Shown: in pieces, positions 1 to 64,000 of the stretch
Layout: the number at the start of each line of letters is the position of its first letter
Position numbering within the stretch: the stretch's first letter is position 1
Assembly: GCA_046048995.1 (NCBI GenBank)
Contig: JBJOEZ010000016.1
Coordinates: 7,243-71,242 of the forward strand
Direction: 5' to 3'
DNA length: 64,000 nucleotides
Origin: Verrucomicrobiota bacterium
GTDB taxonomy: Bacteria; Verrucomicrobiota; Verrucomicrobiia; Limisphaerales; JADJPG01
Program-made: the position numbers and the translations under genes
Notes under the pieces: generated by a model
What the model was told of the DNA's origin: nothing
What the model saw: only the letters and a program-made list of their open reading frames with translations
Database searches by the model: none

Positions 1-3000
1 GCAGCCGGCACGCTGACCAACCGTCTGGAGATCCAAGCCAGCGAATATGACCCACTGCCCGGCAACAACGCCGCCGTGGTCATCCTCACTGTTCTTGATC
101 CCCCCCGCATCCTGGGCCAACCGCTTGGCGTCACCGTGCCACAGGGCACCGCCGCCCAGTGGCAGGTCACAGCCTCAGGCGCCCCTCCACTGCACTATCA
201 GTGGTTCTGGCAGGGCATGGAACTGGCCGGTGCCACCAACGCCGAGTTGGTGATCCCACAGGCCCAGTTTGCCGACCAGGGTGAATACAAGGTCCGGGTC
301 AGCAACCAGGTCGGTGCCATCCTCAGCGAGGCAGCCCGCCTGACCGTGCTGGCCCCGCCATCCATCCTTGTCCCACCGCGCAGCCAGACCAATCTCGCCG
401 GCAGCACCACGACCTTCACCGTGCTGGCGGAGGGCAGCAACCCGCTGCTCTATCAATGGCGATTCAATGAGACGACGCTCCTCGTTGACGCCACCAATGC
501 CACCCTGGTCCTGCCCGCGACACAACCCGCCCAGGCCGGCACCTACTCCGTCGAGGTCCGGAACAGCATCGGAACGGTCACCAGCACCGCCGCCGGACTG
601 GTCGTCGTCCCGATGGACTTCGGGGACGCCCCGGATCCGCCCTACCCCGCGTCGCTGGCGCGGGACGGCGCGCGGCACCGCCTGCAGCCCGGCTACCATC
701 TCGGAGCCACCGCCACCTTTGAACCCGACCGCAGTGACCCGGCGGAGGATGATGACGGCGTTCAATTGCTGGACCCGGTCCGTGTGGCAGGCGTGGCGCG
801 CTTGCAGGTGGTTGCCTCGGCGGCGGGATATCTGGACGCCTGGCTGGACCATGACGGCAACGGGACATGGGATGGGATGGACGAGCGGGTGTTCTCCAGC
901 CTGCCCCTCGCGGCCGGAACCAACCAGGCCCAATTCATGGTCCCCGCGCAGGCCAGGCCCGGGGCCAGCCAGCTTCTTTGCCGCTTCAGCGCATCAGGCG
1001 GCCTCTCGCCCCTGGGGGAGGCTCCGGACGGGGAAGTCGAGAATCATCCGGTGGAGATCCTCCCGGTCATCGACCTGGCGGTCTTGACGGACCCTCGGCC
1101 GGCTCCAGTGGGCGTGGGCAGCAATGCGTGGATTGCCTTTGGCATCACCAACCGCGGGCCCTCGGGCGCCGGCGGGGTCACCTTCAGCAACGCGCTGCCA
1201 CCAGGCTGGCTGTGGGTGGGCGCCGAATCCACCCAGGGCAGCTGCACCCACGCCGATGGCACGGTGACCTGCCTGCTCGGGGCGCTGCCCCCCGGCGGAC
1301 TCGCGGAGCTCCGGTTCCAGGTGATGCCCACCGCCCCCGGCGCATGGACCCCGTTGGCCGGGGTGTGGAGCACCGAGTACGAATCCAACCCGGCTGACAA
1401 CGAGGCCGTCCTGTTCCTCGAGGCCATGCTGCCCCCGGTCATTCTTGGCGGCCCCGCCAACCGCACAGCGGTGGAGGGGGACTTGGTCACGTTCCAGGTC
1501 GAGGTCTCCGGCACGCGGTTGCGCCACCAGTGGATTCGCGGCCAGCAGGCCATCCCGGGCGCCACCAACGCCAGTTTCACGATCCCCGCGGCCTCCACCG
1601 CCGATGCCGGTCTCTATGCGGTCCGCGTGACCAACGAACTGGGCGCGGCCCTGTCCCCGGCTGCGGAATTGGTCGTGCTGGTGCCGGTCCGGATCGTGGT
1701 GCCCCCGCGCGACGCGACGGTGCTGGCCGGGTCCGCGGCGCAGTTCTCCGTGGAGGCGACCGGCACGGATCCGCTGCACTACCAGTGGCAGCACGATGGC
1801 CTCGATCTGCCGGGGGCGACCAATGCGACCCTGGTGATCCCGGATGTCCAGGCGGCCCAGACCGGCCTGTATCGCGCGCGGGTGGGCAACCTGCTCGGCG
1901 AGGTGATCAGCGCCCCGGCCCGGCTCAGCCTGCTCGTCCCGCCTTTCCTGGACGGACCGCCCGTGATCACGAACGTGTTCGCCGGCGGACCCGCCACGCT
2001 GGCCGCGGCGGTGGGCGGCACCCCGCCCTTTCACCTGCAATGGTGGCGTGAGGGGATGGGCCCGCTGCCGGGTGCCACCAACGACCTGCTCACGATCCAT
2101 CCCGTGGGCACCCCGGACGCCGGCATCTATGGCTTGGTCGCGACCAACCTGGGCGGCTCGGTATCCGGTGTGGTTGCCACGTTGACCGTGGTGGAGGCGG
2201 ATTTTGGGGATGCGCCGGAGGAGTGGGGCTACCCGACCCGGCGCGCCTTCCAGGGAGCATGGCACCGCCTCGTGCCGGGCCTCCGGCTGGGTGGACTGGC
2301 GGATTACGAACCGGACGGGCAGCCCAGCGCGCAGGCCAATGGCGATGGTGGGGACGAGGATGGCGTGCGTTTCCCCGGTGTCCTGCGTCCCGGGCAGATG
2401 GCGGAGGTCGAGGTGTCCGCCACGGCGGCGGGTTTCATCGATGCCTGGATTGATTTCGGCGCGGACGGCAGCTGGATGCAGACCGGGGATGCCATCCTGG
2501 CCTCAGTCCCCGTGCTGGCCGGGGTGAACCGGTTCCCCTTCGCGGTGCCGGCGTGGGCGGCGGTGACGAACACCTTCGGCCGGTTTCGCTTCAGCCAGGC
2601 GGGTGGCCTCGCCAGCGATGGGCCGGCCAACGACGGCGAAGTGGAGGATCACGTGGTGACGGTGCGGCCGTCCATTGACCTCGCCATCACTGTGACCGAC
2701 ACGCCGGACCCCTCGCCCGCCGGCAGCGCCGTGCTCTATTCCATCCAGGTCACCAACCATGGACCCTCCGGGGCCAGCGGCGTATGGCTGACCAACCAAT
2801 GGTCCGGTGTGCCCCGCATCCTGGCCGTCAGCACCGACCGCGGCGCCTGCTCGACCTCCGCCGGGCAGGTTCTCTGCGCCCTCGGTGCCGTGCCCGCCGG
2901 GCAGGTGGCCACCGTCAGCGTCTCGGTCGTCTTTGATCGCCCGGGCCTCTTCACCCTCTCGGCCAGCACCGGGGCGGCGGAGGCAGACGTGTCCCTGGAA

Positions 3001-6000
3001 AACAACCGCCGCGTGGACAGCACCGTCGTCATGACGCCACCGTTCGTCCACACCAACCACCAGCCCATCGGCATCGAGGATGCCACCGCGGAGAGCCCCG
3101 GGAAGGGGATGCCCTATCCCTCCCTCATCACCGTGTCCGGCCTGACCGGCACCGTGGCCCGCGTGCAGGTCGTGCTCCGCGGTCTTACCCACGCCTACCC
3201 CGGCGATCTGGACCTCCTGCTGGTGGGACCCGGCGGGCAATCCTGCCTGCTCATGTCCGACGTTGGGGGCGCGATCCCCTTGAATGATGTCACCCTCACG
3301 CTGGAGGACGCGGCGGAATTGCCCATGCCGTCCTCGGGGCAGATCGTCAGCCGACCCTATCGTCCCACCAACCTCGGTTCCGGCGCCGATGCCTTCCCGG
3401 CGCCAGCCCCCCCGGCGCCCTGGGGACAAACCCTCGGGGTCTTCTCCGGCAAGGATCCGAACGGCGCCTGGGCGCTGTATGCCATGGACGACTCCCCCAT
3501 CGACAGCGGGAACCTGGCCGGGGGCTGGGACCTGCTGCTGAGCCTTGGCAGCCCGATGGCCGACCTGGGCGTGGCGTGGGTGCCGGCGGCGGGACCGTTT
3601 CGGATCGACCAATCAATCCTGCGCCTTGCCATGGTGACCAATCGCGGCCCGGCCTCGGCCAGCGGCGTCGTGTGGACGCATCGCGTTCCCGCCGGCCTGC
3701 GCTTTGTCTCGGCCACCCTTCCCGGGGGTGACTGCACGCACGAGGATGGCCTGGTGCAATGCCGGTTGCCGGCGTTGGCACCCATGGATGGCCGGCTCCT
3801 GTCCCTGACCTTGCAGGCGCTGGTCACCGGGGATTTCACCAACACAGCCGAGGCAGCCAGCGACGATGCGGATCTGCGGACCGGTGACAACACGGCCACC
3901 CAAATCATCCAGGTGCTGGAGGCCGCGGACCTGGCCCTCACCGCGGCTGCGTCCACGAACCGTCTGGTCCTCGGCAGCGTGCTGACCGTGCAGGCCAGCG
4001 TGGCCAACCTCGGCCCGGGTCCGGCCGCCGCCGTGCGCCTCTCCGCACCCCTGCCCCCCGGAGTCCTGCTGCTATCCTCGACGGCCTCGCAAGGCTCCTG
4101 CCAGGTGTCGGGCACCCAGGTGGAGTGCGACCTCGGACCGCTGGCCCCGGGGGCCTCGGCCTCGGTCGTGTGGCAGTGGCAGCCTACCCAGCCCGCGTTC
4201 CTCAGCAGCACGCTCACCGCCACCAGCCAGGCCATCGACCCGGTTCCGGCCAACAACCAGGCCACCCTCGAGGCCGAGGCCAACGTGATCGCAGACCTCG
4301 CCGTGTCCCTCGAGGCACCCCCGGGCCCCATCGGCGCCACCAGCAACCAGGTGCATTTCCTCACCGTATCGAACCAGGGCCCCTCCCTCGCCCGCGCCGC
4401 CAGCGCCAGTGTCCAATGGTCTGGCACGGTGGCGTTCGCCGCTGTCTCCCCATCCCGCGGCACCTGCGCCGTCACCAATGGCACCCTGTCCTGCAACCTC
4501 GGCGATCTTCCCGCCGGGGCTTCCGCCGGGATTCGCGTGGAACTGGCGGCCAGCAGCGCGGGCGTGCTCACCGCCCAGGCCGCCGCACGCTCCATGTCCT
4601 TTGACTTCGTGGCCGGGGACAACATCGCCCAGTCCGGCGTCGCGGTGCTGGCTCCCCCGGTCATCGTGGGCCAACCGGCCAGCCAACGCCTGTTTGCCGG
4701 TGCGCCGGTCGCCTTGACGGTCGCCGCCACGGGGCACGCCCCGCTGCGTTACCAATGGCTGCGTGAAGGATTGCCCCTGCCCGGGGAAACCAACGCCACG
4801 CTGCTTCTCAGCGGATTCACCCCCGGCCAGGCGGGCGCTTATGCGGTCCGGGTGACCAATCAAGTGGGGACCACCCTGAGCGCCACCGCCACCCTCAGCC
4901 TTGCCCAGGAACCCACCCTGACCGGCGTGGCCGACACGCTGACCCCGGAGGACGAACCCGTGACCCTGGCCATCGCGGTGGCGGATCCCGACGGCCCGGC
5001 GTCCGCCCTGGTTCTTGCCGCCGAGGTGGCCGACACCAACCTCGTGCCGGCCGCGGGCTTGGTGTTCTCCGGCACCGGAAGCGAGCGCCTGCTCACGCTG
5101 CAGCCCGGGACGAACCAGCATGGGCAAACACCGATCACGGTCACGGTCACGGACGAGGAGGGCGGCCGGGCGACCCGGACCTTCCTGTTCACGGTGCAAC
5201 CGGTCAACGACCCGCCCACGGTCGATCCTCTGGCCGACCTCGATGTGCCCGTGAACGCGGGCTTGCAGTTGGTGGCCTTGACCGGACTGTCCGCCGGGGC
5301 CCCCAACGAGCCCGGCGTGATCACATTGTCCGCCTCCTCCAGCAGCACCGGCCTGGTGGCCCAGCCGACCGTGCAGTATGCGCCGGGCGCGACGGAGGGC
5401 TGGCTTTCCTTTGTGCCCAGCCCGGGCGCGACCGGCCAGGTGGTGCTCACGGTGACGGCCAATGACGGCGAGGCGACGAACAACCTGTTCAGCCGCAGCT
5501 TCACGGTGCGGCTGCGGCCGCTGAACTTCTCCCCGCTCATCCAACCCCTGGCGCAGGTCTTCACCGCGGAGGACACCCCCGTGCTCGTGCCGGTTTCGAT
5601 CGTCGACTTGGAGACGCCCCCGGAGGAACTCACCCTGACCTGCTCGTGCGCGAACCCGGAACTCTTCCCCGCCGCCAGCCTGAGGCTCGAGGGGACCGGC
5701 CAGGTGCGGTTCCTGCGTGTGCAACCGGCCACCAACGCCTCGGGTAGCGCCAGCATTGCGCTCATTGTCACCGACGGCGGGGGCCTGTCTTACCGGCGGG
5801 ATTTCCGGCTCACGGTGTTTCCCGTCAATGACCCGCCTTACATATCGGGGCTCACCGAGGTGCTGCTGGACGAGGACGCCGGTTCCAGCGCGCGCCCGTT
5901 CCTCGCCCTGGACCCGGAGAGCGGCCCCAGCAACGTGCTGGTCAGCGTCCGTTCATCCAACCCGGACCTGCTCCCGGAATCCGGCATTGGCCTGTCCGGG

Positions 6001-9000
6001 ACGGGAGCGGAGCGCACCCTGACCCTGACGCCGGCGCCGGACCGGTTTGGAAACTGCGAGGTCACGCTGTGGACCACGGATGCCTTGGGCGCCACCGCGT
6101 CCCACACCGTGCCGGTGCGCATCCGGCCGGTCAACGACCCCCCAACTCTTGACCCGCTGCCGTCCCTCGAGGTGCTGGAGAGTTCGGGGCCGAGGACGGT
6201 GCCGCTCCAAGGCATCACCTCCGGATCGATCAACGAGGTGCAGTCGCTCTCTCTCCGGGCCTCCTCTTCCCGGCCGGATCTCGTGCCCCACCCGGAAATC
6301 GTTTCCCCGGTGATCAATGGAGCCGCTTCCCTGTCGCTGCAACCCGTCCCCGGGGCCCACGGCTCGGCCGAGATCACCGTGACCGCGGACGACGGGGGGG
6401 GCGGTGTTCAGACCCGCGCCCGCACGTTCACAGTGACCGTCCGTCCGGTGGATGATCCGCCCACCTTGGGCTTCCTGCCCGACCGCTCCACCTTCCAGGG
6501 CGTCCCTCTGGCCTGCGCCTTCGCTGTCGGCGACGACCTCTCCCCGGCCTCGGCCCTGCTGGTGGCGGCATCCAGTTCCGACCCCGCGCTCATCCCGGCC
6601 TCCGGCCTGATCCTGGGCGGCACCGGGTCCACGCGGACGCTCAACGTGCTGCCGTCGACCAACCGGACCGGGACGGCCGTGGTCACCGTCAGCGTGCGGG
6701 ACACGAACGGGTTGAGCGCCAGCCGGACATTCCGCATCACCGTGGAACCGGAGGATGGGGCACCCCGGATCAGCCCCGTCCCGGACCAGGCCTTGGCGGA
6801 GGATTCCACGGGGTTGGTCATCCCATTCACGGTGGTGGACGGTGAGACCCCGGCCGGGGAACTCACGGTGGCGGTTCATAGTTCCAACCCGGACATCCTT
6901 CCGCCCGACCATCTGACGTTTGGTGGCGCGGGATCCAACCGGACCCTCCGGGTGGTGCCCGTCCCCGACACCACTGGCGCCACCCTCCTCACCGTGACGG
7001 TGCGCGACGGGCGCCAGCAGCCGGCGCGGACCAGCTTCCTCGTGACCATCCTGCCCGCCAACGACCCTCCACAGGTGCGCGTCCCGGCGGAGGTGGTGAT
7101 GCAGGCCGACAGCGTGCTCGGCCTGCCGGTCGCCATTGACGATCCCGATACCCTGCCCACGGAACTCTCCATCAGCGCCACGAGCTCGAACACCAACCTC
7201 GTGGATGCCGCCGGCCTCCAATTCACCGGCACCGGAAGAACCCGTGTCCTCACACTCACCCCGCGCCCTGGACGCGCCGGGGTCGCCGGGATCTCGGTCC
7301 TGGTCGAGGACGGGCGCGGGGGTGTCGCCACGGCCAGTTTCACCCTGAGGGTGGATGCCGGCAGCCCAGCCGCCCCATGGCTTGTCCTCGAACCCCTCGA
7401 CCAGGACGCCGTCCCGGGCGACGAGGTGCAACTAATCGCGCAAGCCACCGGTCCCGGCCCGGTCTTCTACCAGTGGCTTTTCGAGGGACAACCACTGCCT
7501 GGTGCCACCAACCCGGTCCTTCGGTTGCCCCAGGTGGAACCCGGTCAGGCCGGCTTTTACCAGGTCGTGGTCACCAACGTGGCCGGAGCCTTCTCCAGCC
7601 GCCGGGCGCTGTTGAGGGTCGTCCCCCCCGGCCCTGCTCCCATGCTCACCGGACTGGCGCCGCAGGCTTCCGTGAATGAGGACACCCCCCTGGGCCTGCG
7701 CTTTGCCATCGCCGACCGCGACACCCCGCTGCTCCAACTCGTCGTCAACGCCACCTCCAGCAACCCCGCGGTGGTCCCGGCAGGCGGCCTGGTGGTCGAT
7801 GGCAGCGGCTTCCAGCGGACCCTGCACATCCACCCCGCCACCAACGCGGTCGGCACCACCCTGCTGACCGTGACAGCCACGGACGGCCTCTATTCCGTCA
7901 CCAACACGGTCCTGCTGACCGTCCACCCCGTGAACGATCCTCCCAGCCTCGATCCAATTGCCGACGTGCTGGTCGATGGATCCGGCAATCCGCCCGCCCA
8001 GACGATCACGCTGAGCGGGATCGGCCCAGGGCCCGGCAATGAAACCGGCACCGTCCAGGTGGTGGTGTCGTCCGCCAACCCCGCGTTGGTGAACTCCACC
8101 AGCGGCACCTACGCCGGCGCCGGTTCCGCCGGCACCATTACCTTCGACGCGGTCAACCGCGCTGCCGGGACCGCCTTGATCATGGTGACCGTCAACGATG
8201 GCGCCGCCTCCAACAACATCAGTTCCCGTTCGTTCACCGCCTATTATCACCTCGGCCAGATTCCTCCCACCATCGGACCCATTCCCAGTCCCACCATCAG
8301 CGAGGACAGCGCGGCCGGGCCGCTGGGTTTCACCGTCGGCGACGCCACCACCCCCGCGGCCAGCCTGACCCTGCAGGCGTTCAGTTCCAACCCGGCCCTC
8401 ATCCCGCCCCAGCGCATCACTTTTGGCGGAAGCGGATCCAACCGGACGGTCACCCTGCTGCCCGAGCCCGACCAATCCGGGACGGCCAGCGTGCGGGTGG
8501 CCGTGATCGACGGCGGATTCGCCTTTGCCGCCACCACCTTCAACTTCGTGGTCACCCCGGTCAATGACCGGCCCACCCTGCTGGCCCCCGGAACCCAAAG
8601 GCTGCCTTGGAACGGCATCAGCGGCCTGATCCCGGTCCAGGTCGCGGACAAGGAGGCAACCGCTGACCGCCTGACTCTCACCGCCTTCTGCTCCAACACG
8701 AATCTCATCCCGGCAGCCGGCCTGCTTGTCGGCGGACAGGGCACCAACCGCGCGCTCACGCTCGCCCCGGCCAGCAACCAACTCGGCACGGCCACCATCA
8801 CCCTGCGCGTGGAGGATCCGCAGGGCGGCGTGACTTCCAACAGCTTCCTGGTCGAGGTCTCCGCCACCAATCTGCCTCCCACCCTCAACGCCCCCTCCTA
8901 CGTGCAGTTGGAGGAGGACACGCCCTCGACGCTCGTGACCATCCTGCTCGCCGACGACTCCACGATCCCCGAGGGGCTTGCCCTCTCGGTCGTATCCTCC

Positions 9001-11493
9001 AATGCCACCCTGCTGCCCGCCGACCGGGTTTCCCTCGGCGGGACCGGCGCGCAGCGCACCCTGTCCCTGAACCCGGTCGCCGAGCGGTCGGGGCAATCCC
9101 TGATCACGCTGACGGCCACGGACTCGGCCGGGGCCAGCACGGTTCACCGCCTGCTGGCGGTCGTCCGCCCGGTCAACGACCCGCCCACTCTGGCCACCCC
9201 GGCGGCGCTCACCCTCATGGCCGGTTCGGCGCCGCAACCGGTCGCCTTGTCCGGCATTGGCGACGGGGATCCCTTTGAATCACAATACCTCTCCATCACG
9301 GCCTCCTCCCTCAATCCGGCGGTGGTGCCCCACCCCTCGGTGGCCTACCAAAGCCCGAACGCCAGCGGGGAACTGACCCTGCTGGCCAAATCCCCCGGCA
9401 CCGCCGTCATCGAGGTGACGGTTGCCGACGGCGGCCGGACCAACGCCTTCACCTCGCGACAATTCGTCGTCACGGTGACGCCGCGGTTGGTCTTGGCCGA
9501 GATCCCCGATCAGTTCCTGACCGAGGATGCGATTTCCCTGCCCGTGTCCCTGGCAGCGTCGGGCGGCAGCGGGTCCCCCGACGATTGTGTTTTCTCGGTT
9601 GTGTCCTCCGACCCGACCCTGCTGCCTGCCTCCGGGCTGCTCCTCGCGGGGACTGGCGGCACCCGGACCCTCACCCTGCGGCCAGCCACCAATCAATTCG
9701 GGGCCTGCGTGGTCACGGTGACGGTGACCGACGCGCTGACCAACCACGCCGCCCGGTCCTTTGTGGTCACCGTGGCGCCCATCAACGATCCCCCTGAGTT
9801 GGCAACCCTCCCCGACCTCGCAGTCGGGGAGGACTCCGGCAATCACAGTGTCACCCTGGCGGGCCTCAGGACGGGCCCACCCAACGAAGGGGGACGGTTG
9901 TCCATCAATGCCACCACGGACCGCCCGGACCTGATCACCCATCCCTCGGTAAACCACCTGCCCCAGGCTCCCACCGGCACGCTGGCCTTTGCCTGCCTGC
10001 CCGATGCCACGGGCACCGCCGTGGTCAGCGTTGTCGTCTGGGATGGCGAAGCCATATCCGGCAGCATCACCCAGTCGTTCCGCGTCATCCTCGTGCCCGG
10101 CAACGACCCGCCGTCCTTTGCCCCCGTCCCGTCCCAGACCCTCTTCGAGGACGTCACTCTGCTGGTGCCGCTGCTGGTCCGCGACCCGGATGCCGAGTCG
10201 TCCCCGTTGGTGGTCAGCGCCACCTGTTCGGACCCCGGGTTGGTCCCGTCGGACGGCCTCGTCGTGTTCGGTGACGGCGAGGAGCGCAGCCTGCGCATCA
10301 CCCCCGCCACCAACCGGGCCGGGAATGCCGTCATCACACTGTCCGTGGCCGATGCCGCAGGGGCCACCAACAGCACCCACTTCAACATCCAGGTGGTGGC
10401 CCTGAACGACCCGCCCATCCTGCTCCTTGCGCCAACGGCCTCCAACATCCTCGGGGTCGTCTCCGAGGAACTGCCCCTGATCCTCATGGATCCGGAATCC
10501 CCACCCTCCGACCTGCAACTGAGGGCCACTTCCTCCAACCCCCTCCTGCTGCCGGACACCGCCATCACATTCGGGGGAACGGGCTCCAACCGCACCGTCC
10601 GCTTGTCCCCCCTGCCCCTGCAATCCGGCACCGCCACCATCACCTTCACCGCCAGGGACCCGTCCGGCGCCGAGACCACCACACGCCTCGTGTTCAGTGT
10701 CAATGCCCCGATCAGCCCTCCCTACATCTCCCCCATCCCGGACGTTGCCATGGAGGAAAACCAAGCCAGCCCCCCCGTGTCCTTCACCGTCTCGGATTCC
10801 GAGAGCGCCAGCGTCAACCTGGTCCTGTCCGCCGCCTCCTCCAATCCCTCCCTGCTCCCGGCCTCCCAGGTCATCCTCGGCGGCAGCAGCACCAACCGGA
10901 ACCTGCGCCTCATCCCCCTGCCCAACCGCTGGGGCGTCGCGCAGGTCACCGTGACCGTCACGGACGGCAGCGGGCTTTCCTCCAGCCGCACCTTCCAGGT
11001 CACGGTCGCGGAGATCCCGGACCCGCCAGTCATCGTGGTTCCTCCCAGGGGACTGAAAGTCCGGGCCGGAGCGTCAGCGGAACTCGAGGTGCTGGCCAGC
11101 GGGGGAGCCCCCCTCGGCTACCAATGGCTGCGGGAAGGCCTCCCGGTGCCCGGCGCGACCAACCGGATCCTCACCCTCGCCCCGGTCCAAACCGCCGATG
11201 CCGGCAATTACCGGGTGCGTGTGTCCAATCCGGTCGGGTCGGCCACCAGTCCTGCCGCGCTTCTGGAGGTGGATCCGCCCCTGGTCATTGCCACCGTGAC
11301 CCAGGCCAGTTCCTCCCTCCAAATCACCTTCCCCAGCCAGGCCCTTCGCCGCTACGTGGTCGAATATCGCCTCGAGGCCAACGCCGGGGCCTGGCAGACC
11401 CTCGCCACCCTCGACGGAACTGGCAATGTCGTGACCGTGGTGGACGCCAATCCAGCCGCCCCCCGCCGCTTCTATCGTGTCCGGGAGGATTGA
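1..11493 (+). CDS. Giant secreted/surface mosaic repeat protein; 5' end lies outside the window (at least 3830 aa in window)
   Basis: Frame 1 is open from nt 1 to the TGA at 11491-11493. The track ORF 76..11493 only begins at an internal GTG, and the codons before it (..LEIQASEYDPLPGNNAAVVIL) read like the end of a DUF11-type repeat. Strong G/C at codon position 3. Motifs: about 9 I-set-like Ig units (PLxYQW...GATN...AGxYxVxVxN); two DFGDAP...DGEVE(N/D)H GEVED-type domains; DUF11-type units (DLA[VI]..[IV]TNxGPS..NN); one P-domain-like segment (YPGDLDLLLVGPGGQS...DPNGAWALYAMDD); then about 20 modules of ~100 aa ending in PVNDPP; and a C-terminal tail ending RRFYRVRED. Confidence 0.85.
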   Translation, partial: AAGTLTNRLEIQASEYDPLPGNNAAVVILTVLDPPRILGQPLGVTVPQGTAAQWQVTASGAPPLHYQWFWQGMELAGATNAELVIPQAQFADQGEYKVRVSNQVGAILSEAARLTVLAPPSILVPPRSQTNLAGSTTTFTVLAEGSNPLLYQWRFNETTLLVDATNATLVLPATQPAQAGTYSVEVRNSIGTVTSTAAGLVVVPMDFGDAPDPPYPASLARDGARHRLQPGYHLGATATFEPDRSDPAEDDDGVQLLDPVRVAGVARLQVVASAAGYLDAWLDHDGNGTWDGMDERVFSSLPLAAGTNQAQFMVPAQARPGASQLLCRFSASGGLSPLGEAPDGEVENHPVEILPVIDLAVLTDPRPAPVGVGSNAWIAFGITNRGPSGAGGVTFSNALPPGWLWVGAESTQGSCTHADGTVTCLLGALPPGGLAELRFQVMPTAPGAWTPLAGVWSTEYESNPADNEAVLFLEAMLPPVILGGPANRTAVEGDLVTFQVEVSGTRLRHQWIRGQQAIPGATNASFTIPAASTADAGLYAVRVTNELGAALSPAAELVVLVPVRIVVPPRDATVLAGSAAQFSVEATGTDPLHYQWQHDGLDLPGATNATLVIPDVQAAQTGLYRARVGNLLGEVISAPARLSLLVPPFLDGPPVITNVFAGGPATLAAAVGGTPPFHLQWWREGMGPLPGATNDLLTIHPVGTPDAGIYGLVATNLGGSVSGVVATLTVVEADFGDAPEEWGYPTRRAFQGAWHRLVPGLRLGGLADYEPDGQPSAQANGDGGDEDGVRFPGVLRPGQMAEVEVSATAAGFIDAWIDFGADGSWMQTGDAILASVPVLAGVNRFPFAVPAWAAVTNTFGRFRFSQAGGLASDGPANDGEVEDHVVTVRPSIDLAITVTDTPDPSPAGSAVLYSIQVTNHGPSGASGVWLTNQWSGVPRILAVSTDRGACSTSAGQVLCALGAVPAGQVATVSVSVVFDRPGLFTLSASTGAAEADVSLENNRRVDSTVVMTPPFVHTNHQPIGIEDATAESPGKGMPYPSLITVSGLTGTVARVQVVLRGLTHAYPGDLDLLLVGPGGQSCLLMSDVGGAIPLNDVTLTLEDAAELPMPSSGQIVSRPYRPTNLGSGADAFPAPAPPAPWGQTLGVFSGKDPNGAWALYAMDDSPIDSGNLAGGWDLLLSLGSPMADLGVAWVPAAGPFRIDQSILRLAMVTNRGPASASGVVWTHRVPAGLRFVSATLPGGDCTHEDGLVQCRLPALAPMDGRLLSLTLQALVTGDFTNTAEAASDDADLRTGDNTATQIIQVLEAADLALTAAASTNRLVLGSVLTVQASVANLGPGPAAAVRLSAPLPPGVLLLSSTASQGSCQVSGTQVECDLGPLAPGASASVVWQWQPTQPAFLSSTLTATSQAIDPVPANNQATLEAEANVIADLAVSLEAPPGPIGATSNQVHFLTVSNQGPSLARAASASVQWSGTVAFAAVSPSRGTCAVTNGTLSCNLGDLPAGASAGIRVELAASSAGVLTAQAAARSMSFDFVAGDNIAQSGVAVLAPPVIVGQPASQRLFAGAPVALTVAATGHAPLRYQWLREGLPLPGETNATLLLSGFTPGQAGAYAVRVTNQVGTTLSATATLSLAQEPTLTGVADTLTPEDEPVTLAIAVADPDGPASALVLAAEVADTNLVPAAGLVFSGTGSERLLTLQPGTNQHGQTPITVTVTDEEGGRATRTFLFTVQPVNDPPTVDPLADLDVPVNAGLQLVALTGLSAGAPNEPGVITLSASSSSTGLVAQPTVQYAPGATEGWLSFVPSPGATGQVVLTVTANDGEATNNLFSRSFTVRLRPLNFSPLIQPLAQVFTAEDTPVLVPVSIVDLETPPEELTLTCSCANPELFPAASLRLEGTGQVRFLRVQPATNASGSASIALIVTDGGGLSYRRDFRLTVFPVNDPPYISGLTEVLLDEDAGSSARPFLALDPESGPSNVLVSVRSSNPDLLPESGIGLSGTGAERTLTLTPAPDRFGNCEVTLWTTDALGATASHTVPVRIRPVNDPPTLDPLPSLEVLESSGPRTVPLQGITSGSINEVQSLSLRASSSRPDLVPHPEIVSPVINGAASLSLQPVPGAHGSAEITVTADDGGGGVQTRARTFTVTVRPVDDPPTLGFLPDRSTFQGVPLACAFAVGDDLSPASALLVAASSSDPALIPASGLILGGTGSTRTLNVLPSTNRTGTAVVTVSVRDTNGLSASRTFRITVEPEDGAPRISPVPDQALAEDSTGLVIPFTVVDGETPAGELTVAVHSSNPDILPPDHLTFGGAGSNRTLRVVPVPDTTGATLLTVTVRDGRQQPARTSFLVTILPANDPPQVRVPAEVVMQADSVLGLPVAIDDPDTLPTELSISATSSNTNLVDAAGLQFTGTGRTRVLTLTPRPGRAGVAGISVLVEDGRGGVATASFTLRVDAGSPAAPWLVLEPLDQDAVPGDEVQLIAQATGPGPVFYQWLFEGQPLPGATNPVLRLPQVEPGQAGFYQVVVTNVAGAFSSRRALLRVVPPGPAPMLTGLAPQASVNEDTPLGLRFAIADRDTPLLQLVVNATSSNPAVVPAGGLVVDGSGFQRTLHIHPATNAVGTTLLTVTATDGLYSVTNTVLLTVHPVNDPPSLDPIADVLVDGSGNPPAQTITLSGIGPGPGNETGTVQVVVSSANPALVNSTSGTYAGAGSAGTITFDAVNRAAGTALIMVTVNDGAASNNISSRSFTAYYHLGQIPPTIGPIPSPTISEDSAAGPLGFTVGDATTPAASLTLQAFSSNPALIPPQRITFGGSGSNRTVTLLPEPDQSGTASVRVAVIDGGFAFAATTFNFVVTPVNDRPTLLAPGTQRLPWNGISGLIPVQVADKEATADRLTLTAFCSNTNLIPAAGLLVGGQGTNRALTLAPASNQLGTATITLRVEDPQGGVTSNSFLVEVSATNLPPTLNAPSYVQLEEDTPSTLVTILLADDSTIPEGLALSVVSSNATLLPADRVSLGGTGAQRTLSLNPVAERSGQSLITLTATDSAGASTVHRLLAVVRPVNDPPTLATPAALTLMAGSAPQPVALSGIGDGDPFESQYLSITASSLNPAVVPHPSVAYQSPNASGELTLLAKSPGTAVIEVTVADGGRTNAFTSRQFVVTVTPRLVLAEIPDQFLTEDAISLPVSLAASGGSGSPDDCVFSVVSSDPTLLPASGLLLAGTGGTRTLTLRPATNQFGACVVTVTVTDALTNHAARSFVVTVAPINDPPELATLPDLAVGEDSGNHSVTLAGLRTGPPNEGGRLSINATTDRPDLITHPSVNHLPQAPTGTLAFACLPDATGTAVVSVVVWDGEAISGSITQSFRVILVPGNDPPSFAPVPSQTLFEDVTLLVPLLVRDPDAESSPLVVSATCSDPGLVPSDGLVVFGDGEERSLRITPATNRAGNAVITLSVADAAGATNSTHFNIQVVALNDPPILLLAPTASNILGVVSEELPLILMDPESPPSDLQLRATSSNPLLLPDTAITFGGTGSNRTVRLSPLPLQSGTATITFTARDPSGAETTTRLVFSVNAPISPPYISPIPDVAMEENQASPPVSFTVSDSESASVNLVLSAASSNPSLLPASQVILGGSSTNRNLRLIPLPNRWGVAQVTVTVTDGSGLSSSRTFQVTVAEIPDPPVIVVPPRGLKVRAGASAELEVLASGGAPLGYQWLREGLPVPGATNRILTLAPVQTADAGNYRVRVSNPVGSATSPAALLEVDPPLVIATVTQASSSLQITFPSQALRRYVVEYRLEANAGAWQTLATLDGTGNVVTVVDANPAAPRRFYRVRED
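4909..11028 (+). repeat. In-frame array of ~300-nt (about 100-aa) cadherin-like modules inside giant gene 1 (approximate bounds)
   Basis: Recurrent module boundary P-[VI]-N-D-P-P (variants PVDDPP, PANDPP, PGNDPP, ALNDPP). Two flavours occur. A has ..ED..F.V.D.ETP...L....SSNP.L.P...L..GG.GS.RTL.L.P. B has ..L.G[IL]..G..NE......SS.P.L.P.P.V.Y. One Ig-like unit interrupts the array near 7370-7620. Confidence 0.7.
11269..11490 (+). other. C-terminal 'FYR' tail module of giant protein 1
   Basis: ..LVIATVTQASSSLQITFPSQALRRYVVEYRLEANAGAWQTLATLDGTGNVVTVVDANPAAPRRFYRVRED-stop. It shares strand/Y-x-V-E/W/F-Y-R landmarks with the tails at 24305-24509, 37393-37563 and 51572-51742. Confidence 0.5.
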
Positions 11494-11593
11494 CCCGGGC
11501 CACTTTTCGCCTGGTGGCAGTGGGCATTTTTTGAACCAGTCCGGCCCGCTTCTGTCATACCCAGGGTTCCCACGCCCCGCGGCAGCAGCTTCA

Positions 11594-11618
11594 AAAGGCA
11601 CGCAGTCCGGGTGCTTTT
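11594..11618 (+). terminator. Candidate intrinsic terminator hairpin between the two giant genes
   Basis: AAAGGCAC-gcagtccgg-GTGCTTTT: an 8-bp stem (one G.U pair) with a 9-nt loop, flanked by A and T runs, about 100 nt after the stop of gene 1. The stem is short and weak. A second G/C-rich segment followed by ATTTTTT lies at 11499-11532. Confidence 0.3.
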
Positions 11619-11714
11619 ATGCCGATATATGACAGGTCAACGGGCGGGTGCCCCGGGGCTGGCAAAAAAAGGCTTCCCCCTCCCTCCCGTCCTGCCTGCA
11701 ATCAACGTCAGGAC

Positions 11715-14700
11715 ATGTCGCGTCGCGTTTTCTCCCTTGAACCGGGGCCAGGAAGGCCCGCCTCGCTGCTGCCCGTCCGTCGATTGTTCCATGGGCTGCT
11801 TTGGGCGTGCCTCCTTGGGGCAACGCCGCTGCGGGCGGCCGAGGGTTTCCCCGCCACCCCCGGGGTGCCCGGCCAGGCCACCCGCAAGCCCGATGTGACG
11901 GTCAACACGCTGCCGCCCCTGGGGCCCGGAACCCCTGCCACCTCGGCCCGCAGCAAACCCAGGCTCCGCCGCGAACGGGATCCGCGCAGCCTCCCCCCCG
12001 TGTCACCCTCCCTCCAGGGCGATGGCCCCTCCACGCGGCCCATCTACTCGGACGCCAGCCCAAGCTCCGGCGACGCCTTGTCCCCGGCCGGGTTCTTCCC
12101 TGCGGATTCCCCCCCTTCCCCGCCCCCCTCGGCCAGCTTCCAGGCGGTCATGGATGACGGAACCACCTACAACCCGGACACCAGCGGCGCCGTCGGCACG
12201 AACCACCTCATGACCGTCGTGGCCAGCGCCGTCCAGATTCTCAATCGCGCGGGCACCCAACTGTCCCTGGTCAGCCTCGCCAGTTTCTGGAGCAACCTCG
12301 GCACCAATGGCAACCCGGTGGTCTACGACCCGCGGGTGCTCTACGACCCTGCCGCCCAGCGATGGGTTCTGGCCGGCACCGCCAACCCGGGGTTGACCAA
12401 TCCAGGCCTGCTCGTCGCGGTCTCCCAGTCCAGCGATCCCACCGCCGGTTGGCACCGCTACTTTCTCCCCACCGACCTCCAGACGGATGTCTTCCCGGAC
12501 TCCCCCAACCTCGGGCTCAGCCGCGATTCCGTCATCATTTCCGCCAACATGTTCGACAGCACGAACTACTTCCACGCCAGTGCTGACGTCTTCGTCCTCA
12601 ACAAGGCCGCCCTCTACGCGGGCACCTCAACCCCGCCGCTGCTCCGCTTCTCCCGCAACGACATCGGCCCACCCGTCAACATTCCCGTGCCCGCCGTGGC
12701 CCTCGACGGGCCGGCCGCCACCAATTATCTCGTCGGCAATTGGAACGGCGACACCACCAACGGCGGCTACCTCGCCGTCTACACACTCTCCACCAACGCC
12801 AACAACGTCCTTGAACTGAACCTCAACTCGTTCAGCCGGGAACTGCCCGTGGGCACCCCGCGCTGGGACAGCTACGGACTCAACGACGACAATTTCGCCC
12901 CCCAGGCCGGCACCACCAACCGGATCTACCTCGGCGATTCCCGCATCGGCAACGTGGTCTACCGCGTCTCCCCCGACGCCAACACCCTGTTCCTCGCCCA
13001 GACCGTGTTCGTCCCGCCCGGCGGCCAACCCACCCGCGCCGCCGTGCAGTGGTGGGAAATCACCCTCAACGGCGTCGTCATCCAGCGCGGGCGCATCGAG
13101 GACACCGCCACCGGCCGGCACTTCGCCTACCCCAGCATCGCCGTGAACCGGCGCAACGACGTCCTCATCGGCTACTCCCGCTTCGGCCCCACCCAGTTCC
13201 CCGGCGCCAACTATTCCTTCCGCATCGATGCCGACCTCTTCAGTTCCCTGCGCGGTGACTCCGTCCTCAAGGCCGGGGAGGCCAAGTTCCACGCCCCGGA
13301 CGACTTCGGCCTGACCCGCTGGGGCGACTGGAGCGCGGCGGTGGTCGACCCCAACGACGACACCGACCTCTGGACCCTCCAGGAATACGCCTCCAGTCCC
13401 GTCAACGCCATCGACCGCTGGGGCACCTGGTGGGGCCGCGTCTCGCCGCCCAGCGACCTTTCCGTCCTCGCCTCCGACACTCCCGATCCGGCCGTGGCCG
13501 GCACCGACGTCACCTACGCCGCCACCGTCATCACCACCAACAACAAGATCCAGCGCGTCACCGGTGTCCGCCTGCAGGCCACCCTTCCCCCCACGGCCAC
13601 CCTGCTGTCCGTCACCCCCTCCCAGGGATCCTGCGGCACCACCAACGGCATCGTGACCTGCGACTTCGGCACCGTCGGGGACCAGGGACGCGCCACGGTC
13701 AGCCTGCTCGTCCGCTACCTGACCAACGGCTCGCCCTCGTTGTCCTTCAGCGCCTCCGCCAACGGCCCCGAGTTGACCCCACTCAACAACTCCGCCTCCG
13801 TCACCACCACCGTCCTTCCCGCCGCCGACCTCGCCGTGTCCGCCACCGTCGCCCCCGACCCCGTCACGGTCAGCAACCAGGTCGCCTACACCCTGGCCGT
13901 CACCAACCGCGGCCCCAATTCCGCCACCAGCCTGCAATTGACCAACACTCTCCCCCCCAACACCGCCTTTGTGGCCGCCTCGCCCAGCCAGGGCACCTGC
14001 TCCCACAACGCCGGCGTCGTCACCTGCAACCTCGGCACGCTTCCGCCCCTCGGCGTCGCCACCATCCAAATCACCGCCCGCCCCAACGCCCCCGGGAACC
14101 TCACCAACCGCACCGTGGCCGCCTCGGCCTCGGTGGACACCCTCCCCGCCAACAACACCGCCATCGTCAGCCTGCTCGCCAATGCCGCCCCCACCCTGGG
14201 CTTCATCTCCGACCGCACCATCAGTGAGGACACCTCCCTCGGCCCGGTCAATTTCTCCGTCGGCGACTTTGAGACGCCGGCCGGCAGCCTCGTCCTGTCG
14301 GGTATCTCCTCCAACCCGTCCATCGTGCCCCACGCGAACATCCTGTTCGGCGGCAGTGGGTCCAACCGCAACGTCACCGTGACGCCCCTCGCCAACGCCA
14401 ATGGCACGGTCGCCATCACGCGCATCGTCACCGACCCCCTCGGGGCCTCGGCCACCAACTCCTTCCTGCTCACCATCCTCCCCGTCAATGACCCGCCCAG
14501 CCTCAGCGCCGTCGCCCCAATCACCATGGCCGAGGACACCACCACCAACGTCAGCTTCTCCGTCAACGACAGCGAAACCCCCGCCGCCGTGCTGGCCGTC
14601 TCCGGGGCGTCCTCCAATCCCTCCCTCATCCCCAATGCCAGCCTGGTGTTTGGCGGCGTCGGCGCCTCCCGCACGCTCACCCTCACTCCCGCCCCCAACC

Positions 14701-17700
14701 AGCACGGCACCGCCACCATTTCCCTCACCGTCAGCGATGGAACCAACACTGCCAGCATCAACTTCCTCGTCACCGTCCTGGACGCCAACGACCCGCCCAG
14801 CGTCAGCGGCCTCACCAGCCGCAGCGTGCCGGAGGACGGCTCCACCGGCCCCATTCCCTTCACCGTGGGTGACATCGAGACTCCCGCCACATCCCTGAGC
14901 GTCACCGGCTTTTCGGCCAACCCGACCCTCGTGCCCGGCGCCAGCCTCGTGTTCGGCGGGAGCGGAGCCAACCGCACGCTCACCGTCACCCCGGCCACCA
15001 ACCAGTTCGGCACGGCCACGATTCTGGTCGTCGTCACCGACACCAACAGCGCCAGCGCCACCAATGCGTTCGACCTCTCCATCACGCCGGTCAATGACCC
15101 ACCCACCCTCACCCAACCGGGCGATCGCTCGGTCAACGAGGATGCCGGCCCGGTCTCCGTCGCTCTCCTCGGAATCACCCCCGGCGCCACCAATGAGATC
15201 CAAGCGGTCTTCCTCACCGCCTCCTCCAGCAATCCCAGCCTAATCCCCGCGCCCACCGTCTCCTACAGCGGGGGGCCCACCGGCCTGCTCACCCTCACCC
15301 CCGCCCCCAATGCCAGCGGCACCGCCGTCCTCACCGTGACCGCCATCGATGACGGTTCCTCCAACAACGTGACCACGCGAGCTTTCACCGTCACGGTCCT
15401 CCCGATCAACGATCCCCCGGTCGTTGCCGGCTTGCTCGACCGTCTCACGGACGAGGATGCCACCGCAGGTCCCTACGCCTTCACCGTGGGCGACCTGGAG
15501 TCGGCCTCCACCGCCCTCACCCTCACCGCCTCCTCCTCGGACGCCTCCCTCGTCCCGCCTGCCAACATCACCTTCAGCGGCACCGGCTCCAACCGCTTCC
15601 TCACCATCGTGCCCGCCGCCAACGCCACCGGCTCCTGCCGCATCTTCATCACGGTGAATGATGGGCAGGGCACCACCACCGATTCCTTCCTCCTCACCGT
15701 CCGCCCGGTCAACGACCCGCCCGCGCTGGCGCCGCTGCCGTCCCGGACGTTCGACGAGGACACCACCACCAATGTCACCGTGGCGCTCACCGACCCGGAG
15801 TCCCCGGCCTCCGCCCTTACCCTGGCCGCCTCCTCCTCCAATCCCTCCCTGCTCCCGCCCTCCGGCCTCCAGTTCGCCGGGGCCGGCTCCCCGCGAACCC
15901 TCACCCTCGTCCCCGCCGCCGACCAGTTCGGTTCCGCCGTTGTCACCGTCATTGCCACCGACCCCGAGGGCGGCACCAACGCCACCAGCTTTGCCGTCAC
16001 GGTCCTGCCCGTGAACGACCCCCCCACCCTCGGCCCCATCCCCAATGTGACGACCAACGAGGATGCCGGGCCGCAGGTGATCCTCCTGTCCGGGGTGGGC
16101 CCCGGCGCCGCCAACGAGAGCCAGGTCCTGACCTTCACCGTCGCCTCCGGTAATCCCGCCCTCATCCCCAACCCCACCGTCAGCTACACCAACGGCGCCA
16201 CCACCGCGCTCCTGCGCTTCACCCCCGCTCCCAACGCCCACGGGGAAACCACCCTCACGCTCACGCTTGATGATGGGGCCAGCAGCAATCGCACCGTGTC
16301 GCAGTCCCTCACCGTGCGCATTCTCCCGGTCAACGACCTGCCCATCCTCGCCGTGCCCGGCCCGCAGACCATGGCCGAGGACACCACCCGTGACCTGGCG
16401 TTGTCCGTCAGCGATGTGGAAAGCGGCGCTGCCGTCACCCTCTCCGTGCTCTCCTCCAATCCCGAGTTGTTCAGCGAGGCGGGCCTGCTGCTGTCGGGCA
16501 GCGGCACCAACCGCACCCTCAGCCTGCGCCCGCTCACCAACGCCTTCGGTTCGGCCGAGATCCTCGTCACCGCCACCGACGCCGATGGCGGCACCACCAA
16601 TGCCGCCTTTGAGGTGACGGTCAACCCCGTGAATGACTCCCCCTCCCTCTCGCCCATCAGCGCCCTGGTCATCAACGAGGACACCCTCAGCCCCGCCCTC
16701 GCCTTCACCATCCAGGACGCGGAGACGCCGGCCACCGCCCTGCAGGTCAGCGCCAGTTCCTCCAACCCCACGCTGATCCCCCAGGCCGGCCTCACGCTCT
16801 CCGGGGCCGGCGCCAACCGCTCGCTTCGCGTCCTTCCGGCCACCAACCAGTTCGGCACGGCCTCGATCACGGTTCAGGTCAGCGACGGCGCCCTCACCGC
16901 CACCAACATCTTCCTGGTCACGGTGCAACCCGTGGATGACCCGCCCACCCTCTCGAGCCTGTCCGACCTGGCCGTGGATGAGGACTCGCCGGCCGGCCCC
17001 TTGGCGGTGACCCTCGGGGATGTCGAGACGCCTGCCAGCGCGCTCCTGCTGACCGTCACTTCCTCCGACCAGGCCCTCCTGCCCGATGCGCGCATCACCG
17101 TCGCCGGCACCGGCGCAACCCGCCAACTCACGCTCCTGCCCGCCACCAACGCCCACGGTTCCTCCCTCATCACCGTCAGCGTCAGCGACGGACAAGCCAC
17201 CACCGCCAACTCCTTCCTCCTCACCGTCCGCCCGGTCAACGACCCGCCCGCGCTGGCAGTCCCCCCCTCGCTCCAACTCGATGAGGATGGGCCCGGTCTG
17301 GTCTTGCTGGACATCGGGGACGTGGAATCCGGCCCGGATAACCTGACCCTGCAGGTCATCTCCTCCAATCCCGTGCTCGTGCCGCCCAGCGGACTCGCCC
17401 TCGCCGGCACGGGGTCGGCACGGACACTGACGGTCACCCCTGCCGCCAACCAGTCCGGCACCGCGGAACTCCGCGTGTTCCTTGCGGATCCGGATGGGGC
17501 GACCAACGCCGGCAGCATCCTGCTCACCGTCAACGCCGTGAACGACGCCCCCACGTTGGATGCCCTCGCCAACCTGGGCCTGCAGGAGGATGCGGGACCC
17601 CAGTCGGTGACCCTCTCCGGCATCTCCCCGGGGGCGCCCAATGAGGCCCAGTCGCTCACCCTGACCGCCCAGTCCAGCAATCCGGCGCTCATCCCCACCC

Positions 17701-20700
17701 CGGTCATCGGATACACCAACGGCAGTTCCAGCGGGGTCCTCCGGTTCACGCCGCAGCCCAATGCGCATGGCGAGGCCACCCTCACCGTCACCATCCAGGA
17801 TGGAGCGGCCAGCAACAACCTCGTGACCCGCTCCTTCCTCGTGCAGGTCGCCCCCGTCAACGACCCCCCGGTGCTGGCCATGCCCTCCTCGCGCAGCCTG
17901 GACGAGGACACCACCGCGTCCCTGCCCGCCTATGTCAACGATGTGGAGGAACCCGCCCGCCTCCAGTTGGCCGTCCTGTCCGGCAACCCCACCCTCTTCC
18001 CTCCAGGCAGCCTTTCCTGGGAGGGCACCGGCACCAACCGCACCCTGATTCTCCACCCCGCCACCAACCGCTTCGGCTCCGCCCAGTTGACCTGCGTCCT
18101 GACCGATTCGGACGGCGTCAGCGTGACCAACCTGCTCCAAGTGGAAGTGCTCGCGGTCAATGATGTGCCGTTCATCGATCCCATCGCCGACCTGGCCCTG
18201 GATGAGGACACTGCAAGCCCTGCCATTCCCGTCACTGTGACCGATCCCGACAACCTCGGCCTGTTCCTGACCGTGACCGCGGCCTCCTCCAACCCCGTCC
18301 TCATTCCGCCCGGCGCCTTGGCGGTCACCGGCAAGCCGGCCAACCGCACGCTGCAGTTCTTGCCCGCCACCAACCAGTCCGGCACCGCAACCATCACCGT
18401 CACCGCCACCGACGGACTGGCCTCCAGCACCCGCACCTTCCAGGTCACGGTCCTGCCCGTCAATGATCCCCCGTTCATCAGCGACCTGCCGGACCGCGCC
18501 ATCAATGAGGATGAATCCACCGGGCCGGTGGCCTTCACCGTGCAGGATGCGGACCCGGATGCCGTGCTCAGCGTTTCCGCCACCTGCTCCAACCCCTTGC
18601 TCGTCCCCGCCGGGGGCGTGACCCTCGGAGGCAGCGGCCCCAACCGAACCATCCGCATCCTTCCGGCCACCAATGCCCACGGCGTGTGCATCATCACCCT
18701 CACGGTCAGTGACGGCCTGGCCACGGCCACCGACAGCTTCCAACTCACTGTCCTCCCCATCAACGATCCGCCGCAACTCACCGTGGGCCCGGCCATCACC
18801 CTCCCCGAGGACACCTCGACCAACCTGGTCATCACCGTGGTGGACATCGAGTCTCCCGCCTCGGCTCTCTCCCTCGCGGCAGGTTCCTCCAACCCGGCCC
18901 TGCTGCCGGCGGCCGGCCTCGTGCCCACAGGCAATGGAACCACCCGCAGCCTGCCCGTCGCCCCGGCCCCCGACGGCTTTGGCAACGCGGTCATCACCCT
19001 GCTGCTGACCGACCCGGACGGTGGCACCAACACCGCCACGGTCGATCTCTCCGTGGTTTCCCTCAACGATCCTCCCACCCTCGACCAACCCGCGGATGTC
19101 GCGGTCGATGAAGACGCCGGGCCGCAGACTCTCCTGCTCACCGGCATCACGCCTGGGCCGGCCAACGAGATTCAGTCCCTGGTGCTCTCGGCCATTTCCA
19201 GCGCACCCGCCATCATACCCAACCCCACCATCAGCTATACCAACGGCGGAGCGACCGCCGTGCTTCGGTTCACCCCGGTGCCGGATGCCTACGGGCAGGC
19301 TTCCATCACGGTCACCGTCGATGACGGCGGGCCCACCAACCGGTCCCTCACCCGCAGCCTGGTCATACAGGTGCGCCCCGTGAACGACCTGCCCACTCTC
19401 GGCCTGCCCGGTCCCCAGCGCATCCCCGAGGACACTTCCTTGAGCCTCAACCTGCTCGTCAATGACGTGGAGGGCGCCGCCCTGGTCGCCCTTGCCGCAG
19501 TGTCGGACAACCCCGCCCTGCTGGGGCCGTCCTCGCTGACGCTCGCCGGGTCCGGGACCAACCGGACCCTGACCATCACCCCGGCCACCAACGCCTTCGG
19601 GTCCGCCCGCATCACCGTGACCGCCACCGATGGCGGGGGCGGCACGACCCAGGGCTTTGTGGACCTCCAGGTCGACCCCGTCAATGACCGGCCCACCCTC
19701 ACCTCCTTCAACGCCCTGAGCCTCCTTGAAGACATCGCCAGCGGCGAGTTGCCTTTCGCCATCAATGATGTGGAAACCGACCCCGCCTTGCTGCAGGTCA
19801 CGATCTCCTCCTTGAACCCCTCGCTCTTCAGCCCCGTCGGCCTCGTGCTCGGGGGGGCGTCGGCCAACCGGTCCCTGCGCCTGTTCCCCACCACCAATCA
19901 AAGCGGCCTCGCCACCCTCATCGTCACGGTGTCGGATGGCCAACTCGCGGCCAGCAACTCCTTCGAGGTTACCGTCCAAGCCGTCAATGACCTCCCCACC
20001 CTGATCCTCCCCGGCGATTCGTCGATCGCCGAGGACACCGCCGCCGGGCCGCTGTCCGTGGCTGTGGGCGACATCGAGACGCCGCCGGGTTCCCTCTCCG
20101 TCCTCGCCTCCTCCTCCGACCCGCTTCTCCTCCCGCCTTCCGGGATCCTGCTCGGCGGCTCGGGAGCCAGCCGCACCCTGCTGCTCACCCCGGCCCCCCA
20201 CCGCTCGGGCACCGCCATGGTGTCGGTGGTGGTCACGGACGCCGATGCCGGGTCCGTCAGCAATGCCTTCCGCTTGACCGTCAGCCCGGTCAATGATGCC
20301 CCATCCCTGAACGCCATCTCCGACGTTGTCACCAACGAGGACGCCGGCCCCCTCTTCATCGGCCTGTCCGGCATCAGCGCCGGGCCGCTCGAGTCGCAAG
20401 CGCTCTCGGTCACGGTCACGGCGCAAAACCCCGCGCTGTTCTCCGCCACCACCGTCAATTACAGCAGCCCCGCCAGCATCGGCTCGATCGTCCTCACCCC
20501 GGCCACCAACGCCAATGGATCCTCCCTCGTCACCGTCACTGTCCGCGACGACGGCGCCGGGTCGAACACGTTCTCGCGGTCCTTCACGGTCTCCCTGCTC
20601 CCGGTCAATGATCCCCCCACCCTTTCACCCCTCGCCAACCTGACCCTCCCGGAGGATGCCCCCGCCCAGGTCATCACTCTGGCCGGCATCAGCGCCGGGC

Positions 20701-23700
20701 CCGCCGACGAACTCCAACCGCTTGCCGTCACCGCCCTCTCCGATAATCCCGGGCTCATCCCCCACCCCGCGGTCAACTTCACCAGCCCCGGCCCCGGGGG
20801 AACCCTATCCTTTACCCCGGTTGCCAATGCCTTCGGCACGGCTCGAATCACCGTCACCGTCTCCGAGCCAGGCGGCGGATTGTCTGTCGCCCAGTCGTTC
20901 ACCGTCCAGGTGACAAACGTCAATGACGCCCCCGGCATCGTCGGCCCCGGCCCCCAATCGCTGCCGCGCAGTGTCGCCACCAATCTCCTTTTCTCCGTTG
21001 GCGACATCGACAACGACGTCACGGCCCTGACCGTGGCCGCCGCCTCCTCCAACCCCACCCTGTTCCCGGCTGGGAGCCTCGTGGTGTCCGGCACCGGCAG
21101 CCAGCGCACCCTCGCCGCGGCCCCCGCCACCAACCGCTCCGGCACCGCCACCATCGTCCTCACCGTCACCGACCCTGCCGGCGGCCAGGCTTCCGCCAGC
21201 TTCCTCTTCACGGTCTCCCCCACCGGCCTGCCCCCCGCCCTTTCGCCGCTGTCCAACCGCGCCACCGCCGAGGACACCCCGCTCACCGTCGCGTTCACCG
21301 TCAGCGACTTTGAAACTCCGGCCGCCAACCTGGCCGTCACGGCCACCTCCTCGAACAGCAGCCTGCTGCCCCCCTCCAGCCTGACCCTCGGCGGAAGCGG
21401 GGCCAACCGGACGCTCACGCTGCTTCCCCGGACCAACCAGGCCGGCACCACCCTGATCACGCTCCGGGTCACGGATGCCGAAGGCCAGTTTGCCACGGGC
21501 AGTTTCCTGGTCACGGTCACGAACGTGAACGATCCCCCCATGCTGTCCGGCCTGCCCGACCTGTCCCTCGACGAGGATGCCGCCACCGGTCCCCTGCCCT
21601 TCACCGTGCAGGACGTCGAGACGCCGGCAACCAATCTGACGGTCACCGCGCAATCCTCCAACCCAACACTGCTCCCGCCCGCCAGGCTGATCCTGGGTGG
21701 CACCGGGGCCAACCGGACCCTCACCGTCACGCCCGCGCCGGACCAGTCCGGCACCGCCACGGTCACGCTCGTCATCGATGATGGCGAGGGCGGCACCGGC
21801 ACACGCTCCTTTGCAGTGAGCGTGGCCCCGGTCAATGACCCACCCACCCTCGATACCCCCGCCAACATTTCCATCCCCGAGGACGCCGGTTCCCAGTCCG
21901 TCTCCCTGACCGGCCTCAGCGCGGGGGGCGGTGAGGCCCAGCCCCTCTCCATCACGGCCACCTCCAGCAACCTCGCCCTGCTGCCTCATCCGCAGGTTTC
22001 CTACACCTCGCCCCAGGCCTCGGGTTCCCTGCTGCTCAACCCGGCTCCCAATGCCTCCGGCACCAGCCTGGTCACGGTAACCGTCCAGGACACCGGCACC
22101 TCCAACCAAGTCCTCGTCCGCTCCTTCCTCGTCACCGTGGTCCCGGCCAACGATCCCCCGTCCCTCTCGTCCATCGCCGACCAACGCACGGCCGAGGATG
22201 TCGCCGGGACCGTCAGCTTCACCGTGCAGGATGCCGAGACGCCCGCCGCACAGTTGGCCGTCACCGCCTACGCCAGCGACCCCCTCCTGCTCCCCGCCGG
22301 CAACATCCTCATCCATGGCAGTGGCACCAATCGCACCGCCATCCTGCAGCCCGCCCCGGACCGCTTCGGCACCACCACGGTCAACATCGCTGTCAGCGAC
22401 GGCGTTGCCTCCAACGTCACCTCCTTCGCGTTCGGCGTCTTCGCCGTCAATGACCCGCCCTCCCTCAACCCGCTCACCAACGCCCTCTACAATGCCAGCC
22501 CCGGCATCATCACCCTCCGGCTCACCGGCATCGGCGCGGGCAACGCCTTCGAGTCCGATTCCCCCTTCACCCTGACCACCACCAATTCGTTCCCTGCCGC
22601 CTTCTGGCAAAGCGCGCCGGTTGCCACCTACAGCGGCGGCACCACGGGGACGCTGACCTTCCGCCCCGCCAGCAACCAGACCAACAGCGGCGTCGTCGCC
22701 GTTCTGCTCAATGACGGCCGTTCCTCGAACAACATCACGGTGCGCACCTTTCTCCTCTCCGTCCGCTCCAGTGCCAACGCCCAGCCTTGGATCAGCGGCC
22801 TGTCCGCCCAGTCCCTCAATGAGGATGCCACCCTCGGGCCGCTCAGCTTTACGGTCGGCGACGCGCTGACCCCGGCCGGCGAACTCGTCGTCACCGTGAC
22901 CTCGTCCAACCAGGCGGTCATCCCCAACACGGGCCTCGTGCTCGGCGGCTCCGGATCCACCCGCACCCTCACCATCACCCCGACCCCCAACGCCTCCGGT
23001 TCCTCCCTCCTTTCCCTCGTGGTCCAGGACACCGCCTTCGCCTTCACCAACCTCAACGTCCTGGTCACGGTCAACCCCGTCAATGACCCGCCGACCATCT
23101 CCCCGGTCGGCAACCTCGCCGCCACCGAGGATGCCGCCCCGGCCGTGGTGCCCTTTGGCGTGGCCGACCTCGAGACCAGCCCGGCCGCCTTGGTGGTCAC
23201 CGCGACCTCCGGCAACCCCACCCTGGTGCCCTCCGGCAACCTGGCGCTCGGCGGCAACGGCACCAATCGCGCCCTCGTGATCACGCCCGCCCCCAACCAG
23301 TCCGGCAGCAGCCTGATCACCCTCACCGTCAACGACGGCACCACCACCGCCAACACCAGCTTTACTTTCTCCGTCGCCCCGGCCAACGACCCGCCTTCCC
23401 TCGTTGCCCCCGGCCCGGTCACCCTCGCCGAGGACGCCTCCAGCGGCCCGCTCCCCGTCACCCTCGCCGACCCCGAAACCGCCGCCGGAGGCCTCTCCCT
23501 GTCAGCCGTGTCCTCCCATCCCACCCTCCTGCCCAACACCAACCTGGTCCTGGGCGGCAGTGGCGGCAGCCGCACCCTGACCCTCACGCCCCTGCCCAAC
23601 CAGTCGGGCACCGCCACCATCACGCTCACGGTCGGGGATGGCACCAATTCCACCACGGCCTCCTTCCCCGTCACCGTCAACCCCGTGAACGACGCCCCCA

Positions 23701-24512
23701 CCCTCAACCCCATCGGACCCCTCTCGCTGCCGCAGGATGCCCCGCCCACCACCGTCACCCTGACCGGGATCAGCGCCGGCGAAGGTGAAAGCCAACTCCT
23801 GGTGCTCGCGGCCAGTTCCAGCCTCCCCTCCCTCATCCCGCACCCCGCCGTCAGTTACACAAGCCCCGCCTCCTCGGGAACCCTCACCCTCTCGCCCGTC
23901 GCCGGAGCCCATGGAACGGCCCAAATCACCGTCATCCTCAGCGATGGCCAGCCGGAAAACTCCCTCGTCACCCGCAGCTTCACGGTCACCATCAACAGCG
24001 CCCCCGGCATCTCCCCCATCGCCGATCAACTCCTCTCCGGCAGCACGCCCTCAACCCTCGTGACCTTTACCGTCAGCGACCCGGAATCCCCGGCTGCCGA
24101 TCTCTCCGTCTCCACCACCTCTTCCAACCCCGTCCTGATCGGTTCCTCCCACCTCGTCCTCGGAGGCGCCGGCGCCGCCCGCACCCTCCAGGTTTCCCAT
24201 GCCCCCGGCCAGTCGGGCTTCGCCGTCATCACCGTCACGGCGCGGGATCCCCAGGGCAACACCGCCAACACCAGCTTCCTCGTCACCGTTCTCCCCTCCG
24301 CCACCCCGCCCGTGCTCACCATCGCCCGGGCCGGCAATGGCATCCTTCTCCGGTGGCCCATCGAGGCCGGGGACTACGTCCTGGAAGCCCAGTCCGCCCT
24401 GCTCGGGCCTTGGGCCCCGGTGGCAATCGCCCCGGTGCCCGACAACGGGCAGAATACCGTGACGCTCCCCCTCACGGGCAGCCACCAGTTCTTCCGCCTG
24501 CGCCTGCGCTGA
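11715..24512 (+). CDS. Giant secreted repeat protein (4265 aa): signal peptide, Pro/Ser-rich linker, unknown globular N-domain, DUF11-type repeats, about 33 cadherin-like ~100-aa modules, FYR-type tail
   Basis: Track ORF 11619..24512. I prefer the ATG at 11715 (MSRRVFSLEPG...LLWACLLGATPLRAAEG), which gives a plausible signal peptide. High GC3 throughout. DUF11-type units (DLSVLASDTPDP..., DLAVSATVAPDP...VTNRGPNSAT...NN). Modules end in PVNDPP, DANDPP, PINDPP or AVNDAP. Tail ends ...SHQFFRLRLR-stop. Confidence 0.85.
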   Translation: MSRRVFSLEPGPGRPASLLPVRRLFHGLLWACLLGATPLRAAEGFPATPGVPGQATRKPDVTVNTLPPLGPGTPATSARSKPRLRRERDPRSLPPVSPSLQGDGPSTRPIYSDASPSSGDALSPAGFFPADSPPSPPPSASFQAVMDDGTTYNPDTSGAVGTNHLMTVVASAVQILNRAGTQLSLVSLASFWSNLGTNGNPVVYDPRVLYDPAAQRWVLAGTANPGLTNPGLLVAVSQSSDPTAGWHRYFLPTDLQTDVFPDSPNLGLSRDSVIISANMFDSTNYFHASADVFVLNKAALYAGTSTPPLLRFSRNDIGPPVNIPVPAVALDGPAATNYLVGNWNGDTTNGGYLAVYTLSTNANNVLELNLNSFSRELPVGTPRWDSYGLNDDNFAPQAGTTNRIYLGDSRIGNVVYRVSPDANTLFLAQTVFVPPGGQPTRAAVQWWEITLNGVVIQRGRIEDTATGRHFAYPSIAVNRRNDVLIGYSRFGPTQFPGANYSFRIDADLFSSLRGDSVLKAGEAKFHAPDDFGLTRWGDWSAAVVDPNDDTDLWTLQEYASSPVNAIDRWGTWWGRVSPPSDLSVLASDTPDPAVAGTDVTYAATVITTNNKIQRVTGVRLQATLPPTATLLSVTPSQGSCGTTNGIVTCDFGTVGDQGRATVSLLVRYLTNGSPSLSFSASANGPELTPLNNSASVTTTVLPAADLAVSATVAPDPVTVSNQVAYTLAVTNRGPNSATSLQLTNTLPPNTAFVAASPSQGTCSHNAGVVTCNLGTLPPLGVATIQITARPNAPGNLTNRTVAASASVDTLPANNTAIVSLLANAAPTLGFISDRTISEDTSLGPVNFSVGDFETPAGSLVLSGISSNPSIVPHANILFGGSGSNRNVTVTPLANANGTVAITRIVTDPLGASATNSFLLTILPVNDPPSLSAVAPITMAEDTTTNVSFSVNDSETPAAVLAVSGASSNPSLIPNASLVFGGVGASRTLTLTPAPNQHGTATISLTVSDGTNTASINFLVTVLDANDPPSVSGLTSRSVPEDGSTGPIPFTVGDIETPATSLSVTGFSANPTLVPGASLVFGGSGANRTLTVTPATNQFGTATILVVVTDTNSASATNAFDLSITPVNDPPTLTQPGDRSVNEDAGPVSVALLGITPGATNEIQAVFLTASSSNPSLIPAPTVSYSGGPTGLLTLTPAPNASGTAVLTVTAIDDGSSNNVTTRAFTVTVLPINDPPVVAGLLDRLTDEDATAGPYAFTVGDLESASTALTLTASSSDASLVPPANITFSGTGSNRFLTIVPAANATGSCRIFITVNDGQGTTTDSFLLTVRPVNDPPALAPLPSRTFDEDTTTNVTVALTDPESPASALTLAASSSNPSLLPPSGLQFAGAGSPRTLTLVPAADQFGSAVVTVIATDPEGGTNATSFAVTVLPVNDPPTLGPIPNVTTNEDAGPQVILLSGVGPGAANESQVLTFTVASGNPALIPNPTVSYTNGATTALLRFTPAPNAHGETTLTLTLDDGASSNRTVSQSLTVRILPVNDLPILAVPGPQTMAEDTTRDLALSVSDVESGAAVTLSVLSSNPELFSEAGLLLSGSGTNRTLSLRPLTNAFGSAEILVTATDADGGTTNAAFEVTVNPVNDSPSLSPISALVINEDTLSPALAFTIQDAETPATALQVSASSSNPTLIPQAGLTLSGAGANRSLRVLPATNQFGTASITVQVSDGALTATNIFLVTVQPVDDPPTLSSLSDLAVDEDSPAGPLAVTLGDVETPASALLLTVTSSDQALLPDARITVAGTGATRQLTLLPATNAHGSSLITVSVSDGQATTANSFLLTVRPVNDPPALAVPPSLQLDEDGPGLVLLDIGDVESGPDNLTLQVISSNPVLVPPSGLALAGTGSARTLTVTPAANQSGTAELRVFLADPDGATNAGSILLTVNAVNDAPTLDALANLGLQEDAGPQSVTLSGISPGAPNEAQSLTLTAQSSNPALIPTPVIGYTNGSSSGVLRFTPQPNAHGEATLTVTIQDGAASNNLVTRSFLVQVAPVNDPPVLAMPSSRSLDEDTTASLPAYVNDVEEPARLQLAVLSGNPTLFPPGSLSWEGTGTNRTLILHPATNRFGSAQLTCVLTDSDGVSVTNLLQVEVLAVNDVPFIDPIADLALDEDTASPAIPVTVTDPDNLGLFLTVTAASSNPVLIPPGALAVTGKPANRTLQFLPATNQSGTATITVTATDGLASSTRTFQVTVLPVNDPPFISDLPDRAINEDESTGPVAFTVQDADPDAVLSVSATCSNPLLVPAGGVTLGGSGPNRTIRILPATNAHGVCIITLTVSDGLATATDSFQLTVLPINDPPQLTVGPAITLPEDTSTNLVITVVDIESPASALSLAAGSSNPALLPAAGLVPTGNGTTRSLPVAPAPDGFGNAVITLLLTDPDGGTNTATVDLSVVSLNDPPTLDQPADVAVDEDAGPQTLLLTGITPGPANEIQSLVLSAISSAPAIIPNPTISYTNGGATAVLRFTPVPDAYGQASITVTVDDGGPTNRSLTRSLVIQVRPVNDLPTLGLPGPQRIPEDTSLSLNLLVNDVEGAALVALAAVSDNPALLGPSSLTLAGSGTNRTLTITPATNAFGSARITVTATDGGGGTTQGFVDLQVDPVNDRPTLTSFNALSLLEDIASGELPFAINDVETDPALLQVTISSLNPSLFSPVGLVLGGASANRSLRLFPTTNQSGLATLIVTVSDGQLAASNSFEVTVQAVNDLPTLILPGDSSIAEDTAAGPLSVAVGDIETPPGSLSVLASSSDPLLLPPSGILLGGSGASRTLLLTPAPHRSGTAMVSVVVTDADAGSVSNAFRLTVSPVNDAPSLNAISDVVTNEDAGPLFIGLSGISAGPLESQALSVTVTAQNPALFSATTVNYSSPASIGSIVLTPATNANGSSLVTVTVRDDGAGSNTFSRSFTVSLLPVNDPPTLSPLANLTLPEDAPAQVITLAGISAGPADELQPLAVTALSDNPGLIPHPAVNFTSPGPGGTLSFTPVANAFGTARITVTVSEPGGGLSVAQSFTVQVTNVNDAPGIVGPGPQSLPRSVATNLLFSVGDIDNDVTALTVAAASSNPTLFPAGSLVVSGTGSQRTLAAAPATNRSGTATIVLTVTDPAGGQASASFLFTVSPTGLPPALSPLSNRATAEDTPLTVAFTVSDFETPAANLAVTATSSNSSLLPPSSLTLGGSGANRTLTLLPRTNQAGTTLITLRVTDAEGQFATGSFLVTVTNVNDPPMLSGLPDLSLDEDAATGPLPFTVQDVETPATNLTVTAQSSNPTLLPPARLILGGTGANRTLTVTPAPDQSGTATVTLVIDDGEGGTGTRSFAVSVAPVNDPPTLDTPANISIPEDAGSQSVSLTGLSAGGGEAQPLSITATSSNLALLPHPQVSYTSPQASGSLLLNPAPNASGTSLVTVTVQDTGTSNQVLVRSFLVTVVPANDPPSLSSIADQRTAEDVAGTVSFTVQDAETPAAQLAVTAYASDPLLLPAGNILIHGSGTNRTAILQPAPDRFGTTTVNIAVSDGVASNVTSFAFGVFAVNDPPSLNPLTNALYNASPGIITLRLTGIGAGNAFESDSPFTLTTTNSFPAAFWQSAPVATYSGGTTGTLTFRPASNQTNSGVVAVLLNDGRSSNNITVRTFLLSVRSSANAQPWISGLSAQSLNEDATLGPLSFTVGDALTPAGELVVTVTSSNQAVIPNTGLVLGGSGSTRTLTITPTPNASGSSLLSLVVQDTAFAFTNLNVLVTVNPVNDPPTISPVGNLAATEDAAPAVVPFGVADLETSPAALVVTATSGNPTLVPSGNLALGGNGTNRALVITPAPNQSGSSLITLTVNDGTTTANTSFTFSVAPANDPPSLVAPGPVTLAEDASSGPLPVTLADPETAAGGLSLSAVSSHPTLLPNTNLVLGGSGGSRTLTLTPLPNQSGTATITLTVGDGTNSTTASFPVTVNPVNDAPTLNPIGPLSLPQDAPPTTVTLTGISAGEGESQLLVLAASSSLPSLIPHPAVSYTSPASSGTLTLSPVAGAHGTAQITVILSDGQPENSLVTRSFTVTINSAPGISPIADQLLSGSTPSTLVTFTVSDPESPAADLSVSTTSSNPVLIGSSHLVLGGAGAARTLQVSHAPGQSGFAVITVTARDPQGNTANTSFLVTVLPSATPPVLTIARAGNGILLRWPIEAGDYVLEAQSALLGPWAPVAIAPVPDNGQNTVTLPLTGSHQFFRLRLR
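14181..24310 (+). repeat. In-frame array of about 33 ~300-nt cadherin-like modules inside giant gene 2, with a 5-module (~1.52 kb) super-repeat (approximate bounds)
   Basis: Same A and B module flavours as in gene 1. B-type modules (..NEDAGPQ..L.G[IV].PG..NE.Q.L.....S..PA.IP.P..[SG]YTNG.....LRFTP.P[ND]A.G[EQ]...) begin near 16024, 17549 and 19073, a spacing of 1525 and 1524 nt. Each is followed by a related A-type module. Confidence 0.75.
24305..24509 (+). other. C-terminal 'FYR' tail module of giant protein 2
   Basis: PPVLTIARAGNGILLRWPIEAGDYVLEAQSALLGPWAPVAIAPVPDNGQNTVTLPLTGSHQFFRLRLR-stop. Confidence 0.5.
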
Positions 24513-24529
24513 TCCCCCACGGCGCGGCC

Positions 24530-25153
24530 TCAGCGCCGGGCACGCCCCGCTGCCACAAACTCCCGGATCACGTCCACCTCCTCCTCCACAATGGTGTGGG
24601 CCTTCGGGAACTCCCGCCATTCGATGGACAGTCCCGCGCCCTGCAACTGCCGGACCTGCCCCCGCACCGCGTCATGCGGGATCAGGGGATCCTGGGTGCC
24701 ATGCGTGAAGAGCATGCGCTGGTCGCCCGCCATCGGTGAACGGTCCCGGAGAAGCTCATCCGGGTCGTGGACATACCCGCTGATGCCAACCAGGCCCGCC
24801 AGGCGGTGCGGGGCTCGGAAACCCACGTCCACGGTCATGAGGCAGCCCTGGGAAAAGCCCAGCAGCACGGTCTCCTCCGGAGGCCACCCCCCGGCCCGCT
24901 GCTGCTCCAGCAGGTCCAGCAGGAGCCGGCGGCTCCGCTCGATGCCCGTGCGCGCGTCGCCGCTGAAGTCATACCAGCTGTAGCCGCCGAAATACGGATC
25001 CGGGGCGTTCACCAGCAGGTAATTCATCCACGGAAGCCCCAGGGCCTGGGGCAGCCAGCGATAGCCCGCCGCGCTGTCGCCCAGGCCGTGCAGCGCCACC
25101 AGCAGGGAACGGGAACCCTCCAGCCGGGCGGGCAGAAACTCGGTGCGCAGCAT
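24530..25153 (-). CDS. Alpha/beta-hydrolase, phospholipase/carboxylesterase family
   Basis: 207-aa ORF with an ATG start. HGLGDS oxyanion-type motif, nucleophile elbow GFSQGC, and C-terminal FPKAHTI (His). Convergent with giant gene 2. Confidence 0.8.
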   Translation of the reverse strand: MLRTEFLPARLEGSRSLLVALHGLGDSAAGYRWLPQALGLPWMNYLLVNAPDPYFGGYSWYDFSGDARTGIERSRRLLLDLLEQQRAGGWPPEETVLLGFSQGCLMTVDVGFRAPHRLAGLVGISGYVHDPDELLRDRSPMAGDQRMLFTHGTQDPLIPHDAVRGQVRQLQGAGLSIEWREFPKAHTIVEEEVDVIREFVAAGRARR

Positions 25154-25172
25154 GCAGGGGGGGCGGCCCGCC

Positions 25173-26282
25173 CTATTTCAGCCGCTCGGGATTGAGCGGC
25201 TTGAGATCCGCCGGGATGAACCGCCCGTTGCGCCGGATCAGTTCCCCGTCGAACCACACCTCGCCCCCGCCCCACTCGGGCCGCTGGATGAGCACCATGT
25301 CCCAATGCACCGCGCTGCGGTTGCCGTTGTCCACATTCTCATAGGCCTGCCCGGGGGTGAAGTGGAGCGACCCCGCGATCTTCTCGTCGAACAGGATGTC
25401 ACACATCGGGTTCAGGATGTGGGGATTGAAGCCCAGGGCAAACTCGCCCACGTAACGGGCGCCCTCGTCGGTGTCCAGGATCTCGTTCAGGCGCCGGGTG
25501 TGGTTGGCGGTGGCGTTGACAATCTTCCCGTCACGGAACTCCAGCCGCACGTTCTCAAACCGGGTGCCTGCATAGAGGGTGGGCGTGTTGAACTGGATCA
25601 CTCCATTGACCGAATGTTTGACCGGGCAGGAGAACACCTCGCCGTCCGGGATGTTCAGCCGCCCGTCGCACATCTTGGCCCCGATGCCCTTGATGCTGAA
25701 GGTCAGGTCCGTGCCCGCCCCGGTCAGCCGGACATGGTCCGCCCGCTTCATGCGCCGCTCCAGCGGCTTCATGGCCCGGGCCATGGCGGCATAGTCCATG
25801 GTGCAGACGTCGAAATAAAAGTTTTCAAACGCCTCCGTGCTCATCCCCGCCGCCTGGGCCATGCTCGGGGTCGGCCACCGCAGCACCACCCAACGGGTCT
25901 TGTTCACGCGGTAATTCAGGACCGGACGCAGGGTCTTGCTGTAAAGCTGCATCCGGTCGCCGGGCACGTCCGCCGTCTCGCTCGCGTTGGCGCTGCCGCG
26001 CAGGGCGATGTAGGCCTGCACCTTCTTCATGCGGAACAGTTCCACATCCCGCACCAACCCCGCATGCTCCGCGGTCGTCTCCCGCAGCAACTCGCGCGTG
26101 ACGCGTCCATGCCGCACCTCCACCAACGGAACCGCCCCCGCCCGGCGCACCGCCCGGATCAGCTCGACCGTGAACTCGTCGGGAATCTCAATGGCGTCAA
26201 TCAGCACCCGGTCACCCCGGCGCAGGGCGCAGGAATACTTGACCAGCAGGTTGGCCAGCTTGGCATGGCGGGGATCATTCAT
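25173..26282 (-). CDS. Aminopeptidase, peptidase family M29 (AmpS/aminopeptidase T-like)
   Basis: 369 aa. The C-terminal block ILDTDEGARYVGEFALGFNP...DILFDEKIAGSLHFTPGQAY...SAVHWDMV matches conserved M29 blocks as I remember them from Thermus aminopeptidase T. Confidence 0.85.
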   Translation of the reverse strand: MNDPRHAKLANLLVKYSCALRRGDRVLIDAIEIPDEFTVELIRAVRRAGAVPLVEVRHGRVTRELLRETTAEHAGLVRDVELFRMKKVQAYIALRGSANASETADVPGDRMQLYSKTLRPVLNYRVNKTRWVVLRWPTPSMAQAAGMSTEAFENFYFDVCTMDYAAMARAMKPLERRMKRADHVRLTGAGTDLTFSIKGIGAKMCDGRLNIPDGEVFSCPVKHSVNGVIQFNTPTLYAGTRFENVRLEFRDGKIVNATANHTRRLNEILDTDEGARYVGEFALGFNPHILNPMCDILFDEKIAGSLHFTPGQAYENVDNGNRSAVHWDMVLIQRPEWGGGEVWFDGELIRRNGRFIPADLKPLNPERLK

Positions 26283-26436
26283 GGTATGTGCCAGCCAAGG
26301 CTATCCGGCCCCGCCCGCGGTTCAAGGCGCAAAACGGACCGCCCGGACCCGAAAAACCCGTTGACCCTCCAAAATGCCGCTTGTTACCTTGCGCCCCCTG
26401 TTGTGCCCGGGCCACGCCCGGGGGCACCGTCACCGT

Positions 26437-26910
26437 ATGCGACATACCATCTCCGTGCTGGTCGAGAATAAGTTCGGGGTCCTCACCCGAGTGGCCGGCC
26501 TTTTCAGCGGCCGCGGCTACAACATCGACTCCCTCAACGTGGGCCCCACCCACGACCCCAAGACCAGCCGCATGACCATCGTCACCCGCGGGGACGACGC
26601 CACGGTCGAGCAAATCGTCAAGCAACTCAACAAGTTGGTGGATGTGCTCGCCGTGCAGGACTTCCGCGACGCCGAGTTCATCGACCGCGAGCTGGTCCTC
26701 GTCAAGGTCAGCGTCAACTCCGGCAGCCGCGCCGAGGTCATGCAAATCACCGACATCTTCCGCGCCAAGATCGTCGACGTGCAACCCGCCAGCCTCACCA
26801 TCGAAATCACCGGCAACGAGAGCAAGGTCGAGAAGTTCCTCGAACTGATGAAGACCTTCGGCATCCTCGAACTGTCCCGCACCGGCAAGGTCGCCCTGCC
26901 GCGCAAATAA
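26437..26910 (+). CDS. ilvN: Acetolactate synthase small (regulatory) subunit
   Basis: [38 protein letters not shown]..., a typical ACT-domain N-terminus of IlvN/IlvH. The track ORF starts 21 codons upstream at 26374; I chose the ATG at 26437. Confidence 0.9.
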
Positions 26911-26965
26911 CCCGCCCGCCCTCTCCCCCTCTCACCGCAACCCCAACCCATCCCTCATCCATTCC

Positions 26966-27991
26966 ATGCCCGCCAAAGTACTGACCGACAAGGACGCCGA
27001 CCTGAAGCTGCTCAAGAACAAGACCCTCGCCGTCCTCGGCTTCGGCTCCCAGGGCCATGCCCACGCGCTCAACCTCAAGGACAGCGGCCTGCGCGTCATC
27101 ATCGGCCTCTATGAAGGCAGCAAGTCCGCCGCCGTCGCCCGCCAGAAGGGCTTCGAGGTCTATCCCACCGCCGAGGCGGTCCGGCGCGCGGATGTCATCT
27201 TCGTCGCCCTGCCTGACACCAAGCAGGCCAGCGTCTACCTCAGCGACATCGCCCCCAACCTCGCCAAGGGCAAGACCCTCCTCTTCTCCCACGGCTTTTC
27301 CATCCACTTCAAGACCGTCAAGCCCCCCCGCAACGTCGACGTCATCCTCGTCGCCCCCAAGGGCCCCGGTCACATCGTCCGGCGCCAATACACCGAGGGC
27401 AAGGGGGTTCCCGCCCTCATCGCCGTCTACCAGAACCCCAGCAAGCAGGCCCGCAAGGTCGCCCTCGCCTGGGCCAAGGGCATCGGCGGCACCCGCGCCG
27501 GCGTCATCGAGACCACCTTCAAGGAGGAAACCGAGACCGACCTGTTCGGCGAACAAACCGTCCTCTGCGGCGGCCTCAGCGCCCTCGTCCAGGCCGGCTA
27601 CGAAACCCTCGTCGAGGCCGGCTACCAACCCGAGATGGCCTACTTCGAGTGCCTCCACGAACTGAAGCTGATCGTCGACCTCATGAACGAGGCCGGCATC
27701 AGCGGCATGCGCTTCTCCATCTCCGAGACCGCCAAATGGGGCGATGTCACGGTCGGGCCCAGGATCATCGATGCCAGCGTCAAGAGGCGCATGAAAGCCG
27801 CCCTCAAGGACGTGCAAAACGGCAAGTTCGCCCGCGACTGGGTCCGTGAATACCAGACCGGCTACAAGCGCTACAACGCCCTCCTCCGCAAGGGCGAGCA
27901 GCACTCCATCGAAAAGGTCGGCGCCCGCCTCCGCTCCCTCATGCCCTGGATGCCCAAGCGCTCCATCAAGGGCGTCCAGGCCGCCTACTGA
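26966..27991 (+). CDS. ilvC: Ketol-acid reductoisomerase
   Basis: 341 aa. [21 protein letters not shown] Rossmann motif, ..[14 protein letters not shown].. and ..ISETAKWG.. conserved blocks. Lies 55 nt downstream of ilvN. Confidence 0.95.
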
Positions 27992-28151
27992 CCCCTCCCG
28001 CCCCGCCTTTCACACCCCGCGCGGCCGCGCAACCAAGCCGGCCCCGCGGGGTTTCTGTTGGGTGCCCGGCCCTCCCCCGCCGCCGGTCCCGGTTAAAGGT
28101 CCGGGGCCAAACGCCGAAACTTTGGTGTGGTCGCAGGCACTCACCTGAACT

Positions 28152-29057
28152 ATGATTAACCTCATGACGCGGTTTAGCATCGGATTCCACCGCCGCCTGG
28201 GGGTGCCCTTCCTGGCCGCCAGCCTCCTGGCCTCGGCCCCCTTGCTGCCAGCCCAGGACAAGGATGGGGCCAGCGAGGAGAAGGCCAACCCCTACGAGGC
28301 CATCGTGGAGCGCAATCCCTTCGCCCTCAAGCCGCCGCCGCCCCCGCCGGATCCCGACGCCGCCCCCCCAGCCCCAGCCGCCCCCCTCGCCACCGTCGAG
28401 GTCACCGGGGTCACCAGCATCTTCTCCAAGAAAAAGGCGCTCGTCGAAATCGTCCCCGGCCCCGGCAAGCCCCCCATGAAGCTCACCCTCAACGAAGGGG
28501 AACGCGTCGATGCCATCGAAATCGTGGCCATCGACGTCGAGAAGGCCGAGGTCACCATCAACAACGCCGGCACGGTCACCAACATCAGCCTCAAGGTCGC
28601 CAAGGCTCCCACCGGAGCGCCGGCGGCAACCCCCGCCATCCCCGGCATGCCGGTGGCCCCCGGCCTCATCCCGCCCCCGGCCGTCCCGGGAGTCATCCCC
28701 ACGCCGCCTCAAGCTGCCTTCACCTCCTCCGGTCGCGCCGGCTCCATCGTGGCCGGCGGCAACGCCCCCGTCCTCGGAGGCGGCGGAGGCATGGGCTCGG
28801 TCCCCCAGGTCATGCCCAACTTCGGCCAACCCGGCGTCGGCGCCCAACCAGGCGGCATCTACACCAGCGCCGGCGGCAACCCCGGCGCCCTCATCAACCG
28901 CCCCATCCGCACCCAAACCCCCATCCCCTCCGAAGCCCCCCAGCAGGCCGCCGACCCCGCCGTGCAATACATCAACATGGCCGTGCAAAAGCAGACCCTG
29001 GAGTCCAGGGGCGTCCGCATGCCCCCCCTGCCCCCGGTGCCCGGACTCGATCAGTAG
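28152..29057 (+). CDS. Secreted Pro/Ala/Gly-rich protein with a PilP/GspC-like beta domain (hypothetical)
   Basis: Signal-like N-terminus (..LGVPFLAASLLASAPLLPAQD). NPF motif followed by a poly-Pro run, then VEVTGVTSIFSKKKALVEIV...KLTLNEGERVDAIEIVAIDVEKAEVTINNAGTVTNISL, then low-complexity P/G/A sequence. High GC3. Confidence 0.6.
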   Translation: MINLMTRFSIGFHRRLGVPFLAASLLASAPLLPAQDKDGASEEKANPYEAIVERNPFALKPPPPPPDPDAAPPAPAAPLATVEVTGVTSIFSKKKALVEIVPGPGKPPMKLTLNEGERVDAIEIVAIDVEKAEVTINNAGTVTNISLKVAKAPTGAPAATPAIPGMPVAPGLIPPPAVPGVIPTPPQAAFTSSGRAGSIVAGGNAPVLGGGGGMGSVPQVMPNFGQPGVGAQPGGIYTSAGGNPGALINRPIRTQTPIPSEAPQQAADPAVQYINMAVQKQTLESRGVRMPPLPPVPGLDQ

Positions 29058-29159
29058 CCGGCGGCTCCCCCGCCCACGGCCCTGCCGCCCACCCCCGGCC
29101 GGTAATCACTCCCGGTTCAAGGCCGGATGAACCCGGCCAGCCGCCTTCCCCGTCACCCC

Positions 29160-29759
29160 ATGAATCCAAGCCTTCCCTTCCTCCTCCTCGCCTTGGCCGC
29201 TGCACCCCTCCTGTCCGGTTGCCAGCGACTCGCCGCCAATTACGTCCTCGACCCCCGCGCCCCCTCCGCCGCCTACGCGGACCTCAAGCCCCTCGCCAAC
29301 CCAGGCCCCGTCCTGCTCAGCTTTGAGATGCGCCGGGCTGATGGTTCGTTCGCCCAGGGGCAGGCTCATTTCGCCCCCAGGCTCGCCCGCATCGTGGAAC
29401 GCTCAGGGTTGTTCTCCTCCGTGGCCCAGGTGGGCCATGAATCCATGCCCCGCCTGCAGGTCGTGCTCGCCGAAATGGCCGCCGCCACCGGGACCGACCT
29501 GAAATCCCTGCCGCCCGCCCTCAGTTCCGGACTGCCGGGCTCGGAAGCCGCGCTCCTCTATCTTTTCACCGCCTCCTACGAGGCGCCCGGCAAGCCCCCC
29601 GTCCGCAAGGTTTACCCCCACGCCATCCATGTGCTGCGCAGTGGGGTCTTCCCGCCCGCCGGCACCCAGGCGCTCTCCGGCAACCAAGCCACCGATGCGA
29701 TGCTCGAGGGGCTCACCCTCAACTTCCTTCGCGAACTGCAGGCCGACGGCAAACTCTGA
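29160..29759 (+). CDS. Hypothetical lipoprotein
   Basis: MNPSLPFLLLALAAAPLLSGC, a lipobox (L-S-G-C). The track ORF begins 11 codons upstream at 29127. No recognisable family. Confidence 0.55.
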   Translation: MNPSLPFLLLALAAAPLLSGCQRLAANYVLDPRAPSAAYADLKPLANPGPVLLSFEMRRADGSFAQGQAHFAPRLARIVERSGLFSSVAQVGHESMPRLQVVLAEMAAATGTDLKSLPPALSSGLPGSEAALLYLFTASYEAPGKPPVRKVYPHAIHVLRSGVFPPAGTQALSGNQATDAMLEGLTLNFLRELQADGKL

Positions 29760-29768
29760 CCTCCGGAA

Positions 29769-30812
29769 TCAGGACGTCCGTCCGCCGGTGCCAGGCGCCC
29801 GCGCCCCGGCCCGCTTGCGCCAGCCGTCCAGGCCGACCGCCAGCAGGATGACCAACCCAATGATGATCTCCTGCATGAAGGTCGGCCAGAGCATCAGGCT
29901 GGACCCGTTGCGCAGGATCTGAATGGTCAAGGCTCCCACCATGGAGCCCAGGATGCTGCCCGAACCCCCGCTCAGGCTGGCCCCGCCCAGAACCACCGCC
30001 GCGATCACGTCCAGTTCCAATCCCACCGCCCCCGAGGGATCCCCCTGCGACAGCCGCGTCATCTGCAGCACGCCGGCACAGCCAAAAAAAAGGCCCGCCA
30101 GGCCGTAGACGCGAAACTTCAACCAACGCACCCGGATGCCGGAATAAGCCGCCGCCGTCTCGCTGGCCCCCAGCGCAAAAAGATGCCGGCCCAGCAACGT
30201 GTGCCGCAGCACCACCGCCAGTCCCAGGGCCAGGATTAGCGCCACCCACACCCCTGGCGGCAGCTGCATCCAGTTCCCGGACTCGGCCGGGGCCATCCAC
30301 CCGTTCACCGGCGAGCCTTCGGGCACGTTCACCACCTGGTTGTCGGCCACCCACTTCGCCAAACCCCGGCAAACCCCCATCATGCCAAGCGTGACAATGA
30401 AGGGCATCATGCGAAACCCCGCCACCAACGCCCCGTTCACCAACCCCACCATGCCCCCCGCCAGCATGCCCATCCCCACCGCCACCCCCGGCGGCCACCC
30501 CATGCCCAGCCACGTGGCCGTCAACACCCCCGTCAACGCCACCCCCGACCCCACGCTGAGATCGATCCCCCCGCCCACGATGATCAGCGTCATGCCCAAC
30601 GCGCCAATCGCCACCACCACCGTCTGCGTCAAAACCATCCGCGCGTTCTCCATGCTCAGGAACGCCCGCAACCCCTCGCGATCCCGCAGCAGCAACCCGA
30701 GGGCAAACAATCCCGTCACCAGCGCCAGGGCAAAGAACGGCGCCCCCCAACGCGCCCACCGGCGCACCCGCCCCGCATGGTGGCCCGGAACGCTCACTTC
30801 ACTTCCCTGCAT
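29769..30812 (-). CDS. Sugar ABC transporter permease (RbsC/monosaccharide family)
   Basis: 347 aa, multi-TM. ..TLIIVGGGIDLSVGS.. and ..GGASLSGGSGSILGS.. are typical of the ribose-type permease family. Its start overlaps the stop of the upstream binding-protein gene by 14 nt. Confidence 0.85.
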   Translation of the reverse strand: MQGSEVSVPGHHAGRVRRWARWGAPFFALALVTGLFALGLLLRDREGLRAFLSMENARMVLTQTVVVAIGALGMTLIIVGGGIDLSVGSGVALTGVLTATWLGMGWPPGVAVGMGMLAGGMVGLVNGALVAGFRMMPFIVTLGMMGVCRGLAKWVADNQVVNVPEGSPVNGWMAPAESGNWMQLPPGVWVALILALGLAVVLRHTLLGRHLFALGASETAAAYSGIRVRWLKFRVYGLAGLFFGCAGVLQMTRLSQGDPSGAVGLELDVIAAVVLGGASLSGGSGSILGSMVGALTIQILRNGSSLMLWPTFMQEIIIGLVILLAVGLDGWRKRAGARAPGTGGRTS

Positions 30813-31779
30813 TCGCCCGCCGGGGATGGAGCAGTTCCTGCATGGCCGGCTGCCCCATGTTCTCGCCCGTCACCAGCGTCACCCCGGTGTCAATGCGCCG
30901 CTCCACCGGCTTGCCCTGCAGGTGCGCCACCAGCGTCAGCACGCCGCGCCGCCCCATCACCACCGGGTTCTGCACCACCAACCCCTGCACATCCCCGTTC
31001 CTCAGGTCCAGCACCGACTGTTCCCCGGTGTCAAACCCCACCATCTTGACCTTGCCGCCGGCCCGCCCTATGTCGCGCAGGGCCCGGGTCATGCCCACCG
31101 TCGAACCCTCGTTCGGACAAAAGATTCCGTCCACCTCCCGCCCAAAACGCCGCAACAGGTTCTGCGAGGCCTGGTAGGCCGTCTCCCGGGTCGGCCCGGC
31201 ATACTGGTCCGATGACAGCAGCTTCAGCCCGGGAAACTTGGCCTTCAAGGTGTCCAGAAAACCTGCCTCCCGCTCCTCCGTGCTGGCCGATCCCACCCCG
31301 TAGCGCAGCAGGATCACCCGCCCCTGCCCCCCCAGCAACCCGCCCAGGTGTTCCGCCGCCAGCACCCCGCCCTTGTAGTTGTCCGTGGCCACATAGCTGA
31401 CGTAGTTGTCTGACTTCAACCCGGAATCGAACAGAACGACCGGGATCCCGGCCTTCATGGCGGATTGCACCGGGCGAACCAGGGCCTGGGAGTCCAGCGG
31501 GGCCACCATGATGCCGCTCACCCGCCGGGTGACGAAGTTCTCCAGGGTCTGAATCTGCTGGTCCCGGTCATCCTCCTTCAGCGGACCCTTCCAGATGATT
31601 TCGACCGCCACCCCCTGCCCGGCCAATTCATCCCGGGCCTGCAGGGCGCCCGCATGCACGGATTTCCAAAACTCGTGGGTCGCCCCCTTCGGAATCACCG
31701 CAATCCGATACGTCTTGTCCGCAGCCAGGGCCGGCCAGGCCAGGAGAAAGGCGGCCAGCGCCGCCAGGAGGGGTTTCAT
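30799..31779 (-). CDS. Sugar ABC transporter periplasmic substrate-binding protein (RbsB-like, PBP type I)
   Basis: Signal peptide MKPLLAALAAFLLAWPALAADKTYRIAVIPKGATHEFWKSV...; ..DNYKGG.. and ..VGFD.. motifs of the ribose/galactose-binding family. Confidence 0.85.
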   Translation of the reverse strand: MKPLLAALAAFLLAWPALAADKTYRIAVIPKGATHEFWKSVHAGALQARDELAGQGVAVEIIWKGPLKEDDRDQQIQTLENFVTRRVSGIMVAPLDSQALVRPVQSAMKAGIPVVLFDSGLKSDNYVSYVATDNYKGGVLAAEHLGGLLGGQGRVILLRYGVGSASTEEREAGFLDTLKAKFPGLKLLSSDQYAGPTRETAYQASQNLLRRFGREVDGIFCPNEGSTVGMTRALRDIGRAGGKVKMVGFDTGEQSVLDLRNGDVQGLVVQNPVVMGRRGVLTLVAHLQGKPVERRIDTGVTLVTGENMGQPAMQELLHPRRANAGK

Positions 31780-31893
31780 GACCCAAGGCTAAAAAACGGC
31801 CCGCCCCGGTTCAACGCTTTTGCGGCGGTCCCGCTTCCCGGGCGCCCCCTCCCCCCGCGCCAGGGGTTGCCCTCGGCCGCCCAACATGCCAAC

Positions 31894-33606
31894 GTGGGCA
31901 TCGTGAAGAAGCCCACTGCCGGCCGGCCCAGGAATCCCGGGGCCACTGCCGCCCCGCCCCCATCATCGCCCGGCCTCCCGGAACCCGGCCTGACGGAGGA
32001 ATCCGTGGCCCGGTTCTCCACCCTTCAACTGCTCGACCTCATCACCCACCGCCTCGCCATGCAGGATGCCCCCACCGCGGACCTGCGCCTCCTCCGGCGC
32101 CGCGTGGAGGAGCTGGAGGAGACCCACGACCAGGCCAGGGCCGCCTTGGAACAACTGAGCGAGGCCGTCGACAAACTCCGGGCCCCCGCCCTGCGCATTG
32201 GCACACTCCTGCAAAAACTCTCCCCCACCCGCGCCCTGGTCTGCGTGAACGGCACGGAATACGTCTCCAGCCTCGACCCCCAGGTTCCCGAGTCCGCCCT
32301 CGAAACCGGCGCCCGCGTGCTGCTCAACGAGGCCTTCGCCGTCACCGACTCCCTCGGGTTCGATCGCACCGGCCCCGTCGTCCGCGTCGTCGAGGTCCTC
32401 GCCGACAACCGCCTGCGTGTCGGCAACGACTCCGGCATCTCCGATCTCGTGGTCAGCCGGTCGTCCCTGCTCCTCAAGGAAAAGCTCAAGCCCGGGATCG
32501 AACTCCGCCTCGACGCCAACCAACGCGTGGCCTGCGAAATCCTCGGCCCCGGCCGCCGCGCCGACCGCACCCTCGCCCGGGTCGAACCCATCCTCTGGAG
32601 CGACATCGGCGGCCAGCGCGAGGCCGTCGAGGCCATCCGCGACTCGATCGAGATGCCGTTCCTCCATGCCAAGCTCTTCCAACGCTTCCGGCACCCGGTC
32701 CCCAAGGGCTTCCTGCTCCACGGGCCGCCCGGGTGCGGCAAGACCCTTCTCGGCAAGGCCACCGCCCACAACCTCCGCCTCCAGTTGCGCGCCAAGACCG
32801 GCGAGGATCACCCCGAGTTCTTCCTCAGTGTGAAGGGGCCGGAAATCCTCAACATGTGGCTGGGCGAATCCGAGCGGCAAGTCCGGGATCTCTTCGCCCA
32901 ATGTCGTGAAAAGGCCGCCGAGGGCAACCTCGCCTTCCTCTTCATCGACGAGGCCGAGTCCATCCTCGGCACCCGCCACGCCGGCCGGGGCGGGTCCAGC
33001 ATCCTCTCCACCCTCGTCCCCATGTTCTGCACCGAGATGGACGGGCTGGAGTCCCTGCAGAACGTCGTTGTCATCATCGCCTCCAACCGCGCCGACCTCA
33101 TCGATCCCGCCATCCTCCGCCCCGGCCGCATCGACCGCAAAATCCGCGTCCGCCGCCCCGACCGCGACGCCGCCCGCGAAATCTACCGCATCTACCTCCA
33201 AGCCGGCCTCCCGCTGGCCGAGCCGGTCGAATCCCTCGTCGAGGCGGCTGTCGAGGGCCACTACGCCCGGTGCGAGGCCAACCGCTTCCTCGACATCACC
33301 TACCGCAGCGGCCGCCATGACTACCTCTACCGCGGCGACCTCGCCAGCGGTGCCCTCATCGCCGCCATCGTCGAACGCGCCAAGGAACTGGCCATCAAGC
33401 GTTCCATCCAGCAGGGCAACGACTCCCCCCTGACCCGGGCCGACCTCGCCCGCGCCCTCGACCAGGAATACCAGGAGAACGAACTCTTCCCCCCCAGCGA
33501 CATCACCGAGGACTGGCTCAAGCTCACCGACCTTGAGCCCGGCAACGTCGTTCGCCTCTCCCCTTACCGCGCCGCCGCACCCCAGTCCGCCCCGCGCATC
33601 ATTTAG
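31894..33606 (+). CDS. AAA+ ATPase of the proteasome-ATPase (Mpa/ARC-like) type: coiled coil, two OB-like segments, one AAA module
   Basis: The track ORF starts at 31465 but its first 143 codons overlap the binding-protein gene on the other strand. The first plausible in-frame start after it is the GTG at 31894 (another GTG at 31903). Coiled coil LRLLRRRVEELEETHDQARAALEQLSEAVDKL. Walker A GPPGCGKT, Walker B LFIDEAES, and ..ASNRADLIDPAILRPGRIDRKIRVRRPD.. closely resemble Mpa as I remember it. C-terminus ..SAPRII-stop. Confidence 0.8.
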   Translation: MGIVKKPTAGRPRNPGATAAPPPSSPGLPEPGLTEESVARFSTLQLLDLITHRLAMQDAPTADLRLLRRRVEELEETHDQARAALEQLSEAVDKLRAPALRIGTLLQKLSPTRALVCVNGTEYVSSLDPQVPESALETGARVLLNEAFAVTDSLGFDRTGPVVRVVEVLADNRLRVGNDSGISDLVVSRSSLLLKEKLKPGIELRLDANQRVACEILGPGRRADRTLARVEPILWSDIGGQREAVEAIRDSIEMPFLHAKLFQRFRHPVPKGFLLHGPPGCGKTLLGKATAHNLRLQLRAKTGEDHPEFFLSVKGPEILNMWLGESERQVRDLFAQCREKAAEGNLAFLFIDEAESILGTRHAGRGGSSILSTLVPMFCTEMDGLESLQNVVVIIASNRADLIDPAILRPGRIDRKIRVRRPDRDAAREIYRIYLQAGLPLAEPVESLVEAAVEGHYARCEANRFLDITYRSGRHDYLYRGDLASGALIAAIVERAKELAIKRSIQQGNDSPLTRADLARALDQEYQENELFPPSDITEDWLKLTDLEPGNVVRLSPYRAAAPQSAPRII

Positions 33607-34384
33607 CCGCGGGGCCAGGCCGCCCGGCCGCGCCGGCGCACGCCTGCCGCCAGGCCAGGTGCAACCCCTCCAGGGTCAGCGCCGGGCGCACCTCCGCGAT
33701 CTCCGGCAACCCCGCCGCCATCAGCCGGGCATAGCCCCCCGTGGCCACCACCCGCAATCGCCGCGCGCCCAGTTCCCGCCGCAGCCGCCCCAGCAACTCC
33801 CGAATCAGGCCCCGATACCCATGCACCGCCCCAATCCGCATGGCCTGTTCGGTGTTCCGCCCGATCACGCCCTTCTCCTCCCGGATGCGAATGCGCGGCA
33901 GCAGCGCCGTCTTTTCATGCAGGTAATCCGTCATCACCGCCAACCCGGGCGCAATGATCCCACCCACGTAATCCCCCCGCCGATCCACCACGTCAAAGGT
34001 CACCGCCGTGCCGAAATCAATCACCACCGACGGCGCCCCATACAGCAGCCGCGCCGCCACCGCGTTGGCCAACCGGTCCGGCCCAATCGTTTCCGGCCGC
34101 GGATAACGCACTCCCAATCCGACGAGGCTCGCCGCCGTCAGCCGATACGGCGCCACCCGCCAAACCCGCCGCAAGACCCGCTCCGCCCGCGGCGTGGCCC
34201 AGGGCACCACACTGCACACCGCCGCCCCCTCCACCCGGGCCCGCCCGGCAAACCGCCGCACGGCCGCCTCCGCCCGGCCGTCCCGCCACCCGCGCGTCGC
34301 CACCTGGCCCTGCCGGCGCACCCCGCCCGCATCCGCCAACCCCAGGTGCGTGTGCGTGTTGCCAATGTCCAGCAGCAGAATCAT
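33599..34384 (-). CDS. coaX: Type III pantothenate kinase
   Basis: MILLLDIGNTHTHLGL...IDFGTAVTFD...GGIIAPG...VVATGGYA. The true start is the ATG at 34384, overlapping the birA stop by 4 nt (ATGA). The longer track ORF (to 34981) is an upstream extension inside birA. Confidence 0.9.
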   Translation of the reverse strand: MILLLDIGNTHTHLGLADAGGVRRQGQVATRGWRDGRAEAAVRRFAGRARVEGAAVCSVVPWATPRAERVLRRVWRVAPYRLTAASLVGLGVRYPRPETIGPDRLANAVAARLLYGAPSVVIDFGTAVTFDVVDRRGDYVGGIIAPGLAVMTDYLHEKTALLPRIRIREEKGVIGRNTEQAMRIGAVHGYRGLIRELLGRLRRELGARRLRVVATGGYARLMAAGLPEIAEVRPALTLEGLHLAWRQACAGAAGRPGPAAK

Positions 34385-35361
34385 TTCTCGATGAAAACAT
34401 CCCCGCCCATCACCCGCTCCAGCCGCCCGTGCTCCGTCCGCAGCAGCAGGGCCCCATCCTCGTCCAATGCCTCCGCCCGCCCCACCACGTCCCGCGTGCC
34501 CACCCGCAGCCGCACCCGGCGCCCCAGCGTCACGCACTGCGCTTCCCACTCGTCCGCCAGCGCCGTAAATTGACCCCGCCGGATGCGCCCGTAGTCCGCA
34601 TCCAGCTCGCGCAGCAGCGCGGCCGCCAGTTCCACCCGCGAGATGGCCCGGCCGGCTTCGAGCTTCAATGAGGTCGCCAACTCCCGCACCTCGGGCGGAA
34701 AATCCGCCGCCGCCAGGTTCACATCCAGCCCAATCCCCAGCGTCAGGTGCTTGACCCGGTCCGGCTCCGCATTCAACTCGGTCAACACCCCCGCCACCTT
34801 GCGGCCCCCAACCAGGATGTCGTTGGGCCACTTCACCTGCGGTTCCAGTTCCGTCTGGCCCCGGATCGCCCGGCACAATGCCGTCGCGGCCGCCACCGTC
34901 AACTGCGTCGCCGCCTGGGGACTCAGCGCCGGCCGCAGCAGGACCGAGAACCACAGGCCCTTGCGCGCGGGACTGACCCACTTGCGCCCCTGCCGGCCCC
35001 GCCCCCGGCTTTGCGCCTCGGCAAACACCACCACCCCCTCGCGCACGCCGTCGCGCGCCAGTTTCTCCACGATGTCATTGGTCGAACCGGTCTCCTCAAA
35101 CACCTGGATGTCCCGCCCCACCACCTCGTTTCCCTTGGCCAGGGCCAGCAGGTCGTCGGCACACAGCCGATCCGGCACCGACAGCAGCCGGTAACCCTGG
35201 TGCGGGCTCGCCGCAATGTCGTAGCCCAGGCGCCGCAACTCTTCCACCCGCGCCCAGATGGCCGCCCGCGTCAGCCCCAGCCGCTGCGACAGTTCCGCGC
35301 CGGACACATGGCCCTCGCCAGCCTGGCGCAACGCCAGCAGGATGTGCGTGTCGGTCGTCAT
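34381..35361 (-). CDS. birA: Bifunctional biotin-[acetyl-CoA-carboxylase] ligase / biotin operon repressor
   Basis: 326 aa. N-terminal HTH (..VSGAELSQRLGLTRAAIWARVEELRRLGYDI..), ligase core ..QSRGRGRQGRKWVSP.. (GRGRxGRxW) and ..KWPNDILV..KVAGVLTE... Confidence 0.9.
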   Translation of the reverse strand: MTTDTHILLALRQAGEGHVSGAELSQRLGLTRAAIWARVEELRRLGYDIAASPHQGYRLLSVPDRLCADDLLALAKGNEVVGRDIQVFEETGSTNDIVEKLARDGVREGVVVFAEAQSRGRGRQGRKWVSPARKGLWFSVLLRPALSPQAATQLTVAAATALCRAIRGQTELEPQVKWPNDILVGGRKVAGVLTELNAEPDRVKHLTLGIGLDVNLAAADFPPEVRELATSLKLEAGRAISRVELAAALLRELDADYGRIRRGQFTALADEWEAQCVTLGRRVRLRVGTRDVVGRAEALDEDGALLLRTEHGRLERVMGGDVFIEK

Positions 35362-36230
35362 GCGCCTCCCGCCCCCGCCTCCTCGAAATCCAGACCGATG
35401 TCCATCGCCCGCGCCGAATGCGTCAGCGCCCCCACGCTGATGAAGTCCACCCCCGTCTCCGCCAGTCCCCGCACGGTCTGCAGCGTCACCCCGCCGCTGG
35501 CCTCGGTCTGCGCCCGCCCCGCCGCCATCTGCACCGCCTCCCGCACGGTCTCCGGCCCCATGTTGTCCAGCAGCACAATGTCCGCCCCGGCGTCCACCGC
35601 CTGCCGCACCTGCTCCAGCCGATCCGCCTCCACCTCGACCCGCAGCCCCGGATACGCCCCCCGCGCACGTGCCACCGCCGCGGCAATCGGGTTGGGCGCC
35701 GCCCCGGCCAGCGCCGCCAGGTGGTTGTCCTTGATCAGAATCAGGTCATGGAGCCCGAACCGATGGTTCCGCCCCCCGCCGCATGCCACGGCGTATTTCT
35801 CCAGCCGACGCCAACCCGGCGTCGTCTTGCGCGTGTCCAATATGCGCGCCCCCGTCCCCTCCACCGCCGCCACATACGACGCCGTGAGTGTCGCCACCCC
35901 GGACAGGCGCTGCAGGAAGTTCAAGGCCACCCGCTCCCCCGTCAGCAGGGCCCGCGCCGGGCCCGACACCCGCGCCAGCGCCGCGCCTGCCGGCACCCGC
36001 GACCCGTCCTGCGCCCGCACGGAAAACTCCACCAGCGGGGATAACTGCCGGAACACCTCCCGGGCCAGCGCCATCCCACACACCGTCATCGGCTCGCGCG
36101 CGGCCAGCACCCCGGCCGCCCGCGCCGACTCCGGCACGGTCGCCAGCGTGGTGGCGTCCCCGGGGCCCACGTCCTCGGCCAGGGCCGCCGCCACCACCGC
36201 GCGAACTTCAGGCTCGGTCAACGGATCCAC
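35358..36230 (-). CDS. nadC: Nicotinate-nucleotide pyrophosphorylase (quinolinate phosphoribosyltransferase)
   Basis: 290 aa with a GTG start. ..ALAEDVGPGDATT.., ..ILDTRKTTPG.R..EKYAV..GGG.NHR..L.D..LIKDNH.., ..SGGV....ISVGALTHS. The stop overlaps the birA start by 4 nt. Confidence 0.9.
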   Translation of the reverse strand: MDPLTEPEVRAVVAAALAEDVGPGDATTLATVPESARAAGVLAAREPMTVCGMALAREVFRQLSPLVEFSVRAQDGSRVPAGAALARVSGPARALLTGERVALNFLQRLSGVATLTASYVAAVEGTGARILDTRKTTPGWRRLEKYAVACGGGRNHRFGLHDLILIKDNHLAALAGAAPNPIAAAVARARGAYPGLRVEVEADRLEQVRQAVDAGADIVLLDNMGPETVREAVQMAAGRAQTEASGGVTLQTVRGLAETGVDFISVGALTHSARAMDIGLDFEEAGAGGA

Positions 36231-36328
36231 CCGCCCAGCTTGGAACAGGACCCCGGACCGATGAAGGAAAATCTCCCGACCCGCCCGCGCACCCCATCCC
36301 CCCGGGCCTGTTCCCCGCCGCGAACGCC

Positions 36329-37366
36329 TCAGAAGGAGTAGCCCAGGCCGGCGGATATCCAGAGCATGCGACTGAGGTCCAGCTCCACGCGTGCCCCCTC
36401 ATAGGTGTGGGAATAGTCGCCCAGGGTCATGAACTGGGCGCCCACCTGCGCGCTCCACTGCTCGTCAAAGGCCCAGGTGAAGGTCGCCCCCACATAGCCG
36501 CCAACCAGGAAGTCGCTGTCCGAGCCGGAGCCGCCGGACCCTCCCCCGCCGGGCAGTTGCTGGGTCCACGTGTAATCACCCTGCAGGCCGCCAATGGCCA
36601 GGCCGCCACTCACGCCCAGCAACCCATGCCGGCCCACCTCCCATTCCAAGCCGGGCCCCAGGCGCAGGGCGAACAGGTCCGCCTCAAACTCGCGCGACCC
36701 GCCCAGCGTCGCCCCGGCCACGGGAGCCGCACTCCGGGTCGGCGTGTCGAACAGCAGGAAACCAGGCCCGTTGAAGGTGCCGGCATAGGGAGCCGCCGGC
36801 GGAGTCGTCCCCGGCTGAAACGCATAGGTGTCGGTAATCTCCTCCACGCCTCCCCGCAGGTCGCCGCGATCCTGGATGGACAGCGGCGCCCATCCAAGCC
36901 CCGCCTCCACGCCCCACCGCAGGCGGGCCCCCAGCCTGCCCAATTGGCGCTGGTAAACCAACTCCAGCCCATACTGCGGGTCCGAGTCGACCTCGCCGCT
37001 GGACCCGTCCGCCGTCGCCGACAGGCTGTGAAACGCAATGCTGTTGCCAGTCACCTGCGCGGGCTCGCTGTAGCCCCAGAACCACGTGGTTCCGCCGGTG
37101 TTGCCGGTGCGATCCACCCGCACAAAGCCGTCGTCATACTCGTGGTTCGCCCCGGACGTCGCGGCCCCGATCGCCGTGCGCGGCCCGGTCGCCGCGCTCT
37201 GGAACTTCGCGCTGATGTTCAGGCCAAACCGGGCGTTCACGCTCAGTCGGTGGAGGTTGGTGCTGGCATGGGCCAGCGGCATGTCCCCGTCCGCCCCAGC
37301 CGCGCCCAGCGCAGGCAGGAGAATGGAGGCAAGGGCCAGGGGGCGTCGGGCGGCAGGGGACCTCAT
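36329..37366 (-). CDS. Outer-membrane beta-barrel protein (hypothetical)
   Basis: Signal peptide MRSPAARRPLALASILLPALGAAGA. Alternating-hydrophobic strands separated by G/S/T/D-rich loops. Terminal ..ISAGLGYSF-stop (a C-terminal aromatic residue is typical of OMPs). Starts 23 nt after the stop of the upstream cadherin-like gene. Confidence 0.6.
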   Translation of the reverse strand: MRSPAARRPLALASILLPALGAAGADGDMPLAHASTNLHRLSVNARFGLNISAKFQSAATGPRTAIGAATSGANHEYDDGFVRVDRTGNTGGTTWFWGYSEPAQVTGNSIAFHSLSATADGSSGEVDSDPQYGLELVYQRQLGRLGARLRWGVEAGLGWAPLSIQDRGDLRGGVEEITDTYAFQPGTTPPAAPYAGTFNGPGFLLFDTPTRSAAPVAGATLGGSREFEADLFALRLGPGLEWEVGRHGLLGVSGGLAIGGLQGDYTWTQQLPGGGGSGGSGSDSDFLVGGYVGATFTWAFDEQWSAQVGAQFMTLGDYSHTYEGARVELDLSRMLWISAGLGYSF

Positions 37367-37389
37367 AGGCGGAAGGGCGCGGACTGGGT

Positions 37390-39486
37390 TCAGGGGTTTT
37401 CAACGACCCGATAGAAGCGCTTCACCTGCTCGCTCGGCCGGGAATCGGTCTTGGGCGGGCCGTCGTCATACCATTGCGTCCGGTTGGACGAGGCGGTGAC
37501 GGCGGGCACGGCAGTCTTCCATGACTTCATGTCGTCGCTGTAAACAATGGTGTAGACCCGCCCCGGCACCGATGCAAACTCAATCAGGTAGCGCGGTTCC
37601 CCCGGGATCCGGGTGTCGAGCAGGGTCCGCTCAATCACCACCCCGATGCCGTCCATCGGCGGCTTGGGCGCCGCCGCCGGCGTCGGCACCACCCGGTAGG
37701 ACGTCGCAAACGGCCGCCGATCCGGGATGTAATACTCGACGCGGATGCTCACCCTCGCCCCCGCCTCCAGGGAGCGGTTATACTGGATGAAGGGCACGCC
37801 GTCGTTCGTTCCCGAGGCGTTCCACACCACCACCCCGGCCGGGACGTTCAGGACATCCAGCCGGAAGGCCGCCAGCGCCATCGTGCCCTCGTTGGTAATC
37901 GACACGCGCTGTTCAAAGAGGCCGGTCTGGAAGTTCAGCGTGAGCGGGTCGGTCCCAATCCCGATCGGAGCCGGCATCACAACGACGCTCACCCGGCCCG
38001 TCGCCCGCGCCCCCGAGGCGTCCTGCACGATGTACTGGAAGATGTCGGTCCCGATGAAGTCGGGCCGCGGGGTGTAGACGACCCCCTTGTCCACCAACCG
38101 AACCGTGCCGCCCGCGCTGGACGCCGGGCTGACCCCGACCAGCGTCACCGCGTCGCCCTCGGGGTCCACCACCGCCCCGAGGAATCGACCCTCCTCCAGC
38201 AGAAGCGGCGTGTTTATCGGCGTGGCAAACTCCAGGTCGCCGGCCACCGGCGGATCGTTCACCGCCCGCACCAACACGGTCACCGTGGCCGTGGCTGTGC
38301 CGCCGCGCCCGTCGCTGACGGTGTAGGTGAAGGTGTCCGGACCCGAGTAGTTGGGCGGTGGCGTGTAAACCACGTTGGTCCCGTCGAAACGGATGGCGCC
38401 TCCACGCTCGCTCGCCGGACCCGCGGAAATGATCTGCAGCGGATCGCCGTCCGGGTCCGAATCGTTGGCCAGCAGCAGCCCCCCCGGAATCAGCAGCGTC
38501 CCATCCTCCTCGCCCGTCAACAGGTCATCGACCGCCACGGGCGCCCGGTTGGGCCGGGGTTGCACGTCCACCGTGACCGTCCCGATGGCCTGCCCGCATG
38601 GCCCCGCGTAAAGGCCGTAGGAGAAGCTGTCCGGCCCGACATAGCCCGCCGGCGGCAGGTAAATGATGCGCTGCCCGTCAAACGTCACCAGGCCGCCCCG
38701 GGCGGAATTCGTCCGCACATCCACCAGGGACACCACGTCCCCGTCCGCGTCGCTGTCGTTGGCCAGCAACTGGGCCGGGGTCAGCACCAACGGTGTGGGT
38801 TGCGCCGTCGAAAACGCGTCGGGCCCCGCCGTCGGCATGCGATCCGGCACTGTGGCCACCTCCACCAAAACGGGCGCCGCACCGGGGGGAGGCACCACCA
38901 GGATGCCCGCCACCTGGCCGGACTGGGGCACAAACCCGGGGCCCACCGACCGCGCCTCGGCGATCAATTCCTGCGTGGTCTCGCTCGGCGGCGAAAAGCG
39001 CGGGTCGTCGGGCGGGACGGTGACGCCCAGCAACGCCCAAATGGCGCCCTGCATCTCGTCCGCGGTGCCCCGCGGATGGTTGATCAGGTAGCCAACCAAA
39101 TCCCACGAGCCCTCCGGCAACCCGGCCGGCAGGGCTTCCAGCGAATTATAGGCCCGCACCGGGCACTGCCGCCCGGCCGCCGGCGTCCCCGGGTAGGCCA
39201 CCGCCCATCCCCGGTAGGTCCGGTTCGACAGGGTGAACCCCGCCGGGACCCCGCTCAGGTCCACCTGCAGGAACCCGCCGGGCCGGCCATCCAGCACTTC
39301 CAGGCAGATCGCCGCCGCCGCCTGCTGTTCGGGCGACGGTAACAGGACGCGGGCGCAGACCAACCGGGCAAGCGCCGGTTGGGCCAAGCCGGCCAGCAGC
39401 ACAAGGAACAGGCCAACCCGAAGAGGCCACCGCAACCGGCGGGCGGCGGGGGCACAGGCTGAGGCACACAGGGGGCGGGCACTCAT
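37390..39486 (-). CDS. Secreted cadherin-like/bacterial-Ig repeat protein with FYR-type tail
   Basis: 698 aa with a hydrophobic N-terminal signal/anchor. Three ~95-aa units carry LLANDSD[AP]DGD...GG.[IV].F[DV]G...[IV]Y.P...[YF].G.D.F.Y.V.D..G....... and the second ends in AVNDPP. A CARDB/DUF11-like unit follows, then the tail ..VYTIVYSDDMKSWKTAVPAV...VKRFYRVVENP-stop. Confidence 0.75.
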   Translation of the reverse strand: MSARPLCASACAPAARRLRWPLRVGLFLVLLAGLAQPALARLVCARVLLPSPEQQAAAAICLEVLDGRPGGFLQVDLSGVPAGFTLSNRTYRGWAVAYPGTPAAGRQCPVRAYNSLEALPAGLPEGSWDLVGYLINHPRGTADEMQGAIWALLGVTVPPDDPRFSPPSETTQELIAEARSVGPGFVPQSGQVAGILVVPPPGAAPVLVEVATVPDRMPTAGPDAFSTAQPTPLVLTPAQLLANDSDADGDVVSLVDVRTNSARGGLVTFDGQRIIYLPPAGYVGPDSFSYGLYAGPCGQAIGTVTVDVQPRPNRAPVAVDDLLTGEEDGTLLIPGGLLLANDSDPDGDPLQIISAGPASERGGAIRFDGTNVVYTPPPNYSGPDTFTYTVSDGRGGTATATVTVLVRAVNDPPVAGDLEFATPINTPLLLEEGRFLGAVVDPEGDAVTLVGVSPASSAGGTVRLVDKGVVYTPRPDFIGTDIFQYIVQDASGARATGRVSVVVMPAPIGIGTDPLTLNFQTGLFEQRVSITNEGTMALAAFRLDVLNVPAGVVVWNASGTNDGVPFIQYNRSLEAGARVSIRVEYYIPDRRPFATSYRVVPTPAAAPKPPMDGIGVVIERTLLDTRIPGEPRYLIEFASVPGRVYTIVYSDDMKSWKTAVPAVTASSNRTQWYDDGPPKTDSRPSEQVKRFYRVVENP
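37393..37563 (-). other. C-terminal 'FYR' tail module
   Basis: GRVYTIVYSDDMKSWKTAVPAVTASSNRTQWYDDGPPKTDSRPSEQVKRFYRVVENP-stop. Confidence 0.45.
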
Positions 39487-39693
39487 AATCGCCTATACAG
39501 TCCCGCCGGCCCGGCCCCGCCACAACCGCCGGGGATGCCATGCCGCGCCTCGGGGAAACTACGCGGCAGCACCCCGGCAAAGCCCGGCCGGGCCGCCCCA
39601 CGGCTTCCGAGTCTTGACCCCTCCCTGAACCCGCCTTTAGCCTCCGCCCCCATCTGCCGTTTGATGAGTGCGGCCCCAGGGAAGGGGCTTCCG

Positions 39694-41022
39694 ATGAAAC
39701 TATTCTACGAATTGCTGCTCACGCTCGGGTTCTACCTGAGCGCGCCCTACTACTTCCTGCGCCTCTGGCGCCGCGGGAACTGGCGGGACGGCTTCGCCCA
39801 GCGCTTTGGCAGGTTCAGCTCCAAGATCAAGCAGGCCGTCACCAACCGCCACGTCGTCTGGATCCACGCGGTCAGCGTCGGCGAGGTCAACATCGCCACC
39901 CACCTCATCGCCGCCATCGAACGCCGCCTGCCCAACATGAAAATCGCCGTCTCGACCACCACGTCGACCGGCATGGCCGAACTGCAGAAGAAGCTCCCCT
40001 CCCACATCGAGAAAATCTACTACCCCATCGACCGCCGCCACTTCGTCAACCGCGCCATCATGGCCATCCACCCCGAGGCCATCGTCCTGGTGGAGGCTGA
40101 GATCTGGCCCAACTTCCTCTGGCGCGCCGAGGAACTCCGCATTCCCCGGTTCCTCGTCAACGCCCGCCTCTCCGAGAAGTCCTACCGCGGTTACCGCCGC
40201 TGGCGCCCACTCTTCCGCCCCCTCTTCGCCGGCTTCGCCGGGGTTGGCTGCCAGAACGAGGCCGATGCCCGACGCCTGATCGAGTTGGGCTGCCGGCCCG
40301 CGGCCGTCCGCGTGGTCGGCAACCTCAAATACGACGCCGCCCCGCTCGACGAACGCGTGGTCCTCGACGTCCGCCGCCTGCTCGCGCAACTCGGCGTCCC
40401 GCGCGACGCCCGGCTCCTCGTCGGCGGCAGCACCCATGCCGGCGAGGAAGGCATCCTCGCCGGGGTCTACCAGCGCCTGCGCCAGCGGTTCCCCGACCTC
40501 TTCCTCGTCCTCGTGCCCCGCCATTTCGAGCGCGGCAAGGAGGCCGGACGCGAGGTCGCCGCCCAGGGGGTCCGGTTCGTCTACCGGAAGGAAATGACAC
40601 CCCATAGCCAATACCAGCCAGGGGACGTGGACTGCCTCCTCGTCAACACCACGGGCGAACTCAAGCACTTCTACGAGCAGGCCTCCGTCATCTTCGTCGG
40701 CAAAAGCCTGACCGCCGAGGGCGGACAGAACCCCATCGAGCCCGGCGCCCTCGGCAAGCCCATCGTCTTCGGCCCCAACATGCAGAACTTCGAGGCCGTC
40801 GCCCGCTCCTTCGTCGCCCAGGAAGGCGCCCTCCAGGTCCGCGACGCCGACAGCCTCGAGCAGGCCATCGCCTCGCTGCTGGCCGATCCCGCCCGCGCCG
40901 AGGCCATGGGCCAACGCGCGCTCGCCGTCGTCCGCGAGAACCAGGGCTCCATCGAACGCACCGTCGACATGCTGGTCGAGAACCTCCAGGGCCTCACCTA
41001 CGTCGCGGACCGCCGGGCCTGA
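39694..41022 (+). CDS. waaA: 3-deoxy-D-manno-octulosonic acid (Kdo) transferase
   Basis: MKLFYELLLTLGFYLSAPYYFLRLWRRG....VWIHAVSVGEV...TTTSTG...EAEIWPN...NARLS..S...VPRH.ER...GGQNP.EP, colinear with E. coli WaaA/KdtA as I remember it. An alternative ATG lies at 39664; the track ORF start at 39535 is an upstream extension. Confidence 0.9.
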   Translation: MKLFYELLLTLGFYLSAPYYFLRLWRRGNWRDGFAQRFGRFSSKIKQAVTNRHVVWIHAVSVGEVNIATHLIAAIERRLPNMKIAVSTTTSTGMAELQKKLPSHIEKIYYPIDRRHFVNRAIMAIHPEAIVLVEAEIWPNFLWRAEELRIPRFLVNARLSEKSYRGYRRWRPLFRPLFAGFAGVGCQNEADARRLIELGCRPAAVRVVGNLKYDAAPLDERVVLDVRRLLAQLGVPRDARLLVGGSTHAGEEGILAGVYQRLRQRFPDLFLVLVPRHFERGKEAGREVAAQGVRFVYRKEMTPHSQYQPGDVDCLLVNTTGELKHFYEQASVIFVGKSLTAEGGQNPIEPGALGKPIVFGPNMQNFEAVARSFVAQEGALQVRDADSLEQAIASLLADPARAEAMGQRALAVVRENQGSIERTVDMLVENLQGLTYVADRRA

Positions 41023-41117
41023 ACCCGGCGCCCCGCCGCCCACGCCACCGGCCCCGCATCCCCCCACGCCGCCGGCGGGCTTGATCCCGCCCCGGCAATC
41101 TCACACCCTCCGCCGCC

Positions 41118-41987
41118 ATGGCGTCGCTGCGCACGCTGCTCATCCTCGGCCGGGTCTCCAACCTGCCCACCGTCTGGTCCAACTGCCTGGCCGGCTGGCT
41201 CCTCGGCGGCGGCGGATCCCCGTCCCACCTCGCGCTGCTCGCCGCGGGCGCCACCGCCGCCTACCTCGGGGGCATGTATCTCAACGACGCCTTCGACGCC
41301 CAGTTCGATGCCCAGCACCGCCCGGAACGCCCCATCCCCTCCGGCGCCATCCCCCTCCAGGCCGTCTGGGCCTGGGGCCTCGGCTGGCTCGCCCTCGGCG
41401 TGGGCCTCCTCTGCCTCTTCGGCCAGACCACCCTCATCCTCGCCCTCCTCCTCGCCCTTTCCATCCTCCTCTACGACGCCGTCCACAAGCTGTTCGCCTT
41501 CTCCCCCATCCTCATGGCCGCCTGCCGCTTCTTCCTCCTCCTGGCGGCGGCCTCCACCAGCACCCATGGCGTCGCCGGGCATCCCGTCACCGCGGGCCTG
41601 CCCATCTGGACCGCCCTCGCCACCGCCCTCTACGTCGTCGGCCTCAGCTACGTCGCCCGCAAGGAAACCACCTTGGACGCCCTCAGCTACTGGCCCTGCC
41701 TCTGCCTCGGTGCCCCCTTCCTCCTGGCCGCCATCGTGAACTGGGGCCAACCCGCCCTGCACTTCCTGGTCCTCGGAATCCTCCTGGTGGCCTGGATCCT
41801 CCGGTGCCTGCGCTTTGCCTTCTGGGCCCCCCAACGCCACATCGGACGCACCGTGGGCGGCCTCCTCGCCGGCTTGCCCCTCGTCGATTGGCTCTCCGTC
41901 TGGGACGGCTCCCTCTGGATGGCCGCCGCCTTCGCCGGCTGCTTCCTGCTCTCCCTCGCCAGCCAGCGCCTGGTGCCCGCCACCTGA
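41118..41987 (+). CDS. UbiA-family prenyltransferase (integral membrane)
   Basis: 289 aa, about 8-9 TM segments. First Asp-rich motif NDAFDAQFD (NDxxDxxxD) followed by ..RPIPSGAI... Confidence 0.8.
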   Translation: MASLRTLLILGRVSNLPTVWSNCLAGWLLGGGGSPSHLALLAAGATAAYLGGMYLNDAFDAQFDAQHRPERPIPSGAIPLQAVWAWGLGWLALGVGLLCLFGQTTLILALLLALSILLYDAVHKLFAFSPILMAACRFFLLLAAASTSTHGVAGHPVTAGLPIWTALATALYVVGLSYVARKETTLDALSYWPCLCLGAPFLLAAIVNWGQPALHFLVLGILLVAWILRCLRFAFWAPQRHIGRTVGGLLAGLPLVDWLSVWDGSLWMAAAFAGCFLLSLASQRLVPAT

Positions 41988-41997
41988 CCAACCCGGC

Positions 41998-43194
41998 TCA
42001 GGTCTCGCGCAGGGCCAGGGCAATCGGCAACCGCGCCGCCCGCACCGCCGGGAACAGCCCCCCCAGCAACCCCAGCGCCGCCGCCCACAGGATCGCGTCC
42101 ACCAACAACCGCGGCGTCACCGCAAAGGCAAAGGCTATCTGGCTGAAGGTCTGCCAATTGATCGTCGAGGCCTGAAACCCGTCAAAGGCCGCATAGGCCG
42201 CCCCCGCCCCCGCCGCCCCCCCCGCCAGCGCCAGGGCCAGCGACTCAAACAGGATCGACAACACCACCGGGCTGGCCCCAAACCCGATCGCCCGCAGGGT
42301 CGCAATCTCCCGCGTCCGCGCCGCCACCGCGCTATACATCGTGTTCAACGCCCCAAACAGCGCCCCCAACCCCATCAGGACCGCAATGTAATAGCCCAAC
42401 CCCGTGATGAATCCCGTCAGCATGCTGCTCTGCTCCTCCAGGAACTCCGCCTGGCGCTGCACCCGGACCTTCAGCCGCGGATTGCTGGTCAACGCATCCT
42501 TGAACTCCCGGAAGGTCTCCGGGCCCGCCATCCGCGCATAGACCGACTGGAACGCGTCCCCGCGGTTGTAGGCGGGCTGCAGGACCGCCGCGTCCGTCCA
42601 AATCTCCGATTCCGCCGCCCCGCTGCCCCCGGTAAACACGCCCACCACATCCCACTCGTTGGCCCCAATGCGGATCCGCCGCCCCAGGTCCAGCCCGGCG
42701 AACGCCCGCGCCGCCCCCGCCCCCACGATGATTTCATTGCGACCAGGCGTGAAGGCCCTGCCCGCCAGCAGCCGGAATCCCTCGCGCACCTCCGGCCCGG
42801 CCAACCCCACGCCGCGGAAGGCCAGGTTCCCATCCGTCCCCGTGGACCGGTTGACCAGGTTGATCATGACAAACAACTCCGCGGACACCAGCGCCCCCCC
42901 GGGCCCGCGCGCCACCCCCGGCGCGTCCAAAATCAGCCGCGTTTCCTCCCGGCTCAGCCCGCTGGTCAACTCCGTGTCCGCCCCGCTCCGCAGCACAATG
43001 GCCACGTCATCCGGCCCGGACACGGTCATGGCCGCCCGGAACCCCGCGGCAATCGACAGCACCCCGACAAACACCATGACCGTCCCCGCAATGCCCGCCG
43101 CGGCCGCCAGCGCGGCCCCCTTGCGCTCCGGCAGGGTGCGCAGGCTGAAGAGCGTCACCGCCACGACCTGGGAAAGCCAGTGTCCCATGTTCAC
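41998..43194 (-). CDS. ABC transporter permease, FtsX/MacB-LolCE type (second of two)
   Basis: 398 aa. N-terminal TM, large periplasmic domain, and a C-terminal three-TM FtsX domain (..REIATLRAIGFG...). A GTG at 43194 overlaps the upstream stop by 4 nt; an alternative ATG lies at 43188. Confidence 0.8.
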   Translation of the reverse strand: MNMGHWLSQVVAVTLFSLRTLPERKGAALAAAAGIAGTVMVFVGVLSIAAGFRAAMTVSGPDDVAIVLRSGADTELTSGLSREETRLILDAPGVARGPGGALVSAELFVMINLVNRSTGTDGNLAFRGVGLAGPEVREGFRLLAGRAFTPGRNEIIVGAGAARAFAGLDLGRRIRIGANEWDVVGVFTGGSGAAESEIWTDAAVLQPAYNRGDAFQSVYARMAGPETFREFKDALTSNPRLKVRVQRQAEFLEEQSSMLTGFITGLGYYIAVLMGLGALFGALNTMYSAVAARTREIATLRAIGFGASPVVLSILFESLALALAGGAAGAGAAYAAFDGFQASTINWQTFSQIAFAFAVTPRLLVDAILWAAALGLLGGLFPAVRAARLPIALALRET

Positions 43195-44348
43195 CCGTTC
43201 CGGCGCAGCGCCACCGCGATCTGCAGGCGCATGGCCTGCACCGCCGGCACCACACCCGTGATCAGCCCCAGCGCCGCCGTCAGCACCACGCCGGCCACCA
43301 GGGACGAGGTGGGCAGGAAGAAGACCGGCAGCATGTTCGGCACCGGGCTCCCCTGCGCCGCGATGGCCCAGGCCGCCCCCAGCCCGGCCAACCCGCCCAC
43401 GCCCGCCAGCAGGCAGGACTCGGCCAGCACCAGCACCAGCACCAGCCCGTTCGGGAAACCCATCGCCTTCAGCACCCCCAATTCCTCGGTCCGTTCCCGC
43501 ACCGACTGCGCCATCGTGTTGCCCGCCACCAGCAGGATGGTGAAGAACACCGCGCTCAGGATGGCAATCAGGATGCTCCCGATGTCCCCGACCTGCTGGG
43601 CAAAGCCCTGCATGAAGGCCCCCTCCGGCTCCGCCTTGGTCTCGTTGGGGGAATTGGCAAACTCCTGGTCAATGCGCTGCGCCACCGCCGCCGCCTCGCC
43701 CGGGTCTTCCACCCGCACGATATACCAGCCCACCTGCCCCTCCCCCTGCGCCCGGCCCTCGTCAAAGTAATCGTAGCGGAAGAACAGCGCCGTGGTGTCC
43801 GTGCCCTTCTTGGCGCCGTCATAAATGCCCACCACCTTGAACTCCCAGGCCACCTCGCCTTCGCGCGGCCAGATGGGCGACTTCAGGGGCACCGCCTGGC
43901 CCACCTGCCACCCGAATCGATCCGCCAGCGCCCGCCCCACCACCGCCCCGTTGCGCGTCTGCAGCCAGGCCTGCCGCTGGTCCTCCGGCAGCAGATACTC
44001 CGGATACATCTGCAGATAGGCCCCCGGATCCACCGGGAAACTCGGGAAAAAATTCTTCGGCTCGTCCTGGTAAATCCCGTTGAACCACGTGGCATGGACG
44101 GCCGAGGCCACCCCCGGCAGGCGCTGCATGCGCTCCCGGTAGCTGACCGGCAGGGTCATGATCAGCGAGACCTTGTGCCGGACAATCAACCGATCCGCCC
44201 CCGCCATGGTCACCCCGGCCGTGAACGCCTCCTTCACGGAGCACAGCAGCCCGTAGAGCAGGAAGGCCACGAACACCGACAGCAGGGTCAGCGCCGTGCG
44301 CAGCTTCTTGCGCCGCAGGTTGGCCTGGATCAGGAAGAAAAACTTCAT
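43191..44348 (-). CDS. ABC transporter permease, FtsX/MacB-LolCE type (first of two)
   Basis: MKFFFLIQANLRRKKLRTALTLLSVFVAFLL..., then a periplasmic domain, then ..RTEELGVLKAMGF.. in the FtsX domain. The track start (GTG 44372) would overlap the ATPase stop by 4 nt; the ATG at 44348 gives the more typical N-terminus. Confidence 0.8.
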   Translation of the reverse strand: MKFFFLIQANLRRKKLRTALTLLSVFVAFLLYGLLCSVKEAFTAGVTMAGADRLIVRHKVSLIMTLPVSYRERMQRLPGVASAVHATWFNGIYQDEPKNFFPSFPVDPGAYLQMYPEYLLPEDQRQAWLQTRNGAVVGRALADRFGWQVGQAVPLKSPIWPREGEVAWEFKVVGIYDGAKKGTDTTALFFRYDYFDEGRAQGEGQVGWYIVRVEDPGEAAAVAQRIDQEFANSPNETKAEPEGAFMQGFAQQVGDIGSILIAILSAVFFTILLVAGNTMAQSVRERTEELGVLKAMGFPNGLVLVLVLAESCLLAGVGGLAGLGAAWAIAAQGSPVPNMLPVFFLPTSSLVAGVVLTAALGLITGVVPAVQAMRLQIAVALRRNG

Positions 44349-44368
44349 GGCGTCCCGGGCAGCCGGCC

Positions 44369-45064
44369 TCACTCCGGCCGGTTGGCCAAAAGCTGCCCCT
44401 TCTCCAGGTAAACGGTGCGCGTGGCCCGCGCCGAGGCGTGCGGATCATGCGTCACCATGATGATGGTCTTGCCATGCTCCCGGTTCAGCGCCTGCAGCAA
44501 CCCCAGGATCTCGTCGCCACTCTTGCGATCCAGGTCCCCCGTCGGCTCGTCGCACAACAACAGCGTCGGATCCGTCACAATCGCCCGGGCAATGCCGGTG
44601 CGCTGCTGCTCCCCGCCGCTCATCTGCCGCGGGTAATGCCGGGCCCGGTGCGACAACCCCACCACGCTCAACGCCGCCTCCACATGCCGGCGCCGCTCCG
44701 CCCGCGACAACCCGGTCAGCAGCAGCGGCAACTCCACGTTGCGCTCGGCCGTCAGCACCGGCAGCAGGTTGTAAAACTGGAAGACCAACCCCACATGCCG
44801 CGCCCGCCAGGCCGCCAGGGCCCGGTCCGGCAACTCGTCAATGCGCTCCCCCGCCACCTCCAGCCAGCCTTGCGAGGGCCGGTCCAACCCCCCAATCAGG
44901 TTCAACAGCGTGCTCTTCCCCGAACCCGACGGCCCCATCAAGGCCACAAACTCCCCCTGCTCAATCGTCAGCCGCAACTGCGACAACACCCGGATCTCCT
45001 CGCTGCCGCGGCGGAACACCTTGTCCACCTCCGCCCGCACCAGCGGTTGCCCCGCGGCCGTCAT
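44369..45064 (-). CDS. ABC transporter ATP-binding protein (MacB/LolD-like)
   Basis: Walker A GPSGSGKST, Q-loop, signature MSGGEQQR, Walker B LLLCDEPTGDLD, H-loop VTHD. The ATG at 45064 overlaps the adaptor gene stop by 4 nt (ATGA). The Gly-rich upstream extension of the track ORF (to 45226) is rejected. Confidence 0.9.
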   Translation of the reverse strand: MTAAGQPLVRAEVDKVFRRGSEEIRVLSQLRLTIEQGEFVALMGPSGSGKSTLLNLIGGLDRPSQGWLEVAGERIDELPDRALAAWRARHVGLVFQFYNLLPVLTAERNVELPLLLTGLSRAERRRHVEAALSVVGLSHRARHYPRQMSGGEQQRTGIARAIVTDPTLLLCDEPTGDLDRKSGDEILGLLQALNREHGKTIIMVTHDPHASARATRTVYLEKGQLLANRPE

Positions 45065-46305
45065 GGACGCCCCTCCGCCACCGCCTGGCCATCCTCCAGC
45101 CGGGCCGGGCCCTCCACCACCACCCGCTCCCCGCCCCGCACCCCCGCCGCCAGCACCACCTCCGCCCCCCGCGCCTCCCCCACCGTCACCGCCCGGCGCT
45201 CCACCCGGCCGCTGCGCACCACCCACACGTAGTCCCTTCCCGCCTCAGGCCGCAGGGCCGACCGCGGCAGCACCAGGCCCCCGCCAACCCCCGCCGACCC
45301 GGCTCCCGCCACGCCATTGGTGCCCGCCCCGCCTTGGAACGCCACTTTCACCCCCATCTCCGGCAGCATGCGCGCATCCAGCCGCTCAAAGCCCACCCGC
45401 ACCTTCACCGTCGCCTTCTGCCGATCGGCCGTCGGGATGATCGCAATCACCCGGCTGGGAATGCGCCAGTCCGCGTAGGCATCCAGGGTCGCCTCCACCG
45501 GCTGGCCGGCCGTCACCCGGTTGATGTAGCTCTCGTTCACGTCCACCTCCACCTCCAGTGAGGTCATGTCCACGATCGTGCAAATGCCGGTCCGCGTGAA
45601 GCCACCCCCGGCCGACAGGGGCGAGATCATCTCGCCCGGCTGGGCGTTCTTCGAGGTGACAATCCCGGTGAACGGGGCCCGAATAATCGTGTCGTCCAGC
45701 TGCTGCTTCCACACGGCCACCTCCCCCTCCGCCACGCCCACGTCGGCCGCCTGCTTGGCCAGCCGCGCCAGGAGCGACTTGGCCTCCGCCTCGGCCCGAT
45801 CCAGGTCCGAGGGGCTCGCAATCTGGTTGGTCGCCAGCTGCATCACCCGCCGATATTCCCGCTCCGCCTTGTCCAGGTTGGCCCGCGTTTCATCCAGGGC
45901 CTTGCGCGCCGACTCCAGCTGCGCCTCCGCCAGGCGCAGGCTCCGCTCCACGTTGGAGGCGTCCAGCCGCGCCAGCACCTGGCCGGCCTCCACCCGCATC
46001 CCCTCCTCCACCAGCACCTCCACCACCTTGCCCGACACCTTCGAGCTCACCGTGGCCACCCGCCGCGCGGTCACATACCCCGAGGCGTTCAACAAGGTCT
46101 GCCCCCCAACCGCCGCCCCGGCCATTTCGCGCACCGCCACGGTCTGCACGACGGCGGCCTTCACGCGGCCCTGCCACCAGAAAAACGCCCCGCCCAACCC
46201 CGCCAACAGCAATACCCCCACCAACACCCAGGGCGCCCGGCTTGGCCGGGGCGGGGGACGACGGTCGATGCGCAGGGCCTCAAGGGCTGTCTTGTCAGGA
46301 TTCAT
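45061..46305 (-). CDS. Efflux periplasmic adaptor subunit (HlyD/MacA membrane-fusion family)
   Basis: 414 aa. N-terminal TM (..WVLVGVLLLAGLGGAFFWW..), lipoyl-like ..GYVTARR...VSSKVSGKV..V.V.EG..V..GQVLA.LD, a coiled-coil hairpin, and a beta-barrel ..IRAPF.G.V......PGE... Confidence 0.85.
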   Translation of the reverse strand: MNPDKTALEALRIDRRPPPRPSRAPWVLVGVLLLAGLGGAFFWWQGRVKAAVVQTVAVREMAGAAVGGQTLLNASGYVTARRVATVSSKVSGKVVEVLVEEGMRVEAGQVLARLDASNVERSLRLAEAQLESARKALDETRANLDKAEREYRRVMQLATNQIASPSDLDRAEAEAKSLLARLAKQAADVGVAEGEVAVWKQQLDDTIIRAPFTGIVTSKNAQPGEMISPLSAGGGFTRTGICTIVDMTSLEVEVDVNESYINRVTAGQPVEATLDAYADWRIPSRVIAIIPTADRQKATVKVRVGFERLDARMLPEMGVKVAFQGGAGTNGVAGAGSAGVGGGLVLPRSALRPEAGRDYVWVVRSGRVERRAVTVGEARGAEVVLAAGVRGGERVVVEGPARLEDGQAVAEGRP

Positions 46306-46390
46306 GCCTGCAAAATGCTAGGAAATCCCTTTCCCCGCCCGGGGTCAAGGCTGGCAGCCGGGACGCGGGGACGCAGCGCCCCGGCCCTCC

Positions 46391-47044
46391 CTAAAACCAC
46401 CGCGCGAGGCGCAGGACCACGTCGCCGGAATCCCGCACCCACCACCCCAGGGCTTCCAGCACCCCGACCCGTGCGGTCAGCAGCGGAATGCCCAGCAGGA
46501 GCACCCCCACGTTCCCCAGGAACACAATCACCCCGGAAAACAGGTAGCCCTGGCTGGTGATGTCGCTCTGCCGCGTGCGCAGGATGTGCGCGGTCAGGGT
46601 GACATGAAACGCATAGGCCGCCCCGAGCAGGAGATGAAACCACACCAGGAAACGGGCCCAGCCAAAGATCAGGTGGCCGCCGGCAAAGACCAGGACGACC
46701 AGGACGGCATAGAGGGGAAAGAAATACGGTGCCAGCACGGTCAGGAAGTTGGAGCGCGAGACCACCACGTGCCCCCCCTTGGCCGTCGCCTTGAACCGCT
46801 GGACCCGCCCCCAGAACAGCCACGTCCAGACCGCGTGCGTCAACTCATGACCAAATACGTAGAGCAACATCGGCTTGGGCAGGAGCAGGAACACCACCAG
46901 CCAGCAGGCCGCCCCGCCCAGGAAAGGCACCCAGACCGTTTCCGCCCCGCCGCTGGCCCGCACCACCCGCATCAGGGCGGTCACCGCCCCGGCGCAGGCC
47001 GGCAGCAGCAGCATCGCCAGCAGGGTCTTCAACCACTTCGGCAT
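46391..47044 (-). CDS. Integral membrane protein with HExxH motif (putative zincin peptidase, DUF3267-like)
   Basis: 217 aa, about 5-6 TM segments. FGHELTHAVW contains H-E-x-x-H directly after a TM segment. Family assignment is from memory of DUF3267 and needs an HMM check. Confidence 0.55.
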   Translation of the reverse strand: MPKWLKTLLAMLLLPACAGAVTALMRVVRASGGAETVWVPFLGGAACWLVVFLLLPKPMLLYVFGHELTHAVWTWLFWGRVQRFKATAKGGHVVVSRSNFLTVLAPYFFPLYAVLVVLVFAGGHLIFGWARFLVWFHLLLGAAYAFHVTLTAHILRTRQSDITSQGYLFSGVIVFLGNVGVLLLGIPLLTARVGVLEALGWWVRDSGDVVLRLARWF

Positions 47045-47053
47045 GGCGTGGTT

Positions 47054-47977
47054 CTAACGCATCCCCCCCTCACCGGTCAGATCCAATCTTGCCGCCCGGG
47101 CAAGGCGACCCTCCCCCGCCGGCGGCCGCGTCCGCATGTAGTGGAAAAGATACTGCTGCGCATAGCCCGCCTGCGGCCCGAAGTGCGTGTCCGCAAACGC
47201 GCGCAGCCGGCGCGGCGACGGCCGTCGCCGCGGAAAATACAGGTCGCGCAGCGCCCGGCGCACCCAGACATCCACCGGAAAGGCCGTCGGGAACCCCAGC
47301 GAAAACAGCAGGACACAGTCGGCAATCTTCTCCCCCACCCCCCGCAGGCCGGTCAAGGCGGCCCGCGCCTCGCCCACTGGCAGCCCGGCCAACGCCGCCA
47401 AATCCAGCTCGCCGGACGCCACCCGGCGCGCCGCCCCCAGCAGGTTGGGCGCGCGGAATCCCATCTTGCACGCCCGCAATTCCGCCTCGCCCGCCTCCAC
47501 CAAGCGCGCCGGCGTCGGGAACGCAAAAGCCGGGGCGTTCCCCGCCGGCACCGCCACGGGTTCGCCAAAACGGTGGCAAAGCAGTTCCACAATCTGCCGG
47601 ATCTGCACAATCTGCTTGGTGGACGACAGGATGAACGAGGCCAGGCATTCCCAGGGTTCCTGGCGCAGCAGGCGCAACCCACGGCAGGCGTCCACCGCCT
47701 CGCGCAGCGGGGCGTCCCCGGGAAACGTGCGCAGCACCGCGTCGAGATCGAGGTCGGACTGCAGATAGTGCCGCAGCCAGTCCCAGTCCGGCCCCGGCGC
47801 GACCGCCTCCGCCGCAATCCCCCCGGCGGCCGGCCGCAACCGGACCCAACGCGCCCCAATCACCCCCTCCCACGCGCCCGCCCCCACCTGGATCCACCGG
47901 AACGCCTGGCCGCAGCCAAGGGTGGCCGCCAGGTCGTAGTCCGGCGCCGGCAACAGGGTGGACGCAAGGGGTGCCAT
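47054..47977 (-). CDS. ogg: 8-oxoguanine DNA glycosylase / AP lyase (Ogg1-type, HhH-GPD)
   Basis: 307 aa. LTGLRGVGEKIADCVLLFSLGFPTAFPVDVWVRR is the HhH-GPD motif, with the catalytic Lys in G-x-K-[IV]-ADC and the Asp in PVDVW. The N-terminal ..GQAFRW.. is typical of the OGG N-domain. Confidence 0.8.
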   Translation of the reverse strand: MAPLASTLLPAPDYDLAATLGCGQAFRWIQVGAGAWEGVIGARWVRLRPAAGGIAAEAVAPGPDWDWLRHYLQSDLDLDAVLRTFPGDAPLREAVDACRGLRLLRQEPWECLASFILSSTKQIVQIRQIVELLCHRFGEPVAVPAGNAPAFAFPTPARLVEAGEAELRACKMGFRAPNLLGAARRVASGELDLAALAGLPVGEARAALTGLRGVGEKIADCVLLFSLGFPTAFPVDVWVRRALRDLYFPRRRPSPRRLRAFADTHFGPQAGYAQQYLFHYMRTRPPAGEGRLARAARLDLTGEGGMR

Positions 47978-48004
47978 CGATGTTTCAGGTCCGTCCCCGC
48001 CCGC

Positions 48005-50194
48005 TCAGCGGAGTTCCCGGCACGCAAACAGGTGCATCTGGTGGTAGACCTGCTTGCGATGGCGGATGGGGAACACGCCCAGGTCTGTCACCGACTTGAA
48101 CTGGGCGGCCACCGCCGGCGGGATGGGCTTTGAGCCGTCATCGAACTGCACGAAAATCGCGTTGTCCCCGCGCCGCCGCTCCGCATAGCGGTAGTGCGGC
48201 CAGAAATGGAACTGGTTTTTGGGCCGGGCGCCCAGCTGGCAAAAGACCAGCGGGTCCAGGGGCAGCCCGGCCCGCGCCTCCGGCAGGTAAAAGCTGATTT
48301 GGCCGGCCGGCCCGTAGTGCCCGGTCAGGATGAACACCGGGCGCCCCTCGCCGAGCAGCTTCTGCCGCTCCCGCCCGGCCACCCGGGCGATGTCACGGAT
48401 GCCCACCACGCGCCGAAGGGGATCCAGGCGCGCCGGCAGGTGCAGGCCCGTGAGCTTGGTGACCAGTTCGGAATCATGGAGCACCGGCACGGTGGCGACG
48501 CCGTAAACGCAGGCCGCCATGAGCCAGGGTTTCACCCCGCCGGCCCCCTCGCGCCAGCGCCGGTCCCAGTAAAGGGCCATGTGACAGAACATGGGCACGA
48601 CGGCGGCCGCAATCCAGTTGGGATGGACCCGGGCCCGGAGGGCCAGCAGCGTGTAGGCCAGGAAGAGGGGCGCCCCCATGGCAAAGAGGTAGACCAGGCG
48701 CTCGTCGTCCCGGTAGCGGCGCCAGAACGCCACCGCGGAGATCACGGCCGCCCCCAGGCAGACGGGGTTGAGCAGCCCGGCCTCCGCCCCGAGGAAATCC
48801 AGCAGGTAACGCGTGGTCGGCCGCCACGACTTGTCCACCTGCGCGTTGTCGCCCAGGTGCGCCAGGGTCACCCAGCCATGTTGCGCGTTCCAGATCAGCA
48901 CCGGCAGGGAGCAGAGGGCCACGATCCCAAGGGCCAGCCACGGCCCCGCCCGCCGCAGATGCCCCCGCGCCGGCCGGTGCAGGGCAAAGAAAACCGCCCA
49001 GCACCCGACCTGGGCCAGCGCCGTGTACTTGCTCAGGAAACCCAGCCCCGTCCACAGCCCGACCCAGAGCCAATGGACCGTGCGCCCATCCGGCTGCAGT
49101 GCCCGCCAACCCGCCACCATCGCGGCCGTCCAGAACGTCACCAGCCAGGGGTCCACGGTCATGAGCAACGACCCCGCGCACAGCAGCGGGGTCAGGTTCA
49201 ACAGGAGCACCGTGATCAAGGCCACCCGCGCGCTGGCCAGGCGGGTCAGGAAGCGAAGCACCACCACGCCCAACACCAGGGCGAGCACGGGCGGGAAAAA
49301 GCGGACCCCGAACGTGGTGTCGCCCCAGAGGTGGGTGCCCGCCCAGTGCCCCCACGCGATCAGGGGCGGCTTGCTGAAATAGGAAAGGGCCGGGTTCTTC
49401 GACCACAGCCATTGATAGGCCTCGTCCTCGCTCAACTGGATCGACTCGTCCGCCAGGTAGGCCAGGCGCGCCAGGCAGATGACGACCAGCAGCACGACGC
49501 CCAGGCGCGCCCACTGGGCATCCCGCAGGGCGGCCGTGTCGGCCCCGGTCGCCCCGGAGACCGCGGGCGGCGGAACGGTGGGGGTCGTGGCGGGCCCCGG
49601 CCCCGGCACCAGCGAGGGCAGGCGTTCCCACCAGAGGGGAAACCAGCGCGGCCCCGCCCGGCCCCAGGCGGCGCCGGCGATCGCCAGCAGGGCCAGCACG
49701 TAGCCGGCCCCGAGCAGGGCGCCCGCCAGCACATCCGACGGGTAATGCACCCCAAGATACACGCGGGAGAACGCCATCAGGACCGCCAACCCAAGCAGCA
49801 CGCGCCCGGCGCGCGGGTAGTAGAGGAGCGTGACGGTGGCGGCGGCGAACCACACGCTGGTATGGGCCGACGGCATGCTGCGGTTGGAGCCCCGGCCCGA
49901 GAGCACATGCACCCCTTCCAGCGCATTGAAGGGACGGGGACGGGAGATGAGATCCTTGAGCGGCCCAATCACCGTCAACTCACCGAGCAGCAGGGCCAGG
50001 GCGAGCAGGCCGGCATAGAGGCGGCCACGCCCCCCTCCGCGCCAGCACAGGAGGGCCAAGCCCAGGAGCACCGCCGGGATGAAAAAGGCGTTGCCGTCGA
50101 GGAGCGGCAGGAGGAGATCAAGCGGGGCGCAGCTCAGGGTGTCGTTGATGAAACGAAACACCGCGATGTCGAGCGACTGCAGCCAGGCCAGCAT
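48005..50194 (-). CDS. Fusion protein: N-terminal PAP2 (acid phosphatase / lipid phosphate phosphatase) domain plus C-terminal GT-C glycosyltransferase (ArnT/PMT-like, GT39/GT83-type)
   Basis: PAP2 motifs KDLISRPRP, PSAHTS and SRVYLGVHYPSDV lie in the first ~200 aa. After a Pro-rich linker (..PGPGPATTPTVPPPAVSG..) comes a GT-C N-terminus SEDEAYQWLWSKNPALSYFSKPPLIAW, about 10 TM segments and a soluble C-domain. Start chosen at ATG 50194 (MLAWLQSLD..); the track start is at 50272. Confidence 0.8.
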   Translation of the reverse strand: MLAWLQSLDIAVFRFINDTLSCAPLDLLLPLLDGNAFFIPAVLLGLALLCWRGGGRGRLYAGLLALALLLGELTVIGPLKDLISRPRPFNALEGVHVLSGRGSNRSMPSAHTSVWFAAATVTLLYYPRAGRVLLGLAVLMAFSRVYLGVHYPSDVLAGALLGAGYVLALLAIAGAAWGRAGPRWFPLWWERLPSLVPGPGPATTPTVPPPAVSGATGADTAALRDAQWARLGVVLLVVICLARLAYLADESIQLSEDEAYQWLWSKNPALSYFSKPPLIAWGHWAGTHLWGDTTFGVRFFPPVLALVLGVVVLRFLTRLASARVALITVLLLNLTPLLCAGSLLMTVDPWLVTFWTAAMVAGWRALQPDGRTVHWLWVGLWTGLGFLSKYTALAQVGCWAVFFALHRPARGHLRRAGPWLALGIVALCSLPVLIWNAQHGWVTLAHLGDNAQVDKSWRPTTRYLLDFLGAEAGLLNPVCLGAAVISAVAFWRRYRDDERLVYLFAMGAPLFLAYTLLALRARVHPNWIAAAVVPMFCHMALYWDRRWREGAGGVKPWLMAACVYGVATVPVLHDSELVTKLTGLHLPARLDPLRRVVGIRDIARVAGRERQKLLGEGRPVFILTGHYGPAGQISFYLPEARAGLPLDPLVFCQLGARPKNQFHFWPHYRYAERRRGDNAIFVQFDDGSKPIPPAVAAQFKSVTDLGVFPIRHRKQVYHQMHLFACRELR

Positions 50195-50304
50195 GGAGCC
50201 CGCAGTGTGGCGAGGGCCCCGGAGGCTGCAAGGGGGAAAGCGCAGCCGCTGCCGCCATCGGGGGCTTGTCACCCGTCACGGCCCCGCCTTAACTCGGCCC
50301 CCAT

Positions 50305-50706
50305 ATGGATTCCCTATGGAACTGGATCTGGCGCGACGGCAGCCTCTTTGGGGCGCACTGGAGCGCCTGGGAAATCGTGGGGTGGACCGGCAACCTGCTC
50401 TTCACCTCGCGGTTCTTCGTGCAGTGGTGGGCCACGGAAAAACACCAGCGGGTCGTGGTGCCCCCGGTGTTCTGGTGGATCAGCATGGCCGGGTCCGGCT
50501 GCCTGCTGGCCTACGGGTTCTCCCAGAAGAATTCCGTCTTCATCTTTGCCTACCTCTTCACCTGGATCCCCTACATCCGGAACCTCATCATCGGCAGCCG
50601 CGTCCGGCGCGCCACCCCCCCCTGCCCCTCCTGCCGGGCCGAGCAGGCCGTCCCGGGCCGGTTCTGCCCCTCCTGCGGCGTCCGCCTGGCCCCGCCCGCG
50701 GCCTGA
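50305..50706 (+). CDS. Small membrane protein with a lipid-A-biosynthesis N-terminal (LAB_N-like) domain and a C-terminal zinc-ribbon
   Basis: WEIVGWTGNLLFTSRFFVQWWATEKHQRVVVPPVFWWISMAGSGCLLAYGF resembles the LAB_N domain (family recalled from memory). The tail CPSCRAEQAVPGRFCPSCG is a CxxC...CxxC ribbon. Divergent from the PAP2::GT-C gene. Confidence 0.65.
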   Translation: MDSLWNWIWRDGSLFGAHWSAWEIVGWTGNLLFTSRFFVQWWATEKHQRVVVPPVFWWISMAGSGCLLAYGFSQKNSVFIFAYLFTWIPYIRNLIIGSRVRRATPPCPSCRAEQAVPGRFCPSCGVRLAPPAA

Positions 50707-50722
50707 CCCTTCCCCGCCCGGT

Positions 50723-51184
50723 TCAACGCCCCGCCGGGGGCGCCACCACCGGCCCCGGTCCCGGAGCCGTGGCCGGGACGGGAACCAGCGCACGGTTCAA
50801 ATACTGCGGCAGCGAACTGCGGTAGCGATCCAGCACGTTGCTCTGGAAATCCCGCCGCGTCGCGGCATAGGCCTGCAGCCGGGCCAGGAACTGGGTGATT
50901 TCAGGCTGCCGGTTCCGCTGGAACTCCGCCTCCGTCCGCAACACCACCGGCCGCTGCTCGTTCACCTGCTGCTCCACCAGGCGCATCTGCTTGAAGAAAA
51001 ACAGATTCACGCCCAGCGCCAGGCACACCAGGGCCACCAGCGCGCCGTTCAGCAACCGGCGCATGTCCTGGTTCTCCTGCACCAACGCGGCCAGGACGCC
51101 CTGCGCATCCGGGCGGGCTTCGGCGAGCGGCGCCGGCACCGGGCCCGCGGTCGACGGTGGGATCTGGGGTTCCGGGATATCCAT
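50723..51184 (-). CDS. Hypothetical single-pass membrane protein
   Basis: MDIPEPQ..., one TM (LLNGALVALVCLALGVNLFFF), a helical Q/R/E-rich segment and a Pro-rich tail. High GC3. The ATG at 51184 lies 10 nt after the stop of the upstream small gene. Confidence 0.45.
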   Translation of the reverse strand: MDIPEPQIPPSTAGPVPAPLAEARPDAQGVLAALVQENQDMRRLLNGALVALVCLALGVNLFFFKQMRLVEQQVNEQRPVVLRTEAEFQRNRQPEITQFLARLQAYAATRRDFQSNVLDRYRSSLPQYLNRALVPVPATAPGPGPVVAPPAGR

Positions 51185-51194
51185 GGCCACGTCC

Positions 51195-51485
51195 TCAGCG
51201 CGGAGCCCGCATCCCGGCCCCGGCGGCATTGGTGCCCGGGCCCGGCTTCAGGTTGAACTGCAGCAGCAAGGGGTCAAGGTCGGGGCTGCGCCGGCTGTAG
51301 TCGATCGTCTCCGCCACCAGCGACTGCAGGGCGGCCAGCGTCGTCTGCAGGCGGGCGTAACGCGCCTGCAGCGCCTGCGCCTCGCGCACCGTGTAAAAGT
51401 AGCGGACCGCCCACAGGCTCGCGGACAGGCAAAGCACAAACAACAACAGGACCAAGGTCACCCCCACCGGGTTGTTGCGAAACAT
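51195..51485 (-). CDS. Hypothetical small single-pass membrane protein (96 aa)
   Basis: MFRNNPVGVTLVLLLFVLCLSASLWAVRYFYTVREAQALQARYARLQTTLAALQSL... I translated the codons by hand and they show strong GC3. The longer track ORF (to 52397) is an extension inside the upstream gene. Confidence 0.45.
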   Translation of the reverse strand: MFRNNPVGVTLVLLLFVLCLSASLWAVRYFYTVREAQALQARYARLQTTLAALQSLVAETIDYSRRSPDLDPLLLQFNLKPGPGTNAAGAGMRAPR

Positions 51486-51568
51486 GGTCGCTGACCCTAA
51501 ACGGCACGCCCGGGGGCGGGAAGGCAAAAGGGACCCAGCGCGCTCAGCCCGGGCCGCCGGCCTGGCCC

Positions 51569-54313
51569 TCAGGGCGACTGGACCGAACGATAGAGGAAGC
51601 CGCCGGGCGGCGGGTTGGTGTCGGTGAAGAGGACGGGGTTGACCGCGCTGGTGCCGGTATACACCGGGGTCCAGTGGAGCAGGTTGCTCGAGCGCTGCAC
51701 CGTGTAGGGCCACGAGGGGGTGACATTGAACTGGAATCTCAACGCCTGGTTGGTGCGCGCCAGGCTCTGCAGGGTCATCGGCACCAGCAACCGGTAATTC
51801 AGCTTGGCCGTCCCGTTGGCCCCCGCCACCCCGTCCACCGCGATGAAGTAAAGCGTGTTGGCCACAGCCGGGAAACTCAGCGAACTGCTCAGCCCGTTGG
51901 TCCCGCTGTTGTTGTCGCAGGCGACCGGCGTCAGCGTGGAAAATGTGCAGCACCCCGTGTAGACGGCCAGGAGCGTGTCGAAGCTGCTGCCGTCCGTGTT
52001 CAGGTAGAGGGTTCCGTTGGTGGGCGGGATGTAGGCATACCACTTGGAGTTGCCCCCCACCACGCCGCAGTGAACCGGTTCCCCGTTCTGGCCGCCGGTC
52101 CCCACCGTGCTGAAGGTCTGCGACCCGGTGTAGCCCAGCACCTGCGTGGCCGGCTCCAGCAGGGGCGCATTCCCGGAAAGGGCCGCCACCAGGTCCTGGA
52201 ACTTGTCGTAGGCCTTGACCTGGGGCTGGCCCGGCCCATCCAACTCCCGCAGGTCCAGGTCCACCGCACGGCTGAAGTTCGTGTAGCTGTTGTTCGCCAC
52301 GGCCACAAAATAGGATCCGATGTTCTCCGGGCGCACCTCCAGCAGGGTCAGCGTGTCGAGGATGGCGTTGGGAATCGGTTGGCCATTGAAATACCACTGG
52401 TAACGCAGGCTCCCGCCCACCGCCTGCACGGAGAATGCCGTGGCCTCCCCCTCCGCCACCGTCCGGCTGGAGGGCTGTTGCAGGATGGTCGGGAACGGCT
52501 CCACGGAGGGAAGGAAACTCCAGCCCAGCAGGATGTCCCCCAGGTCCCCGTCCAGACCGTCCACCACAATCCGGTAGGCCACGTTGGGCTGCACGTCGAA
52601 GCTCACCTCGCTGGTCAGGTAACCGCCGCGGTCATCGTCGCTCGCCACCTCCGTCAACCCGCCCAGCGCGTCGCCCACATAGACCGCCAGCAGCGTGTCA
52701 AAGCTGCTCCCGCGCGTGCTGAACACGGCCACCCCCGACTGCGTGGCCCGGTAGTTCACCCAGACGGAACGCCCGCCCGTGCGGCCGGCATGCCGCGGTT
52801 CCCCCGCCTGCAGGCTGGCCCCATCGTTGGTGCCCCGGATCAGGCCGTCCGGCAGGGTCAGGGTAAGCCCCCCGGGAAACCCGTCCGCCAACTCCGCATA
52901 CGGCAGGGCCAGCCGAATGTCAGCCGCATCGCTCACGGCCGCCCCGCCCGGGTTGCTCACCACCACCCGGTAACTTCCCGCCTGGGCCGCCTGCACGTCC
53001 GTCAACTCCAGCACCGGCCCGTTGGCCCCGGGAATCGCGTTCCCGTTCAGCAGCCAGCGATAAGCCAGCGGGGCCGTCCCATCCGCCGCCACCGACAACG
53101 TCCAGTTGCCGCCCCGGGCCACCGTGTCGCCCGCCGGCTGCAGCAGGATGCGCGGCGGGCGCAACACGGTCAGCACCGCCACGGCGCTGGTCGTGCTGCC
53201 GAATGGATTGGTCACGATCGCCTGGTACTCCCCCGCCGCCGCCGGCTGGACGTTCGTGAGGCTGAGCAGCGGCTCGGAGCCAAGGCCCGGCGGCAATGCC
53301 GCGCCCTGGAACAGCCATTGCACCACCAGGGGAGGCGCGCCGGTGGCGCCCACCCGGAACTGCGCCGTGCCTCCCTGCACCACCGTCACGGACTGCGGCT
53401 GGTTGGTGATGCCCGGCGGCAACTGCACGGTCACGCGCGAACTCAGGCTGGTGCGCACCACCGTCCCAAACGCCATCGCCACCGAGTAGGTTCCCGCGGA
53501 CGCCGCGGTCACGTCCTTCAGGGCGAGCGCCGCATTGGTGGCGTCGGCAAGCGGGGAGTCGTTCTGCGACCACTGGAAGCCGGTCGGCTGCGCAAACAGT
53601 CCCACCGCCGCCACCGAGGCGTTGGTGCCCAGGCGCAGCCGCAGCCGGGCCGGCAGGGCCAGGGCCCGCGGCTGGTTGGCCAACTCCACAAAGACACCCC
53701 GCCCAATCTCAATCACCGGCTCCACATCCCATCCCTGCAACCCATACCGGCTCACCCGCGAGGCCTGCGCGGTGCCGGGCGGCAAGGGATTGCGCGGGCC
53801 AGTCGATCCATCAAAGAAATAAACGGCGTCCCCCACCTCGGGCCGGAAACCCATCAACCCTTCAAAGCTCACCGGCGCCAGCGCCTGGCTGCCCACCAGG
53901 TTGTTGCCCAGGGCCGACTTGCTGAGCGGCTCAAAATCGCGGGTCAAACCGGTGACCGTGATCGTCCGCTGCGACTGCCCCGGCGGCAGGAACAAAAATG
54001 CCCCCTCACCCGGTCGCAACGTGCCCGCAAAACCGGTGTCCACCATCCACATCCCGCCGCCCGACACCCGGTTGATCACGTAATCGCCCAAGGCGGGATC
54101 ATACTTGGCCAGCGCCGTCCCCTCGGGCAGGTCGGGCAGGATCTGGCTCAACCGGTTCTCGCCCACGTCCAGCGGATTGGCAATGGCCGTCCAACCAGGG
54201 TTCACCCGCAGCGTGTAGCTGGCCACATAGTTGACCTCCTCCGCACGCGCCCATGTCGCCATCAACAGTCCCAGGACCAGCCCGGGAGCGAGGCGAAACA
54301 AACTTCGTTGCAT
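51569..54313 (-). CDS. Secreted Ig-like / PPC-like repeat protein with FYR-type tail
   Basis: Start chosen at ATG 54313 (MQRSLFRLAPGLVLGLLMATWARAEE, a signal peptide). At least four Ig units of the same YQW/YRW...GA.N....L.L..VQ...AG.Y.V.V.N type as giant gene 1. Two ~130-aa units with ..GSSFDTLLAVY.G......L..VA.D[DN]..G......[SL].F....N..Y.I.VDG..G..G (pre-peptidase C-terminal-like). Tail ..LRFQFNVTPSWPYTVQRSSNLLHWTPVY...GGFLYRSVQSP-stop. Confidence 0.8.
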   Translation of the reverse strand: MQRSLFRLAPGLVLGLLMATWARAEEVNYVASYTLRVNPGWTAIANPLDVGENRLSQILPDLPEGTALAKYDPALGDYVINRVSGGGMWMVDTGFAGTLRPGEGAFLFLPPGQSQRTITVTGLTRDFEPLSKSALGNNLVGSQALAPVSFEGLMGFRPEVGDAVYFFDGSTGPRNPLPPGTAQASRVSRYGLQGWDVEPVIEIGRGVFVELANQPRALALPARLRLRLGTNASVAAVGLFAQPTGFQWSQNDSPLADATNAALALKDVTAASAGTYSVAMAFGTVVRTSLSSRVTVQLPPGITNQPQSVTVVQGGTAQFRVGATGAPPLVVQWLFQGAALPPGLGSEPLLSLTNVQPAAAGEYQAIVTNPFGSTTSAVAVLTVLRPPRILLQPAGDTVARGGNWTLSVAADGTAPLAYRWLLNGNAIPGANGPVLELTDVQAAQAGSYRVVVSNPGGAAVSDAADIRLALPYAELADGFPGGLTLTLPDGLIRGTNDGASLQAGEPRHAGRTGGRSVWVNYRATQSGVAVFSTRGSSFDTLLAVYVGDALGGLTEVASDDDRGGYLTSEVSFDVQPNVAYRIVVDGLDGDLGDILLGWSFLPSVEPFPTILQQPSSRTVAEGEATAFSVQAVGGSLRYQWYFNGQPIPNAILDTLTLLEVRPENIGSYFVAVANNSYTNFSRAVDLDLRELDGPGQPQVKAYDKFQDLVAALSGNAPLLEPATQVLGYTGSQTFSTVGTGGQNGEPVHCGVVGGNSKWYAYIPPTNGTLYLNTDGSSFDTLLAVYTGCCTFSTLTPVACDNNSGTNGLSSSLSFPAVANTLYFIAVDGVAGANGTAKLNYRLLVPMTLQSLARTNQALRFQFNVTPSWPYTVQRSSNLLHWTPVYTGTSAVNPVLFTDTNPPPGGFLYRSVQSP
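51572..51742 (-). other. C-terminal 'FYR' tail module
   Basis: LRFQFNVTPSWPYTVQRSSNLLHWTPVYTGTSAVNPVLFTDTNPPPGGFLYRSVQSP-stop. Confidence 0.45.
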
Positions 54314-54601
54314 GGCACGACGCACAGCATCCGTCCCCAGGACGCCCACTCGCTCAGACCATGGGAAAACCGGGAACCAGCTTAACCAACGTGGCTCACC
54401 GGGAACCCGCCCGCAGCCCAGGCCAAACTTCGGCCGGACCAGAAGGCCCCTCTGCCCACAAAGGGACCCGCGCACAAGGCACCGCACAGGAAAACGGAAC
54501 GGCCGCATGGAAGCGGAAACCCCGGCGAAAGTCAACCGGAACCCTCCACGGGAAACCCTTGTCCACGGCCACTTTAGCTGTCCACCCCCGCCCCGCCCCC
54601 C

Positions 54602-55951
54602 CTACTGGACGGGCAGGCGCAACTCCAACTGCCGCCCGTCACGCCACACCCGGACCCGCAGCTGGGTACCCATGGGGTGGTTCCGCAGGATCCAGGCGAT
54701 GAGTTCGCCCTCGCCCAGGCGCCGTGCCGACAGGTCCACGCCTGGCGCGGATTCGATGCCGACCAGCACGTCGTCCTTCCGGAAGCCCGCCCGCTTGGCT
54801 GCCGCATGCTTGCCATACTCGCCCACGTGTTTCACCCGCAGCGCCAGTTGCCCCAACTCGAGACCGCGGGCCCGCCGATCGGCGTCGGGCAAGTCCTCCA
54901 GCACCAACCCGCCCGTCGCCATGCCCCGCATGCCCCAGGTGCCCACCCGCCGCGAGATGTCCGTCCGCTCCCGCCACCCCTCGGGCAATGCCAGGACCAC
55001 GGTCCGGGTCAAACCGGATCGCTCCACCACCGCTTCCAGCCGGGCCGACCGCCCCAACCCGTGCAACACCCAACTCACATCCGCCGCCGACACCAAGGGT
55101 TGCCCGCCCAGTTCGCGAATCTCATCGCCCACCCGCAGGCCGGCCCGCTCCGCGGTCGAACCTGCCTCCACTCCTTCCACCCGCGCCGCCGCGTCCGCCG
55201 CCAGCACCAGGCCCAGGACCGCCGGCCCCGGATGCGGAAACAACAGCGCGTCCGGCATCGGCTCCCGCTGGTTGCGGACCTGCAGCCGCAGGGCATCCGT
55301 CACCTGGTGGCAATGAACACAGCTCGGCACCACCTTGCCGTTCCAGTCCAGTTCCTCCCGATACTTTCCCGCCAGGGTCGGTATGGCCAAGGGGGTCCGA
55401 AACGGACCCGGCTTCCCCTGCTTGCCGGCCAGCGCTGCCCGGTTGCCCGGATATCCCCCATGCAGGCGCAGCACCCCTTCCAGCGCCCGCCGAAACCCGG
55501 CCGTCGCCTGGTCCTGCGCGTTGGTCTGGTGCGTCCACGACCCATACCGCCCATACACGGTGCCGTCCCCGTTGAAGAACAGCGTCGAAAAGGACAAGTC
55601 GTAGTCAAACTGGAACCGGGCCAGGTCCAGCGTGTTGGCGTTGATCAGGCGCACCCGCACAAACCGCTCCAGCAGGGGCGCCAGTTCCGTCTCCTCCAGC
55701 AGCACCTGTGCATCCAGGCCCGCACAGGCCAGGCAGGGCACGCAGCGCAGGACCACCAGCAGCGGTTTCCCGGTCCGCCGCGCCTCGGCAAACCCCGCCT
55801 CCACATCGTTGTAAATCCAGCGCGCATCCTGCTCGAGCGCGCTCCGGTCCCGCCGCACCGCTCCCTCCCGATCCTTGACCGCCTCCGCCCACGCCGCCAC
55901 CGGCAGCCACCACGCCAGGACCAGCCCGGCCATCACCTCGGGGAATCGCAT
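54602..55951 (-). CDS. Secreted thioredoxin-fold plus double-PDZ protein with CxxC and CxxCH motifs
   Basis: Start chosen at ATG 55951 (MRFPEVMAGLVLAWWLPVAAWAEA, a signal peptide). ..KPLLVVLRCVPCLAC.. (CxxCxxC in a Trx-like context). SCVHCHQV (CxxCH) is encoded at 55303-55326. Two PDZ-like segments (..VEAGSTAERAGLRVGDEIRELGG.. and ..AAKRAGFRKDDVLVGIE..). The rest of the 1272-aa track ORF is antisense to the next gene. Confidence 0.75.
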   Translation of the reverse strand: MRFPEVMAGLVLAWWLPVAAWAEAVKDREGAVRRDRSALEQDARWIYNDVEAGFAEARRTGKPLLVVLRCVPCLACAGLDAQVLLEETELAPLLERFVRVRLINANTLDLARFQFDYDLSFSTLFFNGDGTVYGRYGSWTHQTNAQDQATAGFRRALEGVLRLHGGYPGNRAALAGKQGKPGPFRTPLAIPTLAGKYREELDWNGKVVPSCVHCHQVTDALRLQVRNQREPMPDALLFPHPGPAVLGLVLAADAAARVEGVEAGSTAERAGLRVGDEIRELGGQPLVSAADVSWVLHGLGRSARLEAVVERSGLTRTVVLALPEGWRERTDISRRVGTWGMRGMATGGLVLEDLPDADRRARGLELGQLALRVKHVGEYGKHAAAKRAGFRKDDVLVGIESAPGVDLSARRLGEGELIAWILRNHPMGTQLRVRVWRDGRQLELRLPVQ

Positions 55952-56070
55952 GCCCACAGCCTGCGCCGCGCCGCGCACGCCTGGCAAGCCAACGCCGCGC
56001 GGCGCACGCCCCCGCCCCGCGGCTGGACCGCACATCGAATGCGCGCGGTGTCGATGCCGTCTGCATTGGC

Positions 56071-56101
56071 CGCCCCGCGGCGCCCGGACCGCCGCGGGGC
56101 G
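56071..56101. promoter_or_regulatory. Perfect 12-bp inverted repeat with 7-nt spacer in a divergent intergenic region (operator or 5'-leader hairpin candidate)
   Basis: CGCCCCGCGGCG-cccggac-CGCCGCGGGGCG, verified base by base. It ends 21 nt before the ATG at 56123 and sits between divergent genes starting at 55951 (-) and 56123 (+). Function unknown. Confidence 0.35.
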
Positions 56102-56122
56102 GCACTCTTGCCCAACCCACGA

Positions 56123-58459
56123 ATGATGAACCCGCGCCCCGCCCGCCGGCTCGCCCTTGTCCTCAGCCTCCTGTCGCTCGTCTTCGGGTCCGGCCCCGCC
56201 CCGGCCAAGGCTGCGCCCGACGGCCGGCAAATCTACCGCAAGCTCTGCGCCGAATGCCATGGCCGGAGCGGCGAGGGAGTCAAAGGGGAATACGAGGAGG
56301 CCCTCCACGGCGATTGGTCGGTCGAGAAGTTGACCCGTTACATCGACCGGACCATGCCGGAGGGCAACCCGGGCCTCTGCGTGGGCGAGGATGCCGCCGC
56401 CGTGGCCCGTTTCATCCACGACACCTTCTACTCCCGGGAGGCCCGCGCCCGCCAGACCCCGCCCCGGGTCGAACTGGTGCGCCTGACCAACCGCCAATAC
56501 GCCACCACGCTCGCCGACCTCTTCAAGTCGTTCGCCGACCCGGACGCCCGCCCGGGTGCCGAACGCGGCCTCCGCGCCAGCTATCGCAACCGGTCCAAGG
56601 GACCCGACGCCGGCAAGGCCAGCTTTGAACGCCTCGATACCACCATCGATTTCAACTTCGGCAAGGGTTCCCCCTTTGTCGATCCCAACGCCCCCAAGTC
56701 CACCAACGGGGTCCGCACCACCAACGAGTTCAGCCTGAGCTGGCGCGGCGCCCTGCTCGCCCCCGAGTCCGGCGACTACGAGTTTGTCGTCGAGTCGCCC
56801 AACGGCGTCCGGCTCTGGGTCAACGACGAGGACCAACCGCTCATCGACGCCGGAGTGGCCTCGGCCAACCTCACCGAGCACCGCGGCCGCCGGCGGCTGC
56901 TCGGCGGCCGTGCCTACCCCCTGCGCCTGGAGTTCCAGCGCGCCGCCCGCGATCCCGAGGCCCGCATCCGCCTGCTCTGGAAGCCCCCCCACGGATCGCT
57001 CCAACCCCTGCCCTCCCGGCACCTGGCCCCCATCAACCTCGGGTCCACGTTCGTCATCGCCACCCCCTTCCCGGCCGATGACAGCAGCGTCGGCTACGAA
57101 CGGGGGGTCATGGTCTCCAAGGAATGGGATGACGCCACCACCCAGGCTGCCATCGAGGCCGCCCGTCATGTGGAACGGCATCTCGACCGTCTCTCCCGCA
57201 GCCGCCCCGGCACCGCCGACCGCAACGACCAACTGCGGAAGTTCGCCGCCCAGTTCACGGAGGCCGCGTTCCGGCGCCCCCTCACGCCCGAACAACGGCG
57301 CGTCCACGTGGAGGCCCACTTCAACCCCCGGACCCCGCCCGAGGAGTCGGTCAAGCGGGTCGTCCTGCTCGCGCTCAAGTCCCCCAGGTTCCTTTACCTC
57401 GGCCTCGAGCGTGCCAAGCCGGACGACTTCGAGGTGGCTTCCCGTCTGTCCTACGCCCTCTGGGACTCCCTCCCGGACCGCGACCTGCTCCGCCTGGCCG
57501 CCGAGGGCTCCCTCCGCAACCCGGACACGGTCAATGCCCAGGCCCGGCGCCTGCTCGCCGACCCCCGCGCCCGCGCCAAGATCCGCCATTTCCTCCACCA
57601 CTGGCTGCAGGTCAACCATGTCGATGATCTCTCCAAGGATGCCGAACTTTACCCGGGGTTCACCCCCCAGGTCATCGCGGACCTGCGGGCCTCCCTCGAC
57701 CTCTTCCTCGACGATGTGGTCTGGGGCCCTGGCTCCGACTACCGCCGCCTCCTCTTGGAGGACGATTTCTGGGTCAACCAACGGCTGGCCGGGTTCTACG
57801 GGGTGGGCCAGGTCGAGACCGACGAGTTCCGCCGCGTCACCCTCGACCCGTCCCAGCGCTCCGGGGTCATCACTCATCCCTACCTGCTGGCCGCCTTCGC
57901 CTATTCCAAGTCCTCCTCCCCCATCCATCGCGGTGTCTTCCTCACCCGCAACATCGTCGGCCGGGCCCTGCGCCCACCCCCCATCGCCACCGCCTTCAAG
58001 GACGCCGACTTCGACCCCAAGCTCACCATGCGCGAGAAGGTCGCCGAACTGACCCGGCCCCAGGCCTGCCAAAGCTGCCACTCCGTCATCAATCCGCTCG
58101 GGTTCAGCCTCGAGCACTTCGACGCCGTCGGCCGCTTCCGCACCCGGGAGGGCAACCGCCCCATCGACGCGGCCAGTGACTACACCACCGACGACGGGTC
58201 CGTCGTGAAGCTCAAGGGGGCCCGGGATGTGGCCGAGTTCGCCGTCGGCAGCGAGCACGCCCACCGCGCCTTCATCGAGCAACTCTTCCACCAGCTCATC
58301 AAGCAACCCGTCCTCGCCTACGGCTCCGACACCCCCGCCCAACTGCAGGCCGCCTTCGTCCAGTCCGGGTTCAACATCCAGCAGTTGGCCATCAACATAA
58401 CCACCCGGGCCGCCCTGCACGGGGTCGCCCCGCGCCCCACCCCCGCCGCCAGGCGCTGA
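56123..58459 (+). CDS. Cytochrome c / PA14-like / DUF1587-DUF1592-DUF1595-DUF1588-DUF1585-type protein (Planctomycete 'PSD' family)
   Basis: Start chosen at ATG 56123 (MMNPRPARRLALVLSLLSLVFGSGPAPAKA, a signal peptide). Heme motif KLCAECHG. PA14-like ..FSLSWRGALLAPESGDYEFVVESPNGVRLWVNDE...YPLRLEF. Later blocks ..HPYLLAAFAYSKSSSPIHRGVF.. and ..CQSCHSVINPLGFSLEHFDAVGRFR.. are typical of this family. The track ORF begins at 54677 as an antisense extension. Confidence 0.8.
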   Translation: MMNPRPARRLALVLSLLSLVFGSGPAPAKAAPDGRQIYRKLCAECHGRSGEGVKGEYEEALHGDWSVEKLTRYIDRTMPEGNPGLCVGEDAAAVARFIHDTFYSREARARQTPPRVELVRLTNRQYATTLADLFKSFADPDARPGAERGLRASYRNRSKGPDAGKASFERLDTTIDFNFGKGSPFVDPNAPKSTNGVRTTNEFSLSWRGALLAPESGDYEFVVESPNGVRLWVNDEDQPLIDAGVASANLTEHRGRRRLLGGRAYPLRLEFQRAARDPEARIRLLWKPPHGSLQPLPSRHLAPINLGSTFVIATPFPADDSSVGYERGVMVSKEWDDATTQAAIEAARHVERHLDRLSRSRPGTADRNDQLRKFAAQFTEAAFRRPLTPEQRRVHVEAHFNPRTPPEESVKRVVLLALKSPRFLYLGLERAKPDDFEVASRLSYALWDSLPDRDLLRLAAEGSLRNPDTVNAQARRLLADPRARAKIRHFLHHWLQVNHVDDLSKDAELYPGFTPQVIADLRASLDLFLDDVVWGPGSDYRRLLLEDDFWVNQRLAGFYGVGQVETDEFRRVTLDPSQRSGVITHPYLLAAFAYSKSSSPIHRGVFLTRNIVGRALRPPPIATAFKDADFDPKLTMREKVAELTRPQACQSCHSVINPLGFSLEHFDAVGRFRTREGNRPIDAASDYTTDDGSVVKLKGARDVAEFAVGSEHAHRAFIEQLFHQLIKQPVLAYGSDTPAQLQAAFVQSGFNIQQLAINITTRAALHGVAPRPTPAARR

Positions 58460-58545
58460 ATCCGCCTCCCCCGGGGCAGGCCGGGAAGCGGCTTCCGGGC
58501 AAACTTTGGGCTTTGAGCTTGGCCCGGCCCGGCTATCGTCCCGCC

Positions 58546-59784
<1,239 letters not shown>

Positions 59785-59841
59785 GCCCCGCCCAGGACGA
59801 CCGCCCGCTTTTCCCAACCGCCACCCCGACCGCCCCACCCC

Positions 59842-62451
59842 ATGAATCCCCGCGCCCTCGCCCCCCTGCCGCTCTGCGCCGCCCTCCTCTTCGCCGGTTG
59901 CTCCTCCCAGCCGAAGCCCGCCGCCCCCGCCGCCGGGACCACGGCCAGGACCGGCCCCGAGTCCCTCGCCGCCGGTTCCAGCACCAACCGGCTCCGCCGC
60001 CCCACCAACAGCCTGCCCGCCTCCCTGCCCCCGGCCCTCGCCGAGGCCGCCGCCGCGGCCGCCAGCGGCGAGCGACGCCAGGAAATCCGCCCCTACGACA
60101 AGGTCATCACCAAGGACGCCAAGACCCAGCGCGGCCTCTTCACCGTCCATCGCATCGATGACAAGGTCTACTTCGAGATCCCCGTGAAGGAGTTCGGCAA
60201 GGAACTTCTCTGGGTCTCCCAGGTCGCCCGCACCCAGTCCGGCTTCGGCTACGGCGGCGGCACCTCCCTCGGCAACCGCGTGGTCCGCTGGCAGCTCCAC
60301 AACGACAAGGAGGTCTTCCTCCGCGACGTCAAATACTCCATCCGCGCCGAGGGTCCCAACTCCGTCCGCAAGGCCGTCGAGGCCAGCACGCTGGAACCCA
60401 TCATCCGCAAGTTCTCCCTCGCCGCCTGGGCCACCAACAAGTCCGCCGCCGTCATCGACGTCACCGAGCTCTTCCTCTCCGACGTCTCCGAGTTCAGCGC
60501 CCGCAGCCGCCTCGGCGCCAGCGGGGCCGACCGCAGCCGCTCCTACCTCGACAGCGTCAAGGCCTTCCCCGACAACATCGAAACCCGCGCCCTCATCACC
60601 TACTCCCTCTCCGGCGGCAGCCCCATCTCCAGCCTGCTCACCAACCTCCCCACCCGGTCGGAACGCCGCGACGGCAGCCTCAGCGCCGTCTCCGTCCTCC
60701 TCCACCACAGCATGGTCCGCCTCCCCGCCCAGCCCATGCGCCCCCGCGAACTCGACGAACGCGTCGGCTTCTTCAGCATCGGCTTCGAGAACTTCAGCAC
60801 CACCGAGCACGAGGTGAAGCGCGTGCGCTACATCAACCGCTGGCGCCTCGAGAAAAAGGACCCCGCCGCCGAGGTCTCCGAGCCCAAGAAACCCATCGTC
60901 TACTACATCGGCCGCGGCGTGCCCGACCAGTGGCGCCCCTGGATCAAGAAGGGCGTCGAGGCCTGGCAACCCGCCTTCGAGAAGGCCGGCTTCAAGAACG
61001 CCATCATCGCCAAGGACGCCCCCTCCGAGAAGGAGGACCCGAACTGGGACGCCGAGGACGCCCGGTTCTCCACCATCCAGTGGCTCCCCTCCACCATCGA
61101 AAACGCCATGGGCCCCCATGTCCATGACCCGCGCACCGGCGAAATCCTCGAGGCCGACATCCTGATGTACCACAACATCCTCAAGCTCAACCGCGACTGG
61201 TACTTCACCCAGGCCTCCCCCAACGACCCCCGCGCCCAGAAGCTCCCCCTCCCCGATGATCTCATGGGCGAACTGCTCGCCTACGTGGTCACCCACGAAG
61301 TCGGTCACACGCTCGGCTTTCCCCACAACATGAAGGCCAGCTCCGCCTACTCCATCGAGCAACTGCGGGACCCCGAGTTCACCCGCAAGAACGGGACCGA
61401 GGCGTCCATCATGGACTACGGCCGCTTCAACTATGTCGCCCAACCCGGCGACAACGCCGCCCTCATCCCCGTCGTCGGCCCCTATGACTTCTTCGCCGTC
61501 GAATGGGGCTACCAGCAGTTCCCCGGCACCACCAACGCCGCCGGGGACAAGCCCCACCTCGACGCCATCGCCGCCCGCCAGGTGAACGACCCCATGCTCC
61601 GCTTCGGCGACCCCAACCCCGGCGTCGATTCCACCCAGCAGACCGAGGACCTTAGCAATGACCCCGTCCGGGCCACCGAGCTCGGCCTCAGGAACATCGA
61701 CCGCGTCATGGGCTACCTCGTCAGCGCCACCTGCCGCGAGAACGAGGACTACGATCTGCTCCGCAACATGTACTCCCAGGTCCTCGCCCAGCGGGACCGC
61801 GAGCTCATGCACGTCGTCAACGTCGTCGGCGCCGTGGTCGAAAACCGGCTCTGGTTCGGCCAGGCCGACCGGGTCTACGCGCCCAAGCCCGCCGACCGCC
61901 AGCGCGACGCCGTCGCCTTCCTTAACCGCCACGCGTTCGCCACCCCCACCAACCTGCTCCGCCCCGATGTCCTCGCCCGCCTCGAACCCGGCGGCGCCCC
62001 CGACCGCATCCTCGCCAGCCAGCGCCGCCTCCTGGCCGCCCTCCTCGACGACACCCGCGCCAAGCGGATGGCCGAGCACGGCAACGGCGCCACCGGCGCC
62101 TACCTGCCCATCCAACTCATCGCGGATCTCCGCGCCGGCATCTGGGGCGAACTGGCCGCCAGTTCGGTCGACATCGACCTCTACCGCCGGAACCTCCAGC
62201 GCGCCTACGTCGAACTGATCGGCGCCATCGCCGATCGCACCGACGCCGGCAGCGATCTCCCCGGCCTCGCCCGCAGCGAACTGAAGAGCCTCGGCGCCGC
62301 CGTCGCCAAGGTCGCCCAAGTCAGCGGCCCCGTGACGCGCGCCCACCTCGACGACATCCTCGCCCGCATCGAGCGCATCCTCGACCCGCGCGGCAGCAAG
62401 ACCGCCGAAAGCCCCGTCCGCGTCACGGTCGACCGCAGCGTGGCCCCCTGA
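59842..62451 (+). CDS. Zinc-dependent metalloprotease lipoprotein (met-zincin, DUF5117/DUF4953-like)
   Basis: Lipobox ..ALLFAGCSS. Catalytic HEVGHTLGFPHN, with ..EASIMDY.. downstream. 869 aa. Confidence 0.85.
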   Translation: MNPRALAPLPLCAALLFAGCSSQPKPAAPAAGTTARTGPESLAAGSSTNRLRRPTNSLPASLPPALAEAAAAAASGERRQEIRPYDKVITKDAKTQRGLFTVHRIDDKVYFEIPVKEFGKELLWVSQVARTQSGFGYGGGTSLGNRVVRWQLHNDKEVFLRDVKYSIRAEGPNSVRKAVEASTLEPIIRKFSLAAWATNKSAAVIDVTELFLSDVSEFSARSRLGASGADRSRSYLDSVKAFPDNIETRALITYSLSGGSPISSLLTNLPTRSERRDGSLSAVSVLLHHSMVRLPAQPMRPRELDERVGFFSIGFENFSTTEHEVKRVRYINRWRLEKKDPAAEVSEPKKPIVYYIGRGVPDQWRPWIKKGVEAWQPAFEKAGFKNAIIAKDAPSEKEDPNWDAEDARFSTIQWLPSTIENAMGPHVHDPRTGEILEADILMYHNILKLNRDWYFTQASPNDPRAQKLPLPDDLMGELLAYVVTHEVGHTLGFPHNMKASSAYSIEQLRDPEFTRKNGTEASIMDYGRFNYVAQPGDNAALIPVVGPYDFFAVEWGYQQFPGTTNAAGDKPHLDAIAARQVNDPMLRFGDPNPGVDSTQQTEDLSNDPVRATELGLRNIDRVMGYLVSATCRENEDYDLLRNMYSQVLAQRDRELMHVVNVVGAVVENRLWFGQADRVYAPKPADRQRDAVAFLNRHAFATPTNLLRPDVLARLEPGGAPDRILASQRRLLAALLDDTRAKRMAEHGNGATGAYLPIQLIADLRAGIWGELAASSVDIDLYRRNLQRAYVELIGAIADRTDAGSDLPGLARSELKSLGAAVAKVAQVSGPVTRAHLDDILARIERILDPRGSKTAESPVRVTVDRSVAP

Positions 62452-62483
62452 CCCCCCGCCCGCGCGCCCAGCCCGCACCGCGC

Positions 62484-63620
62484 ATGCACCTGGGCTTCGT
62501 GCTGTTTGATTACTTCCCGTTCGGCGGGCTGGAACGCGACTGCCTCCGCATCGCCGGCCTCTGCGCCGCCGCCGGGCACGAGGTCACGGTCTTCACCCGC
62601 ACCTGGCAGGGCGAACGCCCGCCCGGTCTCCAGATCGAACTGCTCGGCCGCCACGGCTTCACCATCCCCGCCCGCAACCGGGCCTTCGTCCGACAACTGG
62701 CCGCCCTCCTGCCCACCCGCCGCCTCGACTGCGTCGCCGGCTTCAACAAGATGCCCGGCCTCGATGTCTACTACGGCGCCGACCCCTGCTACGCCGCCGC
62801 CCTCCAAGCCAAGCCCGCCTGGAAAAGCGCCCTGCCCCGCTACCGCCATTACCTTGAGCTGGAACGGGCCGTTTTCCAGCGCGGCCAACCGACCGTCATC
62901 CTCCAATACATCCCGCGCGACATCCCCCTCTACCAGCAGTTCTACGGCACCGAGAGCCGCTTCCACGTCCTCCCTCCCAACGCCACCCGCCATCCCTACT
63001 CCGAGGCGGACCGCGAACCGGCCCGCGCGCGCCTCCGCGCGGAAATCGGGGCCCCACCCGACGCCCCGCTCCTGCTCTTCGTCGGGTCCGATTTCCAGCG
63101 CAAGGGCCTCGACCGGATCCTCCTGGCCATGGGAGCGCTGGAACCCGCCCTGCGCTCCCGCACGCACCTCGCCATCCTCGGCCGGGACGAACCCGGACGC
63201 TTCCGCCGCCTGGCCGCCCAGCTCGGGTTCACCGCCCAAGCCCATTTCCTCGGTGGCCGCCTCGATGCCCCCGACTGGATGCTCGCGGCCGACCTCATGC
63301 TGCACCCCGCCCGCAGCGAGAACACCGGCAGTGTCCTGGTGGAGGCGCTCCACTTCGGCCTGCCGGTCCTCGCCACCGAGGTCTGCGGCTACACCCCGCA
63401 TATCCTCACCGCCCAGGCCGGCCGATCCCTGCCCGAACCCTTCGCCCAGGACCACTTCAACCGCGTGCTTCAGGAAGCCCTGTCCGGCCCGGAACGCCCT
63501 GCCTGGCGCGCCCACGCCCTGGCCTACGCCGCCTCCGGCGCGATTTACGGCTGCCACGAACGGGCGGCGGAAATCATCCTGCAAACCGCCGCCCGCCGCG
63601 CGGGCCTCCGGCCCGCTTAA
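62484..63620 (+). CDS. waaG: Lipopolysaccharide core glucosyltransferase I-like glycosyltransferase (GT4)
   Basis: MHLGFVLFDYFPFGGLERDCLRIA...GFNKMPGLDVYYGADPCY...RYRHYLELERAVF...LLFVGSDFQRKGLDR...ENTGSVLVEALHFGLPVLATEVCGY is colinear with E. coli WaaG/RfaG as I remember it. Confidence 0.85.
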   Translation: MHLGFVLFDYFPFGGLERDCLRIAGLCAAAGHEVTVFTRTWQGERPPGLQIELLGRHGFTIPARNRAFVRQLAALLPTRRLDCVAGFNKMPGLDVYYGADPCYAAALQAKPAWKSALPRYRHYLELERAVFQRGQPTVILQYIPRDIPLYQQFYGTESRFHVLPPNATRHPYSEADREPARARLRAEIGAPPDAPLLLFVGSDFQRKGLDRILLAMGALEPALRSRTHLAILGRDEPGRFRRLAAQLGFTAQAHFLGGRLDAPDWMLAADLMLHPARSENTGSVLVEALHFGLPVLATEVCGYTPHILTAQAGRSLPEPFAQDHFNRVLQEALSGPERPAWRAHALAYAASGAIYGCHERAAEIILQTAARRAGLRPA

Positions 63621-63747
63621 GAGACTGTCCGCCCGACTTCGGGCCAGGGCCGCCAAGGGGCCTCCTGCGTCGGTCGCGCATCTTTGGGGCGGCCCCGCGG
63701 CCACCGCAGGCTTGAAAAGCCTCGCCAGCGCTGATAGCCAAACCTTC

Positions 63748-64000
63748 ATGTTCGCCCACCCCCTGGCCCGCCTCCTCGCCATCACCCTCGTCACCCTGAC
63801 GCTGGCTGGGTCCGCCCTCGCCCAGTCCTCCCATCTCCAGGTGCTGTCTGCGAACGGCAAGGCCAAGGTCCTCTACCAGGGAAGTCAGGTCTGGTCCGGC
63901 CCCGTTCAGGGCACCGCCTCCGCACGCAGCCGCTCCGTCAACGGCAAGGACTACGCCGCCGCATTCGACGGGGACAAGGTCCTCTGGGAAAACGTCCCCG
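63748..64000 (+). CDS. Hypothetical secreted protein, 3' end outside the window
   Basis: Hand translation from ATG 63748 gives MFAHPLARLLAITLVTLTLAGSALAQSSHLQVLSANGKAKVLYQGSQVWSGPVQG... (signal peptide, high GC3). The frame is open to the window edge and is not in the ORF track because no stop is reached. Confidence 0.5.
   Translation, partial: MFAHPLARLLAITLVTLTLAGSALAQSSHLQVLSANGKAKVLYQGSQVWSGPVQGTASARSRSVNGKDYAAAFDGDKVLWENVP

Follow-up and report, generated by a model that had tools for sequence, protein, structure and literature searches.

A compact FN3-like module at the C-terminus of exported Verrucomicrobiota proteins: a candidate stalk or attachment domain

Four carrier proteins with different architectures, each closing on a similar tail, are encoded in the window, i.e. 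the whole 64,000-nucleotide stretch of Verrucomicrobiota DNA analyzed here (Table 1). Carrier 1, which at full length comprises 4676 amino acids (NCBI MFM1769084.1, P0220), contains Ig, GEVED and DUF11 domains together with numerous Big_9/cadherin-like repeats. Carrier 2 has, besides its signal peptide, DUF11 and some 35 Big_9/cadherin-like repeats; its N-terminal domain is unassigned. Carrier 3 is built from a signal peptide, three Big_9/cadherin-like (tandem-95) repeats and the tail, the latter preceded by a conserved beta domain in penultimate position. Lastly, carrier 4 contains Ig/I-set domains. The NCBI records of carriers 1, 2 and 4, which come from a Verrucomicrobiota MAG, all read ‘hypothetical protein’, and named carriers elsewhere owe their names to their other domains only.

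Table 1. Positions of the tails, their carriers and neighboring genes, counted from the first nucleotide of the window
Feature	Position	Strand	Remarks
Carrier 1	1..11493	+	truncated by the window start; ORF within the window 76..11493
Tail 1 (carrier 1)	11266..11490	+	terminates ...PRRFYRVRED
Carrier 2	11715..24512	+	annotated start MSRRVF; 4265 aa; NCBI MFM1769085.1; ORF spans 11619..24512
Tail 2 (carrier 2, focal feature)	24291..24509	+	sequence LPSATPPVLTIARAGNGILLRWPIEAGDYVLEAQSALLGPWAPVAIAPVPDNGQNTVTLPLTGSHQFFRLRLR; end of ORF
Predicted outer-membrane beta-barrel	36329..37366	-	345 aa, ends ...GLGYSF; 23 nt downstream of carrier 3
Carrier 3	37390..39486	-	698 aa
Tail 3 (carrier 3)	37393..37623	-	conserved TQWYDDGPPKT insert precedes KRFYRVVENP
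Two small single-pass membrane ORFs	51195-51485 and 50723-51229	-	downstream of carrier 4
Carrier 4	51569..54313	-	probable start MQRSLF..., giving a signal peptide; ORF spans 51569..54535
Tail 4 (carrier 4)	51572..51790	-	terminates ...GGFLYRSVQSP

A first-pass annotation had grouped the four tails. The ends it gave for the ORFs are exact in all four cases, and the signal peptides it assigned to the three visible N-termini can be extended to all four carriers, since full-length carrier 1 is signal-peptide-like as well. Inspection of the four tail sequences likewise agrees with its finding of no C-terminal TM helix, PEP, LPXTG or GlyGly motif.

The last ~70 residues of all four carriers display, as originally described, the same landmarks in the same order: an alternating strand, Y-x-[VL]-[EQ], a Trp and [FL][YF]R, the element after which we call the module FYR. 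Two details of this description change. The first strand of tail 3 is RYLIEF and not YTIVY, which belongs to the Y-x-V-x-Y strand. The FYR element had been placed 2-5 residues before the stop; it is indeed near-terminal, but the actual distance from the FYR arginine to the stop is 4-5 in all four tails. The proteins end in RFYRVRED (tail 1), QFFRLRLR (tail 2), RFYRVVENP (tail 3) and FLYRSVQSP (tail 4).

Are these tails related, or does chance or compositional bias in beta-rich, high-GC-encoded sequence explain their likeness? Pairwise BLASTP between the four is weak. In a leave-one-out test with HMMs built from the four tails, the omitted tail was the top non-training match in three of four cases (E 1.3e-3, 0.011 and 0.19), and tail 2 was missed. 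Judged from the four tails alone, the similarity would thus be marginal, and these observations are what speaks for a fortuitous resemblance. A profile built exclusively from 213 copies from outside the window gives a different picture. Searched against the 681 six-frame ORFs of the window, it recovers tail 1 at E 1e-17, tail 3 at 2.6e-14, tail 4 at 1.4e-12 and tail 2 at 3.2e-10, whereas the best non-tail match in the same six-frame background reaches only 0.016; no additional copy, internal or terminal, was found in the window. Furthermore, hhalign comparison of the four external-only subfamily profiles yields pairwise probabilities of 96.5-99.4% over 71-80 columns, so that the similarity withstands the profile-profile comparison that had been proposed as a check. 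Database homologues are counted in thousands. Chance resemblance is refuted by the external-only scores and the hhalign results, and we regard it as negligible. On this profile evidence the four tails are copies of one homologous module. Tail 2 shares at most 48% identity with tandem copies from other proteins.

As had been suspected, the tail has no named family, and neither Pfam nor NCBIfam holds a model for it. Even with the threshold relaxed to E ≤ 10, the Pfam fn3 model (PF00041) matches none of the four, which places them outside the fn3 family itself. More sensitive comparisons point to the wider superfamily. Against the PDB, the FYR profile matches FN3con (5.4e-6) and the Fn3-like protein 3mpc (2.9e-5), with positions 10-79 of 84 covered. 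In the latter alignment, RFYRl falls on the F strand of 3mpc (KYYYVV), beyond which that protein runs 28 residues further. An FYR-only profile aligned with canonical FN3 copies reaches 97.7% (hhalign, E 2e-12); the alignment ends at column 83 of 102, so that the G strand has no match. The AF2 model of tail 2 (pLDDT 92.9) is a six-strand sandwich whose final strand, residues 67-72, is FFRLRL. With this model, the top Foldseek matches are FN3 domains (probability 0.9-1.0, query-normalised TM-score 0.52-0.67), at E values of only 0.06-0.3 for so small a domain. Both profile similarity and a beta-sandwich with FN3 topology therefore assign the module to the FN3 superfamily (Pfam clan E-set/FN3-like). 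According to these profiles and the model, it is a divergent member homologous to FN3, and it appears to lack the G strand and to end at the F strand R-F-Y-R.

At E ≤ 1e-3, at least 5,176 representative protein clusters match the FYR profile, a figure to be read as an upper bound for the family because ~10% of the top database matches are canonical FN3 or discoidin cross-hits. The best 150 database proteins contain 452 copies, and 124 of these proteins end no more than 10 aa beyond a module. In two independent locus sets, the module is C-terminal in 80/80 and 32/34 carrier ORFs. The typical ending is FYR-x(3-4)-P-stop: the stop lies 4-5 aa beyond FYR in 85/121 proteins, and 61/121 have Pro as their last residue. 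Counted by protein, the C-terminal location is striking; counted by copy, it fails the test that the first-pass annotation had set itself, as internal copies outnumber terminal ones. In the copy census, 121 are terminal while 214 precede another copy and 93 precede other sequence, an internal excess due to the tandem arrays of 2-8 in which the module occurs. Proteins also exist (P0026, P0007) that consist of little beyond a signal peptide and FYR repeats. Since a minority of genuine copies (~50 of ~430) have other domains after them, a C-terminal location is strongly preferred but is not a rule. The accompanying domains include cadherin-like/Big_9, Ig, DUF11, Calx-beta and subtilisin.

The gene following carrier 3 deserves particular attention. 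The reported spacing of 23 nt is correct (37366 to 37390), and the suggestion that this OMP-like gene could be a partner gains weight from its conservation: among 80 species-level Verrucomicrobiota loci with a tail-3 orthologue, 78 have a barrel homologue directly downstream of the carrier, and the intergenic distance is 3-35 bp in most loci allowing measurement. The carriers themselves vary from roughly 200 aa to more than 2,100 aa (one probable 90-aa fragment left out), and their conservation is limited to the last ~185-210 aa. The AF2 model of the 345-aa product (pLDDT 84.8) consists nearly entirely of long beta strands. In Foldseek, it matches FadL, OmpT, Pla, Ail and OmpA with E values of 1e-6 to 1e-4; most best-ranked matches have probabilities of 0.9-1.0, but the TM-scores are low (0.2-0.33). 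Homologues terminate in ...SYSF. With its signal peptide, all-beta barrel and C-terminal aromatic residue, the protein is predicted to be an outer-membrane beta-barrel; it has no Pfam match (E ≤ 0.01), no NCBIfam match (E ≤ 0.1) and no PDB sequence match.

Among the four subtypes, only tail 3 has such a dedicated outer-membrane partner gene, and no conserved partner gene accompanies the carrier types 1, 2 and 4 in the loci examined. The pair of small membrane genes that follows carrier 4 had also been put forward as partners. Of the other tail-4-type loci with downstream flank, only that of the closest relative (L085) retains them, and a partnership with the tail is improbable.

What could the module do? 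The original reading was a sorting or anchoring tag. The homologous C-terminal module at its core stands, but a short cleavable signal does not agree with a divergent FN3 domain: because of the tandem arrays, the internal copies and the proteins made almost only of repeats, a cleavable sorting tag is only partly supported, and the better fit is a folded stalk or anchor module at the C-terminus. We consider it fairly probable that the FYR tail is a compact, G-less FN3-like domain of ~65-75 aa which serves as a cell-proximal stalk or attachment module on exported proteins. The domain would have lost its G strand, so that the F strand R-F-Y-R-[VL] is followed within a few residues by the chain end or the next copy. 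Verrucomicrobiota place it, singly or in arrays of 2-8, at the C-terminus of Sec-exported, adhesin-like multidomain proteins. There it may, through non-covalent binding, hold or present the protein's variable N-terminal part at the cell envelope, and would not be cleaved as a linear sorting signal. For the tail-3 family, the module and the preceding conserved domain might dock onto the barrel encoded immediately downstream. We infer the anchoring role from position, tandem repetition and synteny in one subtype. A bolder version, to which we give little credence, takes the G-less module as the common handle of an undescribed surface display specific to Verrucomicrobiota (PVC). Its open R-F-Y-R edge would dock onto outer-membrane proteins by strand addition; the tail-3 cassette, conserved across 78 or more species, would be the case visible at the genetic level, and the other carriers would share a receptor encoded elsewhere.

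Two other explanations have to be weighed against the stalk or attachment module. The tail could be a true secretion or sorting CTD with T9SS-like logic, whose terminal copy is recognized by outer-membrane machinery encoded elsewhere, translocated and perhaps cleaved. Sec substrates of greatly differing architecture that close on a folded beta-sandwich, the highly regular FYR-x(3-4)-P-stop ending and the genetic coupling of tail 3 to a barrel, which recalls that of type B CTDs to PorP-like proteins (PMC9143113), are all in keeping with this idea. Arrays of 2-8, internal copies and proteins reduced to a signal peptide plus repeats are, in contrast, foreign to any known sorting signal, and the other subtypes are devoid of conserved neighboring machinery. 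Moreover, the searches are negative where a match would be expected. The first-pass annotation reported no described sorting domain, and Pfam and NCBIfam indeed return none (Por_Secre_tail, PEP-CTERM, LPXTG and others): neither the T9SS CTD models (Por_Secre_tail, TIGR04183, TIGR04131) nor the PEP-CTERM and sortase-type models match any of the tails at E ≤ 10, and the T9SS CTD is missing among the top 50 structural matches of tail 2. A sorting CTD is in our estimation quite improbable.

The module could also be an ordinary FN3/Ig-type spacer without any function bound to its position or role at the envelope, its C-terminal bias being a product of gene growth, e.g. 3'-end duplication. The clear homology to FN3 is compatible with a spacer, as are the internal copies, the resemblance of the arrays to those of other spacer domains and the abundance of other Ig-like repeats in the carriers. 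Yet those Big_9 and Ig repeats, located in the same giant proteins, obey no comparable positional rule. About 90% of the proteins with genuine copies end in one (124/150, many of the exceptions being FN3/discoidin cross-hits), the stop position is constant to ~1 residue, and unrelated carrier architectures have only this end in common. In the tail-3 family, it is the tail region that is conserved and the remainder that varies. A mere spacer seems doubtful to us, if worth keeping in view.

Verrucomicrobiota carry many giant secreted proteins, and the results on the FYR module bear on surface attachment in this phylum. The large domain family, thousands of clusters strong, has been overlooked by current annotation; it comes with a simple, strong positional rule and a usable HMM seed. 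In addition, the analysis uncovers a conserved two-gene cassette, in which a surface protein, variable except for its conserved last ~185-210 aa, is followed by an unnamed outer-membrane barrel. This cassette offers a concrete, testable way into surface anchoring in Verrucomicrobiota. Should the module be only a structural spacer, the value of the work would be limited to improved annotation.

Among known domains, FN3 (Pfam fn3 PF00041, PDB 3mpc) is the closest, with the same beta-sandwich fold and strand order and with common landmarks in strands B (L-x-L-x-W), C (Y-x-V-x-Y) and F (Y-Y-R-V). The FYR module is shorter (~70 aa versus ~90 aa) and, unlike FN3, has a conserved Trp after strand C, the R-F-Y-R motif, no seventh (G) strand and a strong preference for the extreme C-terminus. 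With PEP-CTERM/exosortase, LPXTG/sortase and GlyGly-CTERM/rhombosortase substrates it shares the location at the C-terminus of signal-peptide proteins and the many paralogous carriers per genome. Those signals comprise, within ~25-35 aa, a motif, TM helix and basic tail, and they are not known to occur in repeats; being a folded domain with neither TM helix nor signature motif, the FYR tail stands apart from all three. SLH domains, choline/cell-wall-binding repeats, LysM and GW modules are also folded tandem modules at the terminus of otherwise unrelated secreted proteins. Their repetition is usually explained by avidity, and they belong mostly to monoderm bacteria. Their fold and sequence are unrelated to those of the FYR module.

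The T9SS type A CTD (Por_Secre_tail, TIGR04183) resembles the FYR module: both are folded Ig/FN3-like beta-sandwiches of ~70-80 aa, lie at the extreme C-terminus and occur on Sec-dependent surface or secreted carriers of varied architecture. The two have no sequence match. A T9SS CTD is expected as a single copy at the extreme C-terminus and is not known in tandem, while the FYR module is commonly repeated in arrays of 2-8 and sometimes internal. None of the T9SS core components (PorK/L/M/N, Sov, PorU/V) was found in the examined parts of the 64-kb window. The phylum differs as well: T9SS is described as confined to Bacteroidota/FCB (PMC11611037, PMC12398890), whereas the FYR module occurs in Verrucomicrobiota. 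T9SS type B CTD proteins are coupled to adjacent PorP/SprF-like outer-membrane proteins (PMC9143113). The tail-3 barrel has no Pfam PorP_SprF match at E ≤ 0.01, and the phylum, the lack of other T9SS context and the remaining FYR subtypes without such a neighbor separate the two systems. The likeness is restricted to tail 3, which shares with type B a variable surface protein, a conserved C-terminal region and a neighboring dedicated outer-membrane barrel gene (PMC9143113). By analogy, it suggests that the tail-3 carrier may be anchored to its barrel.

The FYR module, a C-terminal domain of about 70 residues that ends near R-F-Y-R, closes four proteins of the window (carriers 1–4, with tails 1–4). 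The window derives from a metagenome-assembled Verrucomicrobiota genome and has a G+C content of 69%; Rfam and tRNA scans over its whole length were empty. All four carrier ORFs exist and their ends coincide exactly with those given in the first-pass annotation. Three of them match NCBI records MFM1769084.1, MFM1769085.1 and MFM1769112.1 exactly or near-exactly (locus tags RJA22_1613, RJA22_1614 and RJA22_1641), each called 'hypothetical protein'. The signal peptides ascribed to three of the carriers are borne out, and all four have signal-peptide-like N-termini, carrier 1 being judged from the retrieved full-length protein. The carriers are composed of Ig/I-set, GEVED and DUF11 domains together with Big_9/cadherin-like ('tandem-95') repeats in long series. 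The giant genes of carriers 1 and 2 are same-strand neighbours with 125 nt between them, and each encodes dozens of repeats of about 100 residues with the recurrent junction VNDPPT/S-L. The N-terminal residues ~170–620 of carrier 2, which precede its DUF11 and cadherin-like repeats, have no Pfam match at E ≤ 0.001.

Features of the window (window positions)
Feature	Position	Strand	Remark
Carrier 1 ORF	76..11493	+	truncated by window start; full protein 4676 aa
Repeats of carrier 1	4500-11000	+	
Carrier 2 ORF	11619..24512	+	
N-terminal region of carrier 2	12100-13500	+	
Repeats of carrier 2	14000-24200	+	
Carrier 3 plus ~345-aa predicted barrel cassette	36329-39486	-	78/80 loci; both parts without family name
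Carrier 3 ORF	37390..39486	-	
Tail 3 stretch with insert	37393-37470	-	
755-aa ORF	48005-50272	-	
Carrier 4 ORF	51569..54535	-	

The landmarks listed for the tails are present in the last ~70 residues of all four carriers, with two corrections. In tail 3, the supposed first strand YTIVY exists but is the Y-x-V-x-Y strand, the first strand being RYLIEF. Furthermore, FYR does lie near the stop, but in all four tails the stop sits 4–5 residues past its Arg.

Are the four tails related? Pairwise BLASTP similarity among them is weak. In a leave-one-out HMM search of 681 six-frame window ORFs, the left-out tail was the best non-training match for tails 1, 4 and 3 (E-values of 1.3e-3, 0.011 and 0.19), and tail 2 was unrecovered when training used the four tails only. 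Judged from these sequences alone, the resemblance is marginal. The four-tail profile was then run with HMMER against 1.84 billion representative proteins; 5,176 of them match at E ≤ 1e-3, of which 173 also pass E ≤ 1e-10. An external HMM, built from 213 copies in foreign proteins only (window proteins and the closest tail-3 relative, P0039, were omitted), scores the four tails at 1e-17, 2.6e-14, 1.4e-12 and 3.2e-10, with the best non-tail window ORF at 0.016. Foreign copies were also sorted into four groups by their most similar tail, and in the profile–profile comparison that had been proposed as a check, all six pairs of group profiles align over 71–80 columns with 96.5–99.4% probability. 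Together, the external scores and the group alignments argue that the tails are homologous, and from these profiles we conclude that they share a common ancestry; a chance resemblance, which the weak pairwise scores might have suggested, is extremely improbable. No fifth or internal copy was found in the window. Word-indexed searches for homologues, first of the four tails and then of 82 diverse copies, returned mainly short nameless fragments, largely of the tail-3 type, which served as alignment rows only.

That the module is undescribed, as originally supposed, holds up. Pfam-A and NCBIfam contain no relevant model for the four tails even at E ≤ 10, T9SS, PEP-CTERM and sortase-type sorting domains included, and Pfam assigns no family to proteins made almost wholly of the module. 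A DUF5959 match of tail 3 (E 0.026) was sub-threshold and dismissed. A literature search for the FYR motif or for a described Verrucomicrobiota C-terminal domain found nothing.

Profiles and models indicate that the FYR family is a divergent branch of the fibronectin-type-III (FN3) superfamily. Against the PDB, a profile of 82 diverse copies matches FN3con (5.4e-6) and the Clostridium thermocellum Fn3-like protein 3mpc (2.9e-5, 70 of 84 profile positions covered). In the latter alignment R-F-Y-R-l pairs with K-Y-Y-Y-V-V, which is the FN3 F strand, and the 3mpc chain extends 28 residues past this stretch. When genuine FYR copies are compared with canonical FN3 copies profile to profile, the alignment has 97.7% probability (E 2e-12) and ends before the template's last ~19 columns, in which the G strand lies. 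The AlphaFold2 model of tail 2 (82-sequence alignment, pLDDT 92.9) has six strands (residues 10–14, 17–23, 29–34, 49–51, 54–60 and 67–72), the last of which is FFRLRL. Its Foldseek matches in the PDB are FN3 domains of cytokine receptors, integrin beta-4 (FNIII), 3mpc and Tencon, with probabilities of 0.9–1.0 and query-normalised TM-scores of 0.52–0.67. The suggested structural comparison with T9SS CTDs and FN3 points to FN3; no T9SS CTD occurs among the top 50 matches. We conclude from model and alignments that the module is an FN3-like sandwich without a G strand. An open edge at the F strand is inferred from the strand list and the alignments.

Within proteins, the module is positionally constrained, as had been claimed. 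The best 150 of the 5,176 matching proteins hold 452 copies, and 124 of these 150 end within 10 residues of a copy, mostly within 0–3. In 85 of 121 proteins the stop lies 4–5 residues past the Arg of [FY][YF]R, and Pro is the final residue in 61 of 121; the chain therefore ends where the proline-rich linker between copies would start. In the copy census, 121 copies are at the protein end, 214 are followed by another copy within 25 residues and 93 by other sequence. About 30 of the latter are canonical FN3 or discoidin domains picked up as cross-hits, such as those in the FN3 proteins of Roseimaritima and Rubripirellula, both planctomycetes, and the rest are genuine internal copies. Internal placement as frequent as terminal placement had been named as the sign of an ordinary FN3/Ig repeat: it is found when copies are counted (214 + 93 against 121) but not when proteins are. 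The module is C-terminal in 80 of 80 carrier ORFs at tail-3 genome loci and in 32 of 34 from an independent set of metagenome loci. Some database proteins (P0026, P0007) comprise hardly more than a signal peptide and two to five FYR copies, while other carriers include Big_9, cadherin-like, fn3, DUF11, Calx-beta, Ig, MBG, cohesin, RCC1 and subtilisin domains. Named carriers of genuine arrays, whose names reflect these other domains, are all Verrucomicrobiota; the genome scan covered the tail-3 subtype. The 90%-identity cluster of P0013, a 718-aa carrier, also contains fragments of 52–54 residues (P0224–P0230, P0233), and for three of these, P0224–P0226, a source gives the name 'nitric-oxide synthase', which looks spurious and automatic.

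Carrier 3 is followed after 23 nt by a 345-aa ORF with a signal peptide and the C-terminus ...GLGYSF. This protein matches nothing in Pfam, NCBIfam or PDB sequences. Its AlphaFold2 model (pLDDT 84.8) is almost all-beta with very long strands, and Foldseek retrieves the outer-membrane barrels FadL, OmpT, Pla, Ail and OmpA at E ~1e-6 with low TM-scores; we predict an outer-membrane beta-barrel. GTDB representatives, one genome per species, were scanned with the tail-3 subtype, which is marked by the insert QWYDDG[PA]P; this gave 80 loci, mostly labelled Verrucomicrobiota (Limisphaerales, Pedosphaera, subdivision 3). A same-strand homologue of the 345-aa protein follows the carrier in 78 of them, across a gap of 3–35 bp in most loci where it is measurable; the other two (L062, L069) have no barrel match and lie on contigs that end a few hundred bases from the carrier gene. 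Carrier and barrel thus form a genuine two-gene cassette that is conserved. Carrier length varies between roughly 200 and more than 2,100 residues (a probable 90-aa fragment left out), and the carriers are conserved only in their last ~185–210 residues, that is, a penultimate beta domain and the FYR tail. Between the last two strands of tail 3 lies the near-invariant insert TQWYDDGPPKT, which other subtypes lack and which may specify the partner barrel. A minority of the MAGs (L001, L041, L043, L049, L061, L066, L070, L073, L080) are labelled Bifidobacterium, Bifidobacteriaceae, Klebsiella or Chitinophaga; with their Verrucomicrobiota-type cassette, they are probably mislabelled or chimeric bins.

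The proposal that this OMP gene is a partner of the tail holds for tail-3 carriers and fails for the FYR family as a whole, the pairing being confined to this subtype. At E ≤ 1e-3 the OMP family has 242 matches, the best 120 of which all resemble close orthologues; it seems to be a single, tight group of orthologues. The gene after carrier 2 encodes an esterase and is convergent, and four carriers of other organisms (P0008, P0007, P0066, P0040) are followed by unrelated genes. The two small membrane proteins after carrier 4, also put forward as partners, are, among tail-4-type loci with downstream flank, kept only in the closest relative (L085, 68% identity) and were rejected. Downstream of them, in the same order in L085, lies a 755-aa ORF that by eye resembles a PAP2-type phosphatase fused to an ArnT/PMT-like membrane glycosyltransferase.

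What, then, does the module do? Fold, homology, arrays and positional rule are results; an anchoring role is what we infer. At the C-terminus, FYR would act as a stalk or attachment module and would hold or display the variable N-terminal portion at the envelope through non-covalent binding, and its tail-3 subtype would be specialised to a dedicated outer-membrane barrel; this is the reading we favour, and we hold it to be somewhat probable. The abundance of arrayed and internal copies would suit a spacer without position-linked function, which the consistent capping of protein ends makes rather unlikely. Signal peptides and terminal position would suit a true secretion CTD that is read by machinery whose genes lie elsewhere; set beside the arrays and the internal copies, this is more doubtful still. 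To the same low degree we credit a bolder form of the attachment reading, namely a phylum-specific surface-display system with the open F-strand edge as docking handle.

New here are an unmodelled FN3 family, apparently without G strand, its C-terminal capping rule and an unnamed carrier–barrel cassette. The FYR family aids annotation and offers a way into the surface biology of Verrucomicrobiota. The known sorting tags (PEP-CTERM, LPXTG, T9SS CTD) are single and terminal. In contrast, FYR is a folded FN3-type repeat that occurs in arrays, at internal positions and sometimes as the whole mature protein. For this reason the first-pass reading as a sorting tag fits poorly, although a shared, undescribed C-terminal module stands, and on present evidence FYR is not a new sorting system. 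Lastly, while it has no sequence similarity to a PorP/SprF-type pair, the cassette of carrier 3 and its barrel resembles, as an adjacent pair, the T9SS type B CTD proteins, which pair with adjacent PorP/SprF-like anchors (PMC9143113).
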